Assembly (NCBI GenBank): GCA_964492135.1
Contig: CAZBJW010000003.1
Span: 9,364 to 73,363, forward strand
Direction of reading: 5' to 3'
DNA: 64,000 nt
Origin: an uncultured Anaerolineales bacterium
Lineage (GTDB): Bacteria > Chloroflexota > Anaerolineae > UBA7937 > B3-Chlor
The notes under the pieces were generated by a model that made no database searches, was not told the DNA's origin, and saw only the letters and a list, made by a program, of their open reading frames with translations. The translations under genes were made by a program, and so were the position numbers. Numbering within the stretch: position 1 is the first letter of the stretch; each line of letters starts with the position of its first letter. Shown in pieces: positions 1 through 64,000 of the stretch.

Positions 1-733
1 CCATCGGCGCTGCCGAAAGGACAACTGGCATACGCTGTCGGCAAACCTCGATCAACAGCGTCGTCACGTCGGCCGCGAACTTGAGGGGGCTGACTATCCA
101 ACTGGTGATGAAGGAGACGATGGGCCGCTCGCGCAGCGGCTCGGCACCGCCTGAGATGCGCTCACATATCTCCACTACGTCGCGGATGCCCTGGATGGTA
201 TAGACACCGGCCTGGATGTGCTTGGTGGTATTCGCCAGCGCGGCGTAATACTTGTTGATCTCCACCGTCTGCTTTGGCAGGTCGGTGGGGTAGATAGGCA
301 GGAGATAAAAGTGGATGTTCTCCAGCGCGTCCACGATGCGCGCCATATCGGCCACGTCCCGGAGCACCGCCTTGCGGATTCTGCCTGTCTCCAGATCGAG
401 CACCTGCAGCGCCGCGCCACCGGTGCCGATGTGGACCCGCGCTCCCTCGAGGAACAGGTCATGCTCTGGGTCACGGCCGGCCAGCACCACCCGCGACGGC
501 GCTCTGTCTACCGCGTCCTCGACAAGGGACCGGGCCAACCGTACCCGGTTGGCATCTACATCTGCCCCGGCCTTCTTGAATAGCCGCAGCGCCTCGGGCT
601 CCTCCACCTGGACGCCGGTCCGCGCCAGGATCGCCAGCGACGCCTCGTGGATCTGTTTCACCTGCTCGTCGGTGAGCGGCTTATACCGCCCTCCGATCAA
701 GCCTTTGCCCGGTCCTCGGTATTTCTTGGCCAT
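1..733 (-). CDS. MttB-superfamily corrinoid-dependent methyltransferase (glycine betaine MtgB-like by context); first 244 codons only, 3' end lies beyond the window
   Basis: Hand translation of the minus strand from ATG at 733-731 gives MAKKYRGPGKGLIGGRYKPLTDEQVKQIHEASLAILARTGVQVEEPEALRLFKKAGADVDANRVRLARSLVEDAVDRAPSRVVLAGRDPEHDLFLEG... It stays open to position 1, so it has no stop in the window and is absent from the ORF track. The N-terminal pattern is typical of trimethylamine/glycine-betaine methyltransferases. Confidence 0.75.
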   Translation of the reverse strand, partial: MAKKYRGPGKGLIGGRYKPLTDEQVKQIHEASLAILARTGVQVEEPEALRLFKKAGADVDANRVRLARSLVEDAVDRAPSRVVLAGRDPEHDLFLEGARVHIGTGGAALQVLDLETGRIRKAVLRDVADMARIVDALENIHFYLLPIYPTDLPKQTVEINKYYAALANTTKHIQAGVYTIQGIRDVVEICERISGGAEPLRERPIVSFITSWIVSPLKFAADVTTLLIEVCRQRMPVVLSAAPM

Positions 734-850
734 ACGTCTTCCTTCCTTGCTATTAAGAAGCAGATTGACCCACTATCTTCGTCGCATGCCAATAGTGTCA
801 TACTTGCTTGCCCCGCCACCCCGTCCCGCTGACTTATGCTGCTCAGAGCC

Positions 851-1351
851 TCAATGTCTTCCAACCAACTCCACGGTCTGGACAATCTGGTTCAGATGGT
901 CCTCGTCGTGGGCGATCAGACCCTGAACCTGGTTACGCAACGTGGTCGCCGCCAATGTGAGATGGTGCGCCGGGCGCTCCCACGCTTCGGGCGCCAAAGC
1001 AGACAGGAAGGCCACTGTCTTGGCGCGCTCGTCGCGAAAGCTTGCCAGCGTCTCGCCCAACAGGGGAAACAGGTCAGGCATAGAGCGGGGCCAGATGGCC
1101 GGCACCTGCGGGGTATCCTCCGATGCGATGTGCCTCAGCCGGGCACGATAGCGGGGCTCGACATCGCTCAGATGGACTATGACCGCGACAATGCACCACT
1201 CTTCGGGCGACGGCCTGTGACACGCTATATCCTCTTCAACATCGGCTAGCATCTGGGCGATTCTACCGGGCATACAAGCCAGCAAGGCGATCAACGTTGC
1301 ATCGCTGGACGCTACGCTCGATGCATCGCTCTCTGTACACATGTTGACCAC
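851..1351 (-). CDS. DinB-family-like helical-bundle protein
   Basis: 166-aa ORF in the track. His-bearing helices (PAHHLTL, IAHDEDHLNQI) resemble the DinB/YfiT pattern. It is 7 nt from the upstream ADH gene, suggesting co-transcription. Confidence 0.45.
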   Translation of the reverse strand: MVNMCTESDASSVASSDATLIALLACMPGRIAQMLADVEEDIACHRPSPEEWCIVAVIVHLSDVEPRYRARLRHIASEDTPQVPAIWPRSMPDLFPLLGETLASFRDERAKTVAFLSALAPEAWERPAHHLTLAATTLRNQVQGLIAHDEDHLNQIVQTVELVGRH

Positions 1352-1358
1352 ATCTCTT

Positions 1359-2414
1359 TCAACGGATCACGAAGGCCTGCCGCGCCAGTACCTCGACGTC
1401 ATCCCGCTTCGCCGGGCGAGGGTTGGTTCTGGCATTGACGTTCACGACCGCCCGTTCGGCCAGCAGCGGCAGATCCGCCTGGGCGACCTCCACGTCCGGC
1501 ACTGCGAGTTCCGCGAACAACGTGTCCACGTCGCCCCGCACCCGCTCTACCAGCGGTGCGACGCGCGCGAACCTTTGCCCCAACGCTGGCCGGTTGTACT
1601 CCAGCACGGGATCCATACACCGCATCAGTATCAATCCATGGGGTAACTCGTGGTATAGCCCCCCGGTGACGTTACCCATGGCGTGCATCAGCCCTAGCCC
1701 GGCGTGCAGCATCGCAGCGCCCGTGAGCAGGCTGGCCTGCAGCATAGCGCTGCGGGCCGCCAAATCGTCGCCGTGCTCGACCGTCACTCGCAGCTGGGAC
1801 GCGGCCAGTTCCATCCCTCCCAAGGCCAGCGCGTCAGTAATCGGCGTGGCCGCGCTGGAGATGTAGGTCTCCAGACCGTGGATGAAGGCATCGATGCCGG
1901 TGAAGAGGGTGGTCTTTGGGGGCAGGCTCAGCGTCAGTTCCGGGTCGAGCAGCGCTAGGTCCGGCCACTGCGCCACGACACTCTCCTTTTCGCGTCTTTC
2001 GGTGTTGGTGATGACCGCCCAAGGAGAGATCTCACCGCCGGTGCCGGCTGTGGTCGGTACGGTACAGAGAAAGGTGGCGCCACACCGCTTCGCGATGACC
2101 TTGCCTGCGTCCATAGTGCTGCCGCCGCCGGCCGCGAGGACCGCACTGGCGCCCACGATCTTCCCCCGCTCCGCACCGCGTGCTACCGTCTCCCACGAGG
2201 GATTAGGCTCCACCTCGGCGAACGTTTCCACGCGCTCCCAGGTGGCCTCGCGCAGCCGTTTGGCGATGCGCTGCACCAGCGGCCGGGCCCACTCCTCCCG
2301 CGGAGCCACGAGCAGCAGTCGCCCGGCAGTGGCCGACGGGGTTACGTACTCGTCAACCCACTCGATCAGTCCTCGGCCGACCAACGTTCTGGTGGGCCAG
2401 CGGAACTCGTACAT
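1359..2414 (-). CDS. iron-containing (type III) alcohol dehydrogenase family protein
   Basis: 351 aa with a GGGSTMDAGK glycine-rich motif and a conserved His cluster (IHGLETY, HAMGNVTGGLYHELPHG). Confidence 0.85.
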   Translation of the reverse strand: MYEFRWPTRTLVGRGLIEWVDEYVTPSATAGRLLLVAPREEWARPLVQRIAKRLREATWERVETFAEVEPNPSWETVARGAERGKIVGASAVLAAGGGSTMDAGKVIAKRCGATFLCTVPTTAGTGGEISPWAVITNTERREKESVVAQWPDLALLDPELTLSLPPKTTLFTGIDAFIHGLETYISSAATPITDALALGGMELAASQLRVTVEHGDDLAARSAMLQASLLTGAAMLHAGLGLMHAMGNVTGGLYHELPHGLILMRCMDPVLEYNRPALGQRFARVAPLVERVRGDVDTLFAELAVPDVEVAQADLPLLAERAVVNVNARTNPRPAKRDDVEVLARQAFVIR

Positions 2415-2419
2415 CTCAC

Positions 2420-3055
2420 CTATCCCACCAGCGAGCGTGCCAATTCGATCGCCGAGGCCGCATCAGGTGCATAGCCGTCGGCCTCGATTTCACGGGAGAG
2501 GGCCTGGGTGACCGGAGCGCCGCCGATCATCACCTTCACATTATCCCGCAGGCCAGCTTCCACCAGCGCGTCAATCGTGTGCTTCATACTCGGCATGGTG
2601 GTGGTCAGCAAGGCCGACATGCCGACCAGGTCCGGCTGCTCCGTCTTCACGGCCTCGATGAACTTGTCGGGAGGGACGTCAATGCCCAGGTCAACGACCT
2701 CGAAACCGGCACCCTCCAGCATCATCCTCACCATGTTTTTGCCGATATCGTGCAGGTCGCCCTTGACGGTGCCCAGGACAACCTTGCCGGCCGAAGGCAC
2801 ATCGCTCTCGGCCAGCAACGGGCGCAGGATGTCCATGCCAGCATGCATAGCACGGGCAGCAATGAGTACCTCGGGCACAAACAGCTCACCGTCCCGGAAG
2901 TCCACACCAACCCGATCCATCCCGGCAAGGAGGCCATCATTGAGCACCTCCTCCGGCGTCATCCCTTCATCGAGCGCCTTCTGGGTCAGTTCGGCAACCG
3001 CATCGTCTTCACCGTCATACAGTTTCTCCGCGATCTGCTTGAGTATGTCGCTCAT
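2420..3055 (-). CDS. corrinoid (cobalamin-binding) methyl-carrier protein, MtgC/MtbC-like
   Basis: 211 aa with an N-terminal helical cap and a B12-binding Rossmann domain. It carries the DxHxxG motif (GDLHDIGKN) plus SALLTTT and MIGGAP. Confidence 0.9.
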   Translation of the reverse strand: MSDILKQIAEKLYDGEDDAVAELTQKALDEGMTPEEVLNDGLLAGMDRVGVDFRDGELFVPEVLIAARAMHAGMDILRPLLAESDVPSAGKVVLGTVKGDLHDIGKNMVRMMLEGAGFEVVDLGIDVPPDKFIEAVKTEQPDLVGMSALLTTTMPSMKHTIDALVEAGLRDNVKVMIGGAPVTQALSREIEADGYAPDAASAIELARSLVG

Positions 3056-3123
3056 CGGAAATCCTTTCCGGCGCGGATAGCCCCTCCTTCAGGTGTGGGG
3101 AGGAGCGCCGCGATTCTCCTTTT

Positions 3124-3152
3124 TTGCAAAGTTAGCAAATTTGTCCTATACT
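3124..3152 (+). promoter_or_regulatory. sigma70-like promoter match pointing antisense to the methyltransferase genes
   Basis: TTGCAA (3124-3129), a 17-nt spacer, then TATACT (3147-3152), read directly. No plus-strand gene lies downstream, so its function is uncertain. Confidence 0.25.
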
Positions 3153-3488
3153 GTTTGTAGGGTCGCAAGGCACTCCGCACGGCGGAGAAACGGCTTTTGC
3201 ACCTTAACAAGCGGAGGTAACGGGTTCTGCACACGAATCGCTGTGCGGGTAAAACCCTCGGCGTCAGGCTTAGCCTGTAACTCGCGGCGGATATTCTCCG
3301 TCGGGCTGTTGTCAACCAGCCATACGTCTCGGACACAGGACCTCCTGTGGCGCCAGGGACAAGCCCCTGGATTTATCTGTGGGGTAGTTGACTGTTCCTG
3401 CATCCTTTCTCGGGCACGTTAACTGGTAGATGCGTCGAGCGGGAGATAGACGCCCAATCCATCACTTCCCCATCTACGAATCCACCCC

Positions 3489-4391
3489 CTATCGCTTTTT
3501 CCGCCTCTTGCGATAGTGCTTGATGTACCTCATCGCGAACTCGTCCCGTCCCAGGAGTAGATCCACCGCCAGGACGGCCTCTCTGACCCTGGCCGCATTG
3601 ACGATAGGGGCATTGACGCCCTCTCTGATCGCCATTACCAGGAACGCCCAGTTGAGCACCTCGCGGTCCGGTAGACCGAAGGAGACGTTGCTGGCCCCCA
3701 GCGTCATGTTGACCCCCAGTTCAGCCCGAACCAGGCGGCTGGCCTCCAGCGTGACCAACGCAGCTTTGGAGTCGGACGCCACTGTCAGGGCCAGGCAGTC
3801 GATCAGGACGTCTTCGTGGGGGATGTCCAGAGCCTCGGCTCGTTCAACGATCTTGCGGGCGATCTCCAACCGTGTGTGGGGGTCGTCAGGGATGCCTCCC
3901 TCGTCCATACACAAGCCGATGACCGCCGCTCCGTGCTCGGCCACGAGGGGCAGCACCTGTTCCAGGTTCTTTTCCTCACCATTGATCGAGTTAACCAACG
4001 GCTTGCCCTGGTAGACTTCCAGGGCGGCGGCCAAGGCATTAGGGTCTGGCGTATCGATGCTGAGGGGAACCTCTACCACCTCCTGGATCATCTCCACAGC
4101 ACGGGGCAGCAGCGCCACCTGATCCACCCCGACGGCGCCCATGTTAACATCAATCACGTCGGCGCCAGCGGCCACCTGGTTCTGAGCCTCGCTCTTGACG
4201 ATCTCCACGTTGCCCGCCACCAATGCAGCCGCCAGTCCCTTGCGCCCGGTGGGGTTGATCCGCTCGCCGATGAGCACTGTAGGGCGATCGGGAGCAATGC
4301 GAACGGTACCTTTTGTTCCCTTGAGAACGGTCTCCATGGCTCTCAACCCTTCTGTACCAATGGAGTCTTGGGCAACGATCGGGCCGACCAC
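3489..4391 (-). CDS. methylcorrinoid:tetrahydrofolate methyltransferase (pterin-binding domain; MtgA/AcsE/MetH-like)
   Basis: 300 aa with IGERINPTGRK and DVIDVNMG, typical of pterin-binding TIM-barrel methyltransferases. The true start is probably the internal Met (METVLKG) at 4337. Confidence 0.85.
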   Translation of the reverse strand: MVGPIVAQDSIGTEGLRAMETVLKGTKGTVRIAPDRPTVLIGERINPTGRKGLAAALVAGNVEIVKSEAQNQVAAGADVIDVNMGAVGVDQVALLPRAVEMIQEVVEVPLSIDTPDPNALAAALEVYQGKPLVNSINGEEKNLEQVLPLVAEHGAAVIGLCMDEGGIPDDPHTRLEIARKIVERAEALDIPHEDVLIDCLALTVASDSKAALVTLEASRLVRAELGVNMTLGASNVSFGLPDREVLNWAFLVMAIREGVNAPIVNAARVREAVLAVDLLLGRDEFAMRYIKHYRKRRKKR

Positions 4392-4438
4392 GACCAGCGG
4401 TGGCCGGCCCTCGCGTTACCTCTGACCTGACGGATGCG

Positions 4439-5398
4439 CTAATCGCCGCAACTCTCGATCAGGTCGTTCTCCAACAGGAAGTTGCAGGCCACATCCCGCG
4501 GGTCCTGCTCGTCGCCGGTGTCTAGCTCATTGTCAGCGCCCACATCAACCAAGGCGTTCAGCTGAGTCATAGTCTCGGTGTCAAGAGCGGAAGCGATGGG
4601 AGCCAAGATATCCTTGATCTCGGGGTACTTGTCCAACACCTCTTTGCGAACCACCGGTGCAGGGTTGTAGATGGGGAAGAAATGCTGATCATCCGCTAGG
4701 TTAAAGAAGCCCCAAGCAGCGATGCGCCCGTCGGTAGCGAAGCCCATGGCCACATCGCACTCCCCATCGCGCAGAGCCTTGTAGGTCACCCCGATCTCCA
4801 TAGTGGTCACGTAGTCCTCGTTAAACTGGAACCCGTAGGCTTCCGCCATGGCGGGGTAACCATCGGGCCGCACCGTCCACTCCATATCGCTGCAAAGTCG
4901 GGCGTTGGGGTTCTCGGCCAGATATGCGCCCAAGTCGGAGAGGGATTCTACGCCGTACTGCTCTCCCGCTTCCTTGGTCATCATCAGGGTATAGGTGTCG
5001 TCGAAGGGAGCGTAGTCCAGCCAGATCAAGCCCTTCGCCGCGTCCTCGCCTGCAACCTTGTCGAAGATCTCCTGTGGGTCGGTGATCGATTCCTCATGAC
5101 CCAGGTGTACCATCCAGGCAGTACCCGTGTACTCCCAGTAGAGATCGACCTCGCCGGCCTCCAAGGCCTCACGGTTCACCACTGTCCCGCCCAGGTCTAT
5201 CTGGTTGCCAACGGTGAAGCCGGCCTCCTCCAGAGCCAGGACGGTCATCCACCCCAAGAGATACTGCTCCGTGAAGTTCTTAGAAGAGACGACGATGGGG
5301 CCCTTAGGAGCCGCAGTAGGGGTAGCGGCTGGAGCACAGCTGGTTGCCAATAGGCCCAGCACGGCCAACAAGACTAGAATCGTCAAGCACTTTCTCAT
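4439..5398 (-). CDS. glycine betaine/choline-type ABC transporter substrate-binding lipoprotein (OpuAC family)
   Basis: 319 aa with a signal peptide and lipobox (LLATSC). Aromatic-rich OpuAC-like segments are present (LYWEYTGTAW, PFDDTYTL). Confidence 0.8.
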   Translation of the reverse strand: MRKCLTILVLLAVLGLLATSCAPAATPTAAPKGPIVVSSKNFTEQYLLGWMTVLALEEAGFTVGNQIDLGGTVVNREALEAGEVDLYWEYTGTAWMVHLGHEESITDPQEIFDKVAGEDAAKGLIWLDYAPFDDTYTLMMTKEAGEQYGVESLSDLGAYLAENPNARLCSDMEWTVRPDGYPAMAEAYGFQFNEDYVTTMEIGVTYKALRDGECDVAMGFATDGRIAAWGFFNLADDQHFFPIYNPAPVVRKEVLDKYPEIKDILAPIASALDTETMTQLNALVDVGADNELDTGDEQDPRDVACNFLLENDLIESCGD

Positions 5399-5527
5399 CT
5401 CTTTCTCCCTTCCATCTGAGTATCACTTCTCAACGGTTCGAACCTCCCTCATCTTTCTGCCTCACATGCTGACCACCTCCGGTAACTCGTAAACGATTTT
5501 CCACTGCTTCTTGGATGATTAGAGTAA

Positions 5528-6286
5528 TCAATGAGGGGGTGCCACAAGCGCCTCCACCTTACCCATGATAAAATCGAGGAGCATGGCAAAAACGGCGGTG
5601 AGGGTGCCGCCGGTGATGACCATAGCGTTTCGCCTAACGCGGATCCCAGTGGCGATGGGCTGCCCTAAAGTTGGCCAACCGATAAAAGTGGCCAGGGCGG
5701 CAGTGCCCACATTGATGACCACCGCCGTGCGGATGCCGGCGAAGATAACCCTTAGAGCCAGAGGGATCTCGATCCTGGTCAATATCTGGCCCTGGGTCAT
5801 CCCCATCCCTCGCGCGGCCTCTATAATAGCCGGATCCACCTCTTCGATGCCCACAGAGGTATTGCGCACTATCGGCAGAAGAGCGTAAAGCCAGAGGGCG
5901 AAGATGGAGGGCTTTAGACCGAGGCCCAGAAAGATATACGATAGGCCCAGGATGGCCATGCTCGGTACAGTCTGACCTATGTTTGCCAACCCCAAGATCA
6001 GCCCCGCGAAATCCTTGAAGCCCGGGCGGGTGATAAAAATGCCTGCCGGTATGCCCACCAAAATGGCCAGGGACGAGGCTATCAGGATCACCTGTATGTG
6101 CTTTATCGTGAACTTGATGAGGTGGTGCGGGGTTACGACCCTGGAATCCATGGTCCCCGGTTGGACCCTGGCGATCACGAGGAGATAGAGAAGCGCTATG
6201 GCGACGACGCATAAGCTGGGTACGATGAGCCAGCCCAGAATGTCTTGAAGGGTGATTCGCTTGTGAGATTGACGGCTCTTGCCCAC
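5528..6286 (-). CDS. osmoprotectant ABC transporter permease
   Basis: 252 aa, multi-TM, with an EAA-type loop (IIEAARGMGMTQGQILTRIEIPLA). Confidence 0.85.
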   Translation of the reverse strand: MGKSRQSHKRITLQDILGWLIVPSLCVVAIALLYLLVIARVQPGTMDSRVVTPHHLIKFTIKHIQVILIASSLAILVGIPAGIFITRPGFKDFAGLILGLANIGQTVPSMAILGLSYIFLGLGLKPSIFALWLYALLPIVRNTSVGIEEVDPAIIEAARGMGMTQGQILTRIEIPLALRVIFAGIRTAVVINVGTAALATFIGWPTLGQPIATGIRVRRNAMVITGGTLTAVFAMLLDFIMGKVEALVAPPH

Positions 6287-6290
6287 CGGC

Positions 6291-7415
6291 CTACACCCCT
6301 CCTCTCTCGGTATAGGTCTCTCCCGCGTACTTTTGCAGGGCGCTAGAGGTGATGAGCCCCCTCAGCCGGGTCTCGTCGTCCACGACGCAAACGTAGCCGA
6401 TGTCGCAGGTCAACATCTCCGATAGAGCGTCCTTTAGGGTGGCCTCCATCCCCACCGTGGTGGCTACTGGATGGACTACGTCGCTGATCCAGCCCCTCTT
6501 CCCTTGGAGGGTCTTCCACGACACATAACCCTTGAGCACTCTGCCAGGATCGATAACCAAGAGGTTGTCCACATTCTCTTTTCGCATGTACTCCTCCACC
6601 TCTTCGATGCTCTGCGTCGTCATGGCGGTGAAGGGGTGATCGTCCATCACCTCATATACCCGCACCAGGTTTAGCCGCTTCAGGGTGCGGTCAGCCCCCA
6701 CAAAATCCTCGACGAACCTGTTGGCCGGATAGGCCAGGATCTCATCTGGGGTCCCATATTGCTCTAGGATGCCCCCCACCTGGAGTATAGCGATCTTGTT
6801 CCCCATCTTGATGGCCTCATTGATGTCATGGGTGACGAATATCACCGTCTTCTTCAGTTTCTCTTGCAGTCGTAGGAATTCATTTTGCAGCCGCTCTCTA
6901 GTTATGGGGTCGATGGCTCCAAAGGGCTCATCCATCAGCATCACCGGCGGATCAACACCCAACGCTCTCGCCACGCCGATCCGCTGCTTCTGGCCGCCAG
7001 ACAACTCATGAGGATAGCGGTTGCGGAATTCGGCAGGCTCCATGCCCATCAACCTCAGAAGTTCGTCGACCCGCGCGCTTATCCTCTCCTTGTCCCAGCC
7101 GAGAAGGTTGGCCACTGTAGCGATGTTATTCGTGATGGACATATGGGGGAAAAGGCCGATCTCCTGGATGACGTAGCCTATGCCTCGCCTCAATTCGATG
7201 GGATCCATCTTGGTGACATCCTTGCCGCCCACGTAGATGGTGCCACTGGTGGGCTCTATGAGCCGGTTCACCATCTTCATGGTAGTTGTCTTCCCGCAGC
7301 CTGAGGGGCCCACTAGGACACAGGTCTCGCCTTCAGGAACTTCCAAAGTCAAATCGGTCACCGCACATTCCGACTGACCGGGGTATATCTTGGTCACGTG
7401 CTCGAATCTGATCAT
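6291..7415 (-). CDS. osmoprotectant ABC transporter ATP-binding protein with C-terminal CBS pair
   Basis: 374 aa with Walker A GPSGCGKTT, signature LSGGQKQR and Walker B VMLMDEP. A C-terminal extension of about 120 aa looks CBS-like. Confidence 0.9.
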   Translation of the reverse strand: MIRFEHVTKIYPGQSECAVTDLTLEVPEGETCVLVGPSGCGKTTTMKMVNRLIEPTSGTIYVGGKDVTKMDPIELRRGIGYVIQEIGLFPHMSITNNIATVANLLGWDKERISARVDELLRLMGMEPAEFRNRYPHELSGGQKQRIGVARALGVDPPVMLMDEPFGAIDPITRERLQNEFLRLQEKLKKTVIFVTHDINEAIKMGNKIAILQVGGILEQYGTPDEILAYPANRFVEDFVGADRTLKRLNLVRVYEVMDDHPFTAMTTQSIEEVEEYMRKENVDNLLVIDPGRVLKGYVSWKTLQGKRGWISDVVHPVATTVGMEATLKDALSEMLTCDIGYVCVVDDETRLRGLITSSALQKYAGETYTERGGV

Positions 7416-7431
7416 AGGTCTCCCCCCTAAA

Positions 7432-8844
7432 CTAGGCTCTTTCTTCTCGCAGCCCCACCGGCGTGAGGAAGGTCTGAGCCCGTCCTAGAAGGTAATCTAC
7501 CAGTATGGCGAAGATGGAAACGCCCACCGCCCCGGCGAGCACCATCCTATCGCTGATCCTGCTTAAGCCATCGAATATGAAATCACCCAGGTTATCGACT
7601 CCGATGAGGGTGCCGATGGCGGCGATGCCCACGATCATGACCACGGAGACCCGCACGCCGGCCATGATAACCGGCACGGTCATCGGCAACTTGACCTTAA
7701 ATAAGAGCTGCCATTCGGTCATCCCCATACCTCTCCCCGCCTCGACAATGGCTGGGCTGACGTTTTTGATGCCGGTATAGGTGTTGCGCAGTATGGGCAA
7801 TTGGGCGTAGAGGATGAGGGCCACGGCGACGTTCAGGAAACCGATGCCGAAGAGGGGAATGAATAGGCCGAAGAGGGCGATGCTGGGTATAGTCAACATG
7901 ATACCAGCGGCGTAGAGCATGGACTCTGCCGCCCTCTCCCCGAGAATGAAGAGGAGGTAGAGGAGGAGAATCAATACGATCCCTATCAGGCTCATGCCTT
8001 GTGGCCTGGGCAGGGTACTCTTTAGCCAATCCGCTGTGGCCTCACCGAAGATCCCTCCTGAGCCAAGATAGAGGAGGATGAGGAGGGCGAGGGGCAACAA
8101 CAGTAGGAGATGGGAAAGGTGTGGGCGCCGAGGTGGCAAGGTGATTAGAATGCCTATGATCACCCCTAATACGATGGCGATGACCATGGAGAAGAGAACT
8201 AGCCAAGCGTGCTGGAGGGTCAAGTCGAGGAGTTTCTCCCTCTCCCCCCACATGTAGTAGACGTTGGTGGTGATGACATTCTCCACCCCGGTGACGAAAA
8301 ACCCTACCACAACTAAGATGGTCCACCCCAACAAAGCCACTCCCAGGACCCTTATGACGTCGCTGGCTAAGAGGTCATGGGCTGCCTGGAGGGCGAAGAG
8401 GAGAAGGAGAGCCCCATAGGCGATAGTAAGGATTTGAATGAATTGAATGATGCCCACTTCTTTGAGAGGATCCAGAACAGCGGCAGCGAACCCAACCCTT
8501 CCAGAGACCGCGATGATGAGGCTCAGAGGTACAACGAACAAAGAGAGGAGGTAACTCTGCTCTGCGAAATCGCCGCTGCCGCCAAACAACTTGACTATGA
8601 TATACAAGATAAAAGAGGCTATGAAGAATTCGGTGGCCGTGAAGAAGATCCAGCGGATCAGGCTTATCAGGATAGCCATCGCTGGGTCGGCTATACGTAT
8701 GGAGACTAGGCCTCCCACAAAGCCGGCGATGGCCAACCCCAGGACGGTTTTCAAAGGATCGGCTTTGCTCTTCTCATCCCCAAAAGCGTCAACGCTAGGC
8801 TTGGTCAGAACGTTTATCCAGCCGTAGAGTAGCTCCTGAAGCAC
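7432..8844 (-). CDS. fusion protein: N-terminal Yip1-like multi-TM domain plus osmoprotectant ABC permease domain
   Basis: 470 aa with a GTG start. The first ~200 aa are TM-rich and not permease-like (WINVLTKPSVDAFGDE...). The C-terminal half has the permease EAA loop (IVEAGRGMGMTEWQLLFKVKLPM). Confidence 0.75.
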   Translation of the reverse strand: MLQELLYGWINVLTKPSVDAFGDEKSKADPLKTVLGLAIAGFVGGLVSIRIADPAMAILISLIRWIFFTATEFFIASFILYIIVKLFGGSGDFAEQSYLLSLFVVPLSLIIAVSGRVGFAAAVLDPLKEVGIIQFIQILTIAYGALLLLFALQAAHDLLASDVIRVLGVALLGWTILVVVGFFVTGVENVITTNVYYMWGEREKLLDLTLQHAWLVLFSMVIAIVLGVIIGILITLPPRRPHLSHLLLLLPLALLILLYLGSGGIFGEATADWLKSTLPRPQGMSLIGIVLILLLYLLFILGERAAESMLYAAGIMLTIPSIALFGLFIPLFGIGFLNVAVALILYAQLPILRNTYTGIKNVSPAIVEAGRGMGMTEWQLLFKVKLPMTVPVIMAGVRVSVVMIVGIAAIGTLIGVDNLGDFIFDGLSRISDRMVLAGAVGVSIFAILVDYLLGRAQTFLTPVGLREERA

Positions 8845-9022
8845 AGACCCTCCAACCCTAGAGATCTATCTCGGACTGAGACGCTCCACTCCTCTTCCCC
8901 TTTTTGCAGCGTGTGCCTTTTGTCCCTCATTATGCAACTACGCTGCGATTCGTGAAACGATTGTACTCACTGTTTCCTAGTTATCGAACAGAGCATCGCA
9001 GCGAGACGGCGCTGAAAGCTGC

Positions 9023-9703
9023 TTACTTTGAAGCTTGAGTGCCCAGACGCCAGAAGGCTCCCTCTTCTTGGATAACGCGCTCTAGAATGGCCTCGTGGGT
9101 TTCGTTGATTTCATTGAGTATTGCCTGGCGGGCTGTCGCAACGTCACGGGTGCGCAGTGCCTCAATGATGAGCGCGTGCCTGGGCTCCAGCGTCTCGCCA
9201 GCGCGGCACAGGACCATGAAGCGGGCCAACCGGTCGTGCAAGCGGCCCAACATCTCCGCTAGTTCTTGGTTGCCCGATGCCTGAGCGATTAGGTAGTGGA
9301 AACGCCGGTTCTCGTCCATGTAACGGTCGTAGGATTCATCGTCCTCGCCAGTGTAGCCAGCGTGGACGTGTTCGAGTTGCTGAAGCTGCTCCTCAGTGAT
9401 CCGGACCACGGCTCGCTCGATGGAGGCCACTTCGAGGATCTCGCGCAGTTCGAGCATGTCGCGCAACTGCTTCAGGGTGATGCGGGTGACAAAGTAACCC
9501 GAGCGGGGCTTGATCGATACCAACCCTTCCTGACTGAGCATCTGGAGTGCGTCGCGCACCGGCGTGACGCTGGTACCGTAGCTCTCGGTCAGTGCATCCA
9601 GATCTAGCCTCTCACCTGGCTCGCGATGTCCCACGATGATGGAACGACGAAGCTCCGTGTAAATCAGGTTCTTCGAGGTATCACCTTGTTTCGAACGAAG
9701 CAT
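9023..9703 (-). CDS. GntR-family (FadR/FCD subfamily) transcriptional regulator
   Basis: 226 aa with a winged-helix N-terminus (ERLDLDALTESYGTSVTPVRDALQMLSQEGLVSIKPRSGYFV) and an all-helical FCD-like C-terminal domain. Confidence 0.9.
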   Translation of the reverse strand: MLRSKQGDTSKNLIYTELRRSIIVGHREPGERLDLDALTESYGTSVTPVRDALQMLSQEGLVSIKPRSGYFVTRITLKQLRDMLELREILEVASIERAVVRITEEQLQQLEHVHAGYTGEDDESYDRYMDENRRFHYLIAQASGNQELAEMLGRLHDRLARFMVLCRAGETLEPRHALIIEALRTRDVATARQAILNEINETHEAILERVIQEEGAFWRLGTQASK

Positions 9704-9770
9704 TAACGCAACTCCCTGCTAGGCCCACAAACATTAATAAAACATCAGGTAAGGTCCCTATTAATATCAA

Positions 9771-9799
9771 ATTATATCTTATAATACACCAGATGTCAA
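9771..9799 (-). promoter_or_regulatory. perfect-consensus sigma70 promoter for the GntR gene
   Basis: The minus strand reads TTGACA (9799-9794), a 17-nt spacer, then TATAAT (9776-9771). This lies about 65 nt upstream of the start at 9703, inside an AT-rich intergenic region. Confidence 0.6.
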
Positions 9800-9815
9800 G
9801 ATATGATGTATCTTG
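9797..9815. promoter_or_regulatory. 7-bp perfect inverted repeat overlapping the -35 box (candidate GntR operator)
   Basis: CAAGATA-tgatg-TATCTTG read directly; it overlaps TTGACA at 9794-9799. Confidence 0.35.
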
Positions 9816-9890
9816 TAGCCTGTTGCGTAATAATTGGAGCTCAATTGCCCGAACCATTAACCAAAGAGGAGGATAACACACATGAAAAGA

Positions 9891-9921
9891 GTTAGACGGA
9901 AGATTGCGTCTTCCGTCTAAC
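9891..9921 (+). other. 12-bp perfect stem-loop
   Basis: GTTAGACGGAAG-attgcgt-CTTCCGTCTAAC read directly, followed by a pyrimidine-rich tract. It overlaps a 12-codon mini-ORF. Confidence 0.4.
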
Positions 9922-9934
9922 TCCTGTTCTACAT

Positions 9935-10019
9935 GGACCTGTGGTGAAACCCGGTCGACACACCTGACTCCAAATCAGGCGTCCTGGCGGACATGCGGAT
10001 TCGAATCCCGCCAGGCCCA
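9935..10019 (+). tRNA. type-II (long variable arm) tRNA-like gene with anticodon loop CTCCAAA (CCA); probably a degenerate tRNA-Leu-like pseudogene
   Basis: Hand-folded 85-nt cloverleaf. Acceptor GGACCTG/CAGGCCC has one A-C mismatch. The D arm (GTG..GG..CAC) resembles tRNA-Leu. Anticodon stem is CCTGA/TCAGG. The variable arm is GTCC-tggc-GGAC. The T arm GCGGA-TTCGAAT-CCCGC has an A-C mismatch at 53:61. Discriminator is A and no CCA is encoded. Confidence 0.5.
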
Positions 10020-10150
10020 CTGAGTGAGCGGACAACTCCCCCTGTTCCTTGATGGGGTCAAGGCAAGCGTCCTACCAACGGGAGTGCACTCATTGGCAAT
10101 TGTTAGTATTGCACAGGAACGGCCTTTAGTCAAGGGGCCTGAGAAAGTTC

Positions 10151-11169
10151 TACGGACCTCGGTACCAGGTGAGGAAGAACCTCATCTTCTGGTATCGTAG
10201 AGATGGCATATTCTCTACAGCGAGGTCCGTATGCTCACATATTACCACCTCTGGCGAATGAATCCAAGAGAAGCCCGACGGATCCTAATCAAAGACTATC
10301 AGGAGACCAAAAGCTACTCTCAGACGGCCAGGAACTTCAGCACCCATCGTCGCATCGCCCGCAAGTAGGTCTTAAGATACCAAGAGCAAGGGGAGAGGGG
10401 TTGGAGAGCCTACCCCCTATCCCCAAGAGCCAACCTACCCGCTTAGACCCCCAACTGGAGAGGCTCATCTTACATCTCAGGGATTCCTCGGGCTTTGGAC
10501 CCAAACGCCTCCACTACTGGCTGAAGAGGAACCTCAAGATAGAGATCGCTACCTCTACCATTGCCAAGTACCTTCACAAGCATGGCCAAACCAAAAAGCA
10601 CCTAAGAAGGAGAGCCGCTAAGAGCTTCGATTGGAAAAGCCTCCCTCTATTCTCTGCCCTACAGGTGGATACTAAAGAGATCATAGATACCAATACCTTC
10701 ACCCAGGAGGAGAAAGGGCTTTACAAGCGCCTGGGGCTCCCTCTCTACCAATTTACAGCCATCTTCCCTAGGATTAGAGCTAGATTTATCTCCTACTCTT
10801 TCCAGAATACCAAGAGGGCCTCTTTGAACTTCCTAGAGTATCTCTTTTCTCATCTGGAGAGCCATGGTGCTCCCTTTGAGGAGACCATCTCCTTCCAGAA
10901 CCTCAAAGACTTCATGCTCAAAGCCTCTGAGTGGATCTACTACTACAACTACGACCGCTCTCACGATGGTTTAGGAGGGCCTGTCCTGGCTGGGTTAGGC
11001 CAGGGAAGAGCCCTGCTGAGGCTCTGAGGGAGATAGACCCAAAGTTGCCATCCTTACAGGATCCCGAGGGAAAAGAGATCCTCTTCTTGTCTCCCATCAT
11101 CTTATACGTAAAGTATCCCTGTGGGAGACGATAGAATCACTCTCCTAGGGGGTGGTACCGAGATCTATA
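10151..11169 (+). mobile_element. decayed IS element (DDE/rve transposase, IS481/IS3-like) with imperfect terminal inverted repeats
   Basis: The left end TACGGACCTCGGTACCA (10151-10167) matches the reverse complement of the right end TGGTACCGAGATCTATA (11153-11169) at about 14 of 17 positions. The repeats enclose the transposase remnant. Confidence 0.5.
10231..11134 (+). pseudogene. transposase pseudogene (HTH plus rve integrase core)
   Basis: The HTH part MLTYYHLWRMNPREARRILIKDYQETKSYSQTARNFSTHRRIARK ends at an in-frame TAG. The sequence continues in another frame (LESLPPIPKS...LHLRDSSGFGPKRLHYWL...QVDTKEI...) and ends ...YNYDRSHDGLGG, with a further shift to SPAEALRE. The catalytic core looks internally deleted. 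Confidence 0.65.
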
Positions 11170-11289
11170 GATATTACACCTCGTGTACGTTAACAAGGTA
11201 CACAGAACAGAGCTCTGTCTAAGGGAGATTTTGAACAGAGTGGCGCAGAGAGATATGTAGCCTGCACGGTTCGGTCAAACCTCGCGTTC

Positions 11290-11601
11290 GTGTCTCGCCG
11301 GTCAGTGGAGGAACGAGCCGCAAGCCGGAATTCTTGGGCTCAAACTAGTCGCATCCGAGGTACCGGTGATCCTCAACATACTTCACTCCATGTGCACACC
11401 AAGCGGCGGGGACACTCCACCATAGGCCACCCTGATTCTGACAGGGGTCGCAACGTTCTTTCGCAATCGGCCTCGCGTCTCCGCAAGAAGATAGGGGTAG
11501 ACCCAGCGCTTCCCAGGGTCATCATAACTCACCACCGCCAGGGATATTCTTTCGCTGGCAAGGAAGAGGCGCGGTGGTTTCCGGAATTGCAAGCATCATG
11601 A
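11290..11601 (+). pseudogene. remnant of an OmpR/CadC-type winged-helix DNA-binding domain
   Basis: The C-terminal motif RLRKKIGVDPALPRVIITHHRQGYSF is typical of Trans_reg_C. There is no receiver domain and no credible N-terminus. It lies directly downstream of the IS remnant. Confidence 0.5.
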
Positions 11602-11776
11602 TGAGCCAGCGTCAAGCCCCTTTCTCGGTAAGGACACCTCTCTTCAACTACAGAGCATATCCCATAAGGGGCTTCATCTAACGTTGAAGCCTAGCCCCTT
11701 GCACCCGCCATTCAGCCGTGTTAGAGTAGAGGGCACAAGCAGTATCTACTATTGCACTGGGGCAAATGTCATCATC

Positions 11777-11880
11777 TGGTGACAGAGTGGAAGAAGGAGT
11801 GTGAGGGTGTGGCCAAGGTGAGAGAAGACACGGAAGAGATCGCACTTCGGAGTAGTAGCGCCGTTTTAGTGAGCTGCGCC
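11777..11880 (+). repeat. degenerate copy of the 5' part of the winged-helix gene; direct repeat of 13103-13200
   Basis: TGGTGACAGAGTGGAAGAAGGAGTGTGAGGGTGTGGCCAAGGTG... aligns by eye with TGGTGACAGTCTGAAGGCCGCAGTGTGAGGTTGTGGCCACGGTA... at 13103. Confidence 0.45.
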
Positions 11881-11903
11881 GACGCAGAATATCGGCGTGA
11901 TAT

Positions 11904-13076
11904 ATGCAATACTGCCTACACCAGCAGGTTAGCCACCATTCGTCTGCAGCGAGAGGGTCCTCACCGTCTACTAGAGAAGACCAAAGAGTGAACGGGAAAC
12001 GGTTTATCGTCTTCGTTCTGCTGGTCAGCCTAGTGATAACGTTAGCCCCCGGCGTTGCTCACACCAGTGTGACTCTACCTTTTCCTGACAATGACGTCGG
12101 GACGGCTCCCTACGATGACCGCCAGAGGGACGGAGGGCAGCCCTTCGTCTACAACGGCGGGTCAGAGCAGGACTTTCGCACGCTCAACCAGGAAAGTAGC
12201 GGCAACCAGTTCACCTTTGTGATCACCGCTGATATGAGGGGATACTCTGGGCCGAGCCAGTACGATACTCCGCAGTATTTGAGAGGGGCCTGTGAGGCTA
12301 TCGCTGCTCTGGGCAGCGGTGCTTTCATGGTCAGCCCCGGCGACATCGATCCTCCAGCCGATGTGAAATGGACGATTGAGCAATACATAGGCGCGGACTA
12401 CCTTTGGTACCCTGTGGTGGGAAATCACGAAGCAGAGACGCTGACGGATATGAACTGGCTGCGGAGTTACAACTACGGTATCGTAAACCCTGGCCCATCG
12501 GGTTGCCCGGAGACCACCTACTCGTTTGACTACGAGAACGCGCACTTGGTGGTGCTGAACGAGTATTGCGACACCACTGGTGACACGGTCACGGACGGTG
12601 ATGTGCCTGATTACCTGTATGAATGGCTGGTCGACGACCTAAGTGCTACAGACAAGACGCACATCTTTGTTTTTGGCCACGAGCCTGCGCATCCTCAGCC
12701 CGATGCCGATAATGGAAGGGTGCGTCACCTGGGTGACAGCCTGGATGGGCACCCGGCTAATCGTGATCGCTTCTGGAACCTGCTGGGGGACAAAGGCGTT
12801 GTCGCTTACATTTGTGGTCACACGCACAACTACAGTGCCATCGAAATAGATGGCGTCTGGCAGTTGGATGCTGGACACGCTCGGGGTCTGGGCGACACCG
12901 GTGCACGGAGCACCTTCATCCGGATTGATGTGGACGGTGACCTTGTCACATTCAGGACATATCGTGATGATGCCAGTGGTGGTCCCTATACCCTTGCGCA
13001 CAGTGGGATCCTTGCTGGAACGCGTATCTATCTGCCTGTGGTGATGCGTGCCTATTCGGTGTCCAACGGGCCATAG
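11904..13076 (+). CDS. secreted or membrane-anchored metallophosphoesterase (calcineurin-like)
   Basis: Motifs SPGDID, VGNHE, FGHEP and CGHTHNY are present, with an N-terminal hydrophobic segment (RFIVFVLLVSLVITLAPGVAHT). The likely true start is GTG at 11988. Confidence 0.85.
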   Translation: MQYCLHQQVSHHSSAARGSSPSTREDQRVNGKRFIVFVLLVSLVITLAPGVAHTSVTLPFPDNDVGTAPYDDRQRDGGQPFVYNGGSEQDFRTLNQESSGNQFTFVITADMRGYSGPSQYDTPQYLRGACEAIAALGSGAFMVSPGDIDPPADVKWTIEQYIGADYLWYPVVGNHEAETLTDMNWLRSYNYGIVNPGPSGCPETTYSFDYENAHLVVLNEYCDTTGDTVTDGDVPDYLYEWLVDDLSATDKTHIFVFGHEPAHPQPDADNGRVRHLGDSLDGHPANRDRFWNLLGDKGVVAYICGHTHNYSAIEIDGVWQLDAGHARGLGDTGARSTFIRIDVDGDLVTFRTYRDDASGGPYTLAHSGILAGTRIYLPVVMRAYSVSNGP

Positions 13077-13116
13077 GAGGTACCACCAGTAGTTTCACTC
13101 TTTGGTGACAGTCTGA

Positions 13117-13296
13117 AGGCCGCAGTGTGAGGTTGTGGCCACGGTAAACGCACGGGATGAGCCAATACACCTTACACCAATGGAGTGTCGCTTGATGAAC
13201 TGCCTAGTTCGCAGTCCAGGACAAGTTGTCACTCACAAGGAACTGCTAGAGGCGATAGGCCACCCTATCTCTAGCCAGGGTCGATTGGGTGTATGA
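13117..13296 (+). pseudogene. 5' fragment of an OmpR/CadC-type winged-helix domain, truncated at the recombinase junction
   Basis: Hand translation gives RPQCEVVATVNARDEPIHLTPMECRLMNCLVRSPGQVVTHKELLEAIGHPISSQGRLGV*. The LTP.E..L...L...PG.V pattern is typical of Trans_reg_C, and the C-terminal wing is missing. Confidence 0.5.
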
Positions 13297-14809
13297 GCCG
13301 CAGAATGAGTGGGAACCACACCACTCAGAACCATCTGTTTCCCGTCCACGACAACCTGAATACCCAACGCATCGACGGCAAGCCTCTTCTCCTCGAAGCC
13401 AAAAGAGTCGATATTCTTCGCTGCCCGTCGGCAGTATTCCTCGATACTTCTCCTCCTCACCCCAATCTCGCGCTGCGCCTCCAAGCGGCTCTCTATCTCT
13501 CTCAGACGCTCTTGCAAACTGATTCGCTCGGCATGCACCCGGTCTACCTCATCGTCTAGTTTCCTCTGGCATATCTCCCCGACGCATACAGCCGATAGAG
13601 ATGCCGTTCTTCCATATCGAGACTGGCCAACCGCTCGCTCACTGCCGTATGTTCCCCCTGTGGGGCGCTCTCCGATGCTGCTTGCTGTGTGCTGTCTATG
13701 TGGGCAAGTATCAACTCTGGGTTGAGTAAGACCTTCTTGATTTCCTCCCAAACCAGTTCTTCCAGCTCATCGGCTCTCATAAGCCGAGCGTCGCACCCAG
13801 AATCCTCGCTCGCGGAGCAACGGTAGTACCGGCTTCCCCTGCACGATTAGCCATGCAAGCGCGCACCACAACCGCGGGTGCCCCTTCCTGAAAGCAAGTA
13901 TTCATACTTGCGACCCCTGTGCATGGGTACTCTACTCTTCAGCCGCGCCTGAGCTGCCTCGAACAACTCGTGCGGAACCAAAGGCGGTGTGGCTTCGGGC
14001 TGTGAGATCCACTCCTCTCGCGGCCTAAGCTCTCTTCTAGTGTTGCGATACCTCAGTTGTGAGAGGCGTTTCCGCCGTGACGATGGTTCCGCGCGCTTGT
14101 GTCTGAAGGCCAATGTTTCTCGGATGTACGCTTGGTTGCGGACAATCCCAGACAGCGTGCTGGTGTGCCAAACCCTACGCCGCTGGGAGAGGGGATAGCA
14201 AGAGACATGAGATACTTGGCCACCTCGTTTAGAGAATGACCACTGGCTACCAACCGAAAGATGAGGAAGGGTATCGGCCACGTATGAGGATCTTTCTTGC
14301 GCGTTCCCCTGCTTTGTCGTAGATCATCCCATACATGTAGTAGCCGCCGATTAGTTTCCCCTGCCGAGCCCTTTCCCTCATGCCCCTAACGGTGCGCTCG
14401 CGAATCTTTTCCCTCTCCCACTCCGCAAAAATGGCTTCCATTCCTCGCTGGAGCTTCAGCCTGATACCTTCGAGTTGGGGTTCCGTGATCGATATGATCT
14501 CGACTCCCCACCACTGGGCAAACATCCAACGGAGTACGGTCTGGTGGTCTGTGTCGCGGCTCAGCCGGTCCCAGTCGTAGGCCAAGAGAACATCTATCCC
14601 GCCATCGCACGCTAATTCCCTAGCCCTGTCTGAGATTGGACGTTCCAACACAGCCCCAGTCCATTCTTCCCTTAGAACGTACTCGGTCGGCACCTCGTAG
14701 CCATTCTTGTCGGCCCAGTCCAGCATGGCGCGCACCTGACTACTTATGCTATCCCTTCAGTGCTTTGTTCCTCAGTAGATACCCTGGCATAGATGGTAGC
14801 CCGCCTCAT
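13233..14809 (-). pseudogene. large serine recombinase gene broken into at least four frames
   Basis: The N-terminus MRRATIYARVSTEEQSTEG (catalytic YARVST, hand translated from 14809) is followed by a 1-nt frameshift and a stop. Remaining pieces are the resolvase domain (14247-14735), the recombinase/zinc-ribbon region (13847-14281, ...YLLSGRGTRGCGARL) and the coiled-coil tail (13556-13780 and 13233-13751). Confidence 0.8.
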
Positions 14810-15039
14810 GATTCGCCCCCTTGCTCGTCTACAACCGCCTCGGCCCCCATTGTAAGGGGCGCGTCTCCAGCAGTCAAATCAGGCGCGGGAAGTAGGAGGT
14901 CAAAGACCTCACGCAACAGTCGCGTGTTTCCAGACTTCCGTTCCCATCTGACCTCAACTAGGACCAGGTCATCTGAGCGGTGCCTATCCATACGCTCACT
15001 TTCGTTTCCTGATCGTCTAGCCACCTCAGAACCCCTCAA
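14806..15039 (-). CDS. hypothetical protein, stop overlapping the recombinase start
   Basis: 77-aa ORF whose TGA overlaps the recombinase ATG (ATGA at 14809-14806). No family was recognised. Confidence 0.3.
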   Translation of the reverse strand: MRGSEVARRSGNESERMDRHRSDDLVLVEVRWERKSGNTRLLREVFDLLLPAPDLTAGDAPLTMGAEAVVDEQGGES

Positions 15040-15377
15040 CGCTTCTCACTCGCACTGAGTCAGCCGTCTATTCCTCAGCCTATAGTTCCACTTCTTGTCA
15101 GCCTTCTTAGGGAGAATCAGGTCCCAGCCCCAATCTGTTCCGTTCCTCAAATACGCCATCGCATCCGCGAGGCAACTAGACGCGTTCATGGTCTTAGCAG
15201 CTCTCTTATCCAAGCTATTAAACACAAGAGCACCATGCGGGCAATTGCACACCCTCTCCTACTCACCACGAGCATCACGCTTTTTCCTTTGCAGAGGCCT
15301 CCGGGTGCGAGGCTATCCTACTGCCCACGGTTCTACAGCTCATCGCGCATCTGCATCGAGCAGAGACTCTTCTTGAC

Positions 15378-15674
15378 CTACTTGCGCGTCGAGAGACGCT
15401 TGTGGAGCGGAGCGATGCGTTGACAGGAGAGTGTTGACCGCCTGAAATTTACGTCGTAAAACTGGGACTTCCGCCCGTACGGCAACCTCTGGATGGGCAC
15501 CCAGCTGAGAAGATACTGCCCCGGGTCCATACCGATATACCCAATTCGGAATTCCTCGTCATGACCATGCTCCCGTCCGGGTTCGTCCCCAGCCTCAGCC
15601 GGACCCATTGGAATCACGTTCAAAACCAACACTACGCCAATGGCCAGAAGAATGATCGCCAGAATGGTAACCAC
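15378..15674 (-). CDS. hypothetical membrane-anchored protein
   Basis: 98-aa ORF with one N-terminal TM helix (VTILAIILLAIGVVLVLNVIP). No family was recognised. Confidence 0.3.
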   Translation of the reverse strand: MVTILAIILLAIGVVLVLNVIPMGPAEAGDEPGREHGHDEEFRIGYIGMDPGQYLLSWVPIQRLPYGRKSQFYDVNFRRSTLSCQRIAPLHKRLSTRK

Positions 15675-15737
15675 TTTTTTCGTGGTACCCTTTCCCTTAT
15701 CCTGGTTTTGTTGAGATTTCGATTTACTTAACTAATA

Positions 15738-16010
15738 TCACGCTTTTCCCACAGTTGCAATAGGTGAACGTACGGTGATCAAGGCAGGCAGATTGCCCGA
15801 ATGGTCGATATGAGCATGAGAGAGGATGACGGCATTGATACAGCATGCATCTAGGGGCAAGTTCTTATTCCTTTGGAACGCCTCAGCCCGGTGGCCTTGA
15901 TACAGCCCACACTCAAAGAGGATACGTCGTTTGTTTACCTCGAGAAGGTGCATGGAACCGGTAACGGTACGCACCCCTCCCAAAAAAGTGAGTTCCGTGG
16001 GAGAACCCAT
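15738..16010 (-). pseudogene. N-terminal fragment of an MBL-fold (beta-CASP-like) hydrolase
   Basis: [17 protein letters not shown]...[17 protein letters not shown] is the metallo-beta-lactamase HxHxDH region. The frame ends after 90 aa, whereas the family is several hundred aa long. Confidence 0.65.
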
Positions 16011-16014
16011 TTCC

Positions 16015-16170
16015 TCAGAGAGCTGCCGGTTTCAGATATCTCTCTGGGTTTTCCTTGAACTTCTTGTGACAGGCGTTGGGGCAGAAGTAGTAGGTCACGC
16101 CCTGGTAGTTGTAGACGCCGGCCATCTTTTTCTTGTCCAACTCCATGCCACATACCGGATCTTTCACCAT
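16015..16170 (-). CDS. YHS/TRASH-domain mini-protein
   Basis: Hand translation (51 aa, below the track cutoff) gives [51 protein letters not shown], with GGAGAGATGGAG upstream of the ATG. Confidence 0.8.
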
Positions 16171-16218
16171 CTCCATCTCTCCTTCCTCTCTCGGAGATTC
16201 CTCCTCGCTGCTGGAGAA

Positions 16219-17079
16219 TCAGCGGGGGCCAAGGTTCTTGAAAATCGCTTTGACCGATGCGGAACGGTTCAGGCAGTAGAAGTGAATGCCCGGCACGCCC
16301 TGTTCCAAAAGGTCGAGAGATTGCTGAGTAGCGTAGTCGATGCCCAGTTTTCGCACCGCGTCGTCATCGCCCAGGCGCTCCAGGTCGCGCACCAGGTTAG
16401 GCGGGATGGTAGCCCCCGAGAGGGCGGCAAAGCGTTTCACCTGGGTCAGGTTGAGGATGGGTAGGATGCCGGGGATGATGGGGACGTTGATGCCTATCCT
16501 TTGGGCGCGCTCCACAAAGTCGTAGAAGTAGCGGTTATCGAAGAAGATTTGGGTGATGACGAACTCACCACCGGCGTCCACTTTCTGCTTGAGGTGTCGC
16601 AGATCCTGCTCTTTGTCCGGGCACTCGATGTGCCCTTCCGGGTAACCGGCCACCCCGATGCCGAAATCGTAGCGCTCTTTGATGAGGTGAACCAGCTGGT
16701 AGGCATAGTGGAAGGTGTTCCCGATTGGGGCTGATGGTGCTTCCTGTGGCCGGTCTCCGCGCAGGGCTAGGATGTTCTCCAGGCCCAGGTCACGGGCCAT
16801 GTCTAGGTCCTGGATAATCTGCTCTTCGGTGGCGCCGATGCAGGTGAAATGGAACATAGACTCCAGGCCTAACTTCTTCTTCACATGAGCCGCGATCTGG
16901 AAAGCCCTGTCTCGGTTGGTCCGGTCAGGGCGAAAGGTGACGGAGATAAAACTGGGGCCCAGGGCTTTGAGTTCGGTGAAGGTATGGTAGAGTTTGAGGA
17001 TCCTGCGGTCAGTCTGGGGCGGGAAGACCTCAAAGGAATAGGTGAGGGGCGATCGGTCATAGAACTCTCGGATCTTCAT
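16219..17079 (-). CDS. metF: 5,10-methylenetetrahydrofolate reductase
   Basis: MKIREFYDRSPLTYSFEVFPPQT...SFISVTF...ILALRGD...GYPEGH... is typical of MetF. The chosen start at 17079 overlaps the upstream gene's stop (ATGA). Confidence 0.9.
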   Translation of the reverse strand: MKIREFYDRSPLTYSFEVFPPQTDRRILKLYHTFTELKALGPSFISVTFRPDRTNRDRAFQIAAHVKKKLGLESMFHFTCIGATEEQIIQDLDMARDLGLENILALRGDRPQEAPSAPIGNTFHYAYQLVHLIKERYDFGIGVAGYPEGHIECPDKEQDLRHLKQKVDAGGEFVITQIFFDNRYFYDFVERAQRIGINVPIIPGILPILNLTQVKRFAALSGATIPPNLVRDLERLGDDDAVRKLGIDYATQQSLDLLEQGVPGIHFYCLNRSASVKAIFKNLGPR

Positions 17080-18002
17080 CGCTGTGCCCTTTTCCCTCTC
17101 GGAGATTCCTCCTCGAACTGTCCGTTGCGCCAGATTACACATTGGCCAAAAGGCGACTCTTGGTTGAGGGAACAGGCCCTCAAGGTCACATACTCCGCTA
17201 GGTAGCTGGACATGACCTTGGGGGCCAGGATATTCTCCACTTGGAATATGCCAGCCGGGTTGTCGATCAGAGCCGTGATATTGATAGGAGTAGTCTCTTC
17301 CTCCTCGATAACGACCTCCTCCACCGCCAGGGCCGAAAGGGAATGGGAATCGACTTTGCCTAGCTCGAAGACCGCCCGACCTCTGCCCTCGGTCATATCC
17401 GTCCCGTCGGCAACGGCGACAATGGCCGCCTCCATGGTGAGAGGCAAAGGGTTCAGGTCGTGCGTGGCGATGGCCGAAAGGATGAAACTGGTCAATGTCT
17501 GCCGCTTGGTGTCGTCGGGATAGATCTGTTGAAGCAACCTCTCCAGGATAGGCGCTGCCAATGTTACTCCATAGGCCTGATGCCCTTTGCGGTGGATCTG
17601 GTTGCCGATGTCATGGAGCATGGCCGAGGCCAGCAGGACGAGCATAGCATCATCTCGATCTCCAGCCCCCGAGCGCTCCACATCCAGGGCAACACCGTGC
17701 CTGGTCAATATTTCAGCCATGCGCAAAGCGTTGGCGGCTACCACTTGGGCGTGTACCTGGCCGTGATCGTTGTAACCCAACTTGCCGATGGTCACATAGG
17801 CGGTCATATCCCAGAGGGCGCGCGTTCTCTTGTCGTTCAGGAGAAGATCGTATAGTTCAGCGGTTCGGGGGTAAGCTTCGACGATCTCCAGTAGGGCCTC
17901 ATCTGATGCGTGGGCCAGATCGTGATATTGCCAATCGAGCCGCACCAACACCCCATCACTATGATGAGTGCATGGTGGGTGATTACTCCTTTTCCTGCTC
18001 AT
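17076..18002 (-). CDS. HD-domain phosphohydrolase
   Basis: The HD signature is present (GQVHAQVV...LLASAMLHDIGN). The likely start is MSRKRSNH at 18002, and the long upstream extension in the track overlaps the preceding gene. Confidence 0.75.
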   Translation of the reverse strand: MSRKRSNHPPCTHHSDGVLVRLDWQYHDLAHASDEALLEIVEAYPRTAELYDLLLNDKRTRALWDMTAYVTIGKLGYNDHGQVHAQVVAANALRMAEILTRHGVALDVERSGAGDRDDAMLVLLASAMLHDIGNQIHRKGHQAYGVTLAAPILERLLQQIYPDDTKRQTLTSFILSAIATHDLNPLPLTMEAAIVAVADGTDMTEGRGRAVFELGKVDSHSLSALAVEEVVIEEEETTPINITALIDNPAGIFQVENILAPKVMSSYLAEYVTLRACSLNQESPFGQCVIWRNGQFEEESPRGKRAQR

Positions 18003-18678
18003 CGCTCTCCCTCCTAGGCACAGTCCCATAGGCCGCATAGACCGTGCCCCAAAGGTGCTCCTCGTACTCGACCCTGCCAATCAATTCCTCTAATTCTTCC
18101 CAAGGTTTCCCTCCCCAGTACGCTCCTCTCATGCTGGGCGGAATCCAAGGGTTACCTAGCCAATGCAAAAGGGGGTTCAACAACAGGCCGTACCATCGTT
18201 TGCTGAATTTGCCGTCGGCGATGAGCACCCGACCTCCCGGCTTGACGGCGCTTATCATGCGCTTCAAGAGGCGCCGTCTATCCTGGAATAGACCTATAGC
18301 CAGCGTACAGACGGCGGCATCCACCGGCTCCGAAAGCGCGAAGTTGGCCGCATCGCCTCGAATCAATTCGATATTCCCCCAGCCATGTCGCTCTATTTTC
18401 TTTCGCGCTTGGGCGAGCATGTCGGGGGAGTAATCGACGCCGATTATCCTACCCTCGGGCCCGACCACTTCCTCTAGGGCCTCGAAGTTCAACCCCGTGC
18501 CACAAGCCAAGTCCACGACCATATCCCCCGGCTTCAACCCCAATCGCTTGGCCATCTCCCTCCTCAAACGCCTCTCCTGTCCCAAGGCCAACAGGGCGAC
18601 TAATCTGTCGTGCCAGGGAGCGCCCTTCCCATAGGTGGTCTCTACCTCTTTCAAGACGGCGTTTTCCATACCAGGCAC
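17983..18678 (-). CDS. class I SAM-dependent methyltransferase
   Basis: 231 aa with motif I VVDLACGTGLNF and post-I IIGVDYSPDML. Confidence 0.85.
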   Translation of the reverse strand: MPGMENAVLKEVETTYGKGAPWHDRLVALLALGQERRLRREMAKRLGLKPGDMVVDLACGTGLNFEALEEVVGPEGRIIGVDYSPDMLAQARKKIERHGWGNIELIRGDAANFALSEPVDAAVCTLAIGLFQDRRRLLKRMISAVKPGGRVLIADGKFSKRWYGLLLNPLLHWLGNPWIPPSMRGAYWGGKPWEELEELIGRVEYEEHLWGTVYAAYGTVPRRESDEQEKE

Positions 18679-18683
18679 CTCGG

Positions 18684-18980
18684 CTACTTCGTTCCTCTTC
18701 TAGAGGAGAGCGGCGCTAGTTGGTGGGAGCAGGCGGCTTCCTCGACCACATCCGCCTTCCATCTAGGAGAGATGGCTCGCCCTCCACCCCTAGAGTCGCC
18801 TTCCAGAAACCAGGCGATGAAGTAGGCCGCTGGGCACATCAGTACTACTCCCAGTAAGATCACCTTGCTTAGGGAGGCACCGTAGAGGGCCCAGAGATAG
18901 AAAGCAGCTAACGAGAGCAGGGCACAGAATGCCATAGGACCCCACTCCCCCACTCGTCTTGTCAGCCTTGTCCAACTCAT
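18684..18980 (-). CDS. small membrane protein
   Basis: The MSWTRLTRRVGEWGPMAFCALLSLAAFYLWALYG...VILLGVVLMCPAAYFIAWFL portion of the track ORF has two TM helices. The start is uncertain. Confidence 0.4.
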   Translation of the reverse strand: MSWTRLTRRVGEWGPMAFCALLSLAAFYLWALYGASLSKVILLGVVLMCPAAYFIAWFLEGDSRGGGRAISPRWKADVVEEAACSHQLAPLSSRRGTK

Positions 18981-19030
18981 CGTTCTCCCTCCCCCTTGTA
19001 CGGGCATTTCTCCTCCAAGAGCCGAGTCTT

Positions 19031-19222
19031 CTAGCGGCCCTTCCCCTTTCGGTGTTTCTTTCTCCTCTCTCCCCACTCGGGACGGGCGTACTGCCCCGGA
19101 CCCCTTTCGAATTTGGTTTGACAGAGGGGACAACAAAGGTAATAGGTGACCCTTTCATACTCTATGGCCGCTTGGGCTCGATGGCGATTGACGCGCTTCC
19201 CACAAACCGGATCTCTCAGCAT
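19031..19222 (-). CDS. YHS/TRASH-domain mini-protein
   Basis: MLRDPVCGKRVNRHRAQAAIEYERVTYYLCCPLCQTKFERGPGQY... The start is set at the Met preceding the DPVCG motif. Confidence 0.7.
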   Translation of the reverse strand: MLRDPVCGKRVNRHRAQAAIEYERVTYYLCCPLCQTKFERGPGQYARPEWGERRKKHRKGKGR

Positions 19223-19227
19223 AATGC

Positions 19228-19683
19228 TTACTCTTCCTCCCCCATCATGCGCCACACCTGCCAAGGAAAGCGGCGACCGCGACTGCGCCAGCGGGGTAAG
19301 AGTTTGCCCCCTGGCCCTCTATCCACCGGCTTCTTGAGCGACTCCTTAGTCAAAGTAGATAGAGGAACCCATCCATCCTCGCCTTTGGCCACTTGGATAA
19401 CAGGGCCCTGACGACGGGCATATCGTGGCTCCTTCTCAGTCTTTTGAACAGCAATCACCTCCACAGGGCACTCTCTCTGGCAAGCCACACAGCCTATGCA
19501 ACGACTTACTTGGACTGGATACTGCATCATCCAGCGGCGGGGCTCTGTCTTCCCACCGAAATCGGCGCCCTCAGGCCCCGCTCGGCTTGGCCGGGTCATG
19601 TCCAAAGCCTGCACGGGGCACACATCCATGCAGATCCCACAGTTGATGCATCCACTTCGGTCAACGGTGGATTTGAAAGCCAT
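19228..19683 (-). CDS. 2x[4Fe-4S] ferredoxin-domain protein
   Basis: Two CxxCxxCxxxCP motifs are present (CINCGICMDVCP and CIGCVACQRECP). Confidence 0.85.
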   Translation of the reverse strand: MAFKSTVDRSGCINCGICMDVCPVQALDMTRPSRAGPEGADFGGKTEPRRWMMQYPVQVSRCIGCVACQRECPVEVIAVQKTEKEPRYARRQGPVIQVAKGEDGWVPLSTLTKESLKKPVDRGPGGKLLPRWRSRGRRFPWQVWRMMGEEE

Positions 19684-19704
19684 CTTCTACTCCCAGCAAC
19701 TGAC

Positions 19705-20796
19705 TCATTCAGCGTCCCAGCACTTGGTAGTGGTCCAGGTTTTGCCCACTACGCCATCCAGATGCGCCTCATCTAACCGCATGGCTCTCTCGTAGTAGTC
19801 CATCACGCGGTGGAGGACCGGTGGCAATCGCACGATCTCGCCAAGGGCCGCGATAATGCTGTTGGGAAGAGGAGGGAGCACCCGCTGGAGCCATGACATG
19901 GCGGCGAAGTATTTGCGATGCCCTTCGACGAAGCGCCGATATAGGGCCTGGCCCTCTTCCCTACTCAGTTCGCCATTAAGCACTCGCCGTACGAGGTGCC
20001 CGCAGACTCTTCCAAAGTAGAGGGCCGGGCGGATGCCTTCACCTGTGAGGGCCAGGCATTGCCCGGCGGCATCGCCTACGAGGAAAAGTTGGCCCACCAC
20101 CGGCTCACGCAGCTCGTGAGGGAAGAAACTACCGTGCACTCCATCCTGATGCAAGCCCAGATCGTTCACAAAGGAGTGCAACTTACCACCTAGCCTGGTC
20201 TCTCCCCGATAACTGCCGATGCCGATGCTGCTGGTTGCACCTCGCGGAAAGACCCAGGCCACTCCTCGTTGAAGGACGTGGGGGTCATACCAGAAATGCA
20301 GTCCATCATGGCGATGCTCAACAACTGTCTCCATGCCGAAATTAAGATCTTCGCGGCGTACAAAGCCTGGTCGTAGGCTGCTCGCCAGAGCGGCTCGCCA
20401 ACCACTAGCGTCGATGAGAACCTTCCCTTCAAAGGATCCTTGGGGGGTTAAAACAGCCCCTCCCTCCACCCCGATGGCCGGTGCATTAACGAAATCGGCA
20501 TTCGTGCGGTCTGCCAGAAGGCGACAGAAGTGGGCGTAGTCGAAGGTGCAGAAGGGGTAGACCAGATCGTAAGCCAAGTCGCGCCTAGCGGTATGAACGA
20601 TGATGCGGTCGTGCACCTGGATCACGCAGTCCGTGGCGTCTAACGCTTCGAGGACCCGAAGGATAGTGCCACAGGCCGAGGTCTGGCCGGTCCCGATGGG
20701 CTTGCGCTCCAGCAGCAGCACGCGCTTGCCCCGTAGCTCGGCGGCAACGCTCAACCCGGCAAAGCTCGCCCCGGCAATGATAGCGTCGTAGCGCAT
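19705..20796 (-). CDS. FAD-dependent oxidoreductase (geranylgeranyl-reductase-like family)
   Basis: 363 aa with an N-terminal dinucleotide fold (YDAIIAGASFAGLSVAAEL...LLLERK) and the later motif FLVGDAAG. Confidence 0.8.
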   Translation of the reverse strand: MRYDAIIAGASFAGLSVAAELRGKRVLLLERKPIGTGQTSACGTILRVLEALDATDCVIQVHDRIIVHTARRDLAYDLVYPFCTFDYAHFCRLLADRTNADFVNAPAIGVEGGAVLTPQGSFEGKVLIDASGWRAALASSLRPGFVRREDLNFGMETVVEHRHDGLHFWYDPHVLQRGVAWVFPRGATSSIGIGSYRGETRLGGKLHSFVNDLGLHQDGVHGSFFPHELREPVVGQLFLVGDAAGQCLALTGEGIRPALYFGRVCGHLVRRVLNGELSREEGQALYRRFVEGHRKYFAAMSWLQRVLPPLPNSIIAALGEIVRLPPVLHRVMDYYERAMRLDEAHLDGVVGKTWTTTKCWDAE

Positions 20797-21071
20797 ATTG
20801 TCCCCCTTCCGTTGAACCCCCGCCCAAGCTATCTCTCGGTCACTCCCCGCGCCAATTGGCCTGGAACCGTGGAGGCCATTCCCGACCTCTGGATTAGTTC
20901 AGTCATCCGCCTCATTCTCTCTGTGGGGGCCATCGCCGCGTTGACCGGTTTCTGTGCAAGCGGAAAGAAGGCACCAACATAGGCATCCTGCAACCATAAG
21001 CCTACTGCTCCGTGCCCAATCTCCTCCCACCCCCCTCTTCTTGGCTTCTCTCACTACTGCTCATCGAAGGC

Positions 21072-21103
21072 GGCTGGTGAGGGGGAACTCCCCCTCACCA
21101 GCC
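21072..21103 (-). terminator. 14-bp perfect GC-rich hairpin downstream of the YHS gene (no U-tract)
   Basis: GGCTGGTGAGGGGG-aact-CCCCCTCACCAGCC read directly. A second copy lies at 32444-32473. Confidence 0.4.
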
Positions 21104-21113
21104 AGGGAAGAAC

Positions 21114-21302
21114 CTAGTGACCTCCGTGTCCCATGCCTTCATGCCCCATCTGTCCCTGCATTCCCACATACTTCTGCGGATCTTTGTCGAAAGCCGCTTT
21201 GCAGCCCTGGGAGCAGAAGTAATAGGTCTTCCCCATGTGCTCTGACTTGGCGGCCGCCTTCTTCTCCTCGACGGTCATGCCACAGACCGGGTCCTTAGCC
21301 AT
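21114..21302 (-). CDS. YHS/TRASH-domain protein with His/Met/Gly-rich tail
   Basis: MAKDPVCGMTVEEKKAAAKSEHMGKTYYFCSQGCKAAFDKDPQKYVGMQGQMGHEGMGHGGH. Confidence 0.85.
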   Translation of the reverse strand: MAKDPVCGMTVEEKKAAAKSEHMGKTYYFCSQGCKAAFDKDPQKYVGMQGQMGHEGMGHGGH

Positions 21303-21341
21303 GGTTTGTCACCTCCTTTCTTCGGACAGGTTCAGCGGGCT

Positions 21342-21524
21342 CTATTCACTCTCCGCTGTATCGCCGCCCTTCTCCTCGACGGACGCGATGTACCTCTTAG
21401 GATTGGCGAGGAATAGCTCTTTGCAGGTGGGTCGGCAGAAGTGGTAGACTTTGTTTTTGTACTCGGTGCGGAAGGTGAAGCCCCTCTCGTCGATTTCCAT
21501 ACCACAGACGGGATCTTTAGCCAT
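21342..21524 (-). CDS. YHS/TRASH-domain mini-protein
   Basis: [45 protein letters not shown]... The start is set at the Met conserved in the duplicate copy. Confidence 0.85.
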   Translation of the reverse strand: MAKDPVCGMEIDERGFTFRTEYKNKVYHFCRPTCKELFLANPKRYIASVEEKGGDTAESE

Positions 21525-21557
21525 CTTTCTCACCTCCCTTGGCAGATAATCTAGCCT

Positions 21558-22334
21558 TCATCTAGCTCTAACATGTCCACAAATTGACCATGCCAGTTGT
21601 GGTAACCAGACCTGGCCGCTGTAGCCATTGACGCTCAACATGCCATAGATCTGCCCATCTTTGAGAACGTGGATAGTATAATACCCGTAGAGGTGATCGG
21701 CTTCATCGGCCACCTCGGTGCCAGGGATGTAGGTCTCTAAATATCGTTGTGCATGCTGAAGAGCCTGGTCAGCCGACACAGGCATGTCGGTGCTGGGCTC
21801 TTCTGTACCGGAGCCGCTCATCATGCCTCCCGTCATCCCTCCCCAGCCTGAGCCCGAATGCATGCCGTACTTGGCATTCCACATCATATTGGGCCCATAC
21901 TCCGGATAGACGGCACCGGTCTCTTTGTCGATGAGTAGTTCCATGGCGTGCACACCAGTGCTCTTCTCGACCACCTCAGCGTAGAAGTTGTCGGCGAACT
22001 CCATCACCTCGGCGATGGCCAGCCCTGGCAGGCTGAGGGAGTGGAGATAGCCTTCCACCGCCTCTTGGGCATCCTTCAGGCTGAGGGCCTCACCACCACT
22101 GCGAGGAACGGTTCTCCCCCAGCTGGCGTATCCAGAAGCCATCATCCCGCCATACCCTGAGCGGTCGCCCATCATCCAGGGACCCATCCAATTCCCCATG
22201 TGGAAAGGCCAGGCCCAACTCGAGATGGCGGGGCGGGCCAAGGTCCAGGCCACGAACCCTCCCACGAAAATCAAAAGAAGGGCAGCGAGAGTGGCAACCG
22301 TTGTCACGACTGTCCACTGAACCTTGTTTGTCAT
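21558..22334 (-). CDS. membrane-anchored PepSY-like protein with Met/Gly-rich linkers
   Basis: 258 aa with an N-terminal TM helix. Met/Gly/Trp-rich segments are present (HMGNWMGPWMMGDRSGYGGMMASGY and GWGGMTGGMMSGSG), along with two PepSY-like modules. Confidence 0.55.
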   Translation of the reverse strand: MTNKVQWTVVTTVATLAALLLIFVGGFVAWTLARPAISSWAWPFHMGNWMGPWMMGDRSGYGGMMASGYASWGRTVPRSGGEALSLKDAQEAVEGYLHSLSLPGLAIAEVMEFADNFYAEVVEKSTGVHAMELLIDKETGAVYPEYGPNMMWNAKYGMHSGSGWGGMTGGMMSGSGTEEPSTDMPVSADQALQHAQRYLETYIPGTEVADEADHLYGYYTIHVLKDGQIYGMLSVNGYSGQVWLPQLAWSICGHVRAR

Positions 22335-22364
22335 CTGCAGTCCTCCTCTATCTTTTGCAATAGT

Positions 22365-23042
22365 TCAAAATGTTTCCTTGATCCTACCGTCCTCCATCCA
22401 GAGGACACGGTGGGCTATGTCCTTGATGCGCTCATCATGACCGACCATGACCACGGTTCTCTCCTGCTCGCAGGCGATGCGACAGAGGAGGTCAATCACC
22501 TGGCGACCGGTCTTGGAGTCCAGATTTCCCGTTGGCTCATCAGCCAAGATCATCTTGGGTTGATTGGCCAGAGCGCGAGCGATGGCTACCCTCTGTTGTT
22601 CGCCGCCTGAAAGATCCTTTGGGAGATGGTTCAACCGCTCTTTGAGGCCCAGGTCCGAAAGCAGATTCTGCGCCCGCTCAAGGCCCAACCGGTCTCTCCT
22701 GCCAACCAGTTTCATGGGCACCATCACGTTCTCCAGAGCGGTCAAGTTAGAGAGCAGGTTGAAAGCCTGGAAGACGAACCCGATATTCTCGATCCTTATT
22801 CTGGGAAGTTCCCTTTCGCCCAGATCGGTTATCTTTTTACCATTGATGAAGATATCCCCTTCGGTAGGCCTCAAAAGAGCGCCAGCCATGGAGAGAAGGG
22901 TTGTCTTGCCACTCCCCGAAGGGCCCATTATCAAGACGATCTCGCCCTTCTCCACCTTCAAATCCACCCCCTGCATGGCCTTCACAGCCGTGTGGCCTGA
23001 CCCATAGACCTTGCTAACTCCACATAACTCTAGGACTCTCAT
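22365..23042 (-). CDS. ABC transporter ATP-binding protein (MacB/LolD/FtsE-like)
   Basis: Walker A GPSGSGKTT, signature LSGGEQQRVAIARAL and Walker B ILADEPTGNLD. Confidence 0.9.
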   Translation of the reverse strand: MRVLELCGVSKVYGSGHTAVKAMQGVDLKVEKGEIVLIMGPSGSGKTTLLSMAGALLRPTEGDIFINGKKITDLGERELPRIRIENIGFVFQAFNLLSNLTALENVMVPMKLVGRRDRLGLERAQNLLSDLGLKERLNHLPKDLSGGEQQRVAIARALANQPKMILADEPTGNLDSKTGRQVIDLLCRIACEQERTVVMVGHDERIKDIAHRVLWMEDGRIKETF

Positions 23043-23049
23043 TTCCCCC

Positions 23050-24156
23050 TCAGGCTCTGAATACCACAGCAGGATCTATGCCCCCTATCCTGCGCGCCGG
23101 GATGTAGGAGGCCACGAGGCTCATCAAAAGGGTGACCCCTAGGAGGCCCGCAATCTCCTGGATCCGAAGATAGGTAACGAATGCGGGCACGAATGCCGCA
23201 GCGGCCGCATTCACAGCCCATCCCAATAGAACTCCCACCATAAAACCTAGAAGCCCACAGGTAAGGCTCTGTTCAAAGGTGATCTTATAGAGATCCCAGT
23301 TATTCGCCCCGATGGCTTTGAGGATCCCGTATTCGCGCGACTTCTCCACCGTGGCGGTATATATGGTCAGACCGATCACTGCCACCCCAATGATGAAACC
23401 GATGACCACCAGAACGGAGAAAATCGGCAGGAAACTCTCCGTCATTATCTTGCGGTTGTTCTCCGCGAACTCGGCCTTGGTGAGGGCCTCCGCCCCTGGC
23501 ATCTCTTCGCTTATCCTCTGGGCAACCTCCTGGGCTTTGTTCGAATCGTCCACGGAGACCAAGAAGTAGTTGGTCAGATTCCCCATTCGGAAAAGGTCCT
23601 CAGCATCCTCCTGGCGGATGAAAGAAAACTGATAGATGACCAGATTGCCACCTTCCGAGATGCCAGCCCCCCTGAATTCTCGGCCCCCAATGATCAGGCT
23701 GTCCCCCGACCTAAGGGCGTTATTCCTGGCGAAGACCCCATCGATGATGATCTCTCCCTCTTGAGGCCTATCCCGCCCCTCGAACACCCTCAGGGGCCCA
23801 CCAACCCCCATCTCCGTGTGGAAGCCGAAGAGGAAAGTATGAACCTCCTTCCCATCGATCTTAAAGCCTATCTGCCGCCCTAGCAGCCGATGCACCTCCT
23901 CCACCCCCTCAAGGGCGCCGATCTCTCCCTCCATCCCACGCGGCAAGATAGAGATGGAGTGGAACATGTCGGAGGCCCCCTCCTGCATGATCCATAAATC
24001 CGCCTACACCCCTTCTACATAGGCTCCCAGCTTCCCAACCCAGCCGAGATATAGACTGCTCAACACCAAGATAAGGAGCACGGCGAAAGCCACGCCACCT
24101 ACCGAGATGGCAAACCTGGTCTTCTCAGCAAAGAGGTTCTTTCTAGCGATCGACAT
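23050..24156 (-). pseudogene. FtsX/MacB-type ABC permease with one in-frame TAG
   Basis: Hand translation from ATG at 24156 gives MSIARKNLFAEKTRFAISVGGVAFAVLLILVLSSLYLGWVGKLGAYVEGV[TAG at 24006-24004]ADLWIMQEGASDMF..., which runs into the track ORF 23050-23988 in the same frame (369 codons in total). Confidence 0.75.
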
Positions 24157-24434
24157 AGTAACCTTCCATCGTCTCTTGGATGTTCATTAGGCTGAGGGCC
24201 CCACTACTCTTGGGATGAACGGTTCTCCTTCGTCGACAATTATCCACCCTCACTCCCAATAGATAGCAAACTCAGGGCAGGATCACTCCGTTTTAGACCC
24301 GTTTCAACCATGTTAAATTATCAGGCCTTGTGGGGGGCGAAGGTGTCAGGATCTCGCCTTTCAAGTACTGGATGGCAAAGCAGCAGGGGAGTAGAACCTG
24401 ACCACCCTCGCCCCACACGTACCTCCCAGATGGT

Positions 24435-24680
24435 CTACTCTCCAGCTTGAGCGATCTCGCTCCCACAGTGGGGGCATTTGACCCAGCCCTCTTGCAGGAA
24501 TCGACCACAGGAGGGACAGGCACGAGTATATCCCGTTGGTGCCGTCTCCATACGAGCAGGCATCAAGCCATCCGTTTGCCCAGCCTTCCGGTAGAGCAGA
24601 TAGGCTCCTACCACTAGCGCTATGGGCAGCGCCAGGAAGAAGAGCAGGAATATCGGCCACAAGAAAAACATGCCCATCAT
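24435..24680 (-). CDS. small membrane protein with C-terminal zinc ribbon
   Basis: 81 aa with an N-terminal TM helix and CPSCG...CPHCG. Confidence 0.55.
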   Translation of the reverse strand: MMGMFFLWPIFLLFFLALPIALVVGAYLLYRKAGQTDGLMPARMETAPTGYTRACPSCGRFLQEGWVKCPHCGSEIAQAGE

Positions 24681-24700
24681 CTCTTCACCACTCCTTTCTC

Positions 24701-27154
24701 CTAGATATTCGAGGGTGTAAACCCCCTCAGCCTGAGGGAGTTGGTCACCACAAAGACCGAACTAAAGGCCATGGCCCCGGCGGCGATGGCCGGATTGAGC
24801 AGGAGACCCAGGAAGGGGTAAAGCACTCCGGCCGCCACGGGGATACCTGCGGTGTTATAGGCGAAGGCCCAGAAGAGGTTCCACTTGATGGTGCGCATGG
24901 TACCCTTGCTGAGAGCGATGGCGGTGACCACACCCCGCAGATCCCCGCTGATGAGGGTTACGTCAGAGGCTTCCATGGCCACATCGGTGCCTGTGCCAAT
25001 GGCGATGCCCACATCGGCTTGAGCCAGAGCGGGAGCGTCGTTGATGCCATCCCCTACCATGGCTACCACCTTGCCTTGGCCTTGCAACTCCTTGATCTTA
25101 GCCGCCTTCTCTCCTGGAAGGACTTCGGCTAAGACATGGTCAAGTCCCAACTGTCGTCCTATGGCCTCAGCGGTCCGACGGTTATCCCCTGTCAGCATAT
25201 ACACTTCTAACCCCAGGTGGCGCAACTTGGACACTGCTTCCTTAGAGTTCTCCTTGAGGGTGTCGGCCACGGCGATGATCCCAGCGGCTTCGCCGTCCAC
25301 GGCAACATACATGGGGGTTTTCCCCTCGTCGGAGAGACGTACAGCCTCCTCGCTCAGGCCATTGAGGGATATCCCCTCGTCTTGCATCAGTTTCAGGTTG
25401 CCCAAGAGGACCTCCTTACCCTCGACGACGGCCCAGATACCATGGCCAGCGATAGCCCGAAAATCTTTCGGCTCCGCGAGGGACAAAGCGCGCTCCTTGG
25501 CCCGTTCCACGATGGCCTCACCCAAAGGGTGCTCGGACCCCCTCTCCGCGGAGGCGGCTAGATAGAGGAGTTCCCCCTCGGTGACACGCCCATTTACCAC
25601 GATGTCGGTGACAACCGGTTGACCCCGCGTGAGGGTTCCCGTCTTGTCCAAAACGATCACCTCAAGTTTGTGTGCCGTCTCCAACGATTCCCCACCTTTG
25701 ATGAGCACGCCGTTCTCTGCGCCCTTACCTGTACCCACCATTATGGCGGTAGGGGTGGCCAAGCCCAGAGCGCAGGGGCAGGCGATGATCAAGACAGCCA
25801 CGAAGTTCACCAAGGCGTGGGTTAAGGCCGGCTCTGGGCCCAAGAGGTACCAAACAACGAAGGTTGCTAGGGCGATAGCGATCACCCCGGGCACAAAGAC
25901 CCCGGAGATCTGGTCGGCTAGGCGCTGAATGGGCGCTTTGGAGCCTTGGGCGTCCTCCACCAGTTTTATGATCTGGGCCAGAGCGGTATCCTTGCCCACT
26001 TTGGTGGCCCGGAACTTGAAGGCCCCAACCTTGTTGAGAGTAGCACCGATCACCTCATCACCCTCTGCCTTGGCAACGGGTAGGGATTCACCAGTGATCA
26101 TCGACTGATCGACGCTGGAGCGGCCCTCCGCGACCACGCCATCTACGGGTATCTTCTCCCCAGGACGAACCAGCACGATGTCGCCGACGCGCACTTCCTC
26201 CACCGGGATGTCGACTTCCTGCCCATCCCTTAGGATCCGAGCGGTCTTGGCTTGCAGCCCCATCAGTTTCTTGATCGCCTCTGAGGTCTGGCCCTTGGCC
26301 CTGGCTTCCAGCCAGCGACCCAAGAGGATGAGAGCGATGATTATCACCGCGGTGTCGTAATATACCTCGGCTAGACCCTCCGGGAAGAAGAAGGGGATAA
26401 AGGTGGCAGCCAGGCTATAGACATAAGCCGCCGTAGTGCCCACGGCGATCAAGGTATCCATGTTGGCTCGCAGATGCTTGGCCTCCGCCCAAGCGCCTCG
26501 GTAAAAGCGCCAACCGGCCCAAAACTGTACCGGCGTCGAGAGCAAGGATAGGATGATGAACATGGTCTGCCGAGGGACCTGGGATAAGAAGGGGAAGAAC
26601 TGCTGATAGGTTCCCAGGAAGACCAAGACGGCTACCGCCCCACTGAAGAGGAAGCGATTTCTCAACTCTCGCATCTCCCGTTGCCGGGCCTCCCGCTCCC
26701 AATCCACAATCTCCTCTTCGCCAGCCGCTTCCAGCACCTCATACCCGGCTTGGTGGATGGCTCTCTTGAGGTCCGCTACGCTCACCGCTCCCGGTATATA
26801 TTCGATGGTCGCCCTTTCGGTGGCCAAGTTGACACTGACCGAGGCCACCCCATCCACACCTCCTAAGGCGCGTTCCACAGTGGCCACGCACGAAGCACAG
26901 GTCATGCCGCCGATGGGCAAAGTGACCCGCTCCACCACCGGTTGGTAGCCGGCCTCGCGAACACTAGAGGCTAGTTCAGAGAGCCTGGTCAGGGAGGGGT
27001 CATAGATCACCGTGGCTTTCTCCGTTGCGAAGTTCACGGTAGCGTTGGCGACGCCGGGCACGCCGTTCAGGGCCCTTTCAACCGTGGCCACACAGGAGGC
27101 ACAGGTCATCCCTTGTACCGGTAACACTATCTTGTTGGTAGCCATCATCTTCAC
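24701..27154 (-). CDS. copA: copper-translocating P1B-type ATPase with two N-terminal HMA domains
   Basis: 817 aa with two GMTCASC motifs, TGES, the transmembrane CPC, DKTGT and GDGINDAP. Confidence 0.95.
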
Positions 27155-27163
27155 CTCCGAATC

Positions 27164-27457
27164 TCAACCGCCGCTGTCCTTCGGTCTTGCGTCTAGCCTC
27201 CCAAAGCGTCGGGAGAGGGGGTTGTAGAGAGGCACGTATAGGGCAGCGATATAGAGGCCGTAGAGAAAACTCTCTACCAACCCGAGAAGAAAACCGCCGA
27301 TAGTTAGCCATTCAAAGCCAGGTAAAAGGGGCTCCCAAGCCTTATACATTCGCAAGCTCTCTGGAGCCGCTAACCCGAACGCTACACACAAGGTGTAACT
27401 GATGGCCAAGATCAAGCCCGAAGTTAGAGCCAGGAGGAGAAAGTCGATCCTTTTCAT
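27164..27457 (-). CDS. small membrane protein co-transcribed upstream of copA
   Basis: 97 aa with 2-3 TM helices (ISYTLCVAFGLAAPESL...). A truncated paralog lies at 35365-35502. Confidence 0.5.
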   Translation of the reverse strand: MKRIDFLLLALTSGLILAISYTLCVAFGLAAPESLRMYKAWEPLLPGFEWLTIGGFLLGLVESFLYGLYIAALYVPLYNPLSRRFGRLDARPKDSGG

Positions 27458-27632
27458 TGGCGTTCACCTCCCCTTGTATGATCTCTTGTATCAAATATAG
27501 TCTGCTTCATTTCGAAGTCGTAGGGCCGTTCAACCCTTCTGGGAGTAAGCAAAAAGGCCCATCGGGAGATAGGCCTTCACTGCGCCACCTGGCGTAGGTC
27601 ATGGTGGCTTGGCCGAACCGCGGTGCCCTTTC

Positions 27633-29366
27633 TCAGACAGGTAGGTAAGTCACTATCTTGGTCCCTTGGCCGGGCTCTGACCCGATGGAGAGCCACCCGC
27701 CCAAAAGCATGGCCCTCTCTTGCATCCCCATCAGCCCGAAGTGGCCGCGTTCCGTGAGTTCGCTGGGTGTCTCTGGGGCCTCAAAGCCCACTCCGTCATC
27801 CTCTATGAACACCGTGATCCCGTCTGAATCGAACTCCAATTTCACTTCCACTCGGGAGGCTTGGGCATGCTGTCCTATGTTCTTCATGGCCTCTTGGACG
27901 ATGCGGAAGATAGTCAGTTCGCCATCGGAGGAGAGGCGACGAGGCGTTCCGACCACCTTAAGTTCGGCGCCAACACTTTGACTAGTGGACAGATCGCCCA
28001 CCAACTTCTCTAGGGCGGGGATCAACCCCAGATCCTCCAGATATACCGGGCGCAGGTCGCTGATGTATCGACGCAGATCGCCGATAATCGAGCTGGTTAA
28101 CCCTCGTAGCTCTGTCAGCCGCTCGCGTAAATCCACTGCCGCGGCGGGCACATTTCTTTGCGCCCTTTCCAGCTCTTGTGAAAGAGCGATCAATGATTGC
28201 ACGGTGTCATCGTGTAACTCGTGACCAAGCCGCAGTCGCTCTTCCTCCTGTCCTCGGGTTACAGCCGCTACGTAGTTGCGCATGGCAGACTGATAAGTAC
28301 GGATTCGATCTGCCATCTGGTTCAGAGTGGCTCGTAACTCATCGATCTCCGCGATCCCTCCCACCGGGGAACGAGCGGCCGAAAAATCACCCCAGGCGAT
28401 CTTGTTGGCCCTGCGGCCCAGTTCTTCTAGGGGTTGAAGCACCCAGCGCACTCCCAGGTAGATAGCCAAGAACGCCACCAAGGCTGCTAGAAGCACGATT
28501 AGCGGTGTTATCTGCGAATAGTGCATCATGGGGGCGATCAGGTCACTCCACGGCTCTTGGAGGATGACTGCCCATCCGGTTTGGTCCACGGGGCCATAGG
28601 CCAATACCATATCTCGACCGGTCGTATCCTGATGCACGCCAGCGCCAGCCTCGGCCAGCTGGGTCCTATCGACACCTAGATCGATAAGGGCGTTGCTTCC
28701 CAACTGTGACGGGTCTGGATGATAGAGGATGTTTCCCTCACCATCGATCAAGTAGGCCACCCCCTCACCACCTACCGCCAAGCCAGCCAAAGCCTCTGTT
28801 GCACCGCAACCCTCTAGGGAGAAGAGGCCAACCAGTGCTTTCACTCCGCCTGCACCAGGAGCGATCAAGACCACCAGGGGGCCGTTCAACAGAGGGTCCT
28901 CGGAGGCGGTCAAAAAGATCGGCTCTTGACTGGCGGTGACCTGCTCCAGATATGGCTCCACGATCTGGATTCTAGTGGCCCAGACCGGGGTATCAGGCTC
29001 AGCGGCGATCAATTCACCACCTGGCCCCAAAAGGGCAACGCCTCCATCGAAGATACTGAGTCGCGGCGATAGTTCCCCCAGTAGTTGGTCATAATCGATG
29101 GGCTCGCCGTGACGAAGGGCCTCGTGATCGCGGATGTTCTCCAAAACGGCCTGGCAGTGAGCCAGACTCTCTGCAACCCCCTTGACGGCCAGCGTGGCCA
29201 GGGCCAGGTCCCTCTCCTCCACCAAGGCTCTCATCGCTCGTTGGTGGCTGTATATGCCGGTGAATGAGAGCACCAGTAGCAGGATTGTCACGGGCAGGAC
29301 GACCCAGAGCAGGATTTGGCTGCGCAAGCCGCGCCACGATCGAGGGGGGCTACTCTCCTTAGCCAT
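27633..29366 (-). CDS. sensor histidine kinase (NarL-partner type; extracytoplasmic sensor domain, HAMP, HisKA_3, HATPase)
   Basis: 577 aa with two TM helices flanking a ~250-aa extracytoplasmic domain, an H-box HELHDDTVQSL and a C-terminal ATPase domain. Confidence 0.9.
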   Translation of the reverse strand: MAKESSPPRSWRGLRSQILLWVVLPVTILLLVLSFTGIYSHQRAMRALVEERDLALATLAVKGVAESLAHCQAVLENIRDHEALRHGEPIDYDQLLGELSPRLSIFDGGVALLGPGGELIAAEPDTPVWATRIQIVEPYLEQVTASQEPIFLTASEDPLLNGPLVVLIAPGAGGVKALVGLFSLEGCGATEALAGLAVGGEGVAYLIDGEGNILYHPDPSQLGSNALIDLGVDRTQLAEAGAGVHQDTTGRDMVLAYGPVDQTGWAVILQEPWSDLIAPMMHYSQITPLIVLLAALVAFLAIYLGVRWVLQPLEELGRRANKIAWGDFSAARSPVGGIAEIDELRATLNQMADRIRTYQSAMRNYVAAVTRGQEEERLRLGHELHDDTVQSLIALSQELERAQRNVPAAAVDLRERLTELRGLTSSIIGDLRRYISDLRPVYLEDLGLIPALEKLVGDLSTSQSVGAELKVVGTPRRLSSDGELTIFRIVQEAMKNIGQHAQASRVEVKLEFDSDGITVFIEDDGVGFEAPETPSELTERGHFGLMGMQERAMLLGGWLSIGSEPGQGTKIVTYLPV

Positions 29367-29378
29367 CTTCGTCCCCCA

Positions 29379-30047
29379 TCATTCCACCGTGTCATCCAAG
29401 GCGATCCAACCTTGTTGCATCGCCTTCAATACCGCCTCGGTACGACTGTTAACGTGGAGCTTGGAGTAGACCTTGGCCAAGTGGCCTTGGACGGTGCGAT
29501 CGCTGATCCCTAACTCCAGCCCGATGGCCCTATTTGTGAGCCCCTTGCCTGCCAGCCGAAGAACCTCCAACTCACGATCCGTAGGCCTCTCGACTACTTC
29601 ATCTCCCTTCAGTTCCACGCGACCTGAAACCACTCGCTCCAGCAACCTCTTGGCCACTCTTGGGTCGAGGGCCGGCTCCCCCGCTGCTATTCGGCGGACG
29701 GCCTTGACCAGTTGCGCGGAGTCGGCCGTCTTGAGGATATAGCCATCGGCCCCCGCTTGAAGGAGAGCAAAGATGTAGGGATCGTCATCGTAGGCGGTCA
29801 GAACCAATATCTTCACCTCAGGATGCTCCGTCTTGATGCGGCGAGCCAGATCGACGCCAGAGAGCTTGGGCATCCTGATATCTATTACCGCTATGTCGGG
29901 CTGATGCTCGGCCACCAGTTCCAAAGCCCTCTGACCATCGCCTGCCTCAGCCACAACGGTGATGTCGCCGCTCTCCTCCAGGAAACGGCTGATCCCCTGC
30001 CGAACTAGGGCGTGGTCATCGGCCAAAACTACCCTTATCTTTTTCAT
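29379..30047 (-). CDS. NarL/LuxR-family response regulator
   Basis: The receiver domain (KKIRVVLADDHALVRQG...DIAVIDIRMPKLSG) is joined to a LuxR HTH (LEVLRLAGKGLTNRAIGLELGISDRTVQGH). The start is set at the Met with AAGGGA about 10 nt upstream. Confidence 0.9.
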   Translation of the reverse strand: MKKIRVVLADDHALVRQGISRFLEESGDITVVAEAGDGQRALELVAEHQPDIAVIDIRMPKLSGVDLARRIKTEHPEVKILVLTAYDDDPYIFALLQAGADGYILKTADSAQLVKAVRRIAAGEPALDPRVAKRLLERVVSGRVELKGDEVVERPTDRELEVLRLAGKGLTNRAIGLELGISDRTVQGHLAKVYSKLHVNSRTEAVLKAMQQGWIALDDTVE

Positions 30048-30206
30048 GGTCATCCATCCCTTGCGATCTGAAAGACAACCCCCCAAATGATAGCAGCAAG
30101 CGAGAGGCTTGTCCACAGTCATAAGGGGTTAACCAGAAGAAGCGGTCAGGCTATCCGACCCGCAAGACAAGACCGCTCCTGGATAGCGGTCCTTGGTGTT
30201 CACCGC

Positions 30207-30371
30207 CCGGTGGAGTTGAGAGTCACTCCGGGCGCTGTCCTACCATCCTCTGGCCCTGCTCCAACCTCAGAACCTCACTAGATAGGGATAGATGCGCCAT
30301 GCTCTCCCCAGCCCCAACAGACCCCCCGTCAAGGCGCGTAGTAACCAATTGAGAGAACCGATCGTGGTGCC
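30207..30371 (-). pseudogene. degenerate copy of the 3' end of the DUF2085-like gene (full copy at 37600-38367)
   Basis: CCGGTGGAGTTGAGAGTCAC...CCCCAACAGACCCCCCGTCAAGGCGCGTAGTAACCAATTGAGAGAACCG aligns by eye with 37584-37731. Confidence 0.7.
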
Positions 30372-30378
30372 GAGATCG

Positions 30379-30524
30379 GCCATGCGTCAGTTGCAGATGA
30401 GCACTCGGGGCTTTCATCGTATGTTGAAGCTAGCCCGCACCATAGCACACTTGGTTTGAGAAGGGGAGATGACCACCGGTCATCTGGCGAGGCTATTCAA
30501 TATCGGCCGAGGAGGCAGATGTGA
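30379..30524 (+). pseudogene. degenerate copy of the 3' end of comM (full copy ends at 42240)
   Basis: It translates as [48 protein letters not shown] and aligns with [49 protein letters not shown] at 42091-42240. It is nearly identical over GAGGCTATTCAATATCGGCC. Confidence 0.75.
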
Positions 30525-30569
30525 GCAGGGATTTCCAGAATTGACCAGGGATGCTGGCACAGACTATGT

Positions 30570-30842
30570 CTAGAGTTTGCCTGAGGTTTCGAGCAAATCC
30601 AATAGTTCAGCGATGTTCCGTTCCCGTTGGGAAGGGTCATCACCGGGGATAGCGGTGGTGACTCATGTTTCCAGACGGTTCTCTACGATTAGAACGTTGA
30701 CCTTATCGATGTTCCGTTGCACAGCCAGGGGTTGCCTAAGGGTATCGATGCAGTATTCATCCTTGTCCATGATGCGCTGTACTCCCCGCACGTGACCCTC
30801 GATGCTGTTTAGTCTGTTAGGTATTCTGTTCTACTGTTGCAT
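30570..30842 (-). pseudogene. CsoR/CstR-family repressor-like frame with in-frame TAG (codon 4) and TGA (codon 60)
   Basis: Hand translation gives MQQ[TAG]NRIPNRLNSIEGHVRGVQRIMDKDEYCIDTLRQPLAVQRNIDKVNVLIVENRLET[TGA at 30665-30663]VTTAIPGDDPSQRERNIAELLDLLETSGKL*. The TAG is also the stop of the upstream TlpA-like ORF, in the same frame. Confidence 0.6.
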
Positions 30843-31529
30843 TTTCTCTATCACGTCAAGTTTGGAACGTCCTATCCCTATTATTGCACGAGTGACTATC
30901 TCTTCATCAAACCCGTCGCTTTTAGAGAGCATCTCTTTAAGGCTTCCCCCTGAACCCTGTAGGCCGTTGGTTTCCAGAAGACTCTCGAGCACCTCCACAA
31001 GCGTAACCTCGTCGAAGGGGCCGATATGGAGATGGGCGATATCGCCTTCTTTATCGACGATGAAGGTCTCAGGGACGCCTTGGATGCGATAGGCCTGGGC
31101 GATCTTGCTGCCCAGATCTGGCCCATTGGGATAGGTGATGTCATATTCTTCCATGTGGACTCGTGCCCCTGGCTCCGTGTCGATGTAATTGACGCCTACA
31201 AAGGTCACACCTCTGTCCCTATAGGCCCGCCAGGTCCGCTCTAGAGTTGATGCCTCCTCACGGCAGGAGAGACACCAAGAGGCCCAGAAATTGATCACCA
31301 CTACCTGACCGCTCAGATCTTCCAGGGACAACTCTCCTCCGTCGAAGAGCCCAAGAGAAAAAAGTGGGGCTGGACCCTCATCAAGAGGTCCCGCACCGAG
31401 ACCCCTCAGGGCGCTGGCAAAGAGCAGCAAAAGAGCCACCACGCCCATAAGGAGGGCCCCTTTCACCGCGGTCATGGTTCGAGGCGGGGATGTGAACTCC
31501 TCCGCCTCCCCGGCGATTTTCTCTCTCAT
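30831..31529 (-). CDS. membrane-anchored TlpA/ResA-like thioredoxin (thiol:disulfide oxidoreductase)
   Basis: 232 aa with an N-terminal TM helix and a redox motif FWASWCLSCREE (WCxxC). Confidence 0.85.
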   Translation of the reverse strand: MREKIAGEAEEFTSPPRTMTAVKGALLMGVVALLLLFASALRGLGAGPLDEGPAPLFSLGLFDGGELSLEDLSGQVVVINFWASWCLSCREEASTLERTWRAYRDRGVTFVGVNYIDTEPGARVHMEEYDITYPNGPDLGSKIAQAYRIQGVPETFIVDKEGDIAHLHIGPFDEVTLVEVLESLLETNGLQGSGGSLKEMLSKSDGFDEEIVTRAIIGIGRSKLDVIEKMQQ

Positions 31530-31552
31530 AGCATCCCCAATTAGGCTTAACC

Positions 31553-32149
31553 CTAACGTTCCAGCACTATACCATGCAACCAGATCTCCACCACTGTCTC
31601 GTCGGGGTCGTTGGATTCGACAATGACCCCCCGCTCCACCTCGCCAACCACCTCGTGGAAATCCGGGTCGAAGTAGATGGTCAGGGTGGCCTGGCCACCG
31701 GGCGGGATGGTGCCCGCTGAGAGGTCTGCGGTGGTGCAGCCGCAGGTGGTATAGAAACTGGTGACCGCCAGATCACCCCGTCCCAGGTTTCGGACGGTGA
31801 AACTCCGAATCACCTCTTCGCTGGGGTGAACGCTACCGAAGTCATAATAGGTGGTAGATACCTCTATATCCGGTGGTGGCCCTTGGGCAAGAGAGCCGGT
31901 GAGTGGGGCACGATATGGATCGATCTCGTGAATGGCGTGGATGGGGCCGGCGGTGGGAAGTTGACTGCCACTCGACCCAGAAGAGGTCGAGGGCCCTCCT
32001 TGGCCGGCGAGATATAGTAGTCCCCCCAGGCCGCTGATGATCAAGAGGATGGCTATGGCCCAAGACCAATACCTTTGTGATGCTCCTCTGCTCTGACGAG
32101 AGGCCCTTCGCCTCCTGGCGCGTTCAGAACTTCGTTCTCTCTTACCCAT
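31553..32149 (-). CDS. membrane-anchored DUF1573-family protein
   Basis: 198 aa with YDFGSV...VRNLGRGDLAVTSFYTTCGCTTADL...IVESNDPDE, matching the DUF1573 pattern (N.G...L.I....CGCT, SNDP). Confidence 0.75.
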   Translation of the reverse strand: MGKRERSSERARRRRASRQSRGASQRYWSWAIAILLIISGLGGLLYLAGQGGPSTSSGSSGSQLPTAGPIHAIHEIDPYRAPLTGSLAQGPPPDIEVSTTYYDFGSVHPSEEVIRSFTVRNLGRGDLAVTSFYTTCGCTTADLSAGTIPPGGQATLTIYFDPDFHEVVGEVERGVIVESNDPDETVVEIWLHGIVLER

Positions 32150-32209
32150 CTAACCTCCCTTTACCTCCGAATGATGTACTCGTTCACTTTCTATATCTCG
32201 CCTTTAAGA

Positions 32210-32398
32210 TCAGGCTCGGCTTCTGAGGATCAAGCGGGGCACCCGCCGACGATACTCGTCATATTCCTGGCCAAAACTCTCTTGTAACTCTTTCTCCTCT
32301 GGAAGGAGGAAGGGATAGAGTTGGAGGGCATAGATGACCAAGAGGGTCAGGCGGCTGACGAAGCCGCTGGCCAGGAAGATGCCACCGATGATGGGCAT
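32210..32398 (-). pseudogene. C-terminal fragment of an isoprenylcysteine carboxyl / phospholipid methyltransferase-family protein
   Basis: The 62-aa ORF ...LLPEEKELQESFGQEYDEYRRRVPRLI matches the C-terminal EE..L...FG..Y..Y pattern. The family is normally 150 aa or longer, and the fragment abuts the duplicated YHS cassette. Confidence 0.5.
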
Positions 32399-32443
32399 CT
32401 CAGAGAAGAATATGACCCTCTCTAATTACCGCCCATCGAAGGC

Positions 32444-32473
32444 GGCTGGTGAGGGGAATTCCCCTCACTAGCC
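32444..32473 (-). terminator. second copy of the GC-rich hairpin (one G-U pair)
   Basis: GGCTGGTGAGGGG-aatt-CCCCTCACTAGCC read directly. Confidence 0.4.
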
Positions 32474-32483
32474 AGGGAAGAGC

Positions 32484-32672
32484 CTAGTGGCCCCCGTGTC
32501 CCATGCCTTCATGCCCCATCTCTCCCTCCATCCCCACATACTTCTTTAGATCTTTATCGAAGGCTATCTTGCAGCCCTGGGAACAGAAGTAGTATGTCTT
32601 CCCCATGTATTCTGACTTGGCGGCCGCCTTCTCCTCATTGACGGTCATCCCACAGACTGGGTCCTTAGCCAT
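32484..32672 (-). CDS. YHS/TRASH-domain protein with His/Met/Gly-rich tail (paralog of 21114-21302)
   Basis: MAKDPVCGMTVNEEKAAAKSEYMGKTYYFCSQGCKIAFDKDLKKYVGMEGEMGHEGMGHGGH. Confidence 0.85.
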   Translation of the reverse strand: MAKDPVCGMTVNEEKAAAKSEYMGKTYYFCSQGCKIAFDKDLKKYVGMEGEMGHEGMGHGGH

Positions 32673-32701
32673 GGTTTGTCACCTCCTTTCTTCAGACAGG
32701 T

Positions 32702-32893
32702 TCAGCGGCTCTCTTCACTCTCCGCTGTATCACCGCCTTTCTCCTTCAGGGGAGCGATGTACCTCTTGGGATCAGCGAGGAATAGCTCCTTGCAGGTAGG
32801 TCGGCAGAAGTGGTAGACCTTGCCCTTGTATGCGGTGCGGAAAGTGAAGCCTCTCTCGTCGATTTCCATACCACAGACAGGATCCTTAGCCAT
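32702..32893 (-). CDS. YHS/TRASH-domain mini-protein (paralog of 21342-21524)
   Basis: [45 protein letters not shown]... The track ORF extends further upstream, but the conserved start is at 32893. Confidence 0.85.
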   Translation of the reverse strand: MAKDPVCGMEIDERGFTFRTAYKGKVYHFCRPTCKELFLADPKRYIAPLKEKGGDTAESEESR

Positions 32894-32997
32894 CTTTATC
32901 CCTTTCCCCAACGCTTGGCAACAAGAGTACTCGTCGGTCAGATCAACCGGCCTAGCCCGAGGGCGCGCAGGTCTTCGGCGTTTGGTCTGTTCTGGGG

Positions 32998-33198
32998 CTA
33001 GCAAGGGGCGGGTTCGCCATCCACCACCACGGTGGGAACCGAGTTTATGCCATACTGCTTCGCTTTATCCATCCCCTCTTTGTTGAGGTCGTAGACGATC
33101 ACCTCGCAGTCCGGACAGACCAGGCTCTCGACCAACTGGAGGACCTCCTCACAGAGGGGGCAAACCGCCACGAAGAGCTCTACCTTCCTCCTTAGCAC
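32998..33198 (-). CDS. small thioredoxin-fold (glutaredoxin-like) protein
   Basis: 66 aa, VELFVAVCPLCEEV...GINSVPTVVVDGE, with a CxxC motif and a cis-Pro region. Confidence 0.7.
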   Translation of the reverse strand: MLRRKVELFVAVCPLCEEVLQLVESLVCPDCEVIVYDLNKEGMDKAKQYGINSVPTVVVDGEPAPC

Positions 33199-33252
33199 TT
33201 TGCACCTCTTTTTTTTAAGTCACGCTTGATTCGCCGTCAGAAAGATGTGGGC

Positions 33253-33754
33253 CTAGGCCACCTTCTCGGTCACATAGACCTTATCGTCCTCTACAGCCAC
33301 ATCATAGGGTGCGATGGGAGCCGGCGGAGGGTCGGATATGACGGTGCCGGTGAGTTCACTTCCCTGGGGATCTTGGAGGGAGAAGCGTCCGTCGTGGCAG
33401 GGGCAATGGGTATAGGGCTCATCTGGGCTCTTGTGGACTATGCAGGCCAAATGGGTGCATACCACCGAGAAGGCCCGAACCCCCCGGTTCAGTGTTCACC
33501 GTTATCACCGGTTGGTGGCCTAGAGCCACCACTTTGCCTGTGCCCAGGGGGATTTCATCTATGGTTCCCACCAGCACGCGTCCGCCCGTGGCTGTTGCCG
33601 CGCTCTTGGAGGGCCAGAGATAGCCGATGAGGGGGGTCAATACCCCAACCAGGGTGGAGAGGAAGGAGAACCCAAGCGCATATCTGAGGAATCTGCGTCG
33701 GCCTACGCCTTTGACTTCCCGCCCGTTCCTCTCAAACTTCTCTGCCATAGTCAC
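33253..33754 (-). pseudogene. Tat-exported Rieske [2Fe-2S] protein split by a frameshift in a 6-nt homopolymer
   Basis: The N-terminal part has a twin-arginine signal (GVGRRRFLRYALG). The C-terminal part has CTHLACIV...CPCHDGRF. The frames join as ...VNTEPG|VRAFSVVCTHLAC if one G is removed from the run at 33480-33485. Confidence 0.75.
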
Positions 33755-33789
33755 CTCCTATGAGAGTTCACCTTTGCGCTCCATAGCCC

Positions 33790-34140
33790 TCATCTTTCTG
33801 CCGCAGGGTGGCAGCGGTGACCCTCAGCGGTCGTCTTCTGAGGCTCTCTCCTTGGCTCTGATACCTGAAGGCGTCTTTCGCCCAGGAGGCTCAAAATCTC
33901 GTCCAGCGCTTTCCTTTGAGCCGCCAGATCCCCGTTGACCAGGTGGGCACCCGTCGTCGTAGAGAGATGTTCCCGCAAGAGAAGGAGATTAAGCCTTCCT
34001 AGGCTGCCTCGAATGGCGGTGGTCTGTCTGATGATCTCAAGCCAGTGAGCCTCGGCTTCGATCATGCGCTGCACGCCACGGATGTGTCCCTCGATGACCC
34101 CCAACGCCCTAAGGACCCGTCTCTTCTTCTTGTCTTCCAT
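33790..34140 (-). CDS. CsoR/RcnR-family (DUF156) repressor-like protein lacking both canonical Cys ligands
   Basis: ALGVIEGHIRGVQRMIEAEAHWLEIIRQTTAIRGSLGRLNLLLLREHLSTT. Trp occupies the helix-2 Cys position, His is retained and Thr occupies the C-terminal Cys position. Confidence 0.7.
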   Translation of the reverse strand: MEDKKKRRVLRALGVIEGHIRGVQRMIEAEAHWLEIIRQTTAIRGSLGRLNLLLLREHLSTTTGAHLVNGDLAAQRKALDEILSLLGERRLQVSEPRREPQKTTAEGHRCHPAAER

Positions 34141-34199
34141 GGTTCGCCCTGAAGGTGATCAACCAACATGGCCATCCTTACCCTTCTCCTTCATCCCGC

Positions 34200-34433
34200 C
34201 TATGCCTCGTGTGGAGGAGATCTCCACCGGGTGTTTTGGCCTTGATGTCCTCCTCGCATCATGAACAGATGGCCCAGAGGGCAAAGGAGGACTATGACCA
34301 AGAGGAGCGTGCTATTTAGTGGGACGCCTAGCACCCAGATGGCCGCCACAGCGGCTATGGGAACGAGGCAACAGAGGAGCATGATCACTGCATGTCTCTT
34401 GTCTATCTCTTTGTGTCCCGGGTCAATTTGCAT
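34200..34433 (-). CDS. DUF2933-like small membrane protein
   Basis: 77 aa with two TM helices and the LLCPLGHLFMMRGGH motif typical of this metal-island family. Confidence 0.6.
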   Translation of the reverse strand: MQIDPGHKEIDKRHAVIMLLCCLVPIAAVAAIWVLGVPLNSTLLLVIVLLCPLGHLFMMRGGHQGQNTRWRSPPHEA

Positions 34434-34494
34434 TTCACTCCTCCTCTCTCTTTACTACACCGGAGCCGTACCTGTTAACTGATGAGCGTCTGGT

Positions 34495-35349
34495 TCAGCA
34501 CCCACCTACCATCTCAGGCATGAACTCCGGAAACTCCTCTAGGATCTCCTGGATCCCCTCTTCGCCGGCTACCTCGCGCGCCTGCAAGGCTTCGATCAGC
34601 GTTTGCTTGGGGAAGAATACGGCTCGCCAACGGTTCAGTTCCCCCAAGAGTTCCTCATCGCTGAACTCCTGAGAGCGGTTGGCGATCAGATAGGCGGCCA
34701 AGCCGCGCATGGCCTTGGAGTGGTCGCAGCCGCAGGCTGCCGTGCCATCCTTGTTTACCAGTGTCTGGGCAGTGCAACAGTATTTGCAAGCGGTTTCGCT
34801 GCCGGTTCGGATGTAGCGTTCCAGGTCTGCTCCGGCAAGCGAGATCTTGCGTTGGCCGTACGTGAGATCGAACTCGCGCAACAGGTTGATGCTCGCCTGT
34901 ACGTTGTCAAAGGAAACGCCCAAATCTTCACCATATACGGCAGACACCCCCGCGGGGATGACCTCTCTCTGGATCTCCCTGAGGCGGTAGTAGGGGTTGA
35001 GCGTGCGAAGTTGGGCGATTTCCCCCGCGAGCGATGAGATCATCGTATCGAACTGGGGATCGGAGCAACTCTTGGCAGCCAGGGCGTTCAGTTCTTGGAC
35101 GACCATCTGATACGCCTCCACGACTGAGAGATCACTAGACTCGGTCGGTGCCTGCTGGGCAATGGGGGTTTGACGAGACACAGCCCCTGTCGTGGTCGGG
35201 AATAGCAAGGGGTGGGTGTACAGCCCCACCAAGTAGAAAATCAGCGCCCCTACCAGCGCCAGGGTGTAGCTCTTGCGAATATAGGTGGCACCCGGTTTGC
35301 GCGGTTCATTTTCTTGCTCTGGATCCTTATATCCGTCATTCATAGGCAT
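34495..35349 (-). CDS. membrane-anchored Cys-rich hypothetical protein
   Basis: 284 aa with one TM helix and a Cys cluster ETACKYCCTAQTLVNKDGTAACGCDHSKAM. The family could not be identified with confidence. Confidence 0.5.
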   Translation of the reverse strand: MPMNDGYKDPEQENEPRKPGATYIRKSYTLALVGALIFYLVGLYTHPLLFPTTTGAVSRQTPIAQQAPTESSDLSVVEAYQMVVQELNALAAKSCSDPQFDTMISSLAGEIAQLRTLNPYYRLREIQREVIPAGVSAVYGEDLGVSFDNVQASINLLREFDLTYGQRKISLAGADLERYIRTGSETACKYCCTAQTLVNKDGTAACGCDHSKAMRGLAAYLIANRSQEFSDEELLGELNRWRAVFFPKQTLIEALQAREVAGEEGIQEILEEFPEFMPEMVGGC

Positions 35350-35364
35350 CGGTCAATTCCTCTT

Positions 35365-35502
35365 TCACCTGCGGTCCCCAGACTTTAGGTACGTCTTCAG
35401 GCTCTGGGGAACCAGAAGGCCCCAGAGCACGCAAAGGATATAGCTCACGGATAAGAGCAACCCCGGCAACGAGCCTACTATGGTGAAGTTCAACCCCCTC
35501 AT
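35365..35502 (-). pseudogene. truncated paralog of the copA-linked small membrane protein (27164-27457)
   Basis: Hand translation gives MRGLNFTIVGSLPGLLLSVSYILCVLWGLLVPQSLKTYLKSGDRR*. It shares the SYxLCV.(F/W)GL..P.SL pattern with the paralog. Its ATG overlaps the NfeD stop (ATGA). Confidence 0.4.
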
Positions 35503-35891
35503 TTTCTTACGCCTCCTTCACAATGTGAGCGACGGCTGGTCTCCGCCTCTGTTCCCTCGGTACCACCGACGATGAGTATTAGCCCTTTGAAACCGACGAT
35601 CCTCACTCGTTGGGCGGGCCTCAAGTTCTCCTCTGAGACAGCGCTCCAGAACTCGTTCCGGTAACGAACCTGTCCTGCGGAGTCCATCGGGGTGACCACC
35701 GTGGCTAGTGCTCCCATCATCTCTTCACGTCCAGACTGCACTGGTTGCCTCATGGCTCTTATGACCTTATAGTAGATGAAGAGGGATGTCACTGATACTA
35801 TCGCGTAAGTAGGGAGGGCCACCCCGAAAGGGAAAATGATGAATAGCCCTAAACCGATAAGAGGCATGAAGAGTAATAGATGGCACCACAT
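35499..35891 (-). CDS. NfeD-family membrane protein (OB-fold C-terminus)
   Basis: 130 aa with two N-terminal TM helices and a C-terminal pattern G.V.....W.A.S...L..G..V.V....GL.L.V. Confidence 0.65.
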   Translation of the reverse strand: MWCHLLLFMPLIGLGLFIIFPFGVALPTYAIVSVTSLFIYYKVIRAMRQPVQSGREEMMGALATVVTPMDSAGQVRYRNEFWSAVSEENLRPAQRVRIVGFKGLILIVGGTEGTEAETSRRSHCEGGVRK

Positions 35892-35907
35892 GGCGATCTC
35901 CTTCCCT

Positions 35908-36501
35908 TCATTCAGCAGAGAGCAGGGCCTCGATATCTTTCTCCAAGGCCTCTTTGCTTACCAAGCCGATGTAGGTGTTGTGTATCTCACCCTGCGATGT
36001 GACCAGCGCAGTATGCGGGTGAGCCGTCAGCCGGTAGTCGCGAAATACTTTCACATCCCCCAGAAGGTTGAGGTAATTGATCCCCCTTTCCTCCAGGAAT
36101 GATCTAACTACTTCTGGCTCCTCTTCCACATCGATACCGATGACGACTAGACCCTTGGACTCGTACTCCTCCTGAAGCTCAACCATGGACGATACCATCG
36201 CCCGGCAGTATATTCACCAAGTGGCCCAGAAGAAAAGCATCACCGGCCTTCCTCGGAACTGGGAGAGGCTCACCTCATGCCCTTCCAAGTCCCGAAGTGT
36301 GAAATCGGGGGCCATCATCGCTTGGGTCGTAGGCGTCTCCATAGAGGGAGGGGGGGTGGCTTCATCTACGAAAGTGGACTGTATCTCGGGAGTTGCAGTC
36401 ACCTCTCTTTCTCCCTGAGCGCAACCTACCGCTATCAAGGGGATGGACCAAAGGAAGAGGACGAAGACAAACCAGCGCAAAGATCCTATTCTCTGGGGCA
36501 T
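35908..36501 (-). CDS. TlpA/ResA-like thioredoxin lipoprotein with in-frame UGA replacing the first Cys of WCxxC (candidate selenoprotein, or fresh pseudogene)
   Basis: Track ORFs 36214-36501 and 35908-36198 are in the same frame. The junction reads ...[11 protein letters not shown][TGA 36216-36214][29 protein letters not shown]..., compared with FWASWCLSCREE in the paralog. A lipobox is present (IAVGC). Confidence 0.6.
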
Positions 36502-36581
36502 GGTGGAGTCCTCCTTAGTACGTTCGACTCATAGCCATCATCCGGCAGTGCGGACCACTGGCCATCTTCCTTATCTTCACC

Positions 36582-37097
36582 TTAATCGCCAAAATACGCT
36601 CTTATGGAGAGGATCTCCTCAGGTTCTAAGGGATCGTTTGACCTTACGGTGATCAGGAAATGATGGGGACCTCCCATCCCCTCGTGCATATGCAAGCAGA
36701 CGCTCACCGTACTGGATTCGCCTGGCCCAAGGGTCGTAGAACCTACGACCGGCTTCGGTGGTCAACACCCCTCCAAAGTCTCGATCGTTGGCTCACCGAT
36801 GATCTCTAGCGGCGCATTGCCTACATTTCTAAAGGGGAAGTAATAGTGGAACATCTGGTTGAGCGGAAGGGTCCCTAAATCCGCAGAGTCGTGGTCAAAG
36901 GAGATCCGGGGGCCATTAACAGCGCTTGGTTCTTCTGAGGTGCTCGAAGGTACGACCGTTGGGGCCGGCGGCTCCACGATCCCCTCAGAAGGCTCTAGAG
37001 CACATCCAGCCAGCAGGCCAAATACTATCAGCGCCAGCGATAGGCTCACCTTCTTGCTATGCAGTTTCATCGATATGCATTCCAACGTATTGGCCAT
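36582..37097 (-). CDS. DUF1573-like protein with in-frame UGA inside the family Cys motif (candidate selenoprotein, or fresh pseudogene)
   Basis: Track ORF 36762-37097 ends ...FRNVGNAPLEIIGEPTIETLEGC[TGA 36764-36762]. The same frame continues PPKPVVGSTTLGPGESSTVSVCLHMHEGMGGPHHFLITVRSNDPLEPEEILSIRAYFGD* (hand translation) and retains the family SNDP motif. Confidence 0.6.
36732..36750 (-). promoter_or_regulatory. SECIS-like hairpin 11 nt downstream of the UGA at 36764-36762
   Basis: The minus-strand RNA reads UGA, 11 nt, then GGUCGUAG-GUU-CUACGACC. This is a perfect 8-bp stem with a 3-nt loop starting GU, read directly. Confidence 0.45.
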
Positions 37098-37109
37098 GTG
37101 GCGAATCTC

Positions 37110-37499
37110 CTACAGGGCAGGCACGTACGAGTGGGGACATCTCGTCCTCAGGGAGGAGGCCCGGAAATAGCCCTCCTCTTCATACCTGCCCTCTAGTATG
37201 ACGGTGATACCCCCTCGGAAAGTGTCAGGGGGAAGATCTTGATATATTACCGGTATACTCTCTTTACCCTGAACCTGGAATTTCAGGGTCGAGGTGCTCC
37301 ACTCCCACTCGATGGAACCAGGGATTACTTCTCCGGCCAGTCGAACCTCCTCCCCGTGCAGGCTAGGCCCCTGAGCGAGGAGTTCCTCCACGGTCAGGTA
37401 GTAGTTAGTTAGGGAACTGGTGGCCCCGATGTAGACGATATGGGCCAAGGCCGGTATGATTACGATCGCCCCAATGGCTAACTTTAGAGGCTTGGACAT
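37110..37499 (-). CDS. ccmE: cytochrome c maturation heme chaperone CcmE, Cys-type (CxxxY) variant
   Basis: 129 aa with an N-terminal TM helix. VRLAGEVIPGSI...VIYQDLPPDTFRGGITVILEG aligns with the CcmE OB fold. The heme-binding HxxxY is replaced by CPHSY. Confidence 0.75.
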   Translation of the reverse strand: MSKPLKLAIGAIVIIPALAHIVYIGATSSLTNYYLTVEELLAQGPSLHGEEVRLAGEVIPGSIEWEWSTSTLKFQVQGKESIPVIYQDLPPDTFRGGITVILEGRYEEEGYFRASSLRTRCPHSYVPAL

Positions 37500-37599
37500 C
37501 TGAGTTTTCCTTTTCCCCTTGTGCTTTCTTGGGACGGAAATTGGGCACTAGGACTGAGACATCATATGGACACCCTCTTCCCACCGGTGGAGTTGAGAA

Positions 37600-38367
37600 T
37601 CACCCCCGTCGCTGCCCCATTACTCTTAGGGACATATCTACATAGGGGTAGACGAGCCATACCGTCCCCAGGCCCAACAGACCCCCCGTCCAGGTGCGTA
37701 GCAACCAATTAAGAGAACCGACCCCGGTGCCAGTATAAAAGGCGGACGGGAGATGGGCCCACCCGTCGATGAGAATTCGCAACCACTCGTTGGTCTCTCG
37801 CCAAGTGATGGCGGGAAGCATATCAGTGAGCATGTGGGTAAGACCATCCACAGCGACAGGGGCCAGAAAGAGCAGATACCGCTGTAGGGGGAAGGGTCTC
37901 ACTCGGCGGCGGAGGAGAGCGAAAAGGAAGCCGCCCACGGCAATACCGGTATAGATGGCCAGAGTGCGATGGGCCAAGGCCACCTTGTAGCCCATCTCCG
38001 GTGTGCCCAGAAAAGCTCGCAAGGCTGCGAACTCATCGCTGTGCACAACGGCTACTATCTCTGGCATGGAGTGGGATACCCTTTCCCCGAAGAGAAAATA
38101 GGAGCGTTGCGGCAACTGGTGGCAGAAGATGCTGTAAGCGGTGTAGATCAACCTCCCCAAATGGGAGTAGCCTCGTGCCATCAGAGCGGGAGCGACCCAA
38201 GGCAGGCCAGCAAAAAGGCCGGATACCAGGTTGGCTATGAGTAACCAGTGTTTAGAGAGCCTGGTGCCTAGCCTAACCCTCAACACTTTGCCTCCAGGGA
38301 CTTCTTCGAATAGAGCTTCTTCAGCCATCACCGACCTTGACCAAAATTTGCCTGGCGTCATACGCAA
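37600..38367 (-). CDS. DUF2085-like integral membrane protein
   Basis: 255-aa track ORF (likely start MAEEALF at 38328) with a CHQLPQRSYFLFG motif and multiple TM helices. Confidence 0.65.
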   Translation of the reverse strand: MRMTPGKFWSRSVMAEEALFEEVPGGKVLRVRLGTRLSKHWLLIANLVSGLFAGLPWVAPALMARGYSHLGRLIYTAYSIFCHQLPQRSYFLFGERVSHSMPEIVAVVHSDEFAALRAFLGTPEMGYKVALAHRTLAIYTGIAVGGFLFALLRRRVRPFPLQRYLLFLAPVAVDGLTHMLTDMLPAITWRETNEWLRILIDGWAHLPSAFYTGTGVGSLNWLLRTWTGGLLGLGTVWLVYPYVDMSLRVMGQRRG

Positions 38368-38455
38368 CCCATGTACGATAACAAGCCCGTGTCTCTACCT
38401 TGCTGGCGCCCACAGCCTTCCACCCAGTCCCAAGATATTAGCCTTTACCATGGAT

Positions 38456-39778
38456 CTAGATAATCCAAAAGAGTACGATGATCCCCAGGGCGATCATTAT
38501 CAGTCCGTACCAGAGGCGAAGATCGTGGCTATGCGTGCGCTCCCAGCTAGCCCAGGCCTTGGCCGTCACCCGGTTGCCAGCCAGACCAACGATGGCCACT
38601 AGGGGGATCACGAACATCAGGTTGTACAGCAACAAGTAGCCCATGCCCAGTCTGAGGGTGGTCTTCGCGGCCAGCAAGGTCACTATCGAAACATAGATGC
38701 CTCCTGAACAGGGGAAGGTGCAGAGTCCTACCAGTCCACCCATCACCAGGGTGGCTGGCACCGAGGCCTTCTTCACTAGGTCGGGCATCTGTTCATGGGC
38801 GAAAGAGGGCATACTCAAGTGCACTGGCAGATGAGGCCAGAAGTAATCCTTCAGATTGATTAGTCCCAGGATTATGAGCAGGATGCTGGCTAACTTCGCC
38901 CAGATGTGGGGCTGGGAGCTGAGAGAGACCGCCCTCAGGATACCCAAACCGATCAAGAGATAGACGAAGTAGATGGCAACGATGTAAACGCCGCCAAGTT
39001 TCAAGATCTCCCTCTTGGCGCGCCGCAACGTATAGAGGAAGGCGATGAGGAAAAGGATCACGGCGAAGGCACAGGGGTTGACTCCATCCACGAGGCCAGC
39101 GATGATCACCGGGGGGAGGAGAGCAATCAGGCTTTCGGTCGTAGCTGCTAGCCCCGGCCCTCTCCTATCCATGAACAAAGATCTGGACTCGTCCAGGGCC
39201 TCTTTGAGGGGCGCATCAATGGCAAATTCTTGCATCTCGCCTTGGAAGTTGCCCAAGAGGTAAGATGAAGGGTCTTCGGTCATCACCGGCTGGGCCACAA
39301 CGAGATCGGGGGGGAGATCGCTGCTGGTCAGTGTCCCTTCTACGAGGAAAGCGGGCACATGGCCCAAAAAAACGATGGTACCCTCTTCGGTGGGCACAAA
39401 CGCATAGAGGGAACTGCGCACCTCCGGGGAGAGGCCGATCTCCCCCACCAGGGCAACGAGGGTCTGCCGCCCCTGGGGAGTCAAGTAGTCGTGATGCTCA
39501 ATGCGCGCTCGAAAACCTTGACCCTCCAAGGCGGGGATGAGCGAACGCTCCACGTAACGAACACACTCACCACATCCCGAACTGAAAAAGATATACGCCT
39601 TCTCCCCTCCACCGTCATCAGCTGAAACCACGCCCTTGGATGGCGAGAGTAGCAGGAGAGCCAGTGAGAGGCCTAGAAGCACCCTAGTGGTGAGGCGTGT
39701 CCTGCTCGGGTTGTTCTCGACCTCCTCTCGCTTTGAACCCTTGCACAACGATAGCCTTAACACGATATCTCCCCTCAC
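38456..39778 (-). CDS. fusion of an extracytoplasmic thioredoxin-like domain (CGEC) with a CcdA/DsbD-type transmembrane electron-transfer domain
   Basis: 440 aa with a GTG start. The N-terminal signal/TM helix is followed by FFSSGCGECVRYVE. The C-terminal six-TM domain has VNPCAF and TFPCSGG motifs. Confidence 0.8.
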   Translation of the reverse strand: MRGDIVLRLSLCKGSKREEVENNPSRTRLTTRVLLGLSLALLLLSPSKGVVSADDGGGEKAYIFFSSGCGECVRYVERSLIPALEGQGFRARIEHHDYLTPQGRQTLVALVGEIGLSPEVRSSLYAFVPTEEGTIVFLGHVPAFLVEGTLTSSDLPPDLVVAQPVMTEDPSSYLLGNFQGEMQEFAIDAPLKEALDESRSLFMDRRGPGLAATTESLIALLPPVIIAGLVDGVNPCAFAVILFLIAFLYTLRRAKREILKLGGVYIVAIYFVYLLIGLGILRAVSLSSQPHIWAKLASILLIILGLINLKDYFWPHLPVHLSMPSFAHEQMPDLVKKASVPATLVMGGLVGLCTFPCSGGIYVSIVTLLAAKTTLRLGMGYLLLYNLMFVIPLVAIVGLAGNRVTAKAWASWERTHSHDLRLWYGLIMIALGIIVLFWII

Positions 39779-40393
39779 TCCGAGAGAGCGTAGGCCGTGA
39801 CGGTCACTATTACCTCTGGCTCATCTGGATCGTTGGAGCCGATAATGACCGCCCTTTCCACCCTTCCCCTCCAGGGGGTGAAAATCAGCGTCGAAATAAA
39901 CCGTCAACTCCGCCTCTTACCCCGGGGGGATTATCCCCGCTGCGAGACGGGCCATGGTACAACCACAAGTTGTATAAAACTGGCTTATCAGCAGATCCGC
40001 CTCGCCCCGATTGGCAACCTGAAAAGCATGCTCCAGGTTCTCCTCCGCTTTGACGGTGCCGAAATCGTAGTAGTATGATGGGATTTCTATGTCGGGGTAG
40101 AGTCCGTCGGGAGAGGGGCGGGCGGTGGGAAGGGGCCCGGTGGGTATCTCATGAATAGCCATTATGAACCCCGCGGAAGGCAACTTCGATCCTGGGTTTA
40201 TGAGAGTCCCCGAAACAGCTCCTGTTGTCGCTGAGGTCATCCAGAAGACGAATATGGCTGCAACTACCGCGTCACCTGCCAGGCCGAAGGTTCGCCCCCT
40301 TTTCCCAAGGGTGGCTTTTCTCCGCACACCTCCTCGTTTCGGCTTTCGTCTTTGTCCCTTCTTCACTTGATCTTCCTCTAGATGGCCTATCAA
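39775..40393 (-). pseudogene. DUF1573-family gene with in-frame TAA and a 1-nt frameshift
   Basis: ...YDFGTVKAEENLEHAFQVANRGEADLLISQFYTTCGCTMARLAAGIIPPG[TAA 39919-39917]EAELTVYFDADFHPLEGK, then a shift near 39860, then VERAVIIGSNDPDEPEVIVTVTAYALSE*. Its stop overlaps the GTG of the next gene. Confidence 0.75.
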
Positions 40394-40870
40394 CAGGGTT
40401 TAGGGTCATTCTGTGAAGGCAGGTAGTTGCGGAGGAAGATGGCGGAGCTCACCTGGGAGCCATCTATTCCACGTATCACCGGACCTTGCCATCCTTTTGG
40501 AGTTTACTTTGGAATAGTGTGACTGGGGAGGGTCAGATGGCGGGCGAGGATATAGGTAGAATTGCCTACCGGCGACACCCATGAGATATGCTGACAACTC
40601 AGGTCCTCTCAAGGAGGGCGATGGAGACACGTAGCCCTTGCCCCTACTCCTCCCACCGCTGGTTTGCCCTTCTGGTTCCGCCCTTTGGTGAGCGTGCTGC
40701 CCATGTGACTGAGTTCAAAGGCCTCTGTGCTTGGTGAGGAAATGGTTCGCGAGAAGTGTTTTCGCTTGAAAGATGGTTGTCCATTTGATACACACATTGG
40801 TTGAAGCCGAACACCGACACGAGATGAAGGAATTTTTCGAGCAGGGGAGATTCACGAGTAATGCTTCTAA

Positions 40871-42240
40871 ATGACAGCGTACAAGAACGAATGTTTCGTC
40901 TTCCCAATGCGGCGGCTCACCGTGAACCTGGCTCCTGCCGACCTCCCAAAGCAGGGCCCGGCATTCGACCTCCCCATCGCCGTGGGCACCCTTTTGGCCT
41001 CAGGACAGGTCTCACCCTTCTCTTCCTCTGTATTCATCGGTGAACTCTCCTTAGATGGGAGCGTGCGACATGTCGATGGCATCTTGGCCATGGTGAGCGT
41101 GGCCAAGGAGGAGGGGTTCCGGCGAATCTTCGTACCCCATTCCGATGCTCCAGAGGCCTCCCTCATTGGGGGGATAGAGATCATCCCTTTAGAGAGACTC
41201 GCTCAATTAGTGGGCCATCTCAACGGTTCGCAAGAGATACCGGTCTATGAGGCTGATCCCGAGGCTTTAAGCGCCAAGAGACCTGAATACCCTATCGATT
41301 TCTCCGATGTGCGAGGTCAGGAGCATGTGAAGCGGGCCTTGGAGGTGGCGGCTGCTGGGGGACATAACGTGCTTATGAGTGGTCCTCCCGGTGCAGGCAA
41401 GACCCTTCTGGCCCGTGCTCTCCCGACCATCCTTCCCACCATGAGTATCGATGAGGCCTTGGAGGTGACGAAGATCTATAGTGTGCGGGGGCTATTGCCA
41501 GAGGGGACGCCCCTCATCATACAGAGGCCCTTTAGGTCTCCTCATCATACCATCAGCCATGCTGGGTTAGTAGGGGGAGGAACCTGGCCCAAGCCGGGGG
41601 AGATAAGTCTGGCCCATCACGGGGTGTTATTTCTAGATGAGTTACCTGAGTTTGGACATCGGGTATTGGAGGTGATGAGGCAGCCGATGGAGGATCGGGT
41701 GGTGACCATCAGTCGGGCCAAGACCACCATGACCTTTCCTGCCAACTTCATGTTGATTGGGGCTATGAACCCTTGTCCTTGTGGATATTTTGGTGATCCG
41801 GTGAAGGAGTGCAGCTGCTCGCCGGCGATAGTGACCCGATACCAGAAGAGGCTCTCTGGTCCTCTATTGGACAGGATAGACATCCATGTGGAGGTCCCGA
41901 GGGTAGAGTATGAGAAGTTGGCTAGCGATGTACCATTGGAGACCTCGGAGCGGATCAGGATGAGGGTAGAGGAAGCCAGGGAGAGACAACGCAAGAGGTT
42001 TGTTGAAACGCGTCTAGCCTGTAACGCAGAGATGGGGCCTGGGGAGGTGAGGGGATATTGTCGATTGGATGATGGGGGGAGGAGCCTACCCAGGCGATGC
42101 AGCAGTTACAGATGAGTGCCCGGGCCTTTCATCGGATCTTAAAGTTAGCGCGTACGATAGCGGACTTGGGAGGAGAGAGGGAGATCACCACCGCTCACCT
42201 AGCGGAGGCTATTCAATATCGGCCCCGGAGGCAGATGTGA
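40871..42240 (+). pseudogene. comM: ComM/YifB-family Mg-chelatase-like ATPase with degraded 5' end and a C-terminal frameshift
   Basis: RRLTVNLAPADLPKQGPAFDLPIAVG...Walker A GPPGAGKTLLARA...VLFLDELPEF. The frame changes near 42085-42095 (...[10 protein letters not shown] then [26 protein letters not shown]...[12 protein letters not shown]). A TAA lies immediately upstream of the first ATG, and about 50 N-terminal residues are missing. Confidence 0.75.
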
Positions 42241-42850
42241 GCGGGGATAGGCCCAAAATGCCTGTTGGTGGTTGCATTTCCGTCAGGCGCTCGATGAATG
42301 GCTGGAGGAAAAGACTATGCGACAGAGGCGAACAACCTAGCGCACCCAGGGAAGTCTCCTTGGGGACAGCGCATGAGGGAAGCGAAAAGGCAATGAGGGT
42401 CTTACATCCCTGCTGGTGGTCAGCTCAAATCACGGAATCTGCAATGACTTCGTTTGATGGCGTTCCCACAGTATCCGTTTGCTGTCGTCGCCACCCGTAC
42501 TGACGAGATACTCTTCGAGGCGCTCGGGCGAGAGGGGCCGAGACGAAAGACTGGCAGCCGGTGATCTGACTCGTTCAGATGCTCCCGGGTCGGTTGCAAA
42601 AGGTGTCATTCCGAACTCAAAATTGCCGAAGAGTTGATTTGGGCTAGGCTCCTCAAGTCCCGATAGTTAGGTCAACCCTAATCAATTGAATGATGCTAAC
42701 CTTCAAGTCATGGTCAGCGGCGCGAAGGGAGAGACCCAGAGCTGGGCTGGGCTTTGCCATCCCCTCTCCGGCATGGATCTCGACCAGGCCTTCCGTAAAC
42801 ACCATGCCCCTTTGCCTCACGCTCAATGAAGACTGCTTATGGATGGTTCC

Positions 42851-43384
42851 CTACTCCTTTCGATTCTCCCCCTGCTTTTGAAGGGCAGAGATGAACCCTT
42901 CCAGCCCCACTCGAGCCGCTTCGCTCTGCAAGCGAAGCCTGTCCCGTAGGGCCTCCAGATCCACCAAGGGCGGCACCTTCTCATCGGGAACCTTCTCATA
43001 GAGTTCGATGAGACCCCCATGGGCCTCCTTAGGGTGGATGAATGCGATCTTTTTGGCCCCCGTTCCTATGCGGGGCTTCCCATCGACAAGTTCTACGCCT
43101 CTCTCCTTCAGACGGGCTAGGAGCTTGTGGATATCGATCACCTCGAAGCAGATGTGGTGCATCCCCTCTCCCCGCTTCTGGAGAAAACGAGCCACCGGCC
43201 CATCCTCTTCTATGGGCTCGATCAACTCCACCTCGCTCTCCCCCGCGGGCATGAAAGCCACCACCACGCGTTGCTCCGATTCCGCCTCGGTGTGGGCCAC
43301 CTTGAGGCCAAGGCTCTGATAGAAGGTCAAGGCCTCCTCTATGCTCTTCACCGCGATGCCGATGTGATCGATCTTCTTGATCAT
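42851..43384 (-). CDS. mce: methylmalonyl-CoA epimerase (VOC/glyoxalase fold) with a C-terminal extension
   Basis: MIKKIDHIGIAVKSIEEALTFYQSLGL...VELIEPI...GPVARFLQKRGEGMHHICFEV...GAKKIAFIHPKEAHGGLIEL. Confidence 0.8.
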   Translation of the reverse strand: MIKKIDHIGIAVKSIEEALTFYQSLGLKVAHTEAESEQRVVVAFMPAGESEVELIEPIEEDGPVARFLQKRGEGMHHICFEVIDIHKLLARLKERGVELVDGKPRIGTGAKKIAFIHPKEAHGGLIELYEKVPDEKVPPLVDLEALRDRLRLQSEAARVGLEGFISALQKQGENRKE

Positions 43385-43971
43385 GCTTCTCTCTCTCCTT
43401 TGAAGGCTACAAGTGAACTACGGGCTCCATATCCCCCCCACGAATCTAGGCGAACCTATATTCAAACACGTCAGTGCCTCTAGAAGCCCCACATGGCCGC
43501 GTGTCCCCGGAGACCTCTCATAGGAGATCGCTTATCTCCCCTAAGCTGGCCTGCGCCTCCACGCACTCTAGGATGCGGAGATGAGGTTGGCGTCCCCTCG
43601 CGCTTCTTTCCCAAGATGATCAGGGCAGTTCTCGAGTGCTATATCATCGCGCTTTCTTGGGCAGGAGCGCCAGCCGCTCTCTCCGCTTGTGTTGAACTCA
43701 GGGGACCGGAAAGGTTCCTCTGCTCCTTCCCGGGCCGACGAGGTGGTTCATCCCCACCGCCATCTACTTGCCCTTCTCAACCTCTATCTGAAAACGGTAA
43801 GCCCTCTCCGTCCTGACCACCTGATACAAGATGCTCACCATCTACGGATGACTTGAACAACCCGTGCACAGAGCAACTTTCAATCACTTCACCTCTCTCA
43901 TGCACGTTCGAGCAGTAAACCGATCTCTGGCTCGCCTCAAGCCGATTCCACTGCGATCTCCCGGCGTCACA

Positions 43972-44844
43972 CTATTCATCTCCAGGCAAGAATCTCCTCT
44001 CCAACTCATAAATACCAGCCAGGCCGAGAATCTCGTTTCGCTCTTCGAAACTGATCATTCGATCCAGGAACCCAAGCGTGCCCCCCTTATCCTTGATCTC
44101 CTGCAATACCGCTATCATAGCCTTGGCAGCGGCCCTGGAAACGGAGTTCGAGAAAGAGACCACTTTGTAGCCAATGTGTGCTAGTTCAGTAACGCTCAAC
44201 TGAGGAGTCTTTCCCCCCTCAACGATGTTAGCCCACAGGGGTCCATCGAGCAAAGCCGTGATTTCCCTCAACTCCTCCACAGATTCCGGAGCCTCCACGA
44301 AGACGATATCGGCACCCGCTTTGAAGTAGCCCTTAGCACGTTCGATCGCCTCGCCAAGGCCAAGTACACCACTCGCATCCGTACGGGCCATCAGCACCAA
44401 ATCCGGGTCCTGTCGTGCCTCCAATGCTGCCTTGATCTTGAGGATCATCTCCCGGCGACTGACCAATCTCTTACCTGCGAAGTGACCGCACTTCTTGGGG
44501 GCAACCTGGTCCTCGATGAAAAGCCCTGCTACCCCGGCGCGCTCGAACTCCCTCACGGTGCGCATGACGTTTATGGCGTTTCCATACCCCGTGTCCGCAT
44601 CCACGAAGACCGGTATGTTCACCGCATTCACCATGTGCCTGGCTACCATAACAGCTTCAGTCAAGGTGACGACTCCCACGTCGGATACTCCCAACAGGCT
44701 GGCCGAGACCCCAGCCCCCGTCATACCAACTGCCTCAAAACCTGCACGCTCAACCAGCTTGGCCGATAGGGCATCACAGACGAAGGGCATAACAATAACA
44801 TCTGGCCCTTGCAACATCTTCCTAAAACGTGTGGTCATCCTCAT
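43972..44844 (-). CDS. isocitrate lyase/PEP mutase superfamily enzyme (methylisocitrate lyase / oxaloacetate decarboxylase-like)
   Basis: ...MPFVCDALSAKLVERAGFEAVGMTGAG...VFVDADTGYGNAINVMRTVREFERAGVAGLFIEDQVAPKKCGH... The start is set at the internal Met (MRMTTRF). Confidence 0.8.
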   Translation of the reverse strand: MRMTTRFRKMLQGPDVIVMPFVCDALSAKLVERAGFEAVGMTGAGVSASLLGVSDVGVVTLTEAVMVARHMVNAVNIPVFVDADTGYGNAINVMRTVREFERAGVAGLFIEDQVAPKKCGHFAGKRLVSRREMILKIKAALEARQDPDLVLMARTDASGVLGLGEAIERAKGYFKAGADIVFVEAPESVEELREITALLDGPLWANIVEGGKTPQLSVTELAHIGYKVVSFSNSVSRAAAKAMIAVLQEIKDKGGTLGFLDRMISFEERNEILGLAGIYELERRFLPGDE

Positions 44845-44977
44845 AACACCATCAATCCCCCTTTCCCCGGTATTCGATTGATAACGCGCAGCATTCCGGG
44901 CGGACGCCCCTGCCACGAGCTGAAATGATCGCGTGGTTTGGACTGGAAGCACCGTTCCCCATCATGACACCACGGAT

Positions 44978-45400
44978 CTAGTTATCCTCCTGATCTCGAG
45001 GCTCCAACGCGCTCAGACACTCCTTAGCCTCTTGGGACGAGATTACATCGGCGTACTTCGAGTTCATATCCGAAAGGTTGATCGTGTGATTGACGTCCTC
45101 CGCTAAGGGTATATACCCCCTCTGCCACGAGAGCCAGCCTAGACTTGTACGAGAAGGCATCGGCCAGCGCTCCTGGTACACAGGCGTTAGTGGTGCGGGC
45201 GCACACCACTGGGCTTCAGAATACATCCACACTTTCAACTGGCTCACGCCTCACCTATAGGAGGTCCATGTTTGCGAAGACACCTCCCCAAGAGGGTCCA
45301 AGAGTTCTACCCTGTGCTGACCGAGCAGTTCTACTTGTTCCCGCCTTTTGTGCGGAGCCATATCTCGGCTCAGGAGTCCGTGATTGGTGATCACGATCTG
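44978..45400 (-). pseudogene. possible isochorismatase-family hydrolase remnant (frameshifted)
   Basis: Two overlapping frames carry family-like pieces: TTNACVPGALADAF..LALVAEG in track ORF 45024-45209, and IPLAEDVNHTINLSDMNSKYADVIS in 44978-45247. Confidence 0.3.
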
Positions 45401-45430
45401 TTGGGCTATTACTCCTAGATGGGGCCAGCA

Positions 45431-46498
45431 CTAGCCGACCAACTGTTCTATCTTGCCCACGACTAAATCGCCTATCTCAGTTGTCGACAGCCCTTGGCCA
45501 GCCTGCAAGGAAGGGATTCGGCGGCTCTGCAGGAGATCAATGATCGCATGCTCTATGAGTTGTCCTGCCTCTTTCTGACCGATGTGCTCTAGGAGCATAG
45601 CTGCCGCCGATATGGCTGCCAAGGGGTTGGCCACATTCTGCCCAGCATATTTGGGTGCCGAGCCATGGATCGGCTCGAACATGGATGTCCGGCCAGGGTG
45701 GATGTTACCCGAGCCGGCGATGCCCATACCTCCCTGCAGCATCGCTCCCAGCTCAGAAATAATGTCACCGAATAGATTCGTTGTCACTATGACATCGAAC
45801 CACTCAGGCTTCTTCAACAACCACATACAACAAGCATCCACGTAGGCGTGGTCACGCTCGATATCCGGGTACTCCTCCCCGACCTCTTGAAAGGTTCGCG
45901 TCCACAAATCATGGGCTGGGATCATGTTGGCTTTGTCCACCAGTGTCAGCCGTCGGGCTTTCTGGCGGGCCCGCGCCAGCTCGAAGGCATAGCGGATGAC
46001 TCGCTCTGTGCCTTGCCGGGTGTAGATCATCTCGGCCACCGATACCTCGCTCACGGAGCCCCGCTTGTGAAAGCCGCCCGCGCCGACATAGACACCCTCT
46101 GTGTTCTCGCGCACTACCACGAGATCGATATCCTCGGGGTTCTTATCCTTGAGGGGGCATAGGTGAGCAGCATGGAGCTTGACAGGCCGCAGGTTGACGT
46201 AGAGATCGAGGGCGCTACGCAACGCAAAGACTACCGCCCGCTCCAGTAGGCCCGGCTCCACTCTTGGATCGCCAATCGCCCCCAGCAAGATGGCATCTAA
46301 CAGACGATACTCATCCAAAGTCCTTTCTGGCATCAACTCGCCAGTCCTAAGATAGTGCTGGCAACTCCAAGGGTAGTGGACCGTCTCGTACCTGAAGCCC
46401 TTGGCCTGGGATACAGCCCTGAGCACCTTCAACGCTTCCGCTATGACCTCAGGACCGATGCCGTCGCCCGGAATAACGCCAATGCGGTAGCTCTTCAT
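45431..46498 (-). CDS. isopropylmalate/tartrate dehydrogenase-family oxidative decarboxylase
   Basis: 355 aa, IGVIPGDGIGPEV...LLGAIGDP...NLRP...VVRENTEG.Y...NLFGDIISE.., typical of beta-decarboxylating dehydrogenases. Confidence 0.85.
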   Translation of the reverse strand: MKSYRIGVIPGDGIGPEVIAEALKVLRAVSQAKGFRYETVHYPWSCQHYLRTGELMPERTLDEYRLLDAILLGAIGDPRVEPGLLERAVVFALRSALDLYVNLRPVKLHAAHLCPLKDKNPEDIDLVVVRENTEGVYVGAGGFHKRGSVSEVSVAEMIYTRQGTERVIRYAFELARARQKARRLTLVDKANMIPAHDLWTRTFQEVGEEYPDIERDHAYVDACCMWLLKKPEWFDVIVTTNLFGDIISELGAMLQGGMGIAGSGNIHPGRTSMFEPIHGSAPKYAGQNVANPLAAISAAAMLLEHIGQKEAGQLIEHAIIDLLQSRRIPSLQAGQGLSTTEIGDLVVGKIEQLVG

Positions 46499-46970
46499 CT
46501 TTGACCTCCTAATATCCAGCTTGACGACCTTTCGCGTGGCTTGGCCTCCGCTCTACGAAGTTTGACGGCCCTCACCGAGCGCTGACCTTCTCCAGGAAAT
46601 CGCGGAAGAGGGTGAGCTCCAATGGACTCTCCCAGTGGGGTTTCCATTCAGGCCAGGAACATGATCGATGTACACTTCGTGACCAGTCATCATGCCTGTC
46701 GTCGCTGGGGCATTCGGAATAGTCCAGCTCGTGCTGGGGGCCTTCCAAAAGAAGATGCTGATGAACGACTGGGCCGCGAATATGGAGCTTGTCCGAGTCG
46801 GTTTGGGCCAGTGTAGGTAGAACTCCCCGCCAACAGGCTTCGGAATAGTGGCCCAAACACTGACCAATACATCGGGGAGAGCAGTTTCCGTAAACTTGGT
46901 CGTGGCTCTGCCTTTCAGGGACTGGGAAGTGTTAGCCCGCATGGGGAGTCCTCAAAGTTCTTGCACAACA

Positions 46971-47861
46971 TCAACCAAGTAGCATTATCCAGAGTGGCAC
47001 CGTCACTATGCTTGCCATCGTACTCACTAGCACCACTGCAGAGGCTAATTGCCAATCCCCTCCAAATTCAACGGGCAGGATCATGGTCATCACGGCCGAC
47101 GGCGCAGCGGCTTGCAAGATCACGATCTTGCTTACCGTCGTATTCAGTCCCAGCACGCCAGCCAGCGCCAAGGCGATTGCCGGAGAGACCAGCAGGCGAA
47201 TGCCCACTGCAATAGTGGTGGAAACAGGTTCGATTCGAGGCTTCATATCCGCTAAGGCCGTCCCCAGCAGGAGGAGCATCATGGGAATGGCGGCAGTGCC
47301 GAAGGTTGACAGGAATTCAAGGATGGAAGATGGGACCTGGAAGCCTGTGGCCCGCACCACCAAAGCCATGACTGCAGCATATAAGTTGGGTAGCCTCAAC
47401 ACGGCCTTGATTGAATCTTTCAGAGGATATCGGCCGCCGGACGCCAAAAAAGCGCCCACGGAGTAAAGAAAGATCGATTCCACCAAGATGAAGACCAGGG
47501 CCAATGGAACTGACTCTTCGCCCAATACGAATAGTACAAGAGGCAAGCCGTAGTTTCCGGCATTAGGGAACATGGATGATAGCATTAGCATAGATGCGTT
47601 GCGGGGAGAATGCTTCCAGGGTAATCGACTAGAGCCCCACGCAATTGCTCCCAGTGTAGTCAGAAGAGCCGCACAGAAGAGAGTCAGCTTAGGCACTAGG
47701 TCCAGTGGGAATTCACTAGTCAAGAAGCTAGACAGGACAAGACAGGGGTTCAGGATATACAGGGAAACGGTCGACAGGGTTCTGAGGTCGATTCGAGTGA
47801 TTCTTCGCAGAACGAAACCTACGAATGCGCTTCCGAATGTGCGCAGTATAACGTTGAGCAA
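46971..47861 (-). CDS. AEC-family (auxin efflux carrier-like) transporter
   Basis: 296 aa with about 8-10 TM helices. The TTG start is preceded by AGGAGGTG. Confidence 0.7.
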   Translation of the reverse strand: MLNVILRTFGSAFVGFVLRRITRIDLRTLSTVSLYILNPCLVLSSFLTSEFPLDLVPKLTLFCAALLTTLGAIAWGSSRLPWKHSPRNASMLMLSSMFPNAGNYGLPLVLFVLGEESVPLALVFILVESIFLYSVGAFLASGGRYPLKDSIKAVLRLPNLYAAVMALVVRATGFQVPSSILEFLSTFGTAAIPMMLLLLGTALADMKPRIEPVSTTIAVGIRLLVSPAIALALAGVLGLNTTVSKIVILQAAAPSAVMTMILPVEFGGDWQLASAVVLVSTMASIVTVPLWIMLLG

Positions 47862-47911
47862 GTAGTCACCTCCTGGACATCGCTCCCGTGTGGTAATCGG
47901 CGCATGAGAAA

Positions 47912-47940
47912 GAGGAATCCTCGAATAGATATTGACTAAA
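47912..47940 (+). promoter_or_regulatory. near-consensus sigma70 promoter for the second GntR gene
   Basis: TTGACT (47912-47917), a 17-nt spacer, then TATAAT (47935-47940), read directly. Direct repeats TATCAGATATCAG follow. Confidence 0.55.
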
Positions 47941-48000
47941 TAGCATAATCGTGGTATAATTGTTATCAGATATCAGTTCATCATTTGTCTTAATTATACC

Positions 48001-48762
48001 ATGTCTGTCAACTCTGTGTTCGAGAAAGAGTTACGGAAGCTCGAAAAGCCTAAGAGTATTCCGCTGAGGATTGTTGAGCAGATCGGATACCTGCTTGCTA
48101 CGGGCGGACTTCGCCCTGCTCAGAAGCTGCCGTCAGAAGCCGAACTGGCCGAGATATTCGGTGTAGGCAGATCATCTGTCCGCGAAGCTCTACAGGCGTT
48201 GCAACTGCTAGGCATACTGGAAGTAGTGCACGGAAAAGGATATTTCCTAAACAGTGACGCAGCTGAGGTGTTCCCCCTCTCCGTAAGCTGGGCAGGCCTC
48301 CCTGAAAGGCGGATCGCTTTACAACTTATGGAGGTGCGGGAAATCGTTGAGCTTTCAGCGATTGAAATCGCCATTGATCGGGTCACCACGCTGGATATAG
48401 ACCAAATGTGGGCTAGCCTTGCCCGGGCTGAGGAAAGCATAACCGATGCGAACGAATATGTTGATTTCGCCGTCACTTTCCACAGACATCTGATCGACAG
48501 TGCCCATAACGACGTCTTGTCAGCTATGTTTCGAGCCATTGAGAGACTCTATAGGGATGTGGCCGGCAGTATTGAGCGGACGCCGGAGCTCAACCGGCAC
48601 TATACGACACAGCACAAGCAGATCCTAGAAGCAGTCGCCGCTAAGGACGCCCGACAAGCCAAGAGACTCTTGCGTCAGCATCTGCATGACGTGAAGCAGA
48701 CATATGCCAAACAGATTCCGCAACCTACCAACGAAGGGGGACAGAACTGCGATGGCGCATAG
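48001..48762 (+). CDS. GntR-family (FadR/FCD) transcriptional regulator
   Basis: LPSEAELAEIFGVGRSSVREALQALQLLGILEVVHGKGYFL plus a helical FCD-like domain. Confidence 0.9.
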   Translation: MSVNSVFEKELRKLEKPKSIPLRIVEQIGYLLATGGLRPAQKLPSEAELAEIFGVGRSSVREALQALQLLGILEVVHGKGYFLNSDAAEVFPLSVSWAGLPERRIALQLMEVREIVELSAIEIAIDRVTTLDIDQMWASLARAEESITDANEYVDFAVTFHRHLIDSAHNDVLSAMFRAIERLYRDVAGSIERTPELNRHYTTQHKQILEAVAAKDARQAKRLLRQHLHDVKQTYAKQIPQPTNEGGQNCDGA

Positions 48763-49528
48763 CTTGATTCAAGTGAGAGATCTATGTAAGACATATGTGA
48801 CAGCCAAGAGAGAAAATGTGGAAGCCCTACGTGATCTCACCTTCGATATAGACAAAGAGGAGTTCGTTACCTGCGTCGGTCCCAGCGGCTGTGGTAAGAC
48901 TACCCTGTTGAAGATCCTGGCCGGCTTGATTCGCAGGACGAGTGGCGAGACGATCTTGGATGGCCGTCCAATCGATGGGCCCAGACCCGACATAGGTGTT
49001 GTTTTCCAAGATCCTGTACTTTTGCCATGGCGGACCGTTTTGGACAACACCCTCTTCCCTATCGAGATTCTCAAGCGGCCCAAGAAGGGGTATCACCAGC
49101 GGGCCTTAGAACTCTTGCACCTGGTCGGACTAGCGGGATTCGAGGACAAGTACCCTTTTGAGCTATCGGGCGGAATGCAACAAAGGAATTCTCTCACGAG
49201 AGCGCTCATTCACGACCCGTCGCTTCTATTGATGGACGAACCGTTTGGGGCCCTTGACGCGCTTACCCGAGAGGCCATGAACTTGGAGCTACTTAGAGTT
49301 TGGCATGAAAGCCGCAAGACAGTGTTCTTCATAACCCATAGCATCTCGGAGGCCGTCTTCCTTGCCGATCGGGTCATTGTGCTCTCATGTCGCCCAGGGA
49401 CGATAGTTAAGGTCATCGAGGTGGGTCTGGGGCGGCCTCGTTCCCTATCACTCATGGGTACGCCAGAGTTTACTGCAATAACGATGGAGATTCGAAATCT
49501 TCTAGAGGTGAGAGGAGGGATAGAGTGA
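48752..49528 (+). CDS. ABC transporter ATP-binding protein (NitT/TauT-type)
   Basis: Walker A GPSGCGKTT, signature LSGGMQQR and Walker B LLMDEPFGALD. The start is set at MAHSLIQV. Confidence 0.9.
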   Translation: MAHSLIQVRDLCKTYVTAKRENVEALRDLTFDIDKEEFVTCVGPSGCGKTTLLKILAGLIRRTSGETILDGRPIDGPRPDIGVVFQDPVLLPWRTVLDNTLFPIEILKRPKKGYHQRALELLHLVGLAGFEDKYPFELSGGMQQRNSLTRALIHDPSLLLMDEPFGALDALTREAMNLELLRVWHESRKTVFFITHSISEAVFLADRVIVLSCRPGTIVKVIEVGLGRPRSLSLMGTPEFTAITMEIRNLLEVRGGIE

Positions 49529-50364
49529 ACACGGCTACCCGCGTTGACAGTGGAGCGAAGATAAGCCTATTGGAGCGTCCAATTGTTAGGAATGCATTGG
49601 TGGGGGGCTTTGCTGTGATGGTGGTCGTTGTGTGGGAAGGCGCGGTGCGGATTCTACATTTTTCGCCCTTTCTATTGCCCGGGCCTTCAAGGATCATGAA
49701 AGCGCTCTGGCACGCGATGACCTTTGACCCCACATCGCCCAGGAGCTACTACGCGCATGCGGCGGTGACTTTGCAAGAAACCTTCATGGGCTTCTTCATC
49801 GGGGCTAGTTTGGCCATTTTTTGGGCGGGGTGTATTTCACAGTTCCCAACTCTTGAGGCCACCATATATCCCTATTTCGTTGGACTCCAGAGCGTACCGA
49901 AGATCGCCCTAGCCCCCTTGTTCGTAATCTGGTTCGGCTTTGGTATCGAGTCAAAGGTGGCGATGGCCGCGCTGATCACGTTCTTCCCGGTACTGATCAA
50001 TAGCCTTGTTGGGCTCAAATCCACTAGTCAGCCACTTCAGGAGTTGGCTGCCTCTCTTGGAGCTTCCAAGTGGCAGATGTTTTGGAAGATCAAAGTCCCC
50101 AACGCTTTGCCGTTCATCTTCGCCGGCTTGGACATGGGTGTCGTGTACGCCCTCTTGGGGGCGATTGTGGGCGAGTTCGTTGCTGGTCAGAAAGGCCTGG
50201 GCGTCTTGATCGAACAGCTCGAGTGGGCGGTGGATATCGCGGGTGTGTTTGCCGTCCTAATCCTCCTTTCTGCCATAGGGATCATTTTGCATGGGATAAT
50301 GCGTATGATCGAGAGACGCCTCTTGTTCTGGACGCGGGCAGGGATTGAGGTATATGGAGCATAG
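49525..50364 (+). CDS. ABC transporter permease (NitT/TauT-type)
   Basis: 279 aa with six TM helices and an EAA-like loop (ELAASLGASKWQMFWKIKVPNALP). Its start overlaps the ATPase stop. Confidence 0.85.
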   Translation: MNTATRVDSGAKISLLERPIVRNALVGGFAVMVVVVWEGAVRILHFSPFLLPGPSRIMKALWHAMTFDPTSPRSYYAHAAVTLQETFMGFFIGASLAIFWAGCISQFPTLEATIYPYFVGLQSVPKIALAPLFVIWFGFGIESKVAMAALITFFPVLINSLVGLKSTSQPLQELAASLGASKWQMFWKIKVPNALPFIFAGLDMGVVYALLGAIVGEFVAGQKGLGVLIEQLEWAVDIAGVFAVLILLSAIGIILHGIMRMIERRLLFWTRAGIEVYGA

Positions 50365-50512
50365 CAGCCGATTGCGGGAGTACGCGCCGCTTCACTTGTC
50401 GTGCCCCCTATCGATCTGTGGTGCTTCAGACAAGGGAGGGATAAGGAAAGATGTGATACGCTGCGATGCAACCGACGATTCGTTATGCGAGGTACAACCC
50501 GCATAGTCTTGA

Positions 50513-51685
50513 ATGGAGGCAACCATGAAGAGAGGGCCAAGAACAATATCTGTGATACTAGTATCCTCCGCGATACTAGGGTTAATGGTCGCTTGCGGGC
50601 CCGCTGCTACTCCAACGGCGGCTCCGCCCACGCCAACGGCGCCCGCTCCTACGCCAACCCCGGTCCCCCCTACGCCAGCGCCTCCTGAGTTGGTTCATGT
50701 GAAGTGGGCTCTAGGTACCGAGACGATGACCCCAATTATTCTCAATGTCGACATCTCTCGATCCGAACAATTGCATTTCTGTCAGGATCTCGGGGTCGAC
50801 ATGGAGATCATCATGACCGGTTCAGGCACCGCTAATTTGCAGGCCGTGCTCGGCGGCCAGGCTCAGTTTGGAGCCGGGACGGCGGCTACGACTTTGCCCC
50901 CGGCTGCGGAGGCAGGGGGCGACCTGCCAATCCTTCACTTCTACAACTACACTCCTGGTTTCAAATGGATGGTTGCTGTCCTGCCCGATAGCCCAGTGCA
51001 GAGTCTCTCTGATTTGGCAGGTAAGAACATCGGAGTTCGAACCCTGGGTGCTTCTTCCTATCCAATGGGCATGCTGCTTCTAGAGGCTGTGGGCCTGGAC
51101 CCTGAAGCCGACGTGACTTGGCTGGCTACGGGATCTGGGGTTGCGATGGGGGAAGCCTTGGCGGGAGGGGACGTCGATGCTGTGGTCGATTGGGACACCG
51201 GGTTCGGTGGGCTGGAGGTGGCTGGCTACGAGTTTCGCTACCTGGAGCTGCCGGATATAGGCGAAATTGGTGGCGTACACACGTACACTCATGCTGACTA
51301 CCTTGAGGAGCATCGCGATATCGCTGTCGCTGTCGGCAAGTGCATCGCCCAGGCCACTGTCTTTGCAATTGAAAACCCCAGGGCAGCGGCTTGGGTCTAC
51401 TACCAACTACATCCAGACCAGGTGCCCGCTGACAAGACCGTGGACGAGGCCATCGACAACGTACTGCACATCATTCGCTACCGGATCGAAAACTGGAAAA
51501 CGGAGGACAGGGCCGACACGAGATGGGGTTGGTTTGACCCTGTTGAATGGACAAACGAGGCCGAGTTGCGTGACCTCGTTGGCGTGATCGATCCGACTCA
51601 ATTCTACACCAATGACCTCATCGACGACATCAACGACTTCGATGAGGAGGCCATCCGCGAAATGGCGAGGGAGTTCACCTACTAG
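50513..51685 (+). CDS. ABC transporter substrate-binding lipoprotein (NMT1/SsuA-like)
   Basis: 390 aa with a signal peptide and lipobox (GLMVACG), followed by a Pro/Thr/Ala-rich linker. Confidence 0.7.
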   Translation: MEATMKRGPRTISVILVSSAILGLMVACGPAATPTAAPPTPTAPAPTPTPVPPTPAPPELVHVKWALGTETMTPIILNVDISRSEQLHFCQDLGVDMEIIMTGSGTANLQAVLGGQAQFGAGTAATTLPPAAEAGGDLPILHFYNYTPGFKWMVAVLPDSPVQSLSDLAGKNIGVRTLGASSYPMGMLLLEAVGLDPEADVTWLATGSGVAMGEALAGGDVDAVVDWDTGFGGLEVAGYEFRYLELPDIGEIGGVHTYTHADYLEEHRDIAVAVGKCIAQATVFAIENPRAAAWVYYQLHPDQVPADKTVDEAIDNVLHIIRYRIENWKTEDRADTRWGWFDPVEWTNEAELRDLVGVIDPTQFYTNDLIDDINDFDEEAIREMAREFTY

Positions 51686-51873
51686 CTCGCTCTCATCGAT
51701 TCTCCCGACATTCATGTTAGGACTGGGGTGGAATGGCTCGTTCACCCCAGTCCTAGTAGAGCCACGTTTTGTGGTGACCCGAGAGTCGGATTCGTTAGAA
51801 CTGGCTTTCCAGCGATCAGGCGCGATATGAAAAGGTCGGGGACACAGGCCACATTGAAAGGGGATTCAGTCCA

Positions 51874-52533
51874 ATGAGACTAATCGATATCAGCGTTGAT
51901 ATTCCTTCCAAGATGGAGATGCCTGCCACTTACGGGGACTCCGAGGTAGTAGCTGTCCTGACCCCTGATATGCCAGAGTCACACGGGCGCACCACACGTA
52001 AGATGACCGGCATACTCCACACGGGAACTCACATTGATGGACCGGAACACCTCATACCTGGCGGCAGGCAAATTTCCGATTTCCCCCTGGAGCAGTTCTA
52101 TGGGGAAGCTGTCGTGGCGGATGTGAGACATAGAGGGCCGAACGAAGAAATCACTGTAGAGGATCTAGACAAAGCCGTGGCCGGAAAGCTGAAACCCGGA
52201 GACATGCTCTTGATCAGGACGGGTAGAACCGGATGGAGCCGACGGACCGGCAAAGATAGCTACTACGCAGGCTCACCCTACCTCGCGAAAGATGTAGGCA
52301 GCTGGTGTGTTGAGAGAGGGGTGAAGCTGCTGGGAGCGGATTGTCGGCCGAACAAGAAAGGGGACACAAGTTACAATCCGGAAAAGGAGCTACTTCAGAA
52401 CGGCATACTCTATCTGAAGAACATCGACAATCTGGACGAAATAGGACAAGATCGCGTCACGTTGGTAGCCTTTCCCATCAAGTTCATCGGGACTGAAGCA
52501 GCGATGACCAGGGCCATCGTCATAGAGGGATGA
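51874..52533 (+). CDS. cyclase-family protein (kynurenine-formamidase-like metal hydrolase)
   Basis: 219 aa with an HTGTHIDGPEH motif. Confidence 0.75.
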   Translation: MRLIDISVDIPSKMEMPATYGDSEVVAVLTPDMPESHGRTTRKMTGILHTGTHIDGPEHLIPGGRQISDFPLEQFYGEAVVADVRHRGPNEEITVEDLDKAVAGKLKPGDMLLIRTGRTGWSRRTGKDSYYAGSPYLAKDVGSWCVERGVKLLGADCRPNKKGDTSYNPEKELLQNGILYLKNIDNLDEIGQDRVTLVAFPIKFIGTEAAMTRAIVIEG

Positions 52534-52556
52534 GGGCAGCCATTCTGTGAGCTAGG

Positions 52557-53471
52557 TTGGGGATGGCAAAAAAGACGGGGGATCCGTTGACAGGACTTGA
52601 CGACTCAGGGCCTGCTCTGCCTGATACAGCAAGGCGCTTGGTGACTGAGATGGACTTCTTGTCTCGCACGTCGTCACCGGAAATCGACGAGTACAGGCGA
52701 GCTATTCACGAACAGTACGAGGGTCTCGGCAGTCTACGAACCAAACCGAGAAGAGTCACGCGCGGCCCCAGCGCGGCCACCCTAGATCTGAAGCGAACTG
52801 CCTTGAGGCTAGGTGCGGACCTGGTAGGTGTGTGCACGATCAACCAGTCTCATGTATTTCGCGGTCGAATCGTGCCATTCCATTTTGGCGTTGTTCTAGG
52901 GAAGGCCATGAACTTTGACAAGGTTATGACTGCACCCAGTGTGGCAGCACAGGCCGAGGTGACCAGAACCTACGCATTGCTAGGCCAAATCACCATCGAG
53001 TTGGCTAGGCATATAGCAAACTGGGGCTATGAAGCAACAGTTCATCATCCAGCTGTCGATCTGCTTGGCGATGTCGACAACTCATCCGAGCTCCTCTTTA
53101 TACCTCACGCAGTCGCAGCTGGGCTGGGAGAGTTGGGCCGAAGCGGCATCATGCTGAATGATCTGTATGGACCTCGCCTACGCTTGGCGATGATATCGAC
53201 CGAACTGCCAATGGTGATCGATGAACCGATGACGAAGGGCATCGCCAACTTCTGTGAGTTGTGCGAGAGATGCGAACGCAAGTGTCCTGGCGGTGCTATC
53301 TCCGGCGAGAGGCGTATGTTCCGGGGCTCGGTACGATACATCACTGACTCTGGCAGGTGTCTAACTCAGGTGGCGACGAATTGGGGATGCCGGCTGTGCG
53401 TGAAGGAGTGTGCTCTCAATAGGCCAATCCCCGAGCAGATCCAGAGCCTTCTGGCTAAAGTGCGTGACTAA
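52557..53471 (+). CDS. 4Fe-4S cluster protein, epoxyqueuosine-reductase / reductive-dehalogenase-like
   Basis: 304 aa with C-terminal CELCERCERKCPGGAI and a second Cys cluster CRLCVKECALNRP. Confidence 0.55.
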   Translation: MGMAKKTGDPLTGLDDSGPALPDTARRLVTEMDFLSRTSSPEIDEYRRAIHEQYEGLGSLRTKPRRVTRGPSAATLDLKRTALRLGADLVGVCTINQSHVFRGRIVPFHFGVVLGKAMNFDKVMTAPSVAAQAEVTRTYALLGQITIELARHIANWGYEATVHHPAVDLLGDVDNSSELLFIPHAVAAGLGELGRSGIMLNDLYGPRLRLAMISTELPMVIDEPMTKGIANFCELCERCERKCPGGAISGERRMFRGSVRYITDSGRCLTQVATNWGCRLCVKECALNRPIPEQIQSLLAKVRD

Positions 53472-53656
53472 CTTGGGGACGAAACTAGATCCTCAGGTTG
53501 CAGGTAGCCGCTGGTCGTTGGATAAGCAGTCCGTGGGTATTGGCTCGAGCAGAATTCGGAGGGCGATCTGGTCTATCACGTAGGTAGAGGAAACCTGCAT
53601 TGTGGTCCCCTGAGGGACGACTGCCGACCGAACAAGAAACTGTGGGGGCTGAAAGC

Positions 53657-54343
53657 GTGAAACTCACGTGGCACGGTCACGCGACGTTTGTCCTTGTAAG
53701 TCCAACCGGACTCCGCATCCTCACGGATCCGCGGGCGCCCAAGACCGGATATGATAGGCTATCTCAAGGACCCGTCGATCTTGTGGCCATCAGTCACGAC
53801 CACTACGATCACAACTGGCTGGAGGGGCTATCAGGCCCGTATAGAGCCCTCCACGGTGTTCAGGAGGAACAGGTTGTCGCGATCGCGGAGGAAGTTGCAG
53901 ATGTATTGATACGGGCCGTGGACTCGTGGCATGGTGATAGTGGAGGCTCAGAACGGGGCCCCAATGCAATCTTCGTGTTCGAGATCGATGGGATATGAAT
54001 CGCCCATCTCGGTGATTTGGGACACGTTCTTACTGCTCGACAGGTGAAACGAGTTGGGTCCCTCGACGTGCTGCTAACTCCGGTTGGGGGCCGCGCCACA
54101 ATTGACGCGTCAGGGGCTACTGGGGTGGCAGACCAGCTCCAAGCCAAGGTAGTTGTTCCTATGCACTACTGGACGCCAGACTTGCGCCCCGATCTGCTGT
54201 TCGATCGGGTTGAGCCCTTTCTCGAGGGGAAGACGGTGGTGAACGCTGAGTCTCACACTGTCACGATTGAGCAGCGTTTGCTGAAACAAGGACCTATAGT
54301 TCTGGTGCTCAACTACCGATTGACCCATGCTCGACAGGGGTGA
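53657..54343 (+). pseudogene. MBL-fold metal hydrolase with one in-frame TGA
   Basis: VKLTWHGHATFVL...ISHDHYDHN...AIFVFEIDGI[TGA 53996-53998]IAHLGDLGHVLTARQ...DVLLTPVGG...VVPMHY. Both track ORFs are in one frame, and related proteins usually have Arg or Lys at this position. Confidence 0.7.
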
Positions 54344-54397
54344 AAAGAAGGAGGTAATCCGTCCGAAGCCAACAGCCATTGGTAAAGGAGGTATATC

Positions 54398-55417
54398 ATG
54401 AAACTCGCTACGTATCAACCGCTAGGGCAACTAAGTACTCAGGCGAGGGTCGGGGTCGTCTTGCAGGGTGGTGGCATGCTGGATCTCAACCTTGCCTACG
54501 CGCTTTGCATAAGCCGAGAAGACGGCGAAGTCAAAGCATACGAGCTCGCCGCTGCGCGCGTCCCTACTACCATGCTGGAATTCCTCAAAGGTGGGGAAGA
54601 AAGCGTTGTTGCTGCCAAGCGGGCGGTAGCTCACGTCGAACAGGCCATCAGCAGGGGGGAGGAGGTTGGGGGCCTACAAGCCGAGAAGATAGTCTATAAT
54701 CCTGGCGAGATCCTCTTGAGGGCTCCACTTGACAGGCCCGGGAAGATAATCGCAATGACCAGAAACTACTCCGAGCACTTTGCGGAGAGCAAGAGAATGT
54801 GGAAGGAACGATACGGCAAGGAACGTCAGCCGAACCCCTACCCGATGGGGTTCATCAAGGTGAGCAGTGCGATAATCGGTCCGGAAGATCCCATCGTACA
54901 GGCAAGGTCCACGCGAGCCTTGGATTACGAGATTGAGCTGGCCGTGGTAATTGGCAAAAGGGCCAAGTACGTCTCCGAGGATGAGGCGCTTAACTACGTC
55001 GCAGGATATACGGTGATGAATGACATCAGCGCCCGGGACCTACAGATTGAGGAGATAAGAATCTCACAAGTGATCAACATGGGCAAGAACCTAGATACGT
55101 TGGCACCTATGGGCCCGTATCTGGTGTTGACAGACGAGATCCCAGATCCAGGCAATCTCGACATCGAGTTGCGAGTGAACGGGGAGGTAAGGCAGAAATC
55201 GAACACCAAGTTTCTCACTTTTGGTGTGCCCCGGCTTATTGAACATTGGTCACAGATGACTCTTGAGTCAGGTGACATCTTGATGACAGGGACCTGTGGT
55301 GGCATCGCACATGCCAGACCAGATCGTGAGAAATGGTATCTGAAACCGGGTGACGTCGTCGAGGCCGAAATCGAGCGCATCGGCGCTCTGAGGAATCCAG
55401 TGATCGCAGAGGTCTGA
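54398..55417 (+). CDS. fumarylacetoacetate hydrolase (FAH)-family protein
   Basis: 339 aa, ...IIGPEDPIV...LDYEIELAVVIGKRAKYVSEDEALNYVAGYTVMNDISARD... Confidence 0.85.
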   Translation: MKLATYQPLGQLSTQARVGVVLQGGGMLDLNLAYALCISREDGEVKAYELAAARVPTTMLEFLKGGEESVVAAKRAVAHVEQAISRGEEVGGLQAEKIVYNPGEILLRAPLDRPGKIIAMTRNYSEHFAESKRMWKERYGKERQPNPYPMGFIKVSSAIIGPEDPIVQARSTRALDYEIELAVVIGKRAKYVSEDEALNYVAGYTVMNDISARDLQIEEIRISQVINMGKNLDTLAPMGPYLVLTDEIPDPGNLDIELRVNGEVRQKSNTKFLTFGVPRLIEHWSQMTLESGDILMTGTCGGIAHARPDREKWYLKPGDVVEAEIERIGALRNPVIAEV

Positions 55418-55500
55418 GTGACTCAAGCTCGCGTCGATATTCACTAGTCGGCGCGAAGGGGACTGAGTTCAAGGCCCAACCTGTATCGCCATCTCATTTC

Positions 55501-56412
55501 TTGTTCGGTGGGAAGTCGCAAGTTCTAGGTACAGCTCTTGCTAGGAGGGTACAATTGACAGGCAAACGTATCGATGAACAGCATAAAGAGAAACCCTACT
55601 GGGAGACCGCGATCATCAGGGTGGAGCGCAACAAGCTCGTGATTCGTGGCTACAACATCGAGGATCTAATCGGCCGAGTGAGCTATGCCGAGATGGTCTA
55701 TTTGGAGGTCATGGGGGAACTTCCCTCCGCCCCAATCGCCCATCTGCTGGAGGCTGTGCTCGTGGCAGGCTGCGATTTCGGCGTGTACTCTCCTGCAATT
55801 GCCTCAGCACGAATGGCGGCAACCTGTGGGGTAACCTTCAATTCGTGTCTAGCCACCGGAATCAACCTCTTGGGCAACATCCACGGAGGTGCATCAGAAG
55901 AGGCAATGCGCATCTTCTACGAAGTTGATGAGAGTGCCGAAGCGGAAGCGCGTCCCGTTCAGGATATCGTCGACGCAAAGTGTGAGGAATATAGACGGGA
56001 AGGGAGGTTCTTGCCTGGCTACGGGCATCCCGTCAACGACAACTGCCCGCGCGTCCGAAGGTTGTTTGAGCTTGGGGAGCAAGCCGCGAGATCGGGCGCG
56101 ATTAGCGGTAGATTCATTGACATTGCAAGGAGGTTTGAAACCGCGCTTCTGACAGCGTTCGGCAAGAAGATACCCATAAATGCTGACGCTGCCTTTGCCG
56201 CAATTCAGTGTGAGATTGGGCTTCCTCCAGAGATCGCGAAGGGGCTGGTAAGCCTCTCAAGGGGCATCGGACTACTTGCTCACGCGTACGAGGAGCTCAA
56301 GAGTGGCTCCCGATTGAAGTCGCCATGCCCGCGATATGTCCTCGAGAGGGAGTTTGTCTACACCGGTCCTCCGGAACGGCCATTGCCCAAGAGCAAGCTG
56401 AATATGCCCTAG
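55501..56412 (+). CDS. citrate-synthase-fold protein, citryl-CoA lyase-like
   Basis: 303 aa, ...LVIRGYNIEDLIG..SYAEMVYLEVMGELPS...NIHGGASEEA...LPGYGHPV.. The start (TTG) is uncertain. Confidence 0.65.
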   Translation: MFGGKSQVLGTALARRVQLTGKRIDEQHKEKPYWETAIIRVERNKLVIRGYNIEDLIGRVSYAEMVYLEVMGELPSAPIAHLLEAVLVAGCDFGVYSPAIASARMAATCGVTFNSCLATGINLLGNIHGGASEEAMRIFYEVDESAEAEARPVQDIVDAKCEEYRREGRFLPGYGHPVNDNCPRVRRLFELGEQAARSGAISGRFIDIARRFETALLTAFGKKIPINADAAFAAIQCEIGLPPEIAKGLVSLSRGIGLLAHAYEELKSGSRLKSPCPRYVLEREFVYTGPPERPLPKSKLNMP

Positions 56413-56748
56413 ATGGCGGCATACCGCTCACCGTTGGCGCACACGGCGTATGTGAACGGAGAGTTCAACGTGGAGTATGAGTTTGAGATCCCGAGTGGAA
56501 GGGTAGTAGTTCACCACGAAAGGTGCCGAGACTGTGAAATGAAAGCGTGCATCCCGAGTTGCCCTGTTGGTATTCTCAAGCTGAAGGGGGCAGGGCCGGT
56601 TCTTGCGATAAGCGAGAAAGAGGCAGCGAAGGGGGGATGCATAGAGTGTCTGGCTTGTGAGCAGGAATGCCTTTTTCAAGGCCAAGGTGCTATCACAATA
56701 GAATTGCCGATACTCGGACTCGCCGAGTGGAGGGCCGCTAATCGCTGA
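56413..56748 (+). CDS. ferredoxin-like 4Fe-4S protein
   Basis: 111 aa with Cys clusters CRDCEMKACIPSCP and CIECLACEQEC. Confidence 0.65.
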   Translation: MAAYRSPLAHTAYVNGEFNVEYEFEIPSGRVVVHHERCRDCEMKACIPSCPVGILKLKGAGPVLAISEKEAAKGGCIECLACEQECLFQGQGAITIELPILGLAEWRAANR

Positions 56749-56814
56749 TAGCTGCATCGGCTAGGCAGGCGACATGCGAGGGCAGCAACAACGCGATCAG
56801 ATGCGGAGGACGGT

Positions 56815-58113
56815 ATGGTCGCGGCAAGCGGGAGGAAAAAAGAGCCACCAACGGAGTGCAGAGATCTTACAGGGGAGTTGATCTTCGACTCTCAGCAACG
56901 GTGGTACCGGCCGATCGTGAATCTTGTGGCCGCACGAGATTTCAGGGCGATGCCACGCAGTGTGGTCATAAAGGATGAAACGCTGCGCGAGGGTGAGGAA
57001 ACCCCAGGTGTCTCTCTGAGTCTCGAACAGAAGCTTCGAACGGCCGAGAGGATCGAAGCGACTGGTTTGAAAGAGACGGAGGTGGGGTACCCTGGCGCAG
57101 TCGACGAGCACTACCAGTTTACCCAGGCGCTCAAGCGCGCGGGGGTTGGACTGCGCACGTCAGCACACGTACGAGCGTACCTCAGTGGCACCAGGTGGAA
57201 GGAAGAGGTAGACAGAGCCATTGAGGCTGGGTCGGACATCATCAATCTGCTATTGCACTCTTCTCGTTCTCACCTTCGCGCCTACCCCTGGCTGAGCCAA
57301 GAAGAACTCCCCGAACGAACGGCTTTATGCGTCGAGTATGCGAAGCGACGAGGCAAAGACACGGCATTTGGCCTGGCCGATACCGTGATGACCGATCCGA
57401 CGGTGGTTGCCGGCTGCTATGATGCTGCGCGTGAGGCCGGTGTGAATAGGCTATACATATATGATGGACAGGGCTGCGCTACCCCAGAGGCCATGGCGTA
57501 CCTAACGCGTCTTGCGGCTGACATTTGTGGCGGCGAAGCGCAGATCGCGGTCCACTGCCACAATGACCTGGGACTGGCTTTGGCCAATTCGCTGGCGGCG
57601 GTCCAAGAGGGTGCCACGGTGGTGGATGCAGTTGTCAATGGCCTCGGAGATCGAGCGGGCAACGCCGCTTTGGAGGAATTAGTGGTGGCGTTGACCGTTC
57701 TTTACGGCATCCACACTGGCGTAGACTTGGAGAAGCTCTCTTCCTTGTCCGAATTCGTATCAGAAGTGTATGGAGTGCCATTGGCGCGAACCAAGCCCTT
57801 GGTAGGAGCCAACGCGTACCGGCACCAAACGGATTCTCACATCCTTGGTCTCCTCACGGGGCAGTGGTGGACCTACGAGGTGATCCGAGCCGAAGCTCTG
57901 GGAAGAACTAGAAGCCTGGAGTTCGGGCCGGCCACTCTTCATTCCGGGTATGGAGCAATCATGGCGAAGATCCAGAGTATGGGTTTGGAAGCGACGGCTA
58001 ATAAGGTGCAAACGGTGTTGGCGGCTCTCAGGAGGGCGCTGAAAACGGATGCCTTTCTCACAGAAAGGGAGATGGAACGGCTCATACTTGCCAGCATTGG
58101 CGACGAGTGTTGA
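56815..58113 (+). CDS. HMGL-like / pyruvate carboxyltransferase-domain aldolase (isopropylmalate/homocitrate/citramalate synthase family)
   Basis: VVIKDETLREGEE (a variant of DTTLRDGEQ), HCHNDLGLALANSLAA and GLGDRAGNA. The likely start is MPRSVV at 56950. Confidence 0.8.
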   Translation: MVAASGRKKEPPTECRDLTGELIFDSQQRWYRPIVNLVAARDFRAMPRSVVIKDETLREGEETPGVSLSLEQKLRTAERIEATGLKETEVGYPGAVDEHYQFTQALKRAGVGLRTSAHVRAYLSGTRWKEEVDRAIEAGSDIINLLLHSSRSHLRAYPWLSQEELPERTALCVEYAKRRGKDTAFGLADTVMTDPTVVAGCYDAAREAGVNRLYIYDGQGCATPEAMAYLTRLAADICGGEAQIAVHCHNDLGLALANSLAAVQEGATVVDAVVNGLGDRAGNAALEELVVALTVLYGIHTGVDLEKLSSLSEFVSEVYGVPLARTKPLVGANAYRHQTDSHILGLLTGQWWTYEVIRAEALGRTRSLEFGPATLHSGYGAIMAKIQSMGLEATANKVQTVLAALRRALKTDAFLTEREMERLILASIGDEC

Positions 58114-58173
58114 TTATTGGACGGATTTGTCCTGCGCATGCAGATCACCGCTTGACGGGAATTCGGGGGCAAA

Positions 58174-59094
58174 ATGAGCGTAATCATCGACGGCTCAAGT
58201 AGAGTTCTGATCCAGGGCGTAACCGGTCGCGAGGGTCGGCCACGCGCAAAACTTATGATAGAGTATGGAACAAACGTAGTGGCCGGCGTTACCCCAGGAA
58301 AAGGGGGGCAGAGTGTGCACGGCATCCCCGTGTTCGACAGCGTGTATCAAGCGTGGACCACCATCGGGCCCATTGACGTGAGCATCATCTTCGTTCCAGC
58401 CAATGTGGCCAAGAGTGCGGCGTCAGAAGCTCTTGAAGCAGGGGTGAAATGGATAGTCTTGGTGGCCGACAGGTTTCCTCAGCAGGATCTGATGGAGTTG
58501 GAAGCGGTGGCGGAACCGATGGGAGGGCATATCATAGGTCCAAACACAATCGGTTTGATCAGCCCTGGCAAGGCGCTTGTAGGCATGATGGGTGGAAAAG
58601 CGTCGACGGCACGGCTGTGGTTCGAGGAAGGCAATGTAGGTATCTCGAGTAGATCAGGTGGTATGGCTACCACTCTCGCGTACTATCTGACACTACGTGG
58701 TATCGGGCAGAGCACAGTGGTGAGCGTCGGCGGCGATGCAATCGTAGGGATCTCTCACGCTGATCTCCTGGAGTTATTTGAAGGGGACGCGCAAACAGAA
58801 GTCGTGGCTCTCTACGGCGAGATTGGGACAACACAGGAAGAAGCTGCTGCTGAACTCAAGAGGTCCGGAAGGTTCACAAAACCTCTGGTAGCTTACCTGG
58901 GCGGGAGAGGAGCGAAGCCGGGAGTGCGCTATTCGCATTCGGGTGCCATCGTTCACGGATCGAGGGGAACTATTGAAGCCAAGGAAAAAGCTCTAGTCGA
59001 GGTCGGTGCTCAAGTCGTGGACAACCTGGAAAGCTTTGTCGACATGGTAGAGGAAATTCTCAGAGGCGCCAAGGAGGCCCGTGCCAGGAGGTGA
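58174..59094 (+). CDS. succinyl-CoA synthetase alpha-subunit-like CoA-binding protein
   Basis: SRVLIQGVTGREG...YGTNVVAGVTPGKGGQSVHGIPVFDSV...GPNTIGLISPG... The His loop is SHSGAIV. Confidence 0.85.
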   Translation: MSVIIDGSSRVLIQGVTGREGRPRAKLMIEYGTNVVAGVTPGKGGQSVHGIPVFDSVYQAWTTIGPIDVSIIFVPANVAKSAASEALEAGVKWIVLVADRFPQQDLMELEAVAEPMGGHIIGPNTIGLISPGKALVGMMGGKASTARLWFEEGNVGISSRSGGMATTLAYYLTLRGIGQSTVVSVGGDAIVGISHADLLELFEGDAQTEVVALYGEIGTTQEEAAAELKRSGRFTKPLVAYLGGRGAKPGVRYSHSGAIVHGSRGTIEAKEKALVEVGAQVVDNLESFVDMVEEILRGAKEARARR

Positions 59095-59103
59095 ACGCAT
59101 CCC

Positions 59104-60339
59104 ATGGTAAAGTTGTACGAATTCCAGGGCAAGGAGCTGCTTAGATCACACGGGGTAGCGGTCCCGGCCGGTGGCTTGGCTTCCACACTGGAAGAGGTGC
59201 AAAGCATAGCAAGTGGACTTGGTGATTGCGTCATAAAAGCCCAGGTCTTGGTGACCGGTAGGGGCGCAGCAGGCGGTGTTCGCTTTGTCCAGGGGCCTCA
59301 AGAGGCCTCCGAAGCTGCGCGTGATCTGTTAGGATGCGAGATCGGGGGGTCGCCCGTAGACAAAGTGCTCGTTGAGCAGAGAGTATCTCCGGTGGCAGAG
59401 TTCATGGCGAGCGTGATCACAGATGAGGAGATCGGCAGGCCGTGTGTTCTGTTCAGTCGACGGGGTGGCGTCGAGGTGGAAGAAATAGTTGCGACGCAAC
59501 CCGAACTCTTGGTGAGGGAGCCCGTAGACATACTCAAAGGGTTTCCGGAATACTGTGCCAGGAATATGCTTCTAAGGGCTGGACTTACCGGTATGCGTCT
59601 GGTTCGTCTCGCTCGACTTCTTACTCAACTATACGCATTGTACCGTGAGTACGACGCTCGTTTTGTTGAGGTTAATCCGGTGGCTGAAACCCTGGACGGA
59701 CAGCTGGTGGCCCTAGACTGTAAGATGGCCGTCGATGACTACGCGATTTGGCGCCACCCTGAATTAGGGGTGAGTGTGCCAATCGAGATTGAAGGTGCTC
59801 CCACAGAGCTTGACAGGATCGCTTGGGCTCGGGAGGCAGAAGACTTCAGAGGCACGTTTTACTTCATCCAACTTGTGCCATCAAAAGAAACGAAAAAAGG
59901 GGGCTACATAGGTTTCCACGGGATAGGGGGCGGTGGTTCGATCTCAGCAATAGGGGCATTGGAAAGGTTTGGGCTGCGTCCTGCTAACTATCTCGACACC
60001 AGCGGAAACCCGCCTGCTAGCCGAGTGTATCGAGGTGCGAAGATAGTTCTCTCCCAATCAGGAATGGAGCTCTACTGCTGTGTGTCGATTGGTGTGGCAA
60101 GCCAGAATTTGGCGTTTACGGCTCGCGGTATAGCGAAGGCCTTCATGGAAGAGAGACCTGAGATTCCACTGTTTGTGCAGCTAGTCGGGAATAGGGCCGA
60201 CGAAGCCTATGAGATCTTACGGCGGGTCAAGGAGAGAGAAGGGCTCGACCTAACACTTGGCGACCCACACGGTAGCATTGAGGCCGCTGCACTCAAGATG
60301 AGAGCCATGATAGACGCAGCGAGGGGCAGGTCCGTTTGA
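59104..60339 (+). CDS. succinyl-CoA synthetase beta-subunit-like ATP-grasp protein
   Basis: MVKLYEFQGKELLRSHGVAVPAG...IKAQVLVTGRG..GGV... is an ATP-grasp N-terminus. The gene lies downstream of the alpha-like gene. Confidence 0.85.
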   Translation: MVKLYEFQGKELLRSHGVAVPAGGLASTLEEVQSIASGLGDCVIKAQVLVTGRGAAGGVRFVQGPQEASEAARDLLGCEIGGSPVDKVLVEQRVSPVAEFMASVITDEEIGRPCVLFSRRGGVEVEEIVATQPELLVREPVDILKGFPEYCARNMLLRAGLTGMRLVRLARLLTQLYALYREYDARFVEVNPVAETLDGQLVALDCKMAVDDYAIWRHPELGVSVPIEIEGAPTELDRIAWAREAEDFRGTFYFIQLVPSKETKKGGYIGFHGIGGGGSISAIGALERFGLRPANYLDTSGNPPASRVYRGAKIVLSQSGMELYCCVSIGVASQNLAFTARGIAKAFMEERPEIPLFVQLVGNRADEAYEILRRVKEREGLDLTLGDPHGSIEAAALKMRAMIDAARGRSV

Positions 60340-60461
60340 TCTAGACGGAGATGGACGGGCGAATAGGAGCGGGCTCTGGGTTCGGCCGCTGCGCTAGTTC
60401 TAGTGAAAGGCAAGTAGCACAGATTTCGAGAGCAAGCGGACAGAGGTAGAGAGAGGCCTGA

Positions 60462-61637
60462 ATGAAATGGTGGTGGCATCCCGTCATTCGACGTTCAATG
60501 GTTCTCTTGGCATTCAGCCACCTCGTGGTAGACGCCAGCACCGGAACCATGCCGTTGCTATATCTACTCCTGAGGGCCGGTTTGAGCGTGAACTACGCTG
60601 AAGTCGGACTGCTGGGGGGAGCATATCTAGCCGCGGCTGGTCTGACACAGCCACTTTTTGGGATATTGGCCGATCGTCGCGAGACGACGTTGCTGAGCAT
60701 ATCAAGCATAGTTGTCATATCCCTATGCATCACGCTCCTTTACCTATGCCCCGCATATCCTCCAATGATTGGCTTGGCGGTCGCGGCCGGGATGGCATCG
60801 GGTTGCTTTCACCCGTTTGGGACGATGACGGCGGCAGCGATCGGTCAGCGTGCTTCGGGTGTGACAGTAGCCTTGTATATAGTCGGTGGGAGTCTCGGAC
60901 AGGCTATCGGACCTGTCATAGGTGGCGTATTGCTTGACAACCTGGGACCAGAGTCTCTAGCCGTGTTCCTGATACCAGCGGGACTTGTTGCGATCTGGCT
61001 GGCTGATAGCCTCCGGGATCGCGGGGCGTCTGGCGACGCTGAGTCTGGAACGCGAGCAGATACTGGTGGAAATCCAGCTTCTCCACTGGCAATGACCTGT
61101 CTGATCTCCGTAGTAGTTCTACGGGCGTCGGTATTGAGATCCTTGGTTAACTACCTACCTCTCTTTCTCGAGGAGAGGGGCTGGGGGTTCTTAGGAGCAA
61201 GTCATGCCTTGGCCGCGTTTCTTCTCACACTCGCAGTGGGTGCTCTTATTGGGGGGGTGCTTTCCATGAGGTTTGATCGCAAGTTGATAATCTCTATCTC
61301 GCTCTTCGCGAGTGCACTCAGTATCCTGATCTTCCCATGGCTAGCGGCTCACCTACAGATGTTAGCTTTGGGGGTTGTAGGGCTGATGTTGGGCTCGTCG
61401 GGCCCGCAGGCAATTGTGAGAGCACAGCAGATGATACCTGAGAGTAAAGGGTTTGCTTCGGGGGTCTCTCTGGGGCTGGCCTTTGCTGGTGGAGCCCTTG
61501 GTACTTGGCTGAGTGGTGCTGCAGCAGATGTCGTCGGTCTCGCAATAGTTATCGTAGGGCTTGGGGGAGTTTGCCTATTGGCGTCGATCTTTTCGCTGAA
61601 GCTTGCCCCTAGCCCGCCTTTCTTGGAGATGGACTGA
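60462..61637 (+). CDS. MFS transporter
   Basis: 391 aa with about 12 TM helices and a GILADRR-type loop between TM2 and TM3. Confidence 0.8.
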   Translation: MKWWWHPVIRRSMVLLAFSHLVVDASTGTMPLLYLLLRAGLSVNYAEVGLLGGAYLAAAGLTQPLFGILADRRETTLLSISSIVVISLCITLLYLCPAYPPMIGLAVAAGMASGCFHPFGTMTAAAIGQRASGVTVALYIVGGSLGQAIGPVIGGVLLDNLGPESLAVFLIPAGLVAIWLADSLRDRGASGDAESGTRADTGGNPASPLAMTCLISVVVLRASVLRSLVNYLPLFLEERGWGFLGASHALAAFLLTLAVGALIGGVLSMRFDRKLIISISLFASALSILIFPWLAAHLQMLALGVVGLMLGSSGPQAIVRAQQMIPESKGFASGVSLGLAFAGGALGTWLSGAAADVVGLAIVIVGLGGVCLLASIFSLKLAPSPPFLEMD

Positions 61638-61711
61638 CTCTACTGCAATGATTACAGTCGACCTTGCCCGACTAGCCGGGGCGCAGAATGCCGTAGACCG
61701 GCGCGATCTGT

Positions 61712-62953
61712 TTGAAGGAGGGATTCGTGAGCAAGGATGAGGTGAGAGAACACGATCAGCAGGCCCTACCTTTAAGAGACATGAAGGTTGTTGATATCAG
61801 CACGATGCTTGCGGCTGGCCACATATCTACCATTCTGGGCGACTTTGGCGCGGAGGTAATCAAAGTTGAACACCCTCGAGGCGATCCTGTCCGAAGATTG
61901 GGCTGGACCAAGGCGGGCACATCTCTGTGGTGGAAGCTCATCGGCCGGAACAAGATATGCGTAACCCTTAACCTTAGCAAGCGAGAGGGACAACAGATCC
62001 TGAGACACCTGGCGAGAGAGGCAGATGTACTCATCGAGAACTTCCGACCAGCCACGCTGGAGAAATGGCACTTGGGATATGAGGATCTCAAGCCCGAGAA
62101 TCCTCGGCTGATAATGGTGCGCGTGACGGGATTCGGTCAATACGGGCCATACAGCAACCGACCGGGCTTCGGGACATTGGCGGAAGCTATCTCTGGAAGC
62201 GCACATCTTACAGGTTTTCCGGAAGGGCCGCCTGTCTTGCCGCCCCTTGGGCTGGCGGACTACGTAGCCTCCCTTTTCGGTGCGATAGCGGCAATGATCT
62301 GTGTATACCATAGAGATGTTAGGCAAACAGGGGAGGGCCAGTATGTTGATCTCAGCCTATTTGAGCCGCTCTTTTCGATCCTAGGGCCTCAAGTCAGCGT
62401 CTATGATCAGTTAGGAATCGTGATAGGTCGAGAAGGGAACAGATCCCCCTTCGCGGCTCCAAGAAATCTGTATCAGACTTCGGATGGGCGGTGGGTGGCG
62501 CTATCGGCAAGTACTCAGTCTATCGCGGAGCGGGTGCTGCGCGCCATCGATAGGGAGGACCTCATTGACGACGAGCGGTTTCAGGATAACGAAAGTCGAG
62601 TGGAAAATAATGACGAGCTAGATGGTATCATCAGCGATTGGATCAGTCGGCATACCGTGAAGGAAGTTACACAGAGGTTCACAGAGTGCGGAGCTGCCAT
62701 CGCACCTGTCTACGATGCAACCGATATTTGTGGCGATGTGCACTATAATGCCCGGCAAGCTATAGTAAGCGTCCCAGATCCCTCTCTGGGCGAGCTTAAG
62801 ATGCAAAACGTTGTGCCCAAGATCTCCAAAACGCCGGGACGAATACGATTTGCCGGCCCAGAACTGGGGCAGCACAATCGCGAGATCTACGTCGAACGAC
62901 TGGGATTCAGCGAAGACGAGTTGGTGGCATTGCGAGAGAGGGGTGTCATCTAG
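61712..62953 (+). CDS. family III CoA-transferase (CaiB/BaiF-like)
   Basis: 413 aa, PLRDMKVVDISTMLAAGHISTILGDFGAEVIKVE.P..GD..R... Confidence 0.9.
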   Translation: MKEGFVSKDEVREHDQQALPLRDMKVVDISTMLAAGHISTILGDFGAEVIKVEHPRGDPVRRLGWTKAGTSLWWKLIGRNKICVTLNLSKREGQQILRHLAREADVLIENFRPATLEKWHLGYEDLKPENPRLIMVRVTGFGQYGPYSNRPGFGTLAEAISGSAHLTGFPEGPPVLPPLGLADYVASLFGAIAAMICVYHRDVRQTGEGQYVDLSLFEPLFSILGPQVSVYDQLGIVIGREGNRSPFAAPRNLYQTSDGRWVALSASTQSIAERVLRAIDREDLIDDERFQDNESRVENNDELDGIISDWISRHTVKEVTQRFTECGAAIAPVYDATDICGDVHYNARQAIVSVPDPSLGELKMQNVVPKISKTPGRIRFAGPELGQHNREIYVERLGFSEDELVALRERGVI

Positions 62954-63216
62954 GCTGAAACTAGGCGGATAGAGCCGCCCATGAAGGGTGGCCACATCAT
63001 CGGTCCCGCAACAGCGCGGCACGCTCGTGCTGGAGGCGATCGTATCACACGGGAATAGACTGGTTAGGGACTGCAGGCGCACATGGAGCTGGCTGTGGGA
63101 AGGTTTCAAACCCCGACAAGGCAACTGGTCAAAGAGGTTCGCCTAGCCTATGATTCAATCCGACTCATGAGGCTCACGTTTGCCACGTCCTCGCTAATCA
63201 CTCACGAGGGAGAACA

Positions 63217-64000
63217 ATGGACTTCGCGTTGACGGAAGCGCAAGAAGCCTTCCGCGCTTCGATGCGCCAGTTTGCAGAGCAGGAGGTAGCTCCTTGGGTA
63301 CAACGCTTGGAGAGAACCGACGAGACTTCAACCGAGCTACTGGACCTGGCGGCGAAGTGCTCATTGATGGGTCTTCACGTGCCTCGAGAGTTCGGGGGTG
63401 TAGGACTAGGACACCTGTACAGAGTGATCGCAATCAAGGAGATTGCAAGGGTGTCCCCCTCGTTTGCTTTCTTGCTGCAGATGCTTCATGTTGGGATGGC
63501 ACCGATTTTGGATGCCGGCAACGCTGATCAAAGAAGTAAATACCTGGCCGACCTAGCTTGCGGCCGGAGGCTCGCGGCGTTGGCAATTACGGAGACATCT
63601 GGCGGCTCAGACCCGGCAGGGATACGGTGTCAGGCTACAAAAGAAGCGGATGTCTATGTCTTGAATGGACGAAAGATCTTCGTCACGAATGCCGGCTTGG
63701 CCGATGTATTTGTGGTTACTGCAAGAACTGGAGTGGAAAAAGGGGATGTTGGCGCCTTCGTAGTGGAGAGGGCCATGCCTGGATTCCGAGAGGGACGTCG
63801 CCAGCGAAAGTTGGGCCTCCGAGGTTGCGAGATGGGCCAAGTGATCTTCGAAGACTGCGAAGTGCCCGAAGCTAACCTGCTATCGGGCGAAAGAGATGGC
63901 CTTCGGATTGTCCTAAGAGCCGTCAGTCAGCTTGGGCGTGTGGGGGCAGCGGCTTGCGCTGTGGGGATCCTACAGGCTTGTCTTGACATCACTGCGACGT
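63217..64000 (+). CDS. acyl-CoA dehydrogenase, first ~261 codons (3' end beyond the window)
   Basis: Hand translation from ATG 63217 (GAGGGAG upstream) gives MDFALTEAQEAFRASMRQFAEQEVAPWVQRLERTDETSTELLDLAAKCSLMGLHVPREFGGVG...LAALAITETSGGSDPAG...VLNGRKIFVTNAG... It is absent from the track because no stop lies in the window. Confidence 0.85.
   Translation, partial: MDFALTEAQEAFRASMRQFAEQEVAPWVQRLERTDETSTELLDLAAKCSLMGLHVPREFGGVGLGHLYRVIAIKEIARVSPSFAFLLQMLHVGMAPILDAGNADQRSKYLADLACGRRLAALAITETSGGSDPAGIRCQATKEADVYVLNGRKIFVTNAGLADVFVVTARTGVEKGDVGAFVVERAMPGFREGRRQRKLGLRGCEMGQVIFEDCEVPEANLLSGERDGLRIVLRAVSQLGRVGAAACAVGILQACLDITAT

What the first reader, a model, noticed from the sequence alone, without database searches (positions are those of the whole stretch)
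1..9703. Glycine-betaine-type importer physically coupled to a three-component corrinoid demethylation system
An MttB-superfamily methyltransferase (1-733), a DxHxxG corrinoid carrier (2420-3055) and a pterin-binding methyl-THF methyltransferase (3489-4391) lie in one minus-strand array. The same array holds a four-gene Opu-type betaine ABC importer (4439-8844) and a GntR regulator. This is the architecture known for non-pyrrolysine MttB homologs such as the MtgB/MtgC/MtgA system, but here it is packaged with its own high-affinity uptake system. No RamA-type reductive activase is visible. The actual quaternary amine (betaine, proline betaine, carnitine and so on) cannot be deduced from 244 residues.
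Basis: partly seen in the sequence, partly recalled or inferred. Interest (0 to 1): 0.6.

Follow-up and report, generated by a model that had tools for sequence, protein, structure and literature searches.

The report
Corrinoid methyl-amine demethylase operon with importer
An uncultured Anaerolineales bacterium carries an operon that imports a trimethylammonium-type osmolyte and uses vitamin B12 to pass one of its methyl groups to folate; this layout is already known from metagenomes, but the two paired methyltransferases do not look like the glycine betaine enzyme.

Summary

- **Methyltransferase.** The MttB gene runs 730 bases beyond the window. It is 487 aa with no in-frame stop and has Met where M. 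barkeri MttB has pyrrolysine.
A second MttB paralog (34% identical) lies directly downstream, and a third is nearby.
- **Conservation.** The MttB1-MttB2 pair, with the MtgA-like methyltransferase, recurs in about 20 Anaerolineae MAG loci. The two paralogs co-diverge (r = 0.90). The Opu-type ABC importer is attached in six loci.
- **Substrate.** MttB1 keeps one of the four glycine-betaine-binding residues of D. hafniense MtgB, and MttB2 keeps none unambiguously. The Arg kept by all characterised non-Pyl members is Tyr in MttB1 and Trp in MttB2. The binding protein keeps an aromatic box and ProX-like carboxylate contacts. The substrate is therefore unresolved.
- **Rest of the genome.** Two RamA/RACo-type activases, MTHFR, ACS and FTHFS are encoded elsewhere.
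- **Novelty.** Linkage of mtgB-type genes with Opu ABC importers in Chloroflexi was already reported from cold-seep metagenomes.
- **Side finding.** The 433-nt gap inside the operon holds a repeated MITE-like element.

Verdict: an uncharacterised variant of a known kind, of modest interest.

The parts
2..733 (-). MttB1: the N-terminal 244 aa of a 487-aa non-Pyl MttB-superfamily methyltransferase (MT1). The gene continues 730 bases beyond the window start (contig C3:8633-10096). MttB2 (490 aa, C3:7118-8590) follows 42 nt downstream, outside the window.
   Evidence: PF06253 scores 418 bits over the full length. TIGR02369 scores 479, below its cut-off of 525. There is no in-frame stop. Met is at the Pyl334 position.
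851..1351 (-). DinB_2-superfamily protein of 166 aa. Its role is unknown. It holds the same position in two related loci.
   Evidence: PF12867, 51.8 bits. Orthologs at 49-55% identity lie in L011 and L028, directly upstream of MttB1.
1359..2414 (-). Type III iron-dependent alcohol dehydrogenase of 351 aa. It is a conserved neighbour directly upstream of MttB1.
   Evidence: Fe-ADH and ADH_Fe_C Pfam domains. The best solved relatives are NAD-dependent methanol dehydrogenases and 1,3-propanediol dehydrogenases. It is sub-threshold to choline dehydrogenase GbsB (194 vs a cut-off of 550). Orthologs are in L010, L016, L021, L025 and L028.
2420..3055 (-). MtgC-like corrinoid (B12-binding) methyl carrier, 211 aa.
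   Evidence: PF02310 and PF02607. TIGR02370 scores 219.2, above its cut-off of 215.3. NF047996 (MtgC) scores 254, below its cut-off of 370. DLHDIG is at residues 100-105.
3056..3393 (+). A 338-nt repeated MITE-like element inserted directly against the MtgC start codon. It accounts for most of the 433-nt gap between the MtgA and MtgC genes. ORF 3052-3336 lies inside it and is probably not a gene.
   Evidence: Other copies are at C3:6761-7097 (94%) and C4:14449-14786 (99%), with partial copies at two contig ends. All three full copies abut ...TCAT. Relatives have only 18-112 nt at this position.
3489..4391 (-). MtgA-like methylcorrinoid:tetrahydrofolate methyltransferase (MT2), 300 aa.
   Evidence: PF00809, 107 bits. 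NF005719 scores 282, above its cut-off of 259. It lies directly upstream of MttB1-MttB2 in most related loci.
4439..5398 (-). OpuAC-family substrate-binding lipoprotein, 319 aa.
   Evidence: PF04069, 190 bits. Solved relatives are OpuBC-derived sensors, OsmF and A. fulgidus ProX. Signal peptide with Cys21. The aromatic-box and K/T/R positions are invariant in nine linked orthologous domains.
5528..6286 (-). ABC permease, 252 aa.
   Evidence: PF00528. Weak matches to the choline and ProW permease models.
6291..7415 (-). ABC ATPase with C-terminal CBS domains, 374 aa.
   Evidence: TIGR01186 (betaine/proline/choline family ATPase) scores 379.5, above its cut-off of 326.6. PF00571 CBS matches twice.
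7432..8844 (-). Second ABC permease, 470 aa, with a hydrophobic N-terminal extension of about 200-280 residues.
   Evidence: PF00528 matches residues 313-453 only. Extra hydrophobic segments lie at the N-terminus.
9023..9703 (-). GntR/FCD-family transcription regulator, 226 aa.
   Evidence: PF00392 and PF07729. Orthologs at 77-83% identity lie beside the cluster in L012 and L031.
9771..9799 (-). Promoter-like site with a perfect consensus (TTGACA-17-TATAAT), 68 nt upstream of the GntR start.
   Evidence: 12 of 12 consensus positions match. This is a pattern match only.
16228..17073 (-). Context: a methylenetetrahydrofolate reductase gene 6.5 kb away, a plausible outlet for the methyl-THF the system makes.
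   Evidence: PF02219, 288.9 bits, at C3:25591-26436.

Best explanation
**What it is.** The locus is a corrinoid-dependent methyl-transfer operon of the non-pyrrolysine MttB kind, joined to its own importer.

**Proposed steps (all inferred from family membership; nothing was assayed)**
1. An OpuB/OpuC-type ABC transporter takes up a compound with a trimethylammonium head group. It consists of a lipoprotein binding protein with an aromatic box, two permeases and a CBS-domain ATPase.
2. One or both of two co-inherited MT1 paralogs (MttB1 in the window, MttB2 just outside it) move a methyl group from that compound to the Co(I) form of the MtgC-like corrinoid protein.
3. The MtgA-like pterin-binding enzyme passes the methyl group on to tetrahydrofolate.
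4. Methyl-THF then enters the folate branch of the Wood-Ljungdahl pathway through MTHFR, ACS and FTHFS, which are all encoded in the genome.
5. Reductive reactivation of the corrinoid is supplied in trans by one of two RACo/RamA-type proteins on other contigs.
6. A GntR/FCD regulator probably controls the array.

**Substrate.** It is not identified. The binding protein looks like a carboxy-betaine binder of the ProX/OsmF type. Neither MttB has the glycine betaine pocket of MtgB, so glycine betaine is possible but not favoured.

**Origin.** The module is an accessory, patchily distributed unit of Anaerolineae.
For: **Family assignments**
- Four components score above curated cut-offs: MttB (Pfam PF06253), the corrinoid protein (TIGR02370), the pterin-binding methyltransferase (NF005719) and the ABC ATPase (TIGR01186).
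- The corrinoid protein has the DLHDIG motif.
- MttB1 and MttB2 align over their full length to solved MtgB (2qne/9yce) and MttB (7xcl), at 229-283 bits.

**Not pyrrolysine-dependent**
- No TAG lies in any of the five MttB genes of the genome. The single TAG reported lies upstream of the ATG of MttB3.
- No PylD scores above its cut-off.

**Conserved gene order**
- MtgA-(MtgC)-MttB1-MttB2 occurs in about 20 loci. The ABC importer is adjacent in L011, L012, L014, L016, L021 and L025.
- L012 also carries a RACo-type activase in the cluster.
- MttB1 and MttB2 are 34% identical. Their pairwise distances correlate at r = 0.90 across 17 loci, with equal mean divergence.

**Binding protein**
- It keeps Tyr/Tyr/Phe/Tyr at the aromatic-box positions and Lys/Thr/Arg at the carboxylate positions. 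These are invariant in all linked orthologous domains.

**Downstream pathway and activases**
- MTHFR in the window, ACS and FTHFS on C124, and two RACo proteins.

**Operon structure**
- All genes are on one strand. Most gaps are 4-47 nt and three are 117-178 nt; the 433-nt gap holds the repeated element.
Against: - There is no biochemical or expression evidence.
- MT1 pockets differ from MtgB. Of the glycine betaine tetrad Y97/R312/H348/F356 (PMC13080624), MttB1 has G/Y/H/M. MttB2 has S/W/-/G, with an indel at 348 that leaves His or Asp there depending on the alignment. R312 is kept by all five characterised non-Pyl members.
- The binding protein points to a carboxylate-bearing ligand. The two lines of evidence therefore disagree on the substrate class.
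- The importer is absent from many related loci: L013 and L018-L020 have only MtgA-MttB1-MttB2. Coupling is therefore optional.
- A repeated element sits between MtgA and MtgC, directly against the MtgC start codon. It may affect expression of the downstream half of the operon.
- Which of the two MttB proteins is catalytic is unknown.
Confidence: 0.75

Rival explanations
1. It is a true glycine betaine system, functionally the same as MtgB/MtgC/MtgA. Betaine would be imported by the ABC transporter and demethylated to dimethylglycine, with the carboxylate held by residues other than those used in D. hafniense MtgB.
For: - The corrinoid protein's best NCBIfam match is the MtgC model NF047996 (254 bits).
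- The binding protein resembles the betaine binders OsmF and A. fulgidus ProX, and keeps the Lys/Thr/Arg positions.
- Metagenome papers label such Chloroflexi genes mtgB (PMC8547467; PMC11264602).
- Related MAGs come from a cold seep and, judging by isolate names, a salt marsh, where betaine is common.
Against: - MttB1 keeps only H348 of the four residues shown by mutagenesis and a ligand-bound structure to bind betaine. MttB2 keeps none unambiguously. The pattern is invariant across orthologs.
- The MtgC model score is below its cut-off (254 vs 370).
- MttB1 is 33% identical to DhMtgB and 36% to Pyl-MttB. In the quick tree, DhMtgB groups with the S. meliloti homolog, apart from both clades.
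Confidence: 0.25
2. The importer is an ordinary osmoprotectant uptake system that happens to lie next to the methyltransferase genes. It supplies compatible solute for osmotic balance rather than substrate for demethylation.
For: - The CBS-domain ATPase and four-gene layout are those of osmoregulated OpuB/OpuC-type systems.
- The importer is missing from many related loci that keep the methyltransferase core.
- Importer genes have lower G+C (55-59%) than the methyltransferase core (61-67%), which suggests separate histories.
Against: - The same adjacency, strand and order recur in six loci. These span MttB1 identities from 73% to 91%, with the binding protein next to MtgA or MttB1.
- The gap between the binding-protein gene and MtgA is 47 nt.
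- In L012 a GntR ortholog heads the same importer-plus-methyltransferase array, and in L031 one flanks the methyltransferase genes.
Confidence: 0.12
3. MttB1 and MttB2 act on a compound that is not a classical carboxy-betaine. Candidates are choline itself or another non-acidic quaternary amine. Alternatively, the pair carries out two successive demethylations. The conserved Fe-alcohol dehydrogenase and the glutamine-synthetase-like genes seen in several loci would then process the alcohol or amine product.
For: - The Arg that binds the acidic group in every characterised non-Pyl member is Tyr in MttB1 and Trp in MttB2. MttB2 has Asp beside the His at the 348 region.
- An Fe-ADH lies directly upstream of MttB1 in five relatives and has a sub-threshold match to choline dehydrogenase GbsB.
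- Glutamine synthetase-type genes lie in or next to the cluster in L012, L014 and L028, and a GlnA-like gene lies in this contig.
Against: - The binding protein keeps the carboxylate-contact positions.
- The GlnA-like gene here has 47% G+C, is separated from MttB2 by a repeat copy, and is only 28-39% identical to those of relatives.
- Among the 143 nearest superfamily representatives, only 13 have Arg at this position. Its absence is therefore common and not diagnostic.
- E. limosum uses phosphocholine, not choline (PMC12155760).
Confidence: 0.25

Closest known systems
MtgB/MtgC/MtgA glycine betaine:tetrahydrofolate methyl transfer system of Desulfitobacterium hafniense Y51 (PDB 2qne, 9yce)
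   Same: It has the same three protein types: a non-Pyl MttB-family MT1, a DxHxxG corrinoid protein and a pterin-binding MT2. They sit in one cluster. The MT1 aligns over its full length at 283 bits.
   Different: - MttB1 is only 33% identical to DhMtgB.
- Three of the four betaine-binding residues are replaced: Y97G, R312Y and F356M.
- There are two co-evolving MT1 paralogs instead of one.
- An ABC importer, an Fe-ADH and a DinB protein are added.
Methanolobus vulcani B1d mtgB-mtgC with adjacent opuD betaine transporter (PMC6855144)
   Same: The MT1 gene is physically linked to a dedicated uptake system for its substrate.
   Different: The transporter there is a single-component BCCT carrier, not a four-gene ABC system. 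The methyl acceptor is coenzyme M in a methanogen, not tetrahydrofolate.
mtgB/mtgC gene clusters with opuABC, proWX or other ABC importers in Formosa cold-seep metagenomes, many assigned to Chloroflexi (PMC8547467)
   Same: The architecture is the same at the level of annotation: an MttB-family gene, a corrinoid protein and an Opu-type ABC importer. The phylum is also the same. One related locus here, L014, is named as a cold-seep MAG.
   Different: Those clusters were annotated as glycine betaine systems by homology only. No active-site comparison, paired-paralog analysis or biochemistry was reported.
Eubacterium limosum MtpB, MtcB, MtyB and MthB (proline betaine, L-carnitine, gamma-butyrobetaine, phosphocholine)
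   Same: They are non-Pyl MttB-superfamily MT1 enzymes that feed a corrinoid protein and a THF methyltransferase.
   Different: All keep the R312 equivalent for the acidic group of the substrate, whereas MttB1 and MttB2 do not. Their sequences could not be obtained here, so no joint tree was built.
Methanosarcina barkeri MttB, the pyrrolysine-dependent trimethylamine methyltransferase (PDB 7xcl)
   Same: Gly at the G110 position and Tyr at the R312-equivalent position are shared with MttB1. Identity is 36%. In the quick tree MttB1 falls weakly on the same side.
   Different: MttB1 has Met instead of pyrrolysine and His instead of Tyr364. It scores below the TIGR02369 cut-off, and the genome has no PylD.

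Membership tests
MttB superfamily (Pfam PF06253 / COG5598) | Full-length match to the family profile above the curated cut-off | tested here: met
   MttB1 scores 418 bits, MttB2 300 bits and MttB3 392 bits, against a cut-off of 25. All align end to end with solved members.
Pyrrolysine-dependent trimethylamine methyltransferase MttB (TIGR02369) | In-frame UAG (pyrrolysine) at the position of Pyl334 | tested here: not met
   There is no in-frame stop in the 487-aa ORF. Met aligns with Pyl334 in MttB1 and Ala in MttB2.
Pyrrolysine-dependent trimethylamine methyltransferase MttB (TIGR02369) | Score at or above the equivalog cut-off (525 bits) | tested here: not met
   MttB1 479.4, MttB3 488.4 and MttB2 409.1 bits.
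Pyrrolysine-dependent trimethylamine methyltransferase MttB (TIGR02369) | Conserved Gly110 and Tyr364, which activate pyrrolysine (PMC9842639) | tested here: not met
   The Gly110 equivalent is present in MttB1, but the Tyr364 position is His.
Pyrrolysine-dependent trimethylamine methyltransferase MttB (TIGR02369) | Pyrrolysine biosynthesis genes in the genome (pylD tested) | tested here: not met
   The best TIGR03911 match is 22.8 bits against a cut-off of 150. The genome is only 86% complete.
MtgB glycine betaine:corrinoid methyltransferase | Betaine-binding residues Y97, R312, H348 and F356 of D. hafniense MtgB (PMC13080624) | tested here: not met
   MttB1 has G, Y, H, M. MttB2 has S, W, (His or Asp; there is an indel at this position), G. 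The pattern is invariant in all orthologs aligned.
MtgB glycine betaine:corrinoid methyltransferase | Methylation of cob(I)alamin or MtgC with glycine betaine | not testable with these tools
   This needs an enzyme assay.
MtgB glycine betaine:corrinoid methyltransferase | Phylogenetic grouping with characterised MtgB | tested here: inconclusive
   In the quick tree, DhMtgB groups with the S. meliloti homolog 4yyc (support 100), apart from the MttB1 and MttB2 clades. Deep branches are weakly supported, and only three reference sequences were available.
Methyltransferase-cognate corrinoid protein (TIGR02370; MtgC models NF047995/NF047996) | B12-binding and cap domains with the DxHxxG motif, above the subfamily cut-off | tested here: met
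   PF02310 and PF02607. DLHDIG at residues 100-105. TIGR02370 scores 219.2, above 215.3.
Methyltransferase-cognate corrinoid protein (TIGR02370; MtgC models NF047995/NF047996) | Score above the MtgC-specific cut-off | tested here: not met
   NF047996 scores 254.3 against 370. NF047995 scores 203.9 against 310.
Methyl-THF:corrinoid methyltransferase (MtgA/AcsE-like, NF005719) | Pterin-binding TIM-barrel domain above the cut-off | tested here: met
   NF005719 scores 282, above 259. PF00809 scores 107 bits.
OpuB/OpuC (OsmU/YehZYXW)-type osmoprotectant ABC importer | Four genes: an OpuAC-family binding protein, two permeases and an ATPase with CBS domains | tested here: met
   PF04069, two PF00528 proteins, and TIGR01186 at 379.5 (above 326.6) with CBS domains.
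OpuB/OpuC (OsmU/YehZYXW)-type osmoprotectant ABC importer | Aromatic cage for a fully methylated head group in the binding protein | tested here: met
   Y90, Y136, F220 and Y244 occupy the positions of A. fulgidus ProX Y63, Y111, Y190 and Y214. They are invariant in nine linked orthologous domains. The ProX residue numbers come from my own knowledge of the ProX structure papers. The mapping uses the chain offsets, not a structure.
RamA/RACo reductive activase as part of the system | Activase gene in the cluster | tested here: not met
   None lies in C3:1-19100. Two are encoded on C116 and C12. The related locus L012 has one in the cluster.

The most novel reading that the evidence does not exclude
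MttB1 and MttB2 would be an obligate, co-evolving pair: either a heteromeric MT1, or two enzymes for consecutive steps. They would define a substrate class not yet known for the MttB superfamily, such as a non-acidic quaternary amine (for example choline taken directly) or stepwise removal of more than one methyl group. The conserved Fe-alcohol dehydrogenase and the recurrent glutamine-synthetase-type genes would handle the product. If so, abundant sediment Anaerolineae run an undescribed B12-dependent osmolyte breakdown route.
Probability: 0.25. Interest if true: 0.6.

Novelty: new variant of a known kind. Interest (0 to 1): 0.35.

Why it matters
[quoted passage not shown] Anaerolineae are among the most abundant bacteria there.

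Orthologs of this MttB are numerous in public metagenomes: the 120 best protein clusters are all at least 77% identical. Surveys routinely label such genes mtgB or mttB.

This work shows that the label is not backed by the active site. It also shows that the conserved unit is a pair of distant paralogs plus MtgA. Finding the real substrate would change how these genes are counted in carbon and methane budgets.

The system itself (corrinoid methyl transfer plus importer) is a known kind, so the gain is incremental unless the substrate or the pairing proves unusual.

Tried and rejected
- **Pyrrolysine enzyme: rejected.** The '1 TAG' reported for MttB3 lies before its ATG. No MttB gene has an internal stop, and there is no PylD.
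- **Riboswitch or known RNA in the 433-nt gap: rejected.** An Rfam E-value scan of 1-16000 found only a tRNA. The gap is a repeated element.
- **ORF 3052-3336 as a gene: rejected.** It lies inside the repeat and has no family match. The copies differ mostly by non-synonymous changes.
- **GlnA-like gene as part of this operon: doubtful.** It has 47% G+C against 58.4% for the genome, lies behind a repeat copy, and is only 28-39% identical to the synthetase genes in relatives.
- **Fused MttB1-MttB2 proteins as evidence for a heteromer: not found.** None appears among the 150 best representatives.
- **Absence of Arg312 as a rare marker: rejected.** Only 13 of the 143 nearest representatives have Arg there.
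- **Careful maximum-likelihood tree: not finished in time.** The quick tree was used instead.
- **Literature check of the ProX residue numbers: only partly successful.** It confirmed the role of Arg149 only from a paper title, and confirmed the general cage principle.

Full report
**Observation**

- an MttB-family fragment (2-733);
- a corrinoid protein (2420-3055) with the motif DLHDIG at residues 100-105;
- a pterin-binding methyl-THF:corrinoid methyltransferase (3489-4391; NF005719 at 282 bits, above its cut-off of 259);
- a four-gene Opu-type ABC importer (4439-8844);
- a GntR/FCD regulator (9023-9703).

The importer consists of an OpuAC-family lipoprotein, two permeases and an ATPase with CBS domains. 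The ATPase passes the betaine/proline/choline model TIGR01186 (379.5, above 326.6).

Two further genes sit inside the array: a DinB_2 protein (851-1351) and a type III Fe-alcohol dehydrogenase (1359-2414).

Gaps between genes are mostly 4-47 nt, with three of 117-178 nt, apart from one of 433 nt. A perfect sigma-70 consensus lies 68 nt upstream of the GntR gene (a pattern match only).

**Beyond the window**

The window is C3:9364-73363 of a 4.3-Mb MAG in 310 contigs, 86% complete. I read the first 12.5 kb of the contig.
- The MttB gene is complete at 487 aa with no in-frame stop. I call it MttB1.
- A second MttB-family gene, MttB2 (490 aa), starts 42 nt downstream.
- Then come a GlnA-like gene and, on the other strand, a third paralog, MttB3 (480 aa).
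- Two more paralogs on other contigs are orphans, with no corrinoid or transport genes nearby.
- The single TAG reported for MttB3 lies upstream of its ATG.

**Not a pyrrolysine enzyme**

Alignment to M. barkeri MttB (7xcl) puts Met in MttB1 and Ala in MttB2 at the Pyl334 position. All three paralogs on this contig score below the TIGR02369 cut-off of 525. The Tyr364 that helps pyrrolysine work (PMC9842639) is His in MttB1. No PylD is found in the genome.

**Organism and conservation**

Close relatives of MttB1 (70-91% identity) lie in MAGs named Anaerolineales, Anaerolineae or Chloroflexota. The 120 best protein clusters in the large collection are all at least 77% identical.

In about 20 related loci MttB1 is followed by MttB2.
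- MtgA lies directly upstream in most loci, and MtgC in many.
- The ABC importer is adjacent in L011, L012, L014, L016, L021 and L025.
- The Fe-ADH is directly upstream of MttB1 in five loci, and DinB in two.
- L013 and L018-L020 have only MtgA-MttB1-MttB2 among housekeeping genes.
- L012 has the fullest set. It includes a RACo-type activase and a glutamine synthetase inside the operon.

MttB1 and MttB2 are only 34% identical. Even so, their pairwise distances across 17 loci correlate at r = 0.90, with equal mean divergence of 0.264 and 0.263. They are an old, co-inherited pair and not a recent duplication.

In the window's own GTDB order, three of 26 other genomes have an MttB1-like gene (51-54% identity), each directly beside an MttB2 ortholog (68-72%). 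The two same-genus genomes have neither.

The methyltransferase core has 61-67% G+C against 58.4 +/- 2.5% for the genome. The importer has 55-59%. The module is therefore accessory and patchily distributed.

**What substrate?**

A 2026 study defined the glycine betaine site of D. hafniense MtgB by mutagenesis and a ligand-bound structure. The residues are Y97 and F356 (cation-pi) and R312 and H348 (carboxylate). R312 is kept in MtcB, MtpB, MtyB and MthB (PMC13080624).

I fixed the numbering from the 9yce and 2qne alignments and aligned 56 sequences. The residues at these positions are:

| Protein | 97 | 312 | 348 | 356 |
|---|---|---|---|---|
| D. hafniense MtgB | Y | R | H | F |
| MttB1 | G | Y | H | M |
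| MttB2 | S | W | indel (His or Asp) | G |

These patterns are invariant in all orthologs. Pyl-MttB also has Gly at 97 and Tyr at 312.

The membership test for MtgB therefore fails. Absence of the Arg is not rare, however: only 13 of the 143 nearest 50%-cluster representatives have it. The characterised enzymes sample one corner of a family with about 1,900 clusters at E <= 1e-30.

In a quick tree, DhMtgB groups with the S. meliloti homolog 4yyc, apart from the MttB1 and MttB2 clades. MttB1 falls weakly on the side of Pyl-MttB. Identities to every solved member are 28-36%.

**The binding protein**

Its best solved relatives are the Thermoanaerobacter OpuBC-derived sensors, E. coli OsmF and A. 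fulgidus ProX.

I mapped positions using the chain offsets and the ProX residue numbers as I know them from the ProX structure papers. That numbering is not verified here beyond the Arg149 paper title.
- Y90, Y136, F220 and Y244 fill the aromatic box.
- K40, T93 and R177 fill the carboxylate-contact positions.
- All are invariant in nine linked orthologous domains.

The polar contacts point to a carboxy-betaine. This disagrees with the MT1 pockets, and I cannot resolve the conflict.

**How it most likely works**

Import is followed by methyl transfer from the substrate to Co(I)-MtgC by MttB1 and/or MttB2. MtgA then passes the methyl group to tetrahydrofolate.

The genome encodes MTHFR 6.5 kb away in the window (16228-17073), plus ACS and FTHFS on C124. 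Methyl-THF can therefore be oxidised or built into acetyl-CoA.

Two RACo/RamA proteins on C116 and C12 can supply reactivation in trans.

All steps are inferred from family membership and conserved gene order. None is shown experimentally.

**Comparison with what is known**

Linkage of mtgB to a betaine transporter is described for M. vulcani, where the transporter is opuD (PMC6855144). Cold-seep metagenome contigs carry mtgB/mtgC with opuABC, proWX or other ABC importers, many of them from Chloroflexi (PMC8547467). MttB-family genes are also noted as common in Anaerolineae MAGs (PMC11264602).

The architecture is thus already on record. Three points are not on record, as far as the searched literature shows: the conserved MttB1-MttB2 pairing, the failure of the betaine-site test, and the conserved Fe-ADH.

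**Side finding**

The 433-nt gap between MtgA and MtgC holds a 338-nt repeated element.
- Further copies lie downstream of MttB2 (94%) and on C4 (99%), and fragments sit at two contig ends.
- Each full copy abuts ...TCAT, the reverse complement of an ATGA start.
- It has subterminal hairpins and no visible target duplication.
- This resembles an IS200/IS605-type miniature element. A weak Y1 transposase match exists on C253.
- Relatives have 18-112 nt at this site.
- The element separates MtgC from its former upstream region and puts AAAGGA 8 nt before the ATG.

**Verdict**

This is an uncharacterised variant of a known system, of modest interest.

Noticed in passing
window 3056-3393; also contig C3:6761-7097 (L006) and C4:14449-14786 (L038): A 338-nt repeated element with subterminal hairpins. 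Each full copy abuts ...TCAT, the reverse complement of an ATGA start codon. Fragments sit at two contig ends. It is probably an IS200/IS605-type miniature element. The two same-orientation copies on C3 flank MtgC-FeADH-DinB-MttB1-MttB2 (5.3 kb). The copy here lies directly against the MtgC start codon.
   Followed up: partly
window 9935-10020 (+): An 86-nt tRNA-like gene. ARAGORN calls it tRNA-Trp (anticodon CCA) and Rfam gives tRNA 47.6 bits. It is unusually long for a Trp tRNA and lies 232 nt from the GntR gene, at the edge of a patch of decayed mobile DNA.
   Followed up: partly
contig C3:4871-6409 (L006, minus strand; outside the window): A divergent glutamine-synthetase-like gene (512 aa) with 47% G+C, below every 1.5-kb window of the genome. 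Better-scoring glutamine synthetase genes (473 aa) sit inside or next to the MttB1-MttB2 cluster in L012 and L028, and a partial one in L014. This recurrent link has no explanation yet.
   Followed up: partly
L012:7534-9399 and L014:2019-3830: In two related loci the importer's binding protein is a fusion of about 600-620 aa, made of two OpuAC domains in tandem. Both domains keep all cage positions.
   Followed up: partly
genomes G001 (C44:11404-22105) and G012 (C7:8192-17688) of the same family: Arrays of five or six MttB-family paralogs lie in a row on one strand. Each array starts with the MttB2-ortholog plus MttB1-like pair.
   Followed up: no
window 7432-8844 (-): The second permease carries an extra N-terminal hydrophobic region of about 200-280 residues with no Pfam match. 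It is conserved in length in L016 and L021.
   Followed up: no
L038:385-666 and 1137-1364 (contig C4): The C4 copy of the repeat sits between an AbrB/SpoVT-like small gene and what looks like a PIN-domain gene fragment. It may therefore have split a toxin-antitoxin pair at its ATGA junction.
   Followed up: no

Follow-up and report, generated by a model that had tools for sequence, protein, structure and literature searches.

Two adjacent UGA-interrupted genes in an Anaerolineales bacterium very likely encode selenoproteins, a TlpA-like reductase and an Ig-like lipoprotein with a Cys-Sec dyad

Introduction

Are two neighbouring genes, each broken by a single UGA at the Cys motif of its protein, a pair of selenoprotein genes, or are they genes in decay? 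The question is raised by a 64,000-nt stretch of DNA from an uncultured Anaerolineales bacterium (contig CAZBJW010000003.1), here called the window, in which a first-pass annotation proposed that adjacent DUF1573-like and TlpA-like genes form such a pair. Selenocysteine (Sec) use has been documented in Anaerolineales and Chloroflexota (PMC4959059, PMC13326102), which is a precedent at the level of the lineage. Both kinds of protein also have catalogued Sec forms, namely the OS_HP2/DUF1573 selenoproteins (NF041425, PF07610, motif UGC), which PMC1976440 was the first to describe and which PMC9312934 and PMC13188914 list, and the Prx-like thiol:disulfide oxidoreductase or TlpA/ResA-type UxxC selenoproteins (PF00578, cd02966) of Table 1 of PMC13188914; the pair is thus less novel than was first assumed. 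Within the 64-kb window we found no selA, selB, selD or tRNA-Sec. The window does contain an unusual tRNA (9935-10020) that is class II in shape and carries a CCA anticodon, and which Rfam scores as a generic tRNA.

Results

The DUF1573-like gene (36582..37097, minus strand) encodes a HYDIN-type Ig-like lipoprotein when read through one UGA. Its sole in-frame interruption is the TGA at 36764-36762 on the minus strand, right behind a Cys (LEGC-UGA-PPKP, in the surroundings ETLEGC-U-PPKPVVGSTTLGPGE), so that reading it as Sec would produce a vicinal Cys-Sec dyad where Cys forms of the family have a second Cys. Past the UGA the frame runs on to ...FLITVRSNDP...YFGD, and the motifs PGE, GPHxF and SNDP are kept. 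The start used by orthologs is the ATG at 37070, and the protein has a signal peptide with the lipobox LLAGC. The TlpA-like gene (35908..36501, minus strand) encodes a TlpA/ResA-like thioredoxin-fold lipoprotein, and it too is interrupted only once, by the TGA at 36216-36214 (minus strand; FFWATW-UGA-IYC-RA), which takes the place of the N-terminal Cys in CxxC and would turn the motif into U-x-x-C (W-U-I-Y-C); its N-terminal signal and lipobox place this protein outside the cytoplasm as well. The TGA calls are reproduced in independent sequence data: two Logan assemblies from separate runs (SRR14802574 and SRR30905122) agree with the window at 100% identity along 8245 and 5928 nt.

The same codons carry TGA in related organisms. 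TGA stands at the identical position in 12 lineages of the DUF1573-like gene and in 4 of the TlpA-like gene, and in none of them does either gene have another stop or a frameshift. Relatives at about 86% nucleotide identity (L001, L002-4, L007 and the Anaerolineae MAG L009) have it in both genes wherever the contig covers them, and it is likewise present in the distant members of the DUF1573-like family (L011-L015, L017 and L018). A scan of metagenome contigs for orthologs returned one distant and irrelevant Ig-domain match (L010). Cys homologs, in turn, place a Cys at each UGA: five forms with EGC-C-PP (P0150, P0205, P0212, P0213 and P0214) in the DUF1573-like family, and nine homologs of the TlpA-like protein, in which the first Cys of FWATWCxxC, an invariant residue, stands opposite the U. 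Downstream of the UGA, dN/dS in the DUF1573-like gene is 0.07-0.29 for five of six pairs, and in the TlpA-like gene it is 0.25-0.37, which amounts to 0.07-0.37 in eight of nine pairwise comparisons over both genes; the outlier, at 0.76, rests on only 7 substitutions. In window comparisons of the DUF1573-like gene with relatives, dS falls from 0.43-0.52 upstream of the UGA to 0.05-0.16 downstream, a drop that fits an additional RNA constraint overlapping the coding sequence.

Each UGA is followed by a hairpin of the bacterial SECIS (bSECIS) type. Behind the DUF1573-like UGA lies the perfect 8-bp stem with a GUU loop that had been pointed out from the outset (36732..36750, minus strand; GGUCGUAG-GUU-CUACGACC), and we confirm both the structure and its spacing, with the stem beginning 11 nt and the loop 19 nt past the UGA. 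Its energy is -10.5 kcal/mol (z = -4.35, reached by 0 of 200 shuffles). Across 11 sequences, compensatory changes occur in four of the eight stem pairs (0 of 500 shuffles) and 97.7% of cells are paired, as against 34-58% out of register; counting codons, we find that three of these four pairs connect third codon positions. The TlpA-like UGA, which had been credited with only a weak hairpin, turns out to have a better one at 36182..36206 (minus strand), consisting of the core GGGCGAU-GGU-AUCGUCC (36203-36187) and a 3-bp extension; the core starts 10 nt past the UGA and the loop 17 nt past it. The core alone reaches -7.3 kcal/mol (z = -3.2), and -10.3 kcal/mol with the extension. Since only four close sequences are available here, the support comes from conservation (1 substitution in 36 nt across the 4 lineages) and from the single stem change, G.U to A-U in L001.

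The criteria published for bSECIS elements (PMC13188914) are a loop of 3-9 nt with G in one of its first two positions, a stem of 4-16 bp, a distance of 16-37 nt from UGA to loop, and a minimum free energy of at most -7.5 kcal/mol. Both hairpins lie within all four, the TlpA-like one reaching the energy limit only with its 3-bp extension. As in the bSECISearch consensus (PMC13188914; prototype E. coli fdhF), they sit within the coding sequence directly after the UGA, with 3-nt apical loops that start with G-U or G-G, upper stems of 7-8 bp and loops 17-19 nt from the UGA; they differ from it in the very small triloop and the lack of a bulged U, and binding by SelB would be expected by analogy.

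The TlpA-like protein (with U as C) matches the Pfam families AhpC-TSA at 83.8 bits (cutoff 26) and Redoxin at 68.8 (cutoff 26.6), and the resolving Cys C99 and the cis-Pro P162 are invariant columns of its alignment. In NCBIfam the best score is for ResA (89.8 against a cutoff of 170), followed by TlpA (63.5 against 230) and WAxxUGC (47.9 against 300), and the DsbE cutoff is likewise not reached; falling below every equivalog cutoff, the protein is a member at the family or superfamily level only. As judged from its sequence, the gene can be assigned, as a UxxC form, to the known Prx-like/TlpA kind of selenoprotein, with which it shares the thioredoxin fold, Sec at the N-terminal position of CxxC, the cis-Pro, an extracytoplasmic signal and lipobox, and a bSECIS hairpin after the UGA. 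It differs in adjoining a second selenoprotein gene, whose product is a possible substrate.

The DUF1573-like protein is less easily placed. With U as C it scores 27.1 bits against DUF1573 (PF07610; gathering score 26.1), a marginal match, and 34.9 against HYDIN_VesB_CFA65-like_Ig (25.5). A fold model of the family resembles PapD, ASH and HYDIN domains and 2qsv in a Foldseek search of the PDB, a search that returned generic Ig folds of these kinds and no metal-binding analogue. The search for representatives and the structure prediction used N-terminal fragments and a natural Cys form as queries. The family signature that emerges is E-G-C-[U/C]-P-P, followed by (M)HxGMxGPHxF and SNDP. Among the 149 best cluster representatives (clusters at 50% identity), 123 are gene calls that break off precisely behind "GC", as against just five Cys forms. 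The ratio of Sec to Cys forms, about 20:1 among representatives, is unusual and suggests that Sec may be difficult to replace at this site.

Comparison with the catalogued DUF1573 selenoproteins indicates that we are dealing with a different form. OS_HP2 belongs to the same DUF1573/HYDIN-type Ig-like superfamily and carries its Sec in the Cys-motif loop after the same beta-strand, but the protein described here scores 17.9 bits (E = 0.003) against the NF041425 cutoff of 100, and its motif is C-U-P instead of U-G-C; score and Sec position together rule out OS_HP2 membership. Set against the classical C-G-C motif, the protein retains the first Cys, has Sec where the Gly would be and Pro in place of the second Cys; the preceding segment is 4 residues longer, and a Met/His-rich loop, missing from the classical paralog in the window, has been added. 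The pattern of Sec in place of the N-terminal Cys of CxxC, invoked in the initial proposal, fits the TlpA-like protein and does not apply to the DUF1573-like one. A review of selenoproteins treats forms differing in Sec position as separate subfamilies. The vicinal C-U form of DUF1573/Ig-like proteins is not among the 119 families and subfamilies listed in May 2026, NCBIfam has no model for the E-G-C-U-P-P family, and our literature search found nothing relevant on this motif or on Ig-like/HYDIN selenoproteins.

An adjacent Cys-Sec is in itself not new. Mammalian thioredoxin reductase has a vicinal pair of this kind (GCUG). Table 1 of PMC13188914 lists the 'CU' selenoproteins HgcA, SaoL, SaoC, MbdU and KCU-star, which resemble our protein in having the dyad after a Gly (G-C-U), able to form a selenenylsulfide or to chelate soft metals, and several of these families are tied to metal or organometal chemistry. 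Their folds, however, are unrelated: the dyad here lies within the chain of an Ig-like lipoprotein, in a loop, rather than at a C-terminus or in a corrinoid or ferredoxin protein, and the NCBIfam models of the 'CU' families gave no match at E <= 0.01.

Both genes lie in a same-strand neighbourhood (minus strand). A CcmE-domain gene with a C-terminal CPHSY (CxxxY) is immediately upstream of the DUF1573-like gene (37110..37499), and an NfeD-like gene is immediately downstream of the TlpA-like gene (35499..35891). Further upstream, a CcdA/DsbD_TM-like membrane protein with NPCAF and PCSG motifs is encoded at 38456..39778 (minus strand; DsbD_TM 23.8 bits, below the gathering score). As regards a comparison with CcmG/ResA, the CcmE-domain and CcdA-like genes are the only adjacent ones of this kind, with no other ccm genes among the ORFs scanned. 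Copper-related neighbours in the window include a CopA-type ATPase, a CsoR-like repressor, YHS, DUF2933, NfeD and the CcdA-like gene. Distant members of the DUF1573-like family have similar company: in L013, a multicopper oxidase, a cupredoxin, Lgt and a CcdA-like gene homologous to that of the window, and in L015, NfeD, DUF2933 and ICMT. Adjacency to a TlpA gene is confined to the close clade and is absent from L012, L013, L015 and L017. We infer from this neighbourhood that extracytoplasmic copper and thiol-redox handling are involved.

Other genes in the window offer points of reference. A TlpA-like paralog with CxxC (WCLSC, 30831..31529, minus strand) adjoins a DUF1573 paralog with C-G-C (31553..32149, minus strand; 56 bits with the OS_HP2 model). 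The nearby two-gene module in Cys form reported by the first-pass annotation does exist, but its DUF1573 member is of the distant classical type, closer to OS_HP2, and should not be taken for a Cys version of the Sec gene. A third DUF1573 copy (39790..40393, minus strand) is a true pseudogene, with a TAA at 39919-39917 and then a frameshift, which bears out the remark that the window holds genuine pseudogenes; its part at 39917-40393, with IIGSNDP, had served as a family reference, and although it does derive from a DUF1573 gene, it belongs to a decayed copy. A Rieske-like gene at 33253-33754 is frameshifted.

We also considered further Sec candidates. The TGA at 53996 in an MBL-fold gene takes the place of a single profile position, does not coincide with a Cys and lacks a SECIS-like hairpin; it is probably a nonsense mutation. 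A 284-aa Cys-rich protein ending in GGC-TGA, both in the window and in L009, is followed by the ribosome-binding site of the next gene and by no hairpin, so that we judge its TGA to be an ordinary stop. The YHS, Thioredoxin_3 and CopA genes of the cluster have normal ends.

Discussion

Taken together, the conserved UGAs, purifying selection downstream of them, Cys at the aligned positions of homologs and a bSECIS-type hairpin 10-11 nt downstream argue that both genes are, with high probability, functional selenoprotein genes, as first proposed. The opposite view, that two neighbouring pseudogenes happened to acquire nonsense mutations at their redox motifs, draws on the decayed genes that do occur in the window (the third DUF1573 copy, the Rieske-like gene and the MBL-fold gene). 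The third copy, however, provides an internal contrast, having decayed through a TAA and a frameshift and not at a Cys, whereas relatives of the pair, far from being disrupted at unrelated positions, share the identical TGA codon in 12 and 4 lineages with intact frames behind it. Selection on the downstream parts well below neutrality, the 123 of 149 best family representatives that stop at the same GC, and the covarying hairpin behind the DUF1573-like UGA are equally at odds with chance decay, which we regard as effectively refuted and as the least credible of the explanations.

It is also very improbable that UGA here stands for one of the standard amino acids Trp, Gly or Cys, whether because the code is reassigned, because a suppressor tRNA reads it, or because a SelB-dependent tRNA(Sec)-like tRNA carries Cys. 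Natural Cys forms of the family indicate that Cys is functionally acceptable, a public gene call (P0244, 'GC-W-PP') shows W at the UGA position, and the window has its unusual tRNA(CCA). Yet the DNA of P0244 has TGA, so that it is no Trp variant; the call was made with a UGA=Trp table, which also ran through a real stop. The CCA anticodon reads UGG and not UGA, which removes this tRNA as a decoder, and UGA is the commonest stop in the window, where 25 of 48 confident genes end with it, which rules out a reassigned code. A conserved, position-specific hairpin is a hallmark of SelB-dependent recoding, and each site is a Cys position with a redox or ligand role, which is where Sec is classically found. 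We give similarly little credence to the UGAs being real stops, which would leave two polypeptides per gene or the N-terminal fragment alone, possibly with read-through regulated by selenium. Gene callers do annotate separate fragments, and an ATG lies six codons past the UGA in the downstream part of the TlpA-like gene. Against this, the UGA splits the Ig-like beta-sandwich and the thioredoxin fold in mid-domain, few parts of the protein are as conserved as the 18 codons that separate the DUF1573-like UGA from the next potential start, and a TlpA-like fragment would be left with the second Cys only, its active-site residue gone.

If the two are selenoprotein genes, the established bacterial mechanism predicts that SelB-GTP with Sec-tRNA(Sec) would bind the hairpin on the translating mRNA, with Sec inserted at the UGA. 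The products would both lie outside the cytoplasm, probably anchored by a lipid: one a thioredoxin-fold reductase of TlpA/ResA type with U-x-x-C as its active site, the other a PapD/HYDIN-type Ig-like protein in which the Cys-Sec dyad precedes the conserved Met/His-rich loop ((M)H-x-G-M-x-G-P-H-x-F) and the SNDP motif. In known extracytoplasmic reducing pathways, CcdA passes electrons to ResA or TlpA, and in Bradyrhizobium the copper chaperone ScoI and CoxB are reduced in a TlpA-dependent manner. The locus resembles these pathways in that a CcdA/DsbD_TM-like protein, a TlpA-like lipoprotein and a partner with a Cys motif are co-encoded in a copper-related island; it is unlike them in that the partner is an Ig-like C-U protein and not a Sco protein or cytochrome. 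The CcdA/DsbD-like protein is the likely electron supplier of the TlpA-like reductase. It would move reducing power outward to Sec-TlpA, which would keep the Cys-Sec dyad of its neighbour reduced, and, once reduced, the dyad may, perhaps together with the Met/His loop, bind or pass on Cu(I) or another thiophilic metal within the copper-homeostasis island. This chain is more speculative than the identity of the genes, and we offer it tentatively, as a possibility somewhat short of an even chance.

We would propose with the same reserve a wider reading: the DUF1573-like gene would be one of a large family of extracytoplasmic Ig-like (lipo)proteins, most of them with Sec, that is missing from current selenoprotein inventories and NCBIfam and whose gene calls are systematically cut. 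The dyad of this family may bind or handle Cu(I) or another thiophilic metal and, in this clade, be kept reduced by a dedicated Sec-TlpA fed by the CcdA-like protein. For annotation, at least 123 public protein clusters (50% identity) appear to be selenoprotein genes cut after "GC", leaving stubs of about 100 residues, and the clean covariation of the SECIS at synonymous codon positions makes a good seed for a covariance model with which to find more members. For the biology of these bacteria, adjacent genes for a reductase and its likely client, both selenoproteins, in a copper-homeostasis island would constitute a testable link between selenium and copper/thiol-redox handling in Chloroflexota.

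Results

The DUF1573-like gene (minus strand, 37097 to 36582, with orthologs sharing a start at 37070) and the neighboring TlpA-like gene (minus strand, 36501 to 35908) are each interrupted only once, by an in-frame TGA at 36764-36762 and 36216-36214, respectively, just as the first-pass annotation had read them. The TGA follows a Cys in the former (…ETLEGC-UGA-PPKPVVGSTT…) and lies in the context …FFWATW-UGA-IYCRA… in the latter. With U replaced by C, the DUF1573-like product scores 27.1 bits against Pfam DUF1573 and 34.9 bits against HYDIN/VesB-like Ig, and the TlpA-like product 83.8 bits against AhpC-TSA and 68.8 bits against Redoxin. Two Logan assemblies from separate sequencing runs (8.2 and 5.9 kb) match the region at 100%, so the base calls, for which read-level confirmation had been advised, are reproduced.

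Such interruptions could reflect ordinary decay, and decay does occur in the window: a third DUF1573 copy (39790-40393, minus strand), which lies upstream of the CcdA-like gene and is of the classical C-G-C kind, is a true pseudogene, with a TAA (39919-39917) at a Gly/Gln position and then a frameshift ahead of the IIGSNDP motif, identical in two independent Logan assemblies. The two TGA genes stand in contrast to this picture of real decay. Homolog searches with the DUF1573-like gene found only shortened gene calls, every one ending …ETLEGC, and the DNA of relatives at ~86-88% identity to the window (L001, L002-L004, L007 and L009, the last, 'MAG: Anaerolineae bacterium', being a GTDB representative) carries TGA at the identical codon in all cases. 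The TlpA-like TGA is likewise at the identical codon in L001, L002/L003 and L009, wherever the contig covers the gene; the ortholog alignment suggested earlier thus returns TGA at both codons and not disruptions elsewhere. Downstream frames are intact and conserved in both genes. Their dN/dS resembles that of the upstream halves, at 0.25-0.37 for the TlpA-like gene and, for the DUF1573-like gene, 0.07-0.29 in all but one of six pairs; the exception, at 0.76, is based on 7 substitutions. We therefore reject decay. A reassigned genetic code is also rejected, since UGA serves in the window as an ordinary stop more often than UAG or UAA (25 TGA, 19 TAG and 4 TAA among 48 confident genes) and the code is therefore standard. 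The retained TGAs, the low downstream dN/dS and the hairpins described below support the original proposal that both genes encode Sec, which we consider very probable for the two jointly.

The ~45 nt immediately 3' of each UGA are 97-98% identical among close relatives, against ~86% for the genes overall, and in comparisons with the window dS of the DUF1573-like gene falls from 0.43-0.52 upstream to 0.05-0.16 downstream of the UGA. The DUF1573-like hairpin, GGUCGUAG-GUU-CUACGACC (36750-36732, minus strand), begins its stem 11 nt past the UGA and has an energy of -10.5 kcal/mol (z = -4.35); the TlpA-like hairpin, GGGCGAU-GGU-AUCGUCC (36203-36187, minus strand), begins 10 nt past and has -7.3 kcal/mol (z = -3.2), or -10.3 with a 3-bp extension. 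[quoted passage not shown] Across 11 distinct sequences, distant family members included, 97.7% of cells in the DUF1573-like hairpin are paired, versus 34-58% when slid out of register, with compensatory double changes in four of eight pairs and 0 of 500 shuffles reaching any of five measures. Of the four covarying pairs, three link third positions of codons (manual codon count), which argues for an RNA-level signal rather than a side effect of conservation in the protein. The sole stem change in the TlpA-like hairpin, with only four close sequences, is G·U to A-U. At the level of comparative sequence evidence, we regard site-specific Sec recoding steered by the two hairpins as shown.

None of selA, selB, selD or tRNA-Sec lies within the 64-kb window. 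Sec use is documented in Anaerolineales, with SelB and Sec-type formate dehydrogenases (PMC4959059), and Chloroflexota belong to the phyla richest in selenoproteins (PMC13326102). A single tRNA lies in the window (9935-10020, plus strand, 86 nt); ARAGORN calls it tRNA-Trp (CCA), and this anticodon cannot read UGA. Its variable arm is long, as in class II tRNAs (GUCC-UGGC-GGAC), its discriminator is A73 and its D arm is Leu-like. A.C mismatches occur in the acceptor (3-70) and T (53-61) stems, and the Rfam tRNA model scores it at just 47.6 bits. It could be a class II tRNA that is decaying or has switched its anticodon. Just upstream (9866-9922, plus strand), a strong Shine-Dalgarno sequence, AAGAGGAGG, and a 12-codon mini-ORF, MKRVRRKIASSV, overlapped by a perfect 14-bp inverted repeat (9890-9903/9909-9922), resemble a leader, an attenuator or a terminator.

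Two further TGAs were rejected as Sec codons. One (53996-53998) splits an MBL-fold (Lactamase_B_3) gene (53600-54343, plus strand), replacing exactly one profile position (between 103 and 105); the site is non-Cys, without a SECIS-like hairpin (loop without leading G, z about 0), and the TGA is probably a nonsense mutation or base-call error. The other follows …EMVGGC in a 284-aa Cys-rich protein (…CKYCC…ACGCDHS…) without Pfam or NCBIfam match, both in the window (34495-35349, minus strand) and in the Anaerolineae MAG (L009, 5182-6063). Its Gly-Cys-UGA end resembles the DUF1573-like Sec site, but we judge it an ordinary stop, as it is followed by the next gene's RBS and no hairpin. A Rieske-type gene (CTHLAC...CPCHDG; 33253-33754, minus strand) is apparently frameshifted: it falls into the overlapping ORFs 33419-33754 and 33253-33465, which differ in frame, and public gene calls also have it in two pieces (L005, 109 + 70 aa).

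In the TlpA-like alignment, nine Cys-containing homologs, including the in-window paralog (30831-31529), invariably have the first Cys of FWATW-C-xx-C in the column of the UGA, and the resolving Cys and cis-Pro are conserved. The product is therefore a thioredoxin-fold reductase of the UxxC type. For the DUF1573-like gene, an N-terminal-fragment profile searched against 1.84 billion cluster representatives gave 220 matches. Short proteins ending exactly in …GC make up 123 of the 149 matches listed (query's own cluster left out), 85 of them EGC, 15 QGC and 8 KGC, plus others, and five listed matches are Cys forms, …EGC-C-PP… (P0150, P0205, P0212-P0214); the four complete ones share the downstream motifs of the Sec forms, and P0205 stops at "CPP". 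An apparent Trp variant (P0244, GC-W-PP) was rejected because its codon in the DNA is TGA, which the gene caller had translated with a UGA=Trp table. All seven distant members checked at the DNA level (L011-L015, L017, L018) have TGA after GC, and where the contig is long enough the frame runs on through PP..VVG(S/A)TT..PGE..(M)HxGMxGPHxF..SNDP. The family signature is therefore E-G-C-[U/C]-P-P, and predicted Sec forms vastly outnumber Cys forms among the matches listed. One member, in GCA_016210325.1 (L013, 3471-4604), has two Ig-like domains, the first with QQGC-E and without a second Cys or Sec, the second with EQGC-U-PP. Three representatives carry the family domain fused to PCYCGC, a domain already catalogued as the OS_HP4/CYCXC (seleno)protein family. 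An ORF on a 695-nt ENA contig (P0005; L008, 302-604) joins the TlpA-like N-terminus to the DUF1573-like C-terminus across a stretch matching the opposite strand, and is probably an assembly chimera or local inversion. The relative L007 has a 95-aa opposite-strand ORF downstream.

Discussion

Selenoproteins of the UxxC Prx-like/TlpA type have long been known (Table 1, PMC13188914), and the TlpA-like gene is a previously unlisted member, falling under every NCBIfam equivalog cutoff (ResA 89.8 vs 170). A 'DUF1573 domain-containing protein' selenoprotein with motif UGC is also catalogued (OS_HP2, NF041425; first report PMC1976440). Our DUF1573-like gene does not belong to it, scoring 17.9 bits against a cutoff of 100 with a different Sec position, while the in-window classical C-G-C paralog (31553-32149) scores 56 bits. 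When natural Cys forms are aligned to classical DUF1573 proteins by BLASTP, the retained Cys falls on the first Cys of C-G-C and the Sec position on the Gly, with Pro replacing the second Cys; OS_HP2 has Sec in U-G-C, whereas here the dyad is a vicinal C-U. The inventory of May 2026 (PMC13188914; 119 families and subfamilies) counts forms that differ in the position of Sec as subfamilies of their own. The C-U Ig-like form is absent from that inventory, no NCBIfam model matches it and a literature text search for it found nothing. AlphaFold models Cys form P0213 with good confidence (pLDDT 86.3) as an N-terminal helix and then a β-sandwich, for which Foldseek retrieves PapD/ASH/HYDIN Ig-like domains and 2qsv. 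The gene is a new form, with a vicinal C-U dyad, within the known DUF1573 selenoprotein kind.

Signal peptides with a lipobox Cys, read from the sequence (LLAGC in the DUF1573-like and IAVGC in the TlpA-like protein), predict that both should be extracytoplasmic lipoproteins. They lie in a same-strand cluster with short gaps, comprising CcdA/DsbD_TM-like, DUF2085, CcmE-domain (CxxxY type), C-U Ig-like, U-xx-C TlpA-like and NfeD genes. Farther along come genes for DUF2933, a CsoR-type repressor, Thioredoxin_3 and YHS proteins, the Cys module of classical DUF1573 and TlpA, a two-component system and an ATPase of the CopA type. The CcmE-domain protein (37110-37499, minus strand) ends …RCPHSYVPAL, a Cys-type CxxxY instead of the usual HxxxY haem-binding motif, and other ccm genes are absent nearby. 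In one related lineage (L002 and L003, both 967-1443), an extra 158-aa Thioredoxin_3-domain gene (CPEC motif) sits between the two selenoprotein genes. TlpA adjacency is seen only in the close clade, not in the distant members L012, L013, L015 or L017. The L013 member lies downstream of a multicopper oxidase gene, between lgt and genes for a cupredoxin and a CcdA-like protein with the same NPCAF…PCSG motifs, and the L015 member adjoins NfeD, DUF2933 and ICMT. We infer, with considerable hesitation, a putative chain in which the CcdA-like protein would pass reducing power to Sec-TlpA, which would reduce the Cys-Sec dyad of the Ig-like protein; the reduced dyad would then bind or relay Cu(I) or another soft metal, possibly with a conserved His and Met loop. 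The DUF1573-like gene brings to light a large family systematically truncated in gene calls, of relevance to specialists in selenoproteins and metal homeostasis.
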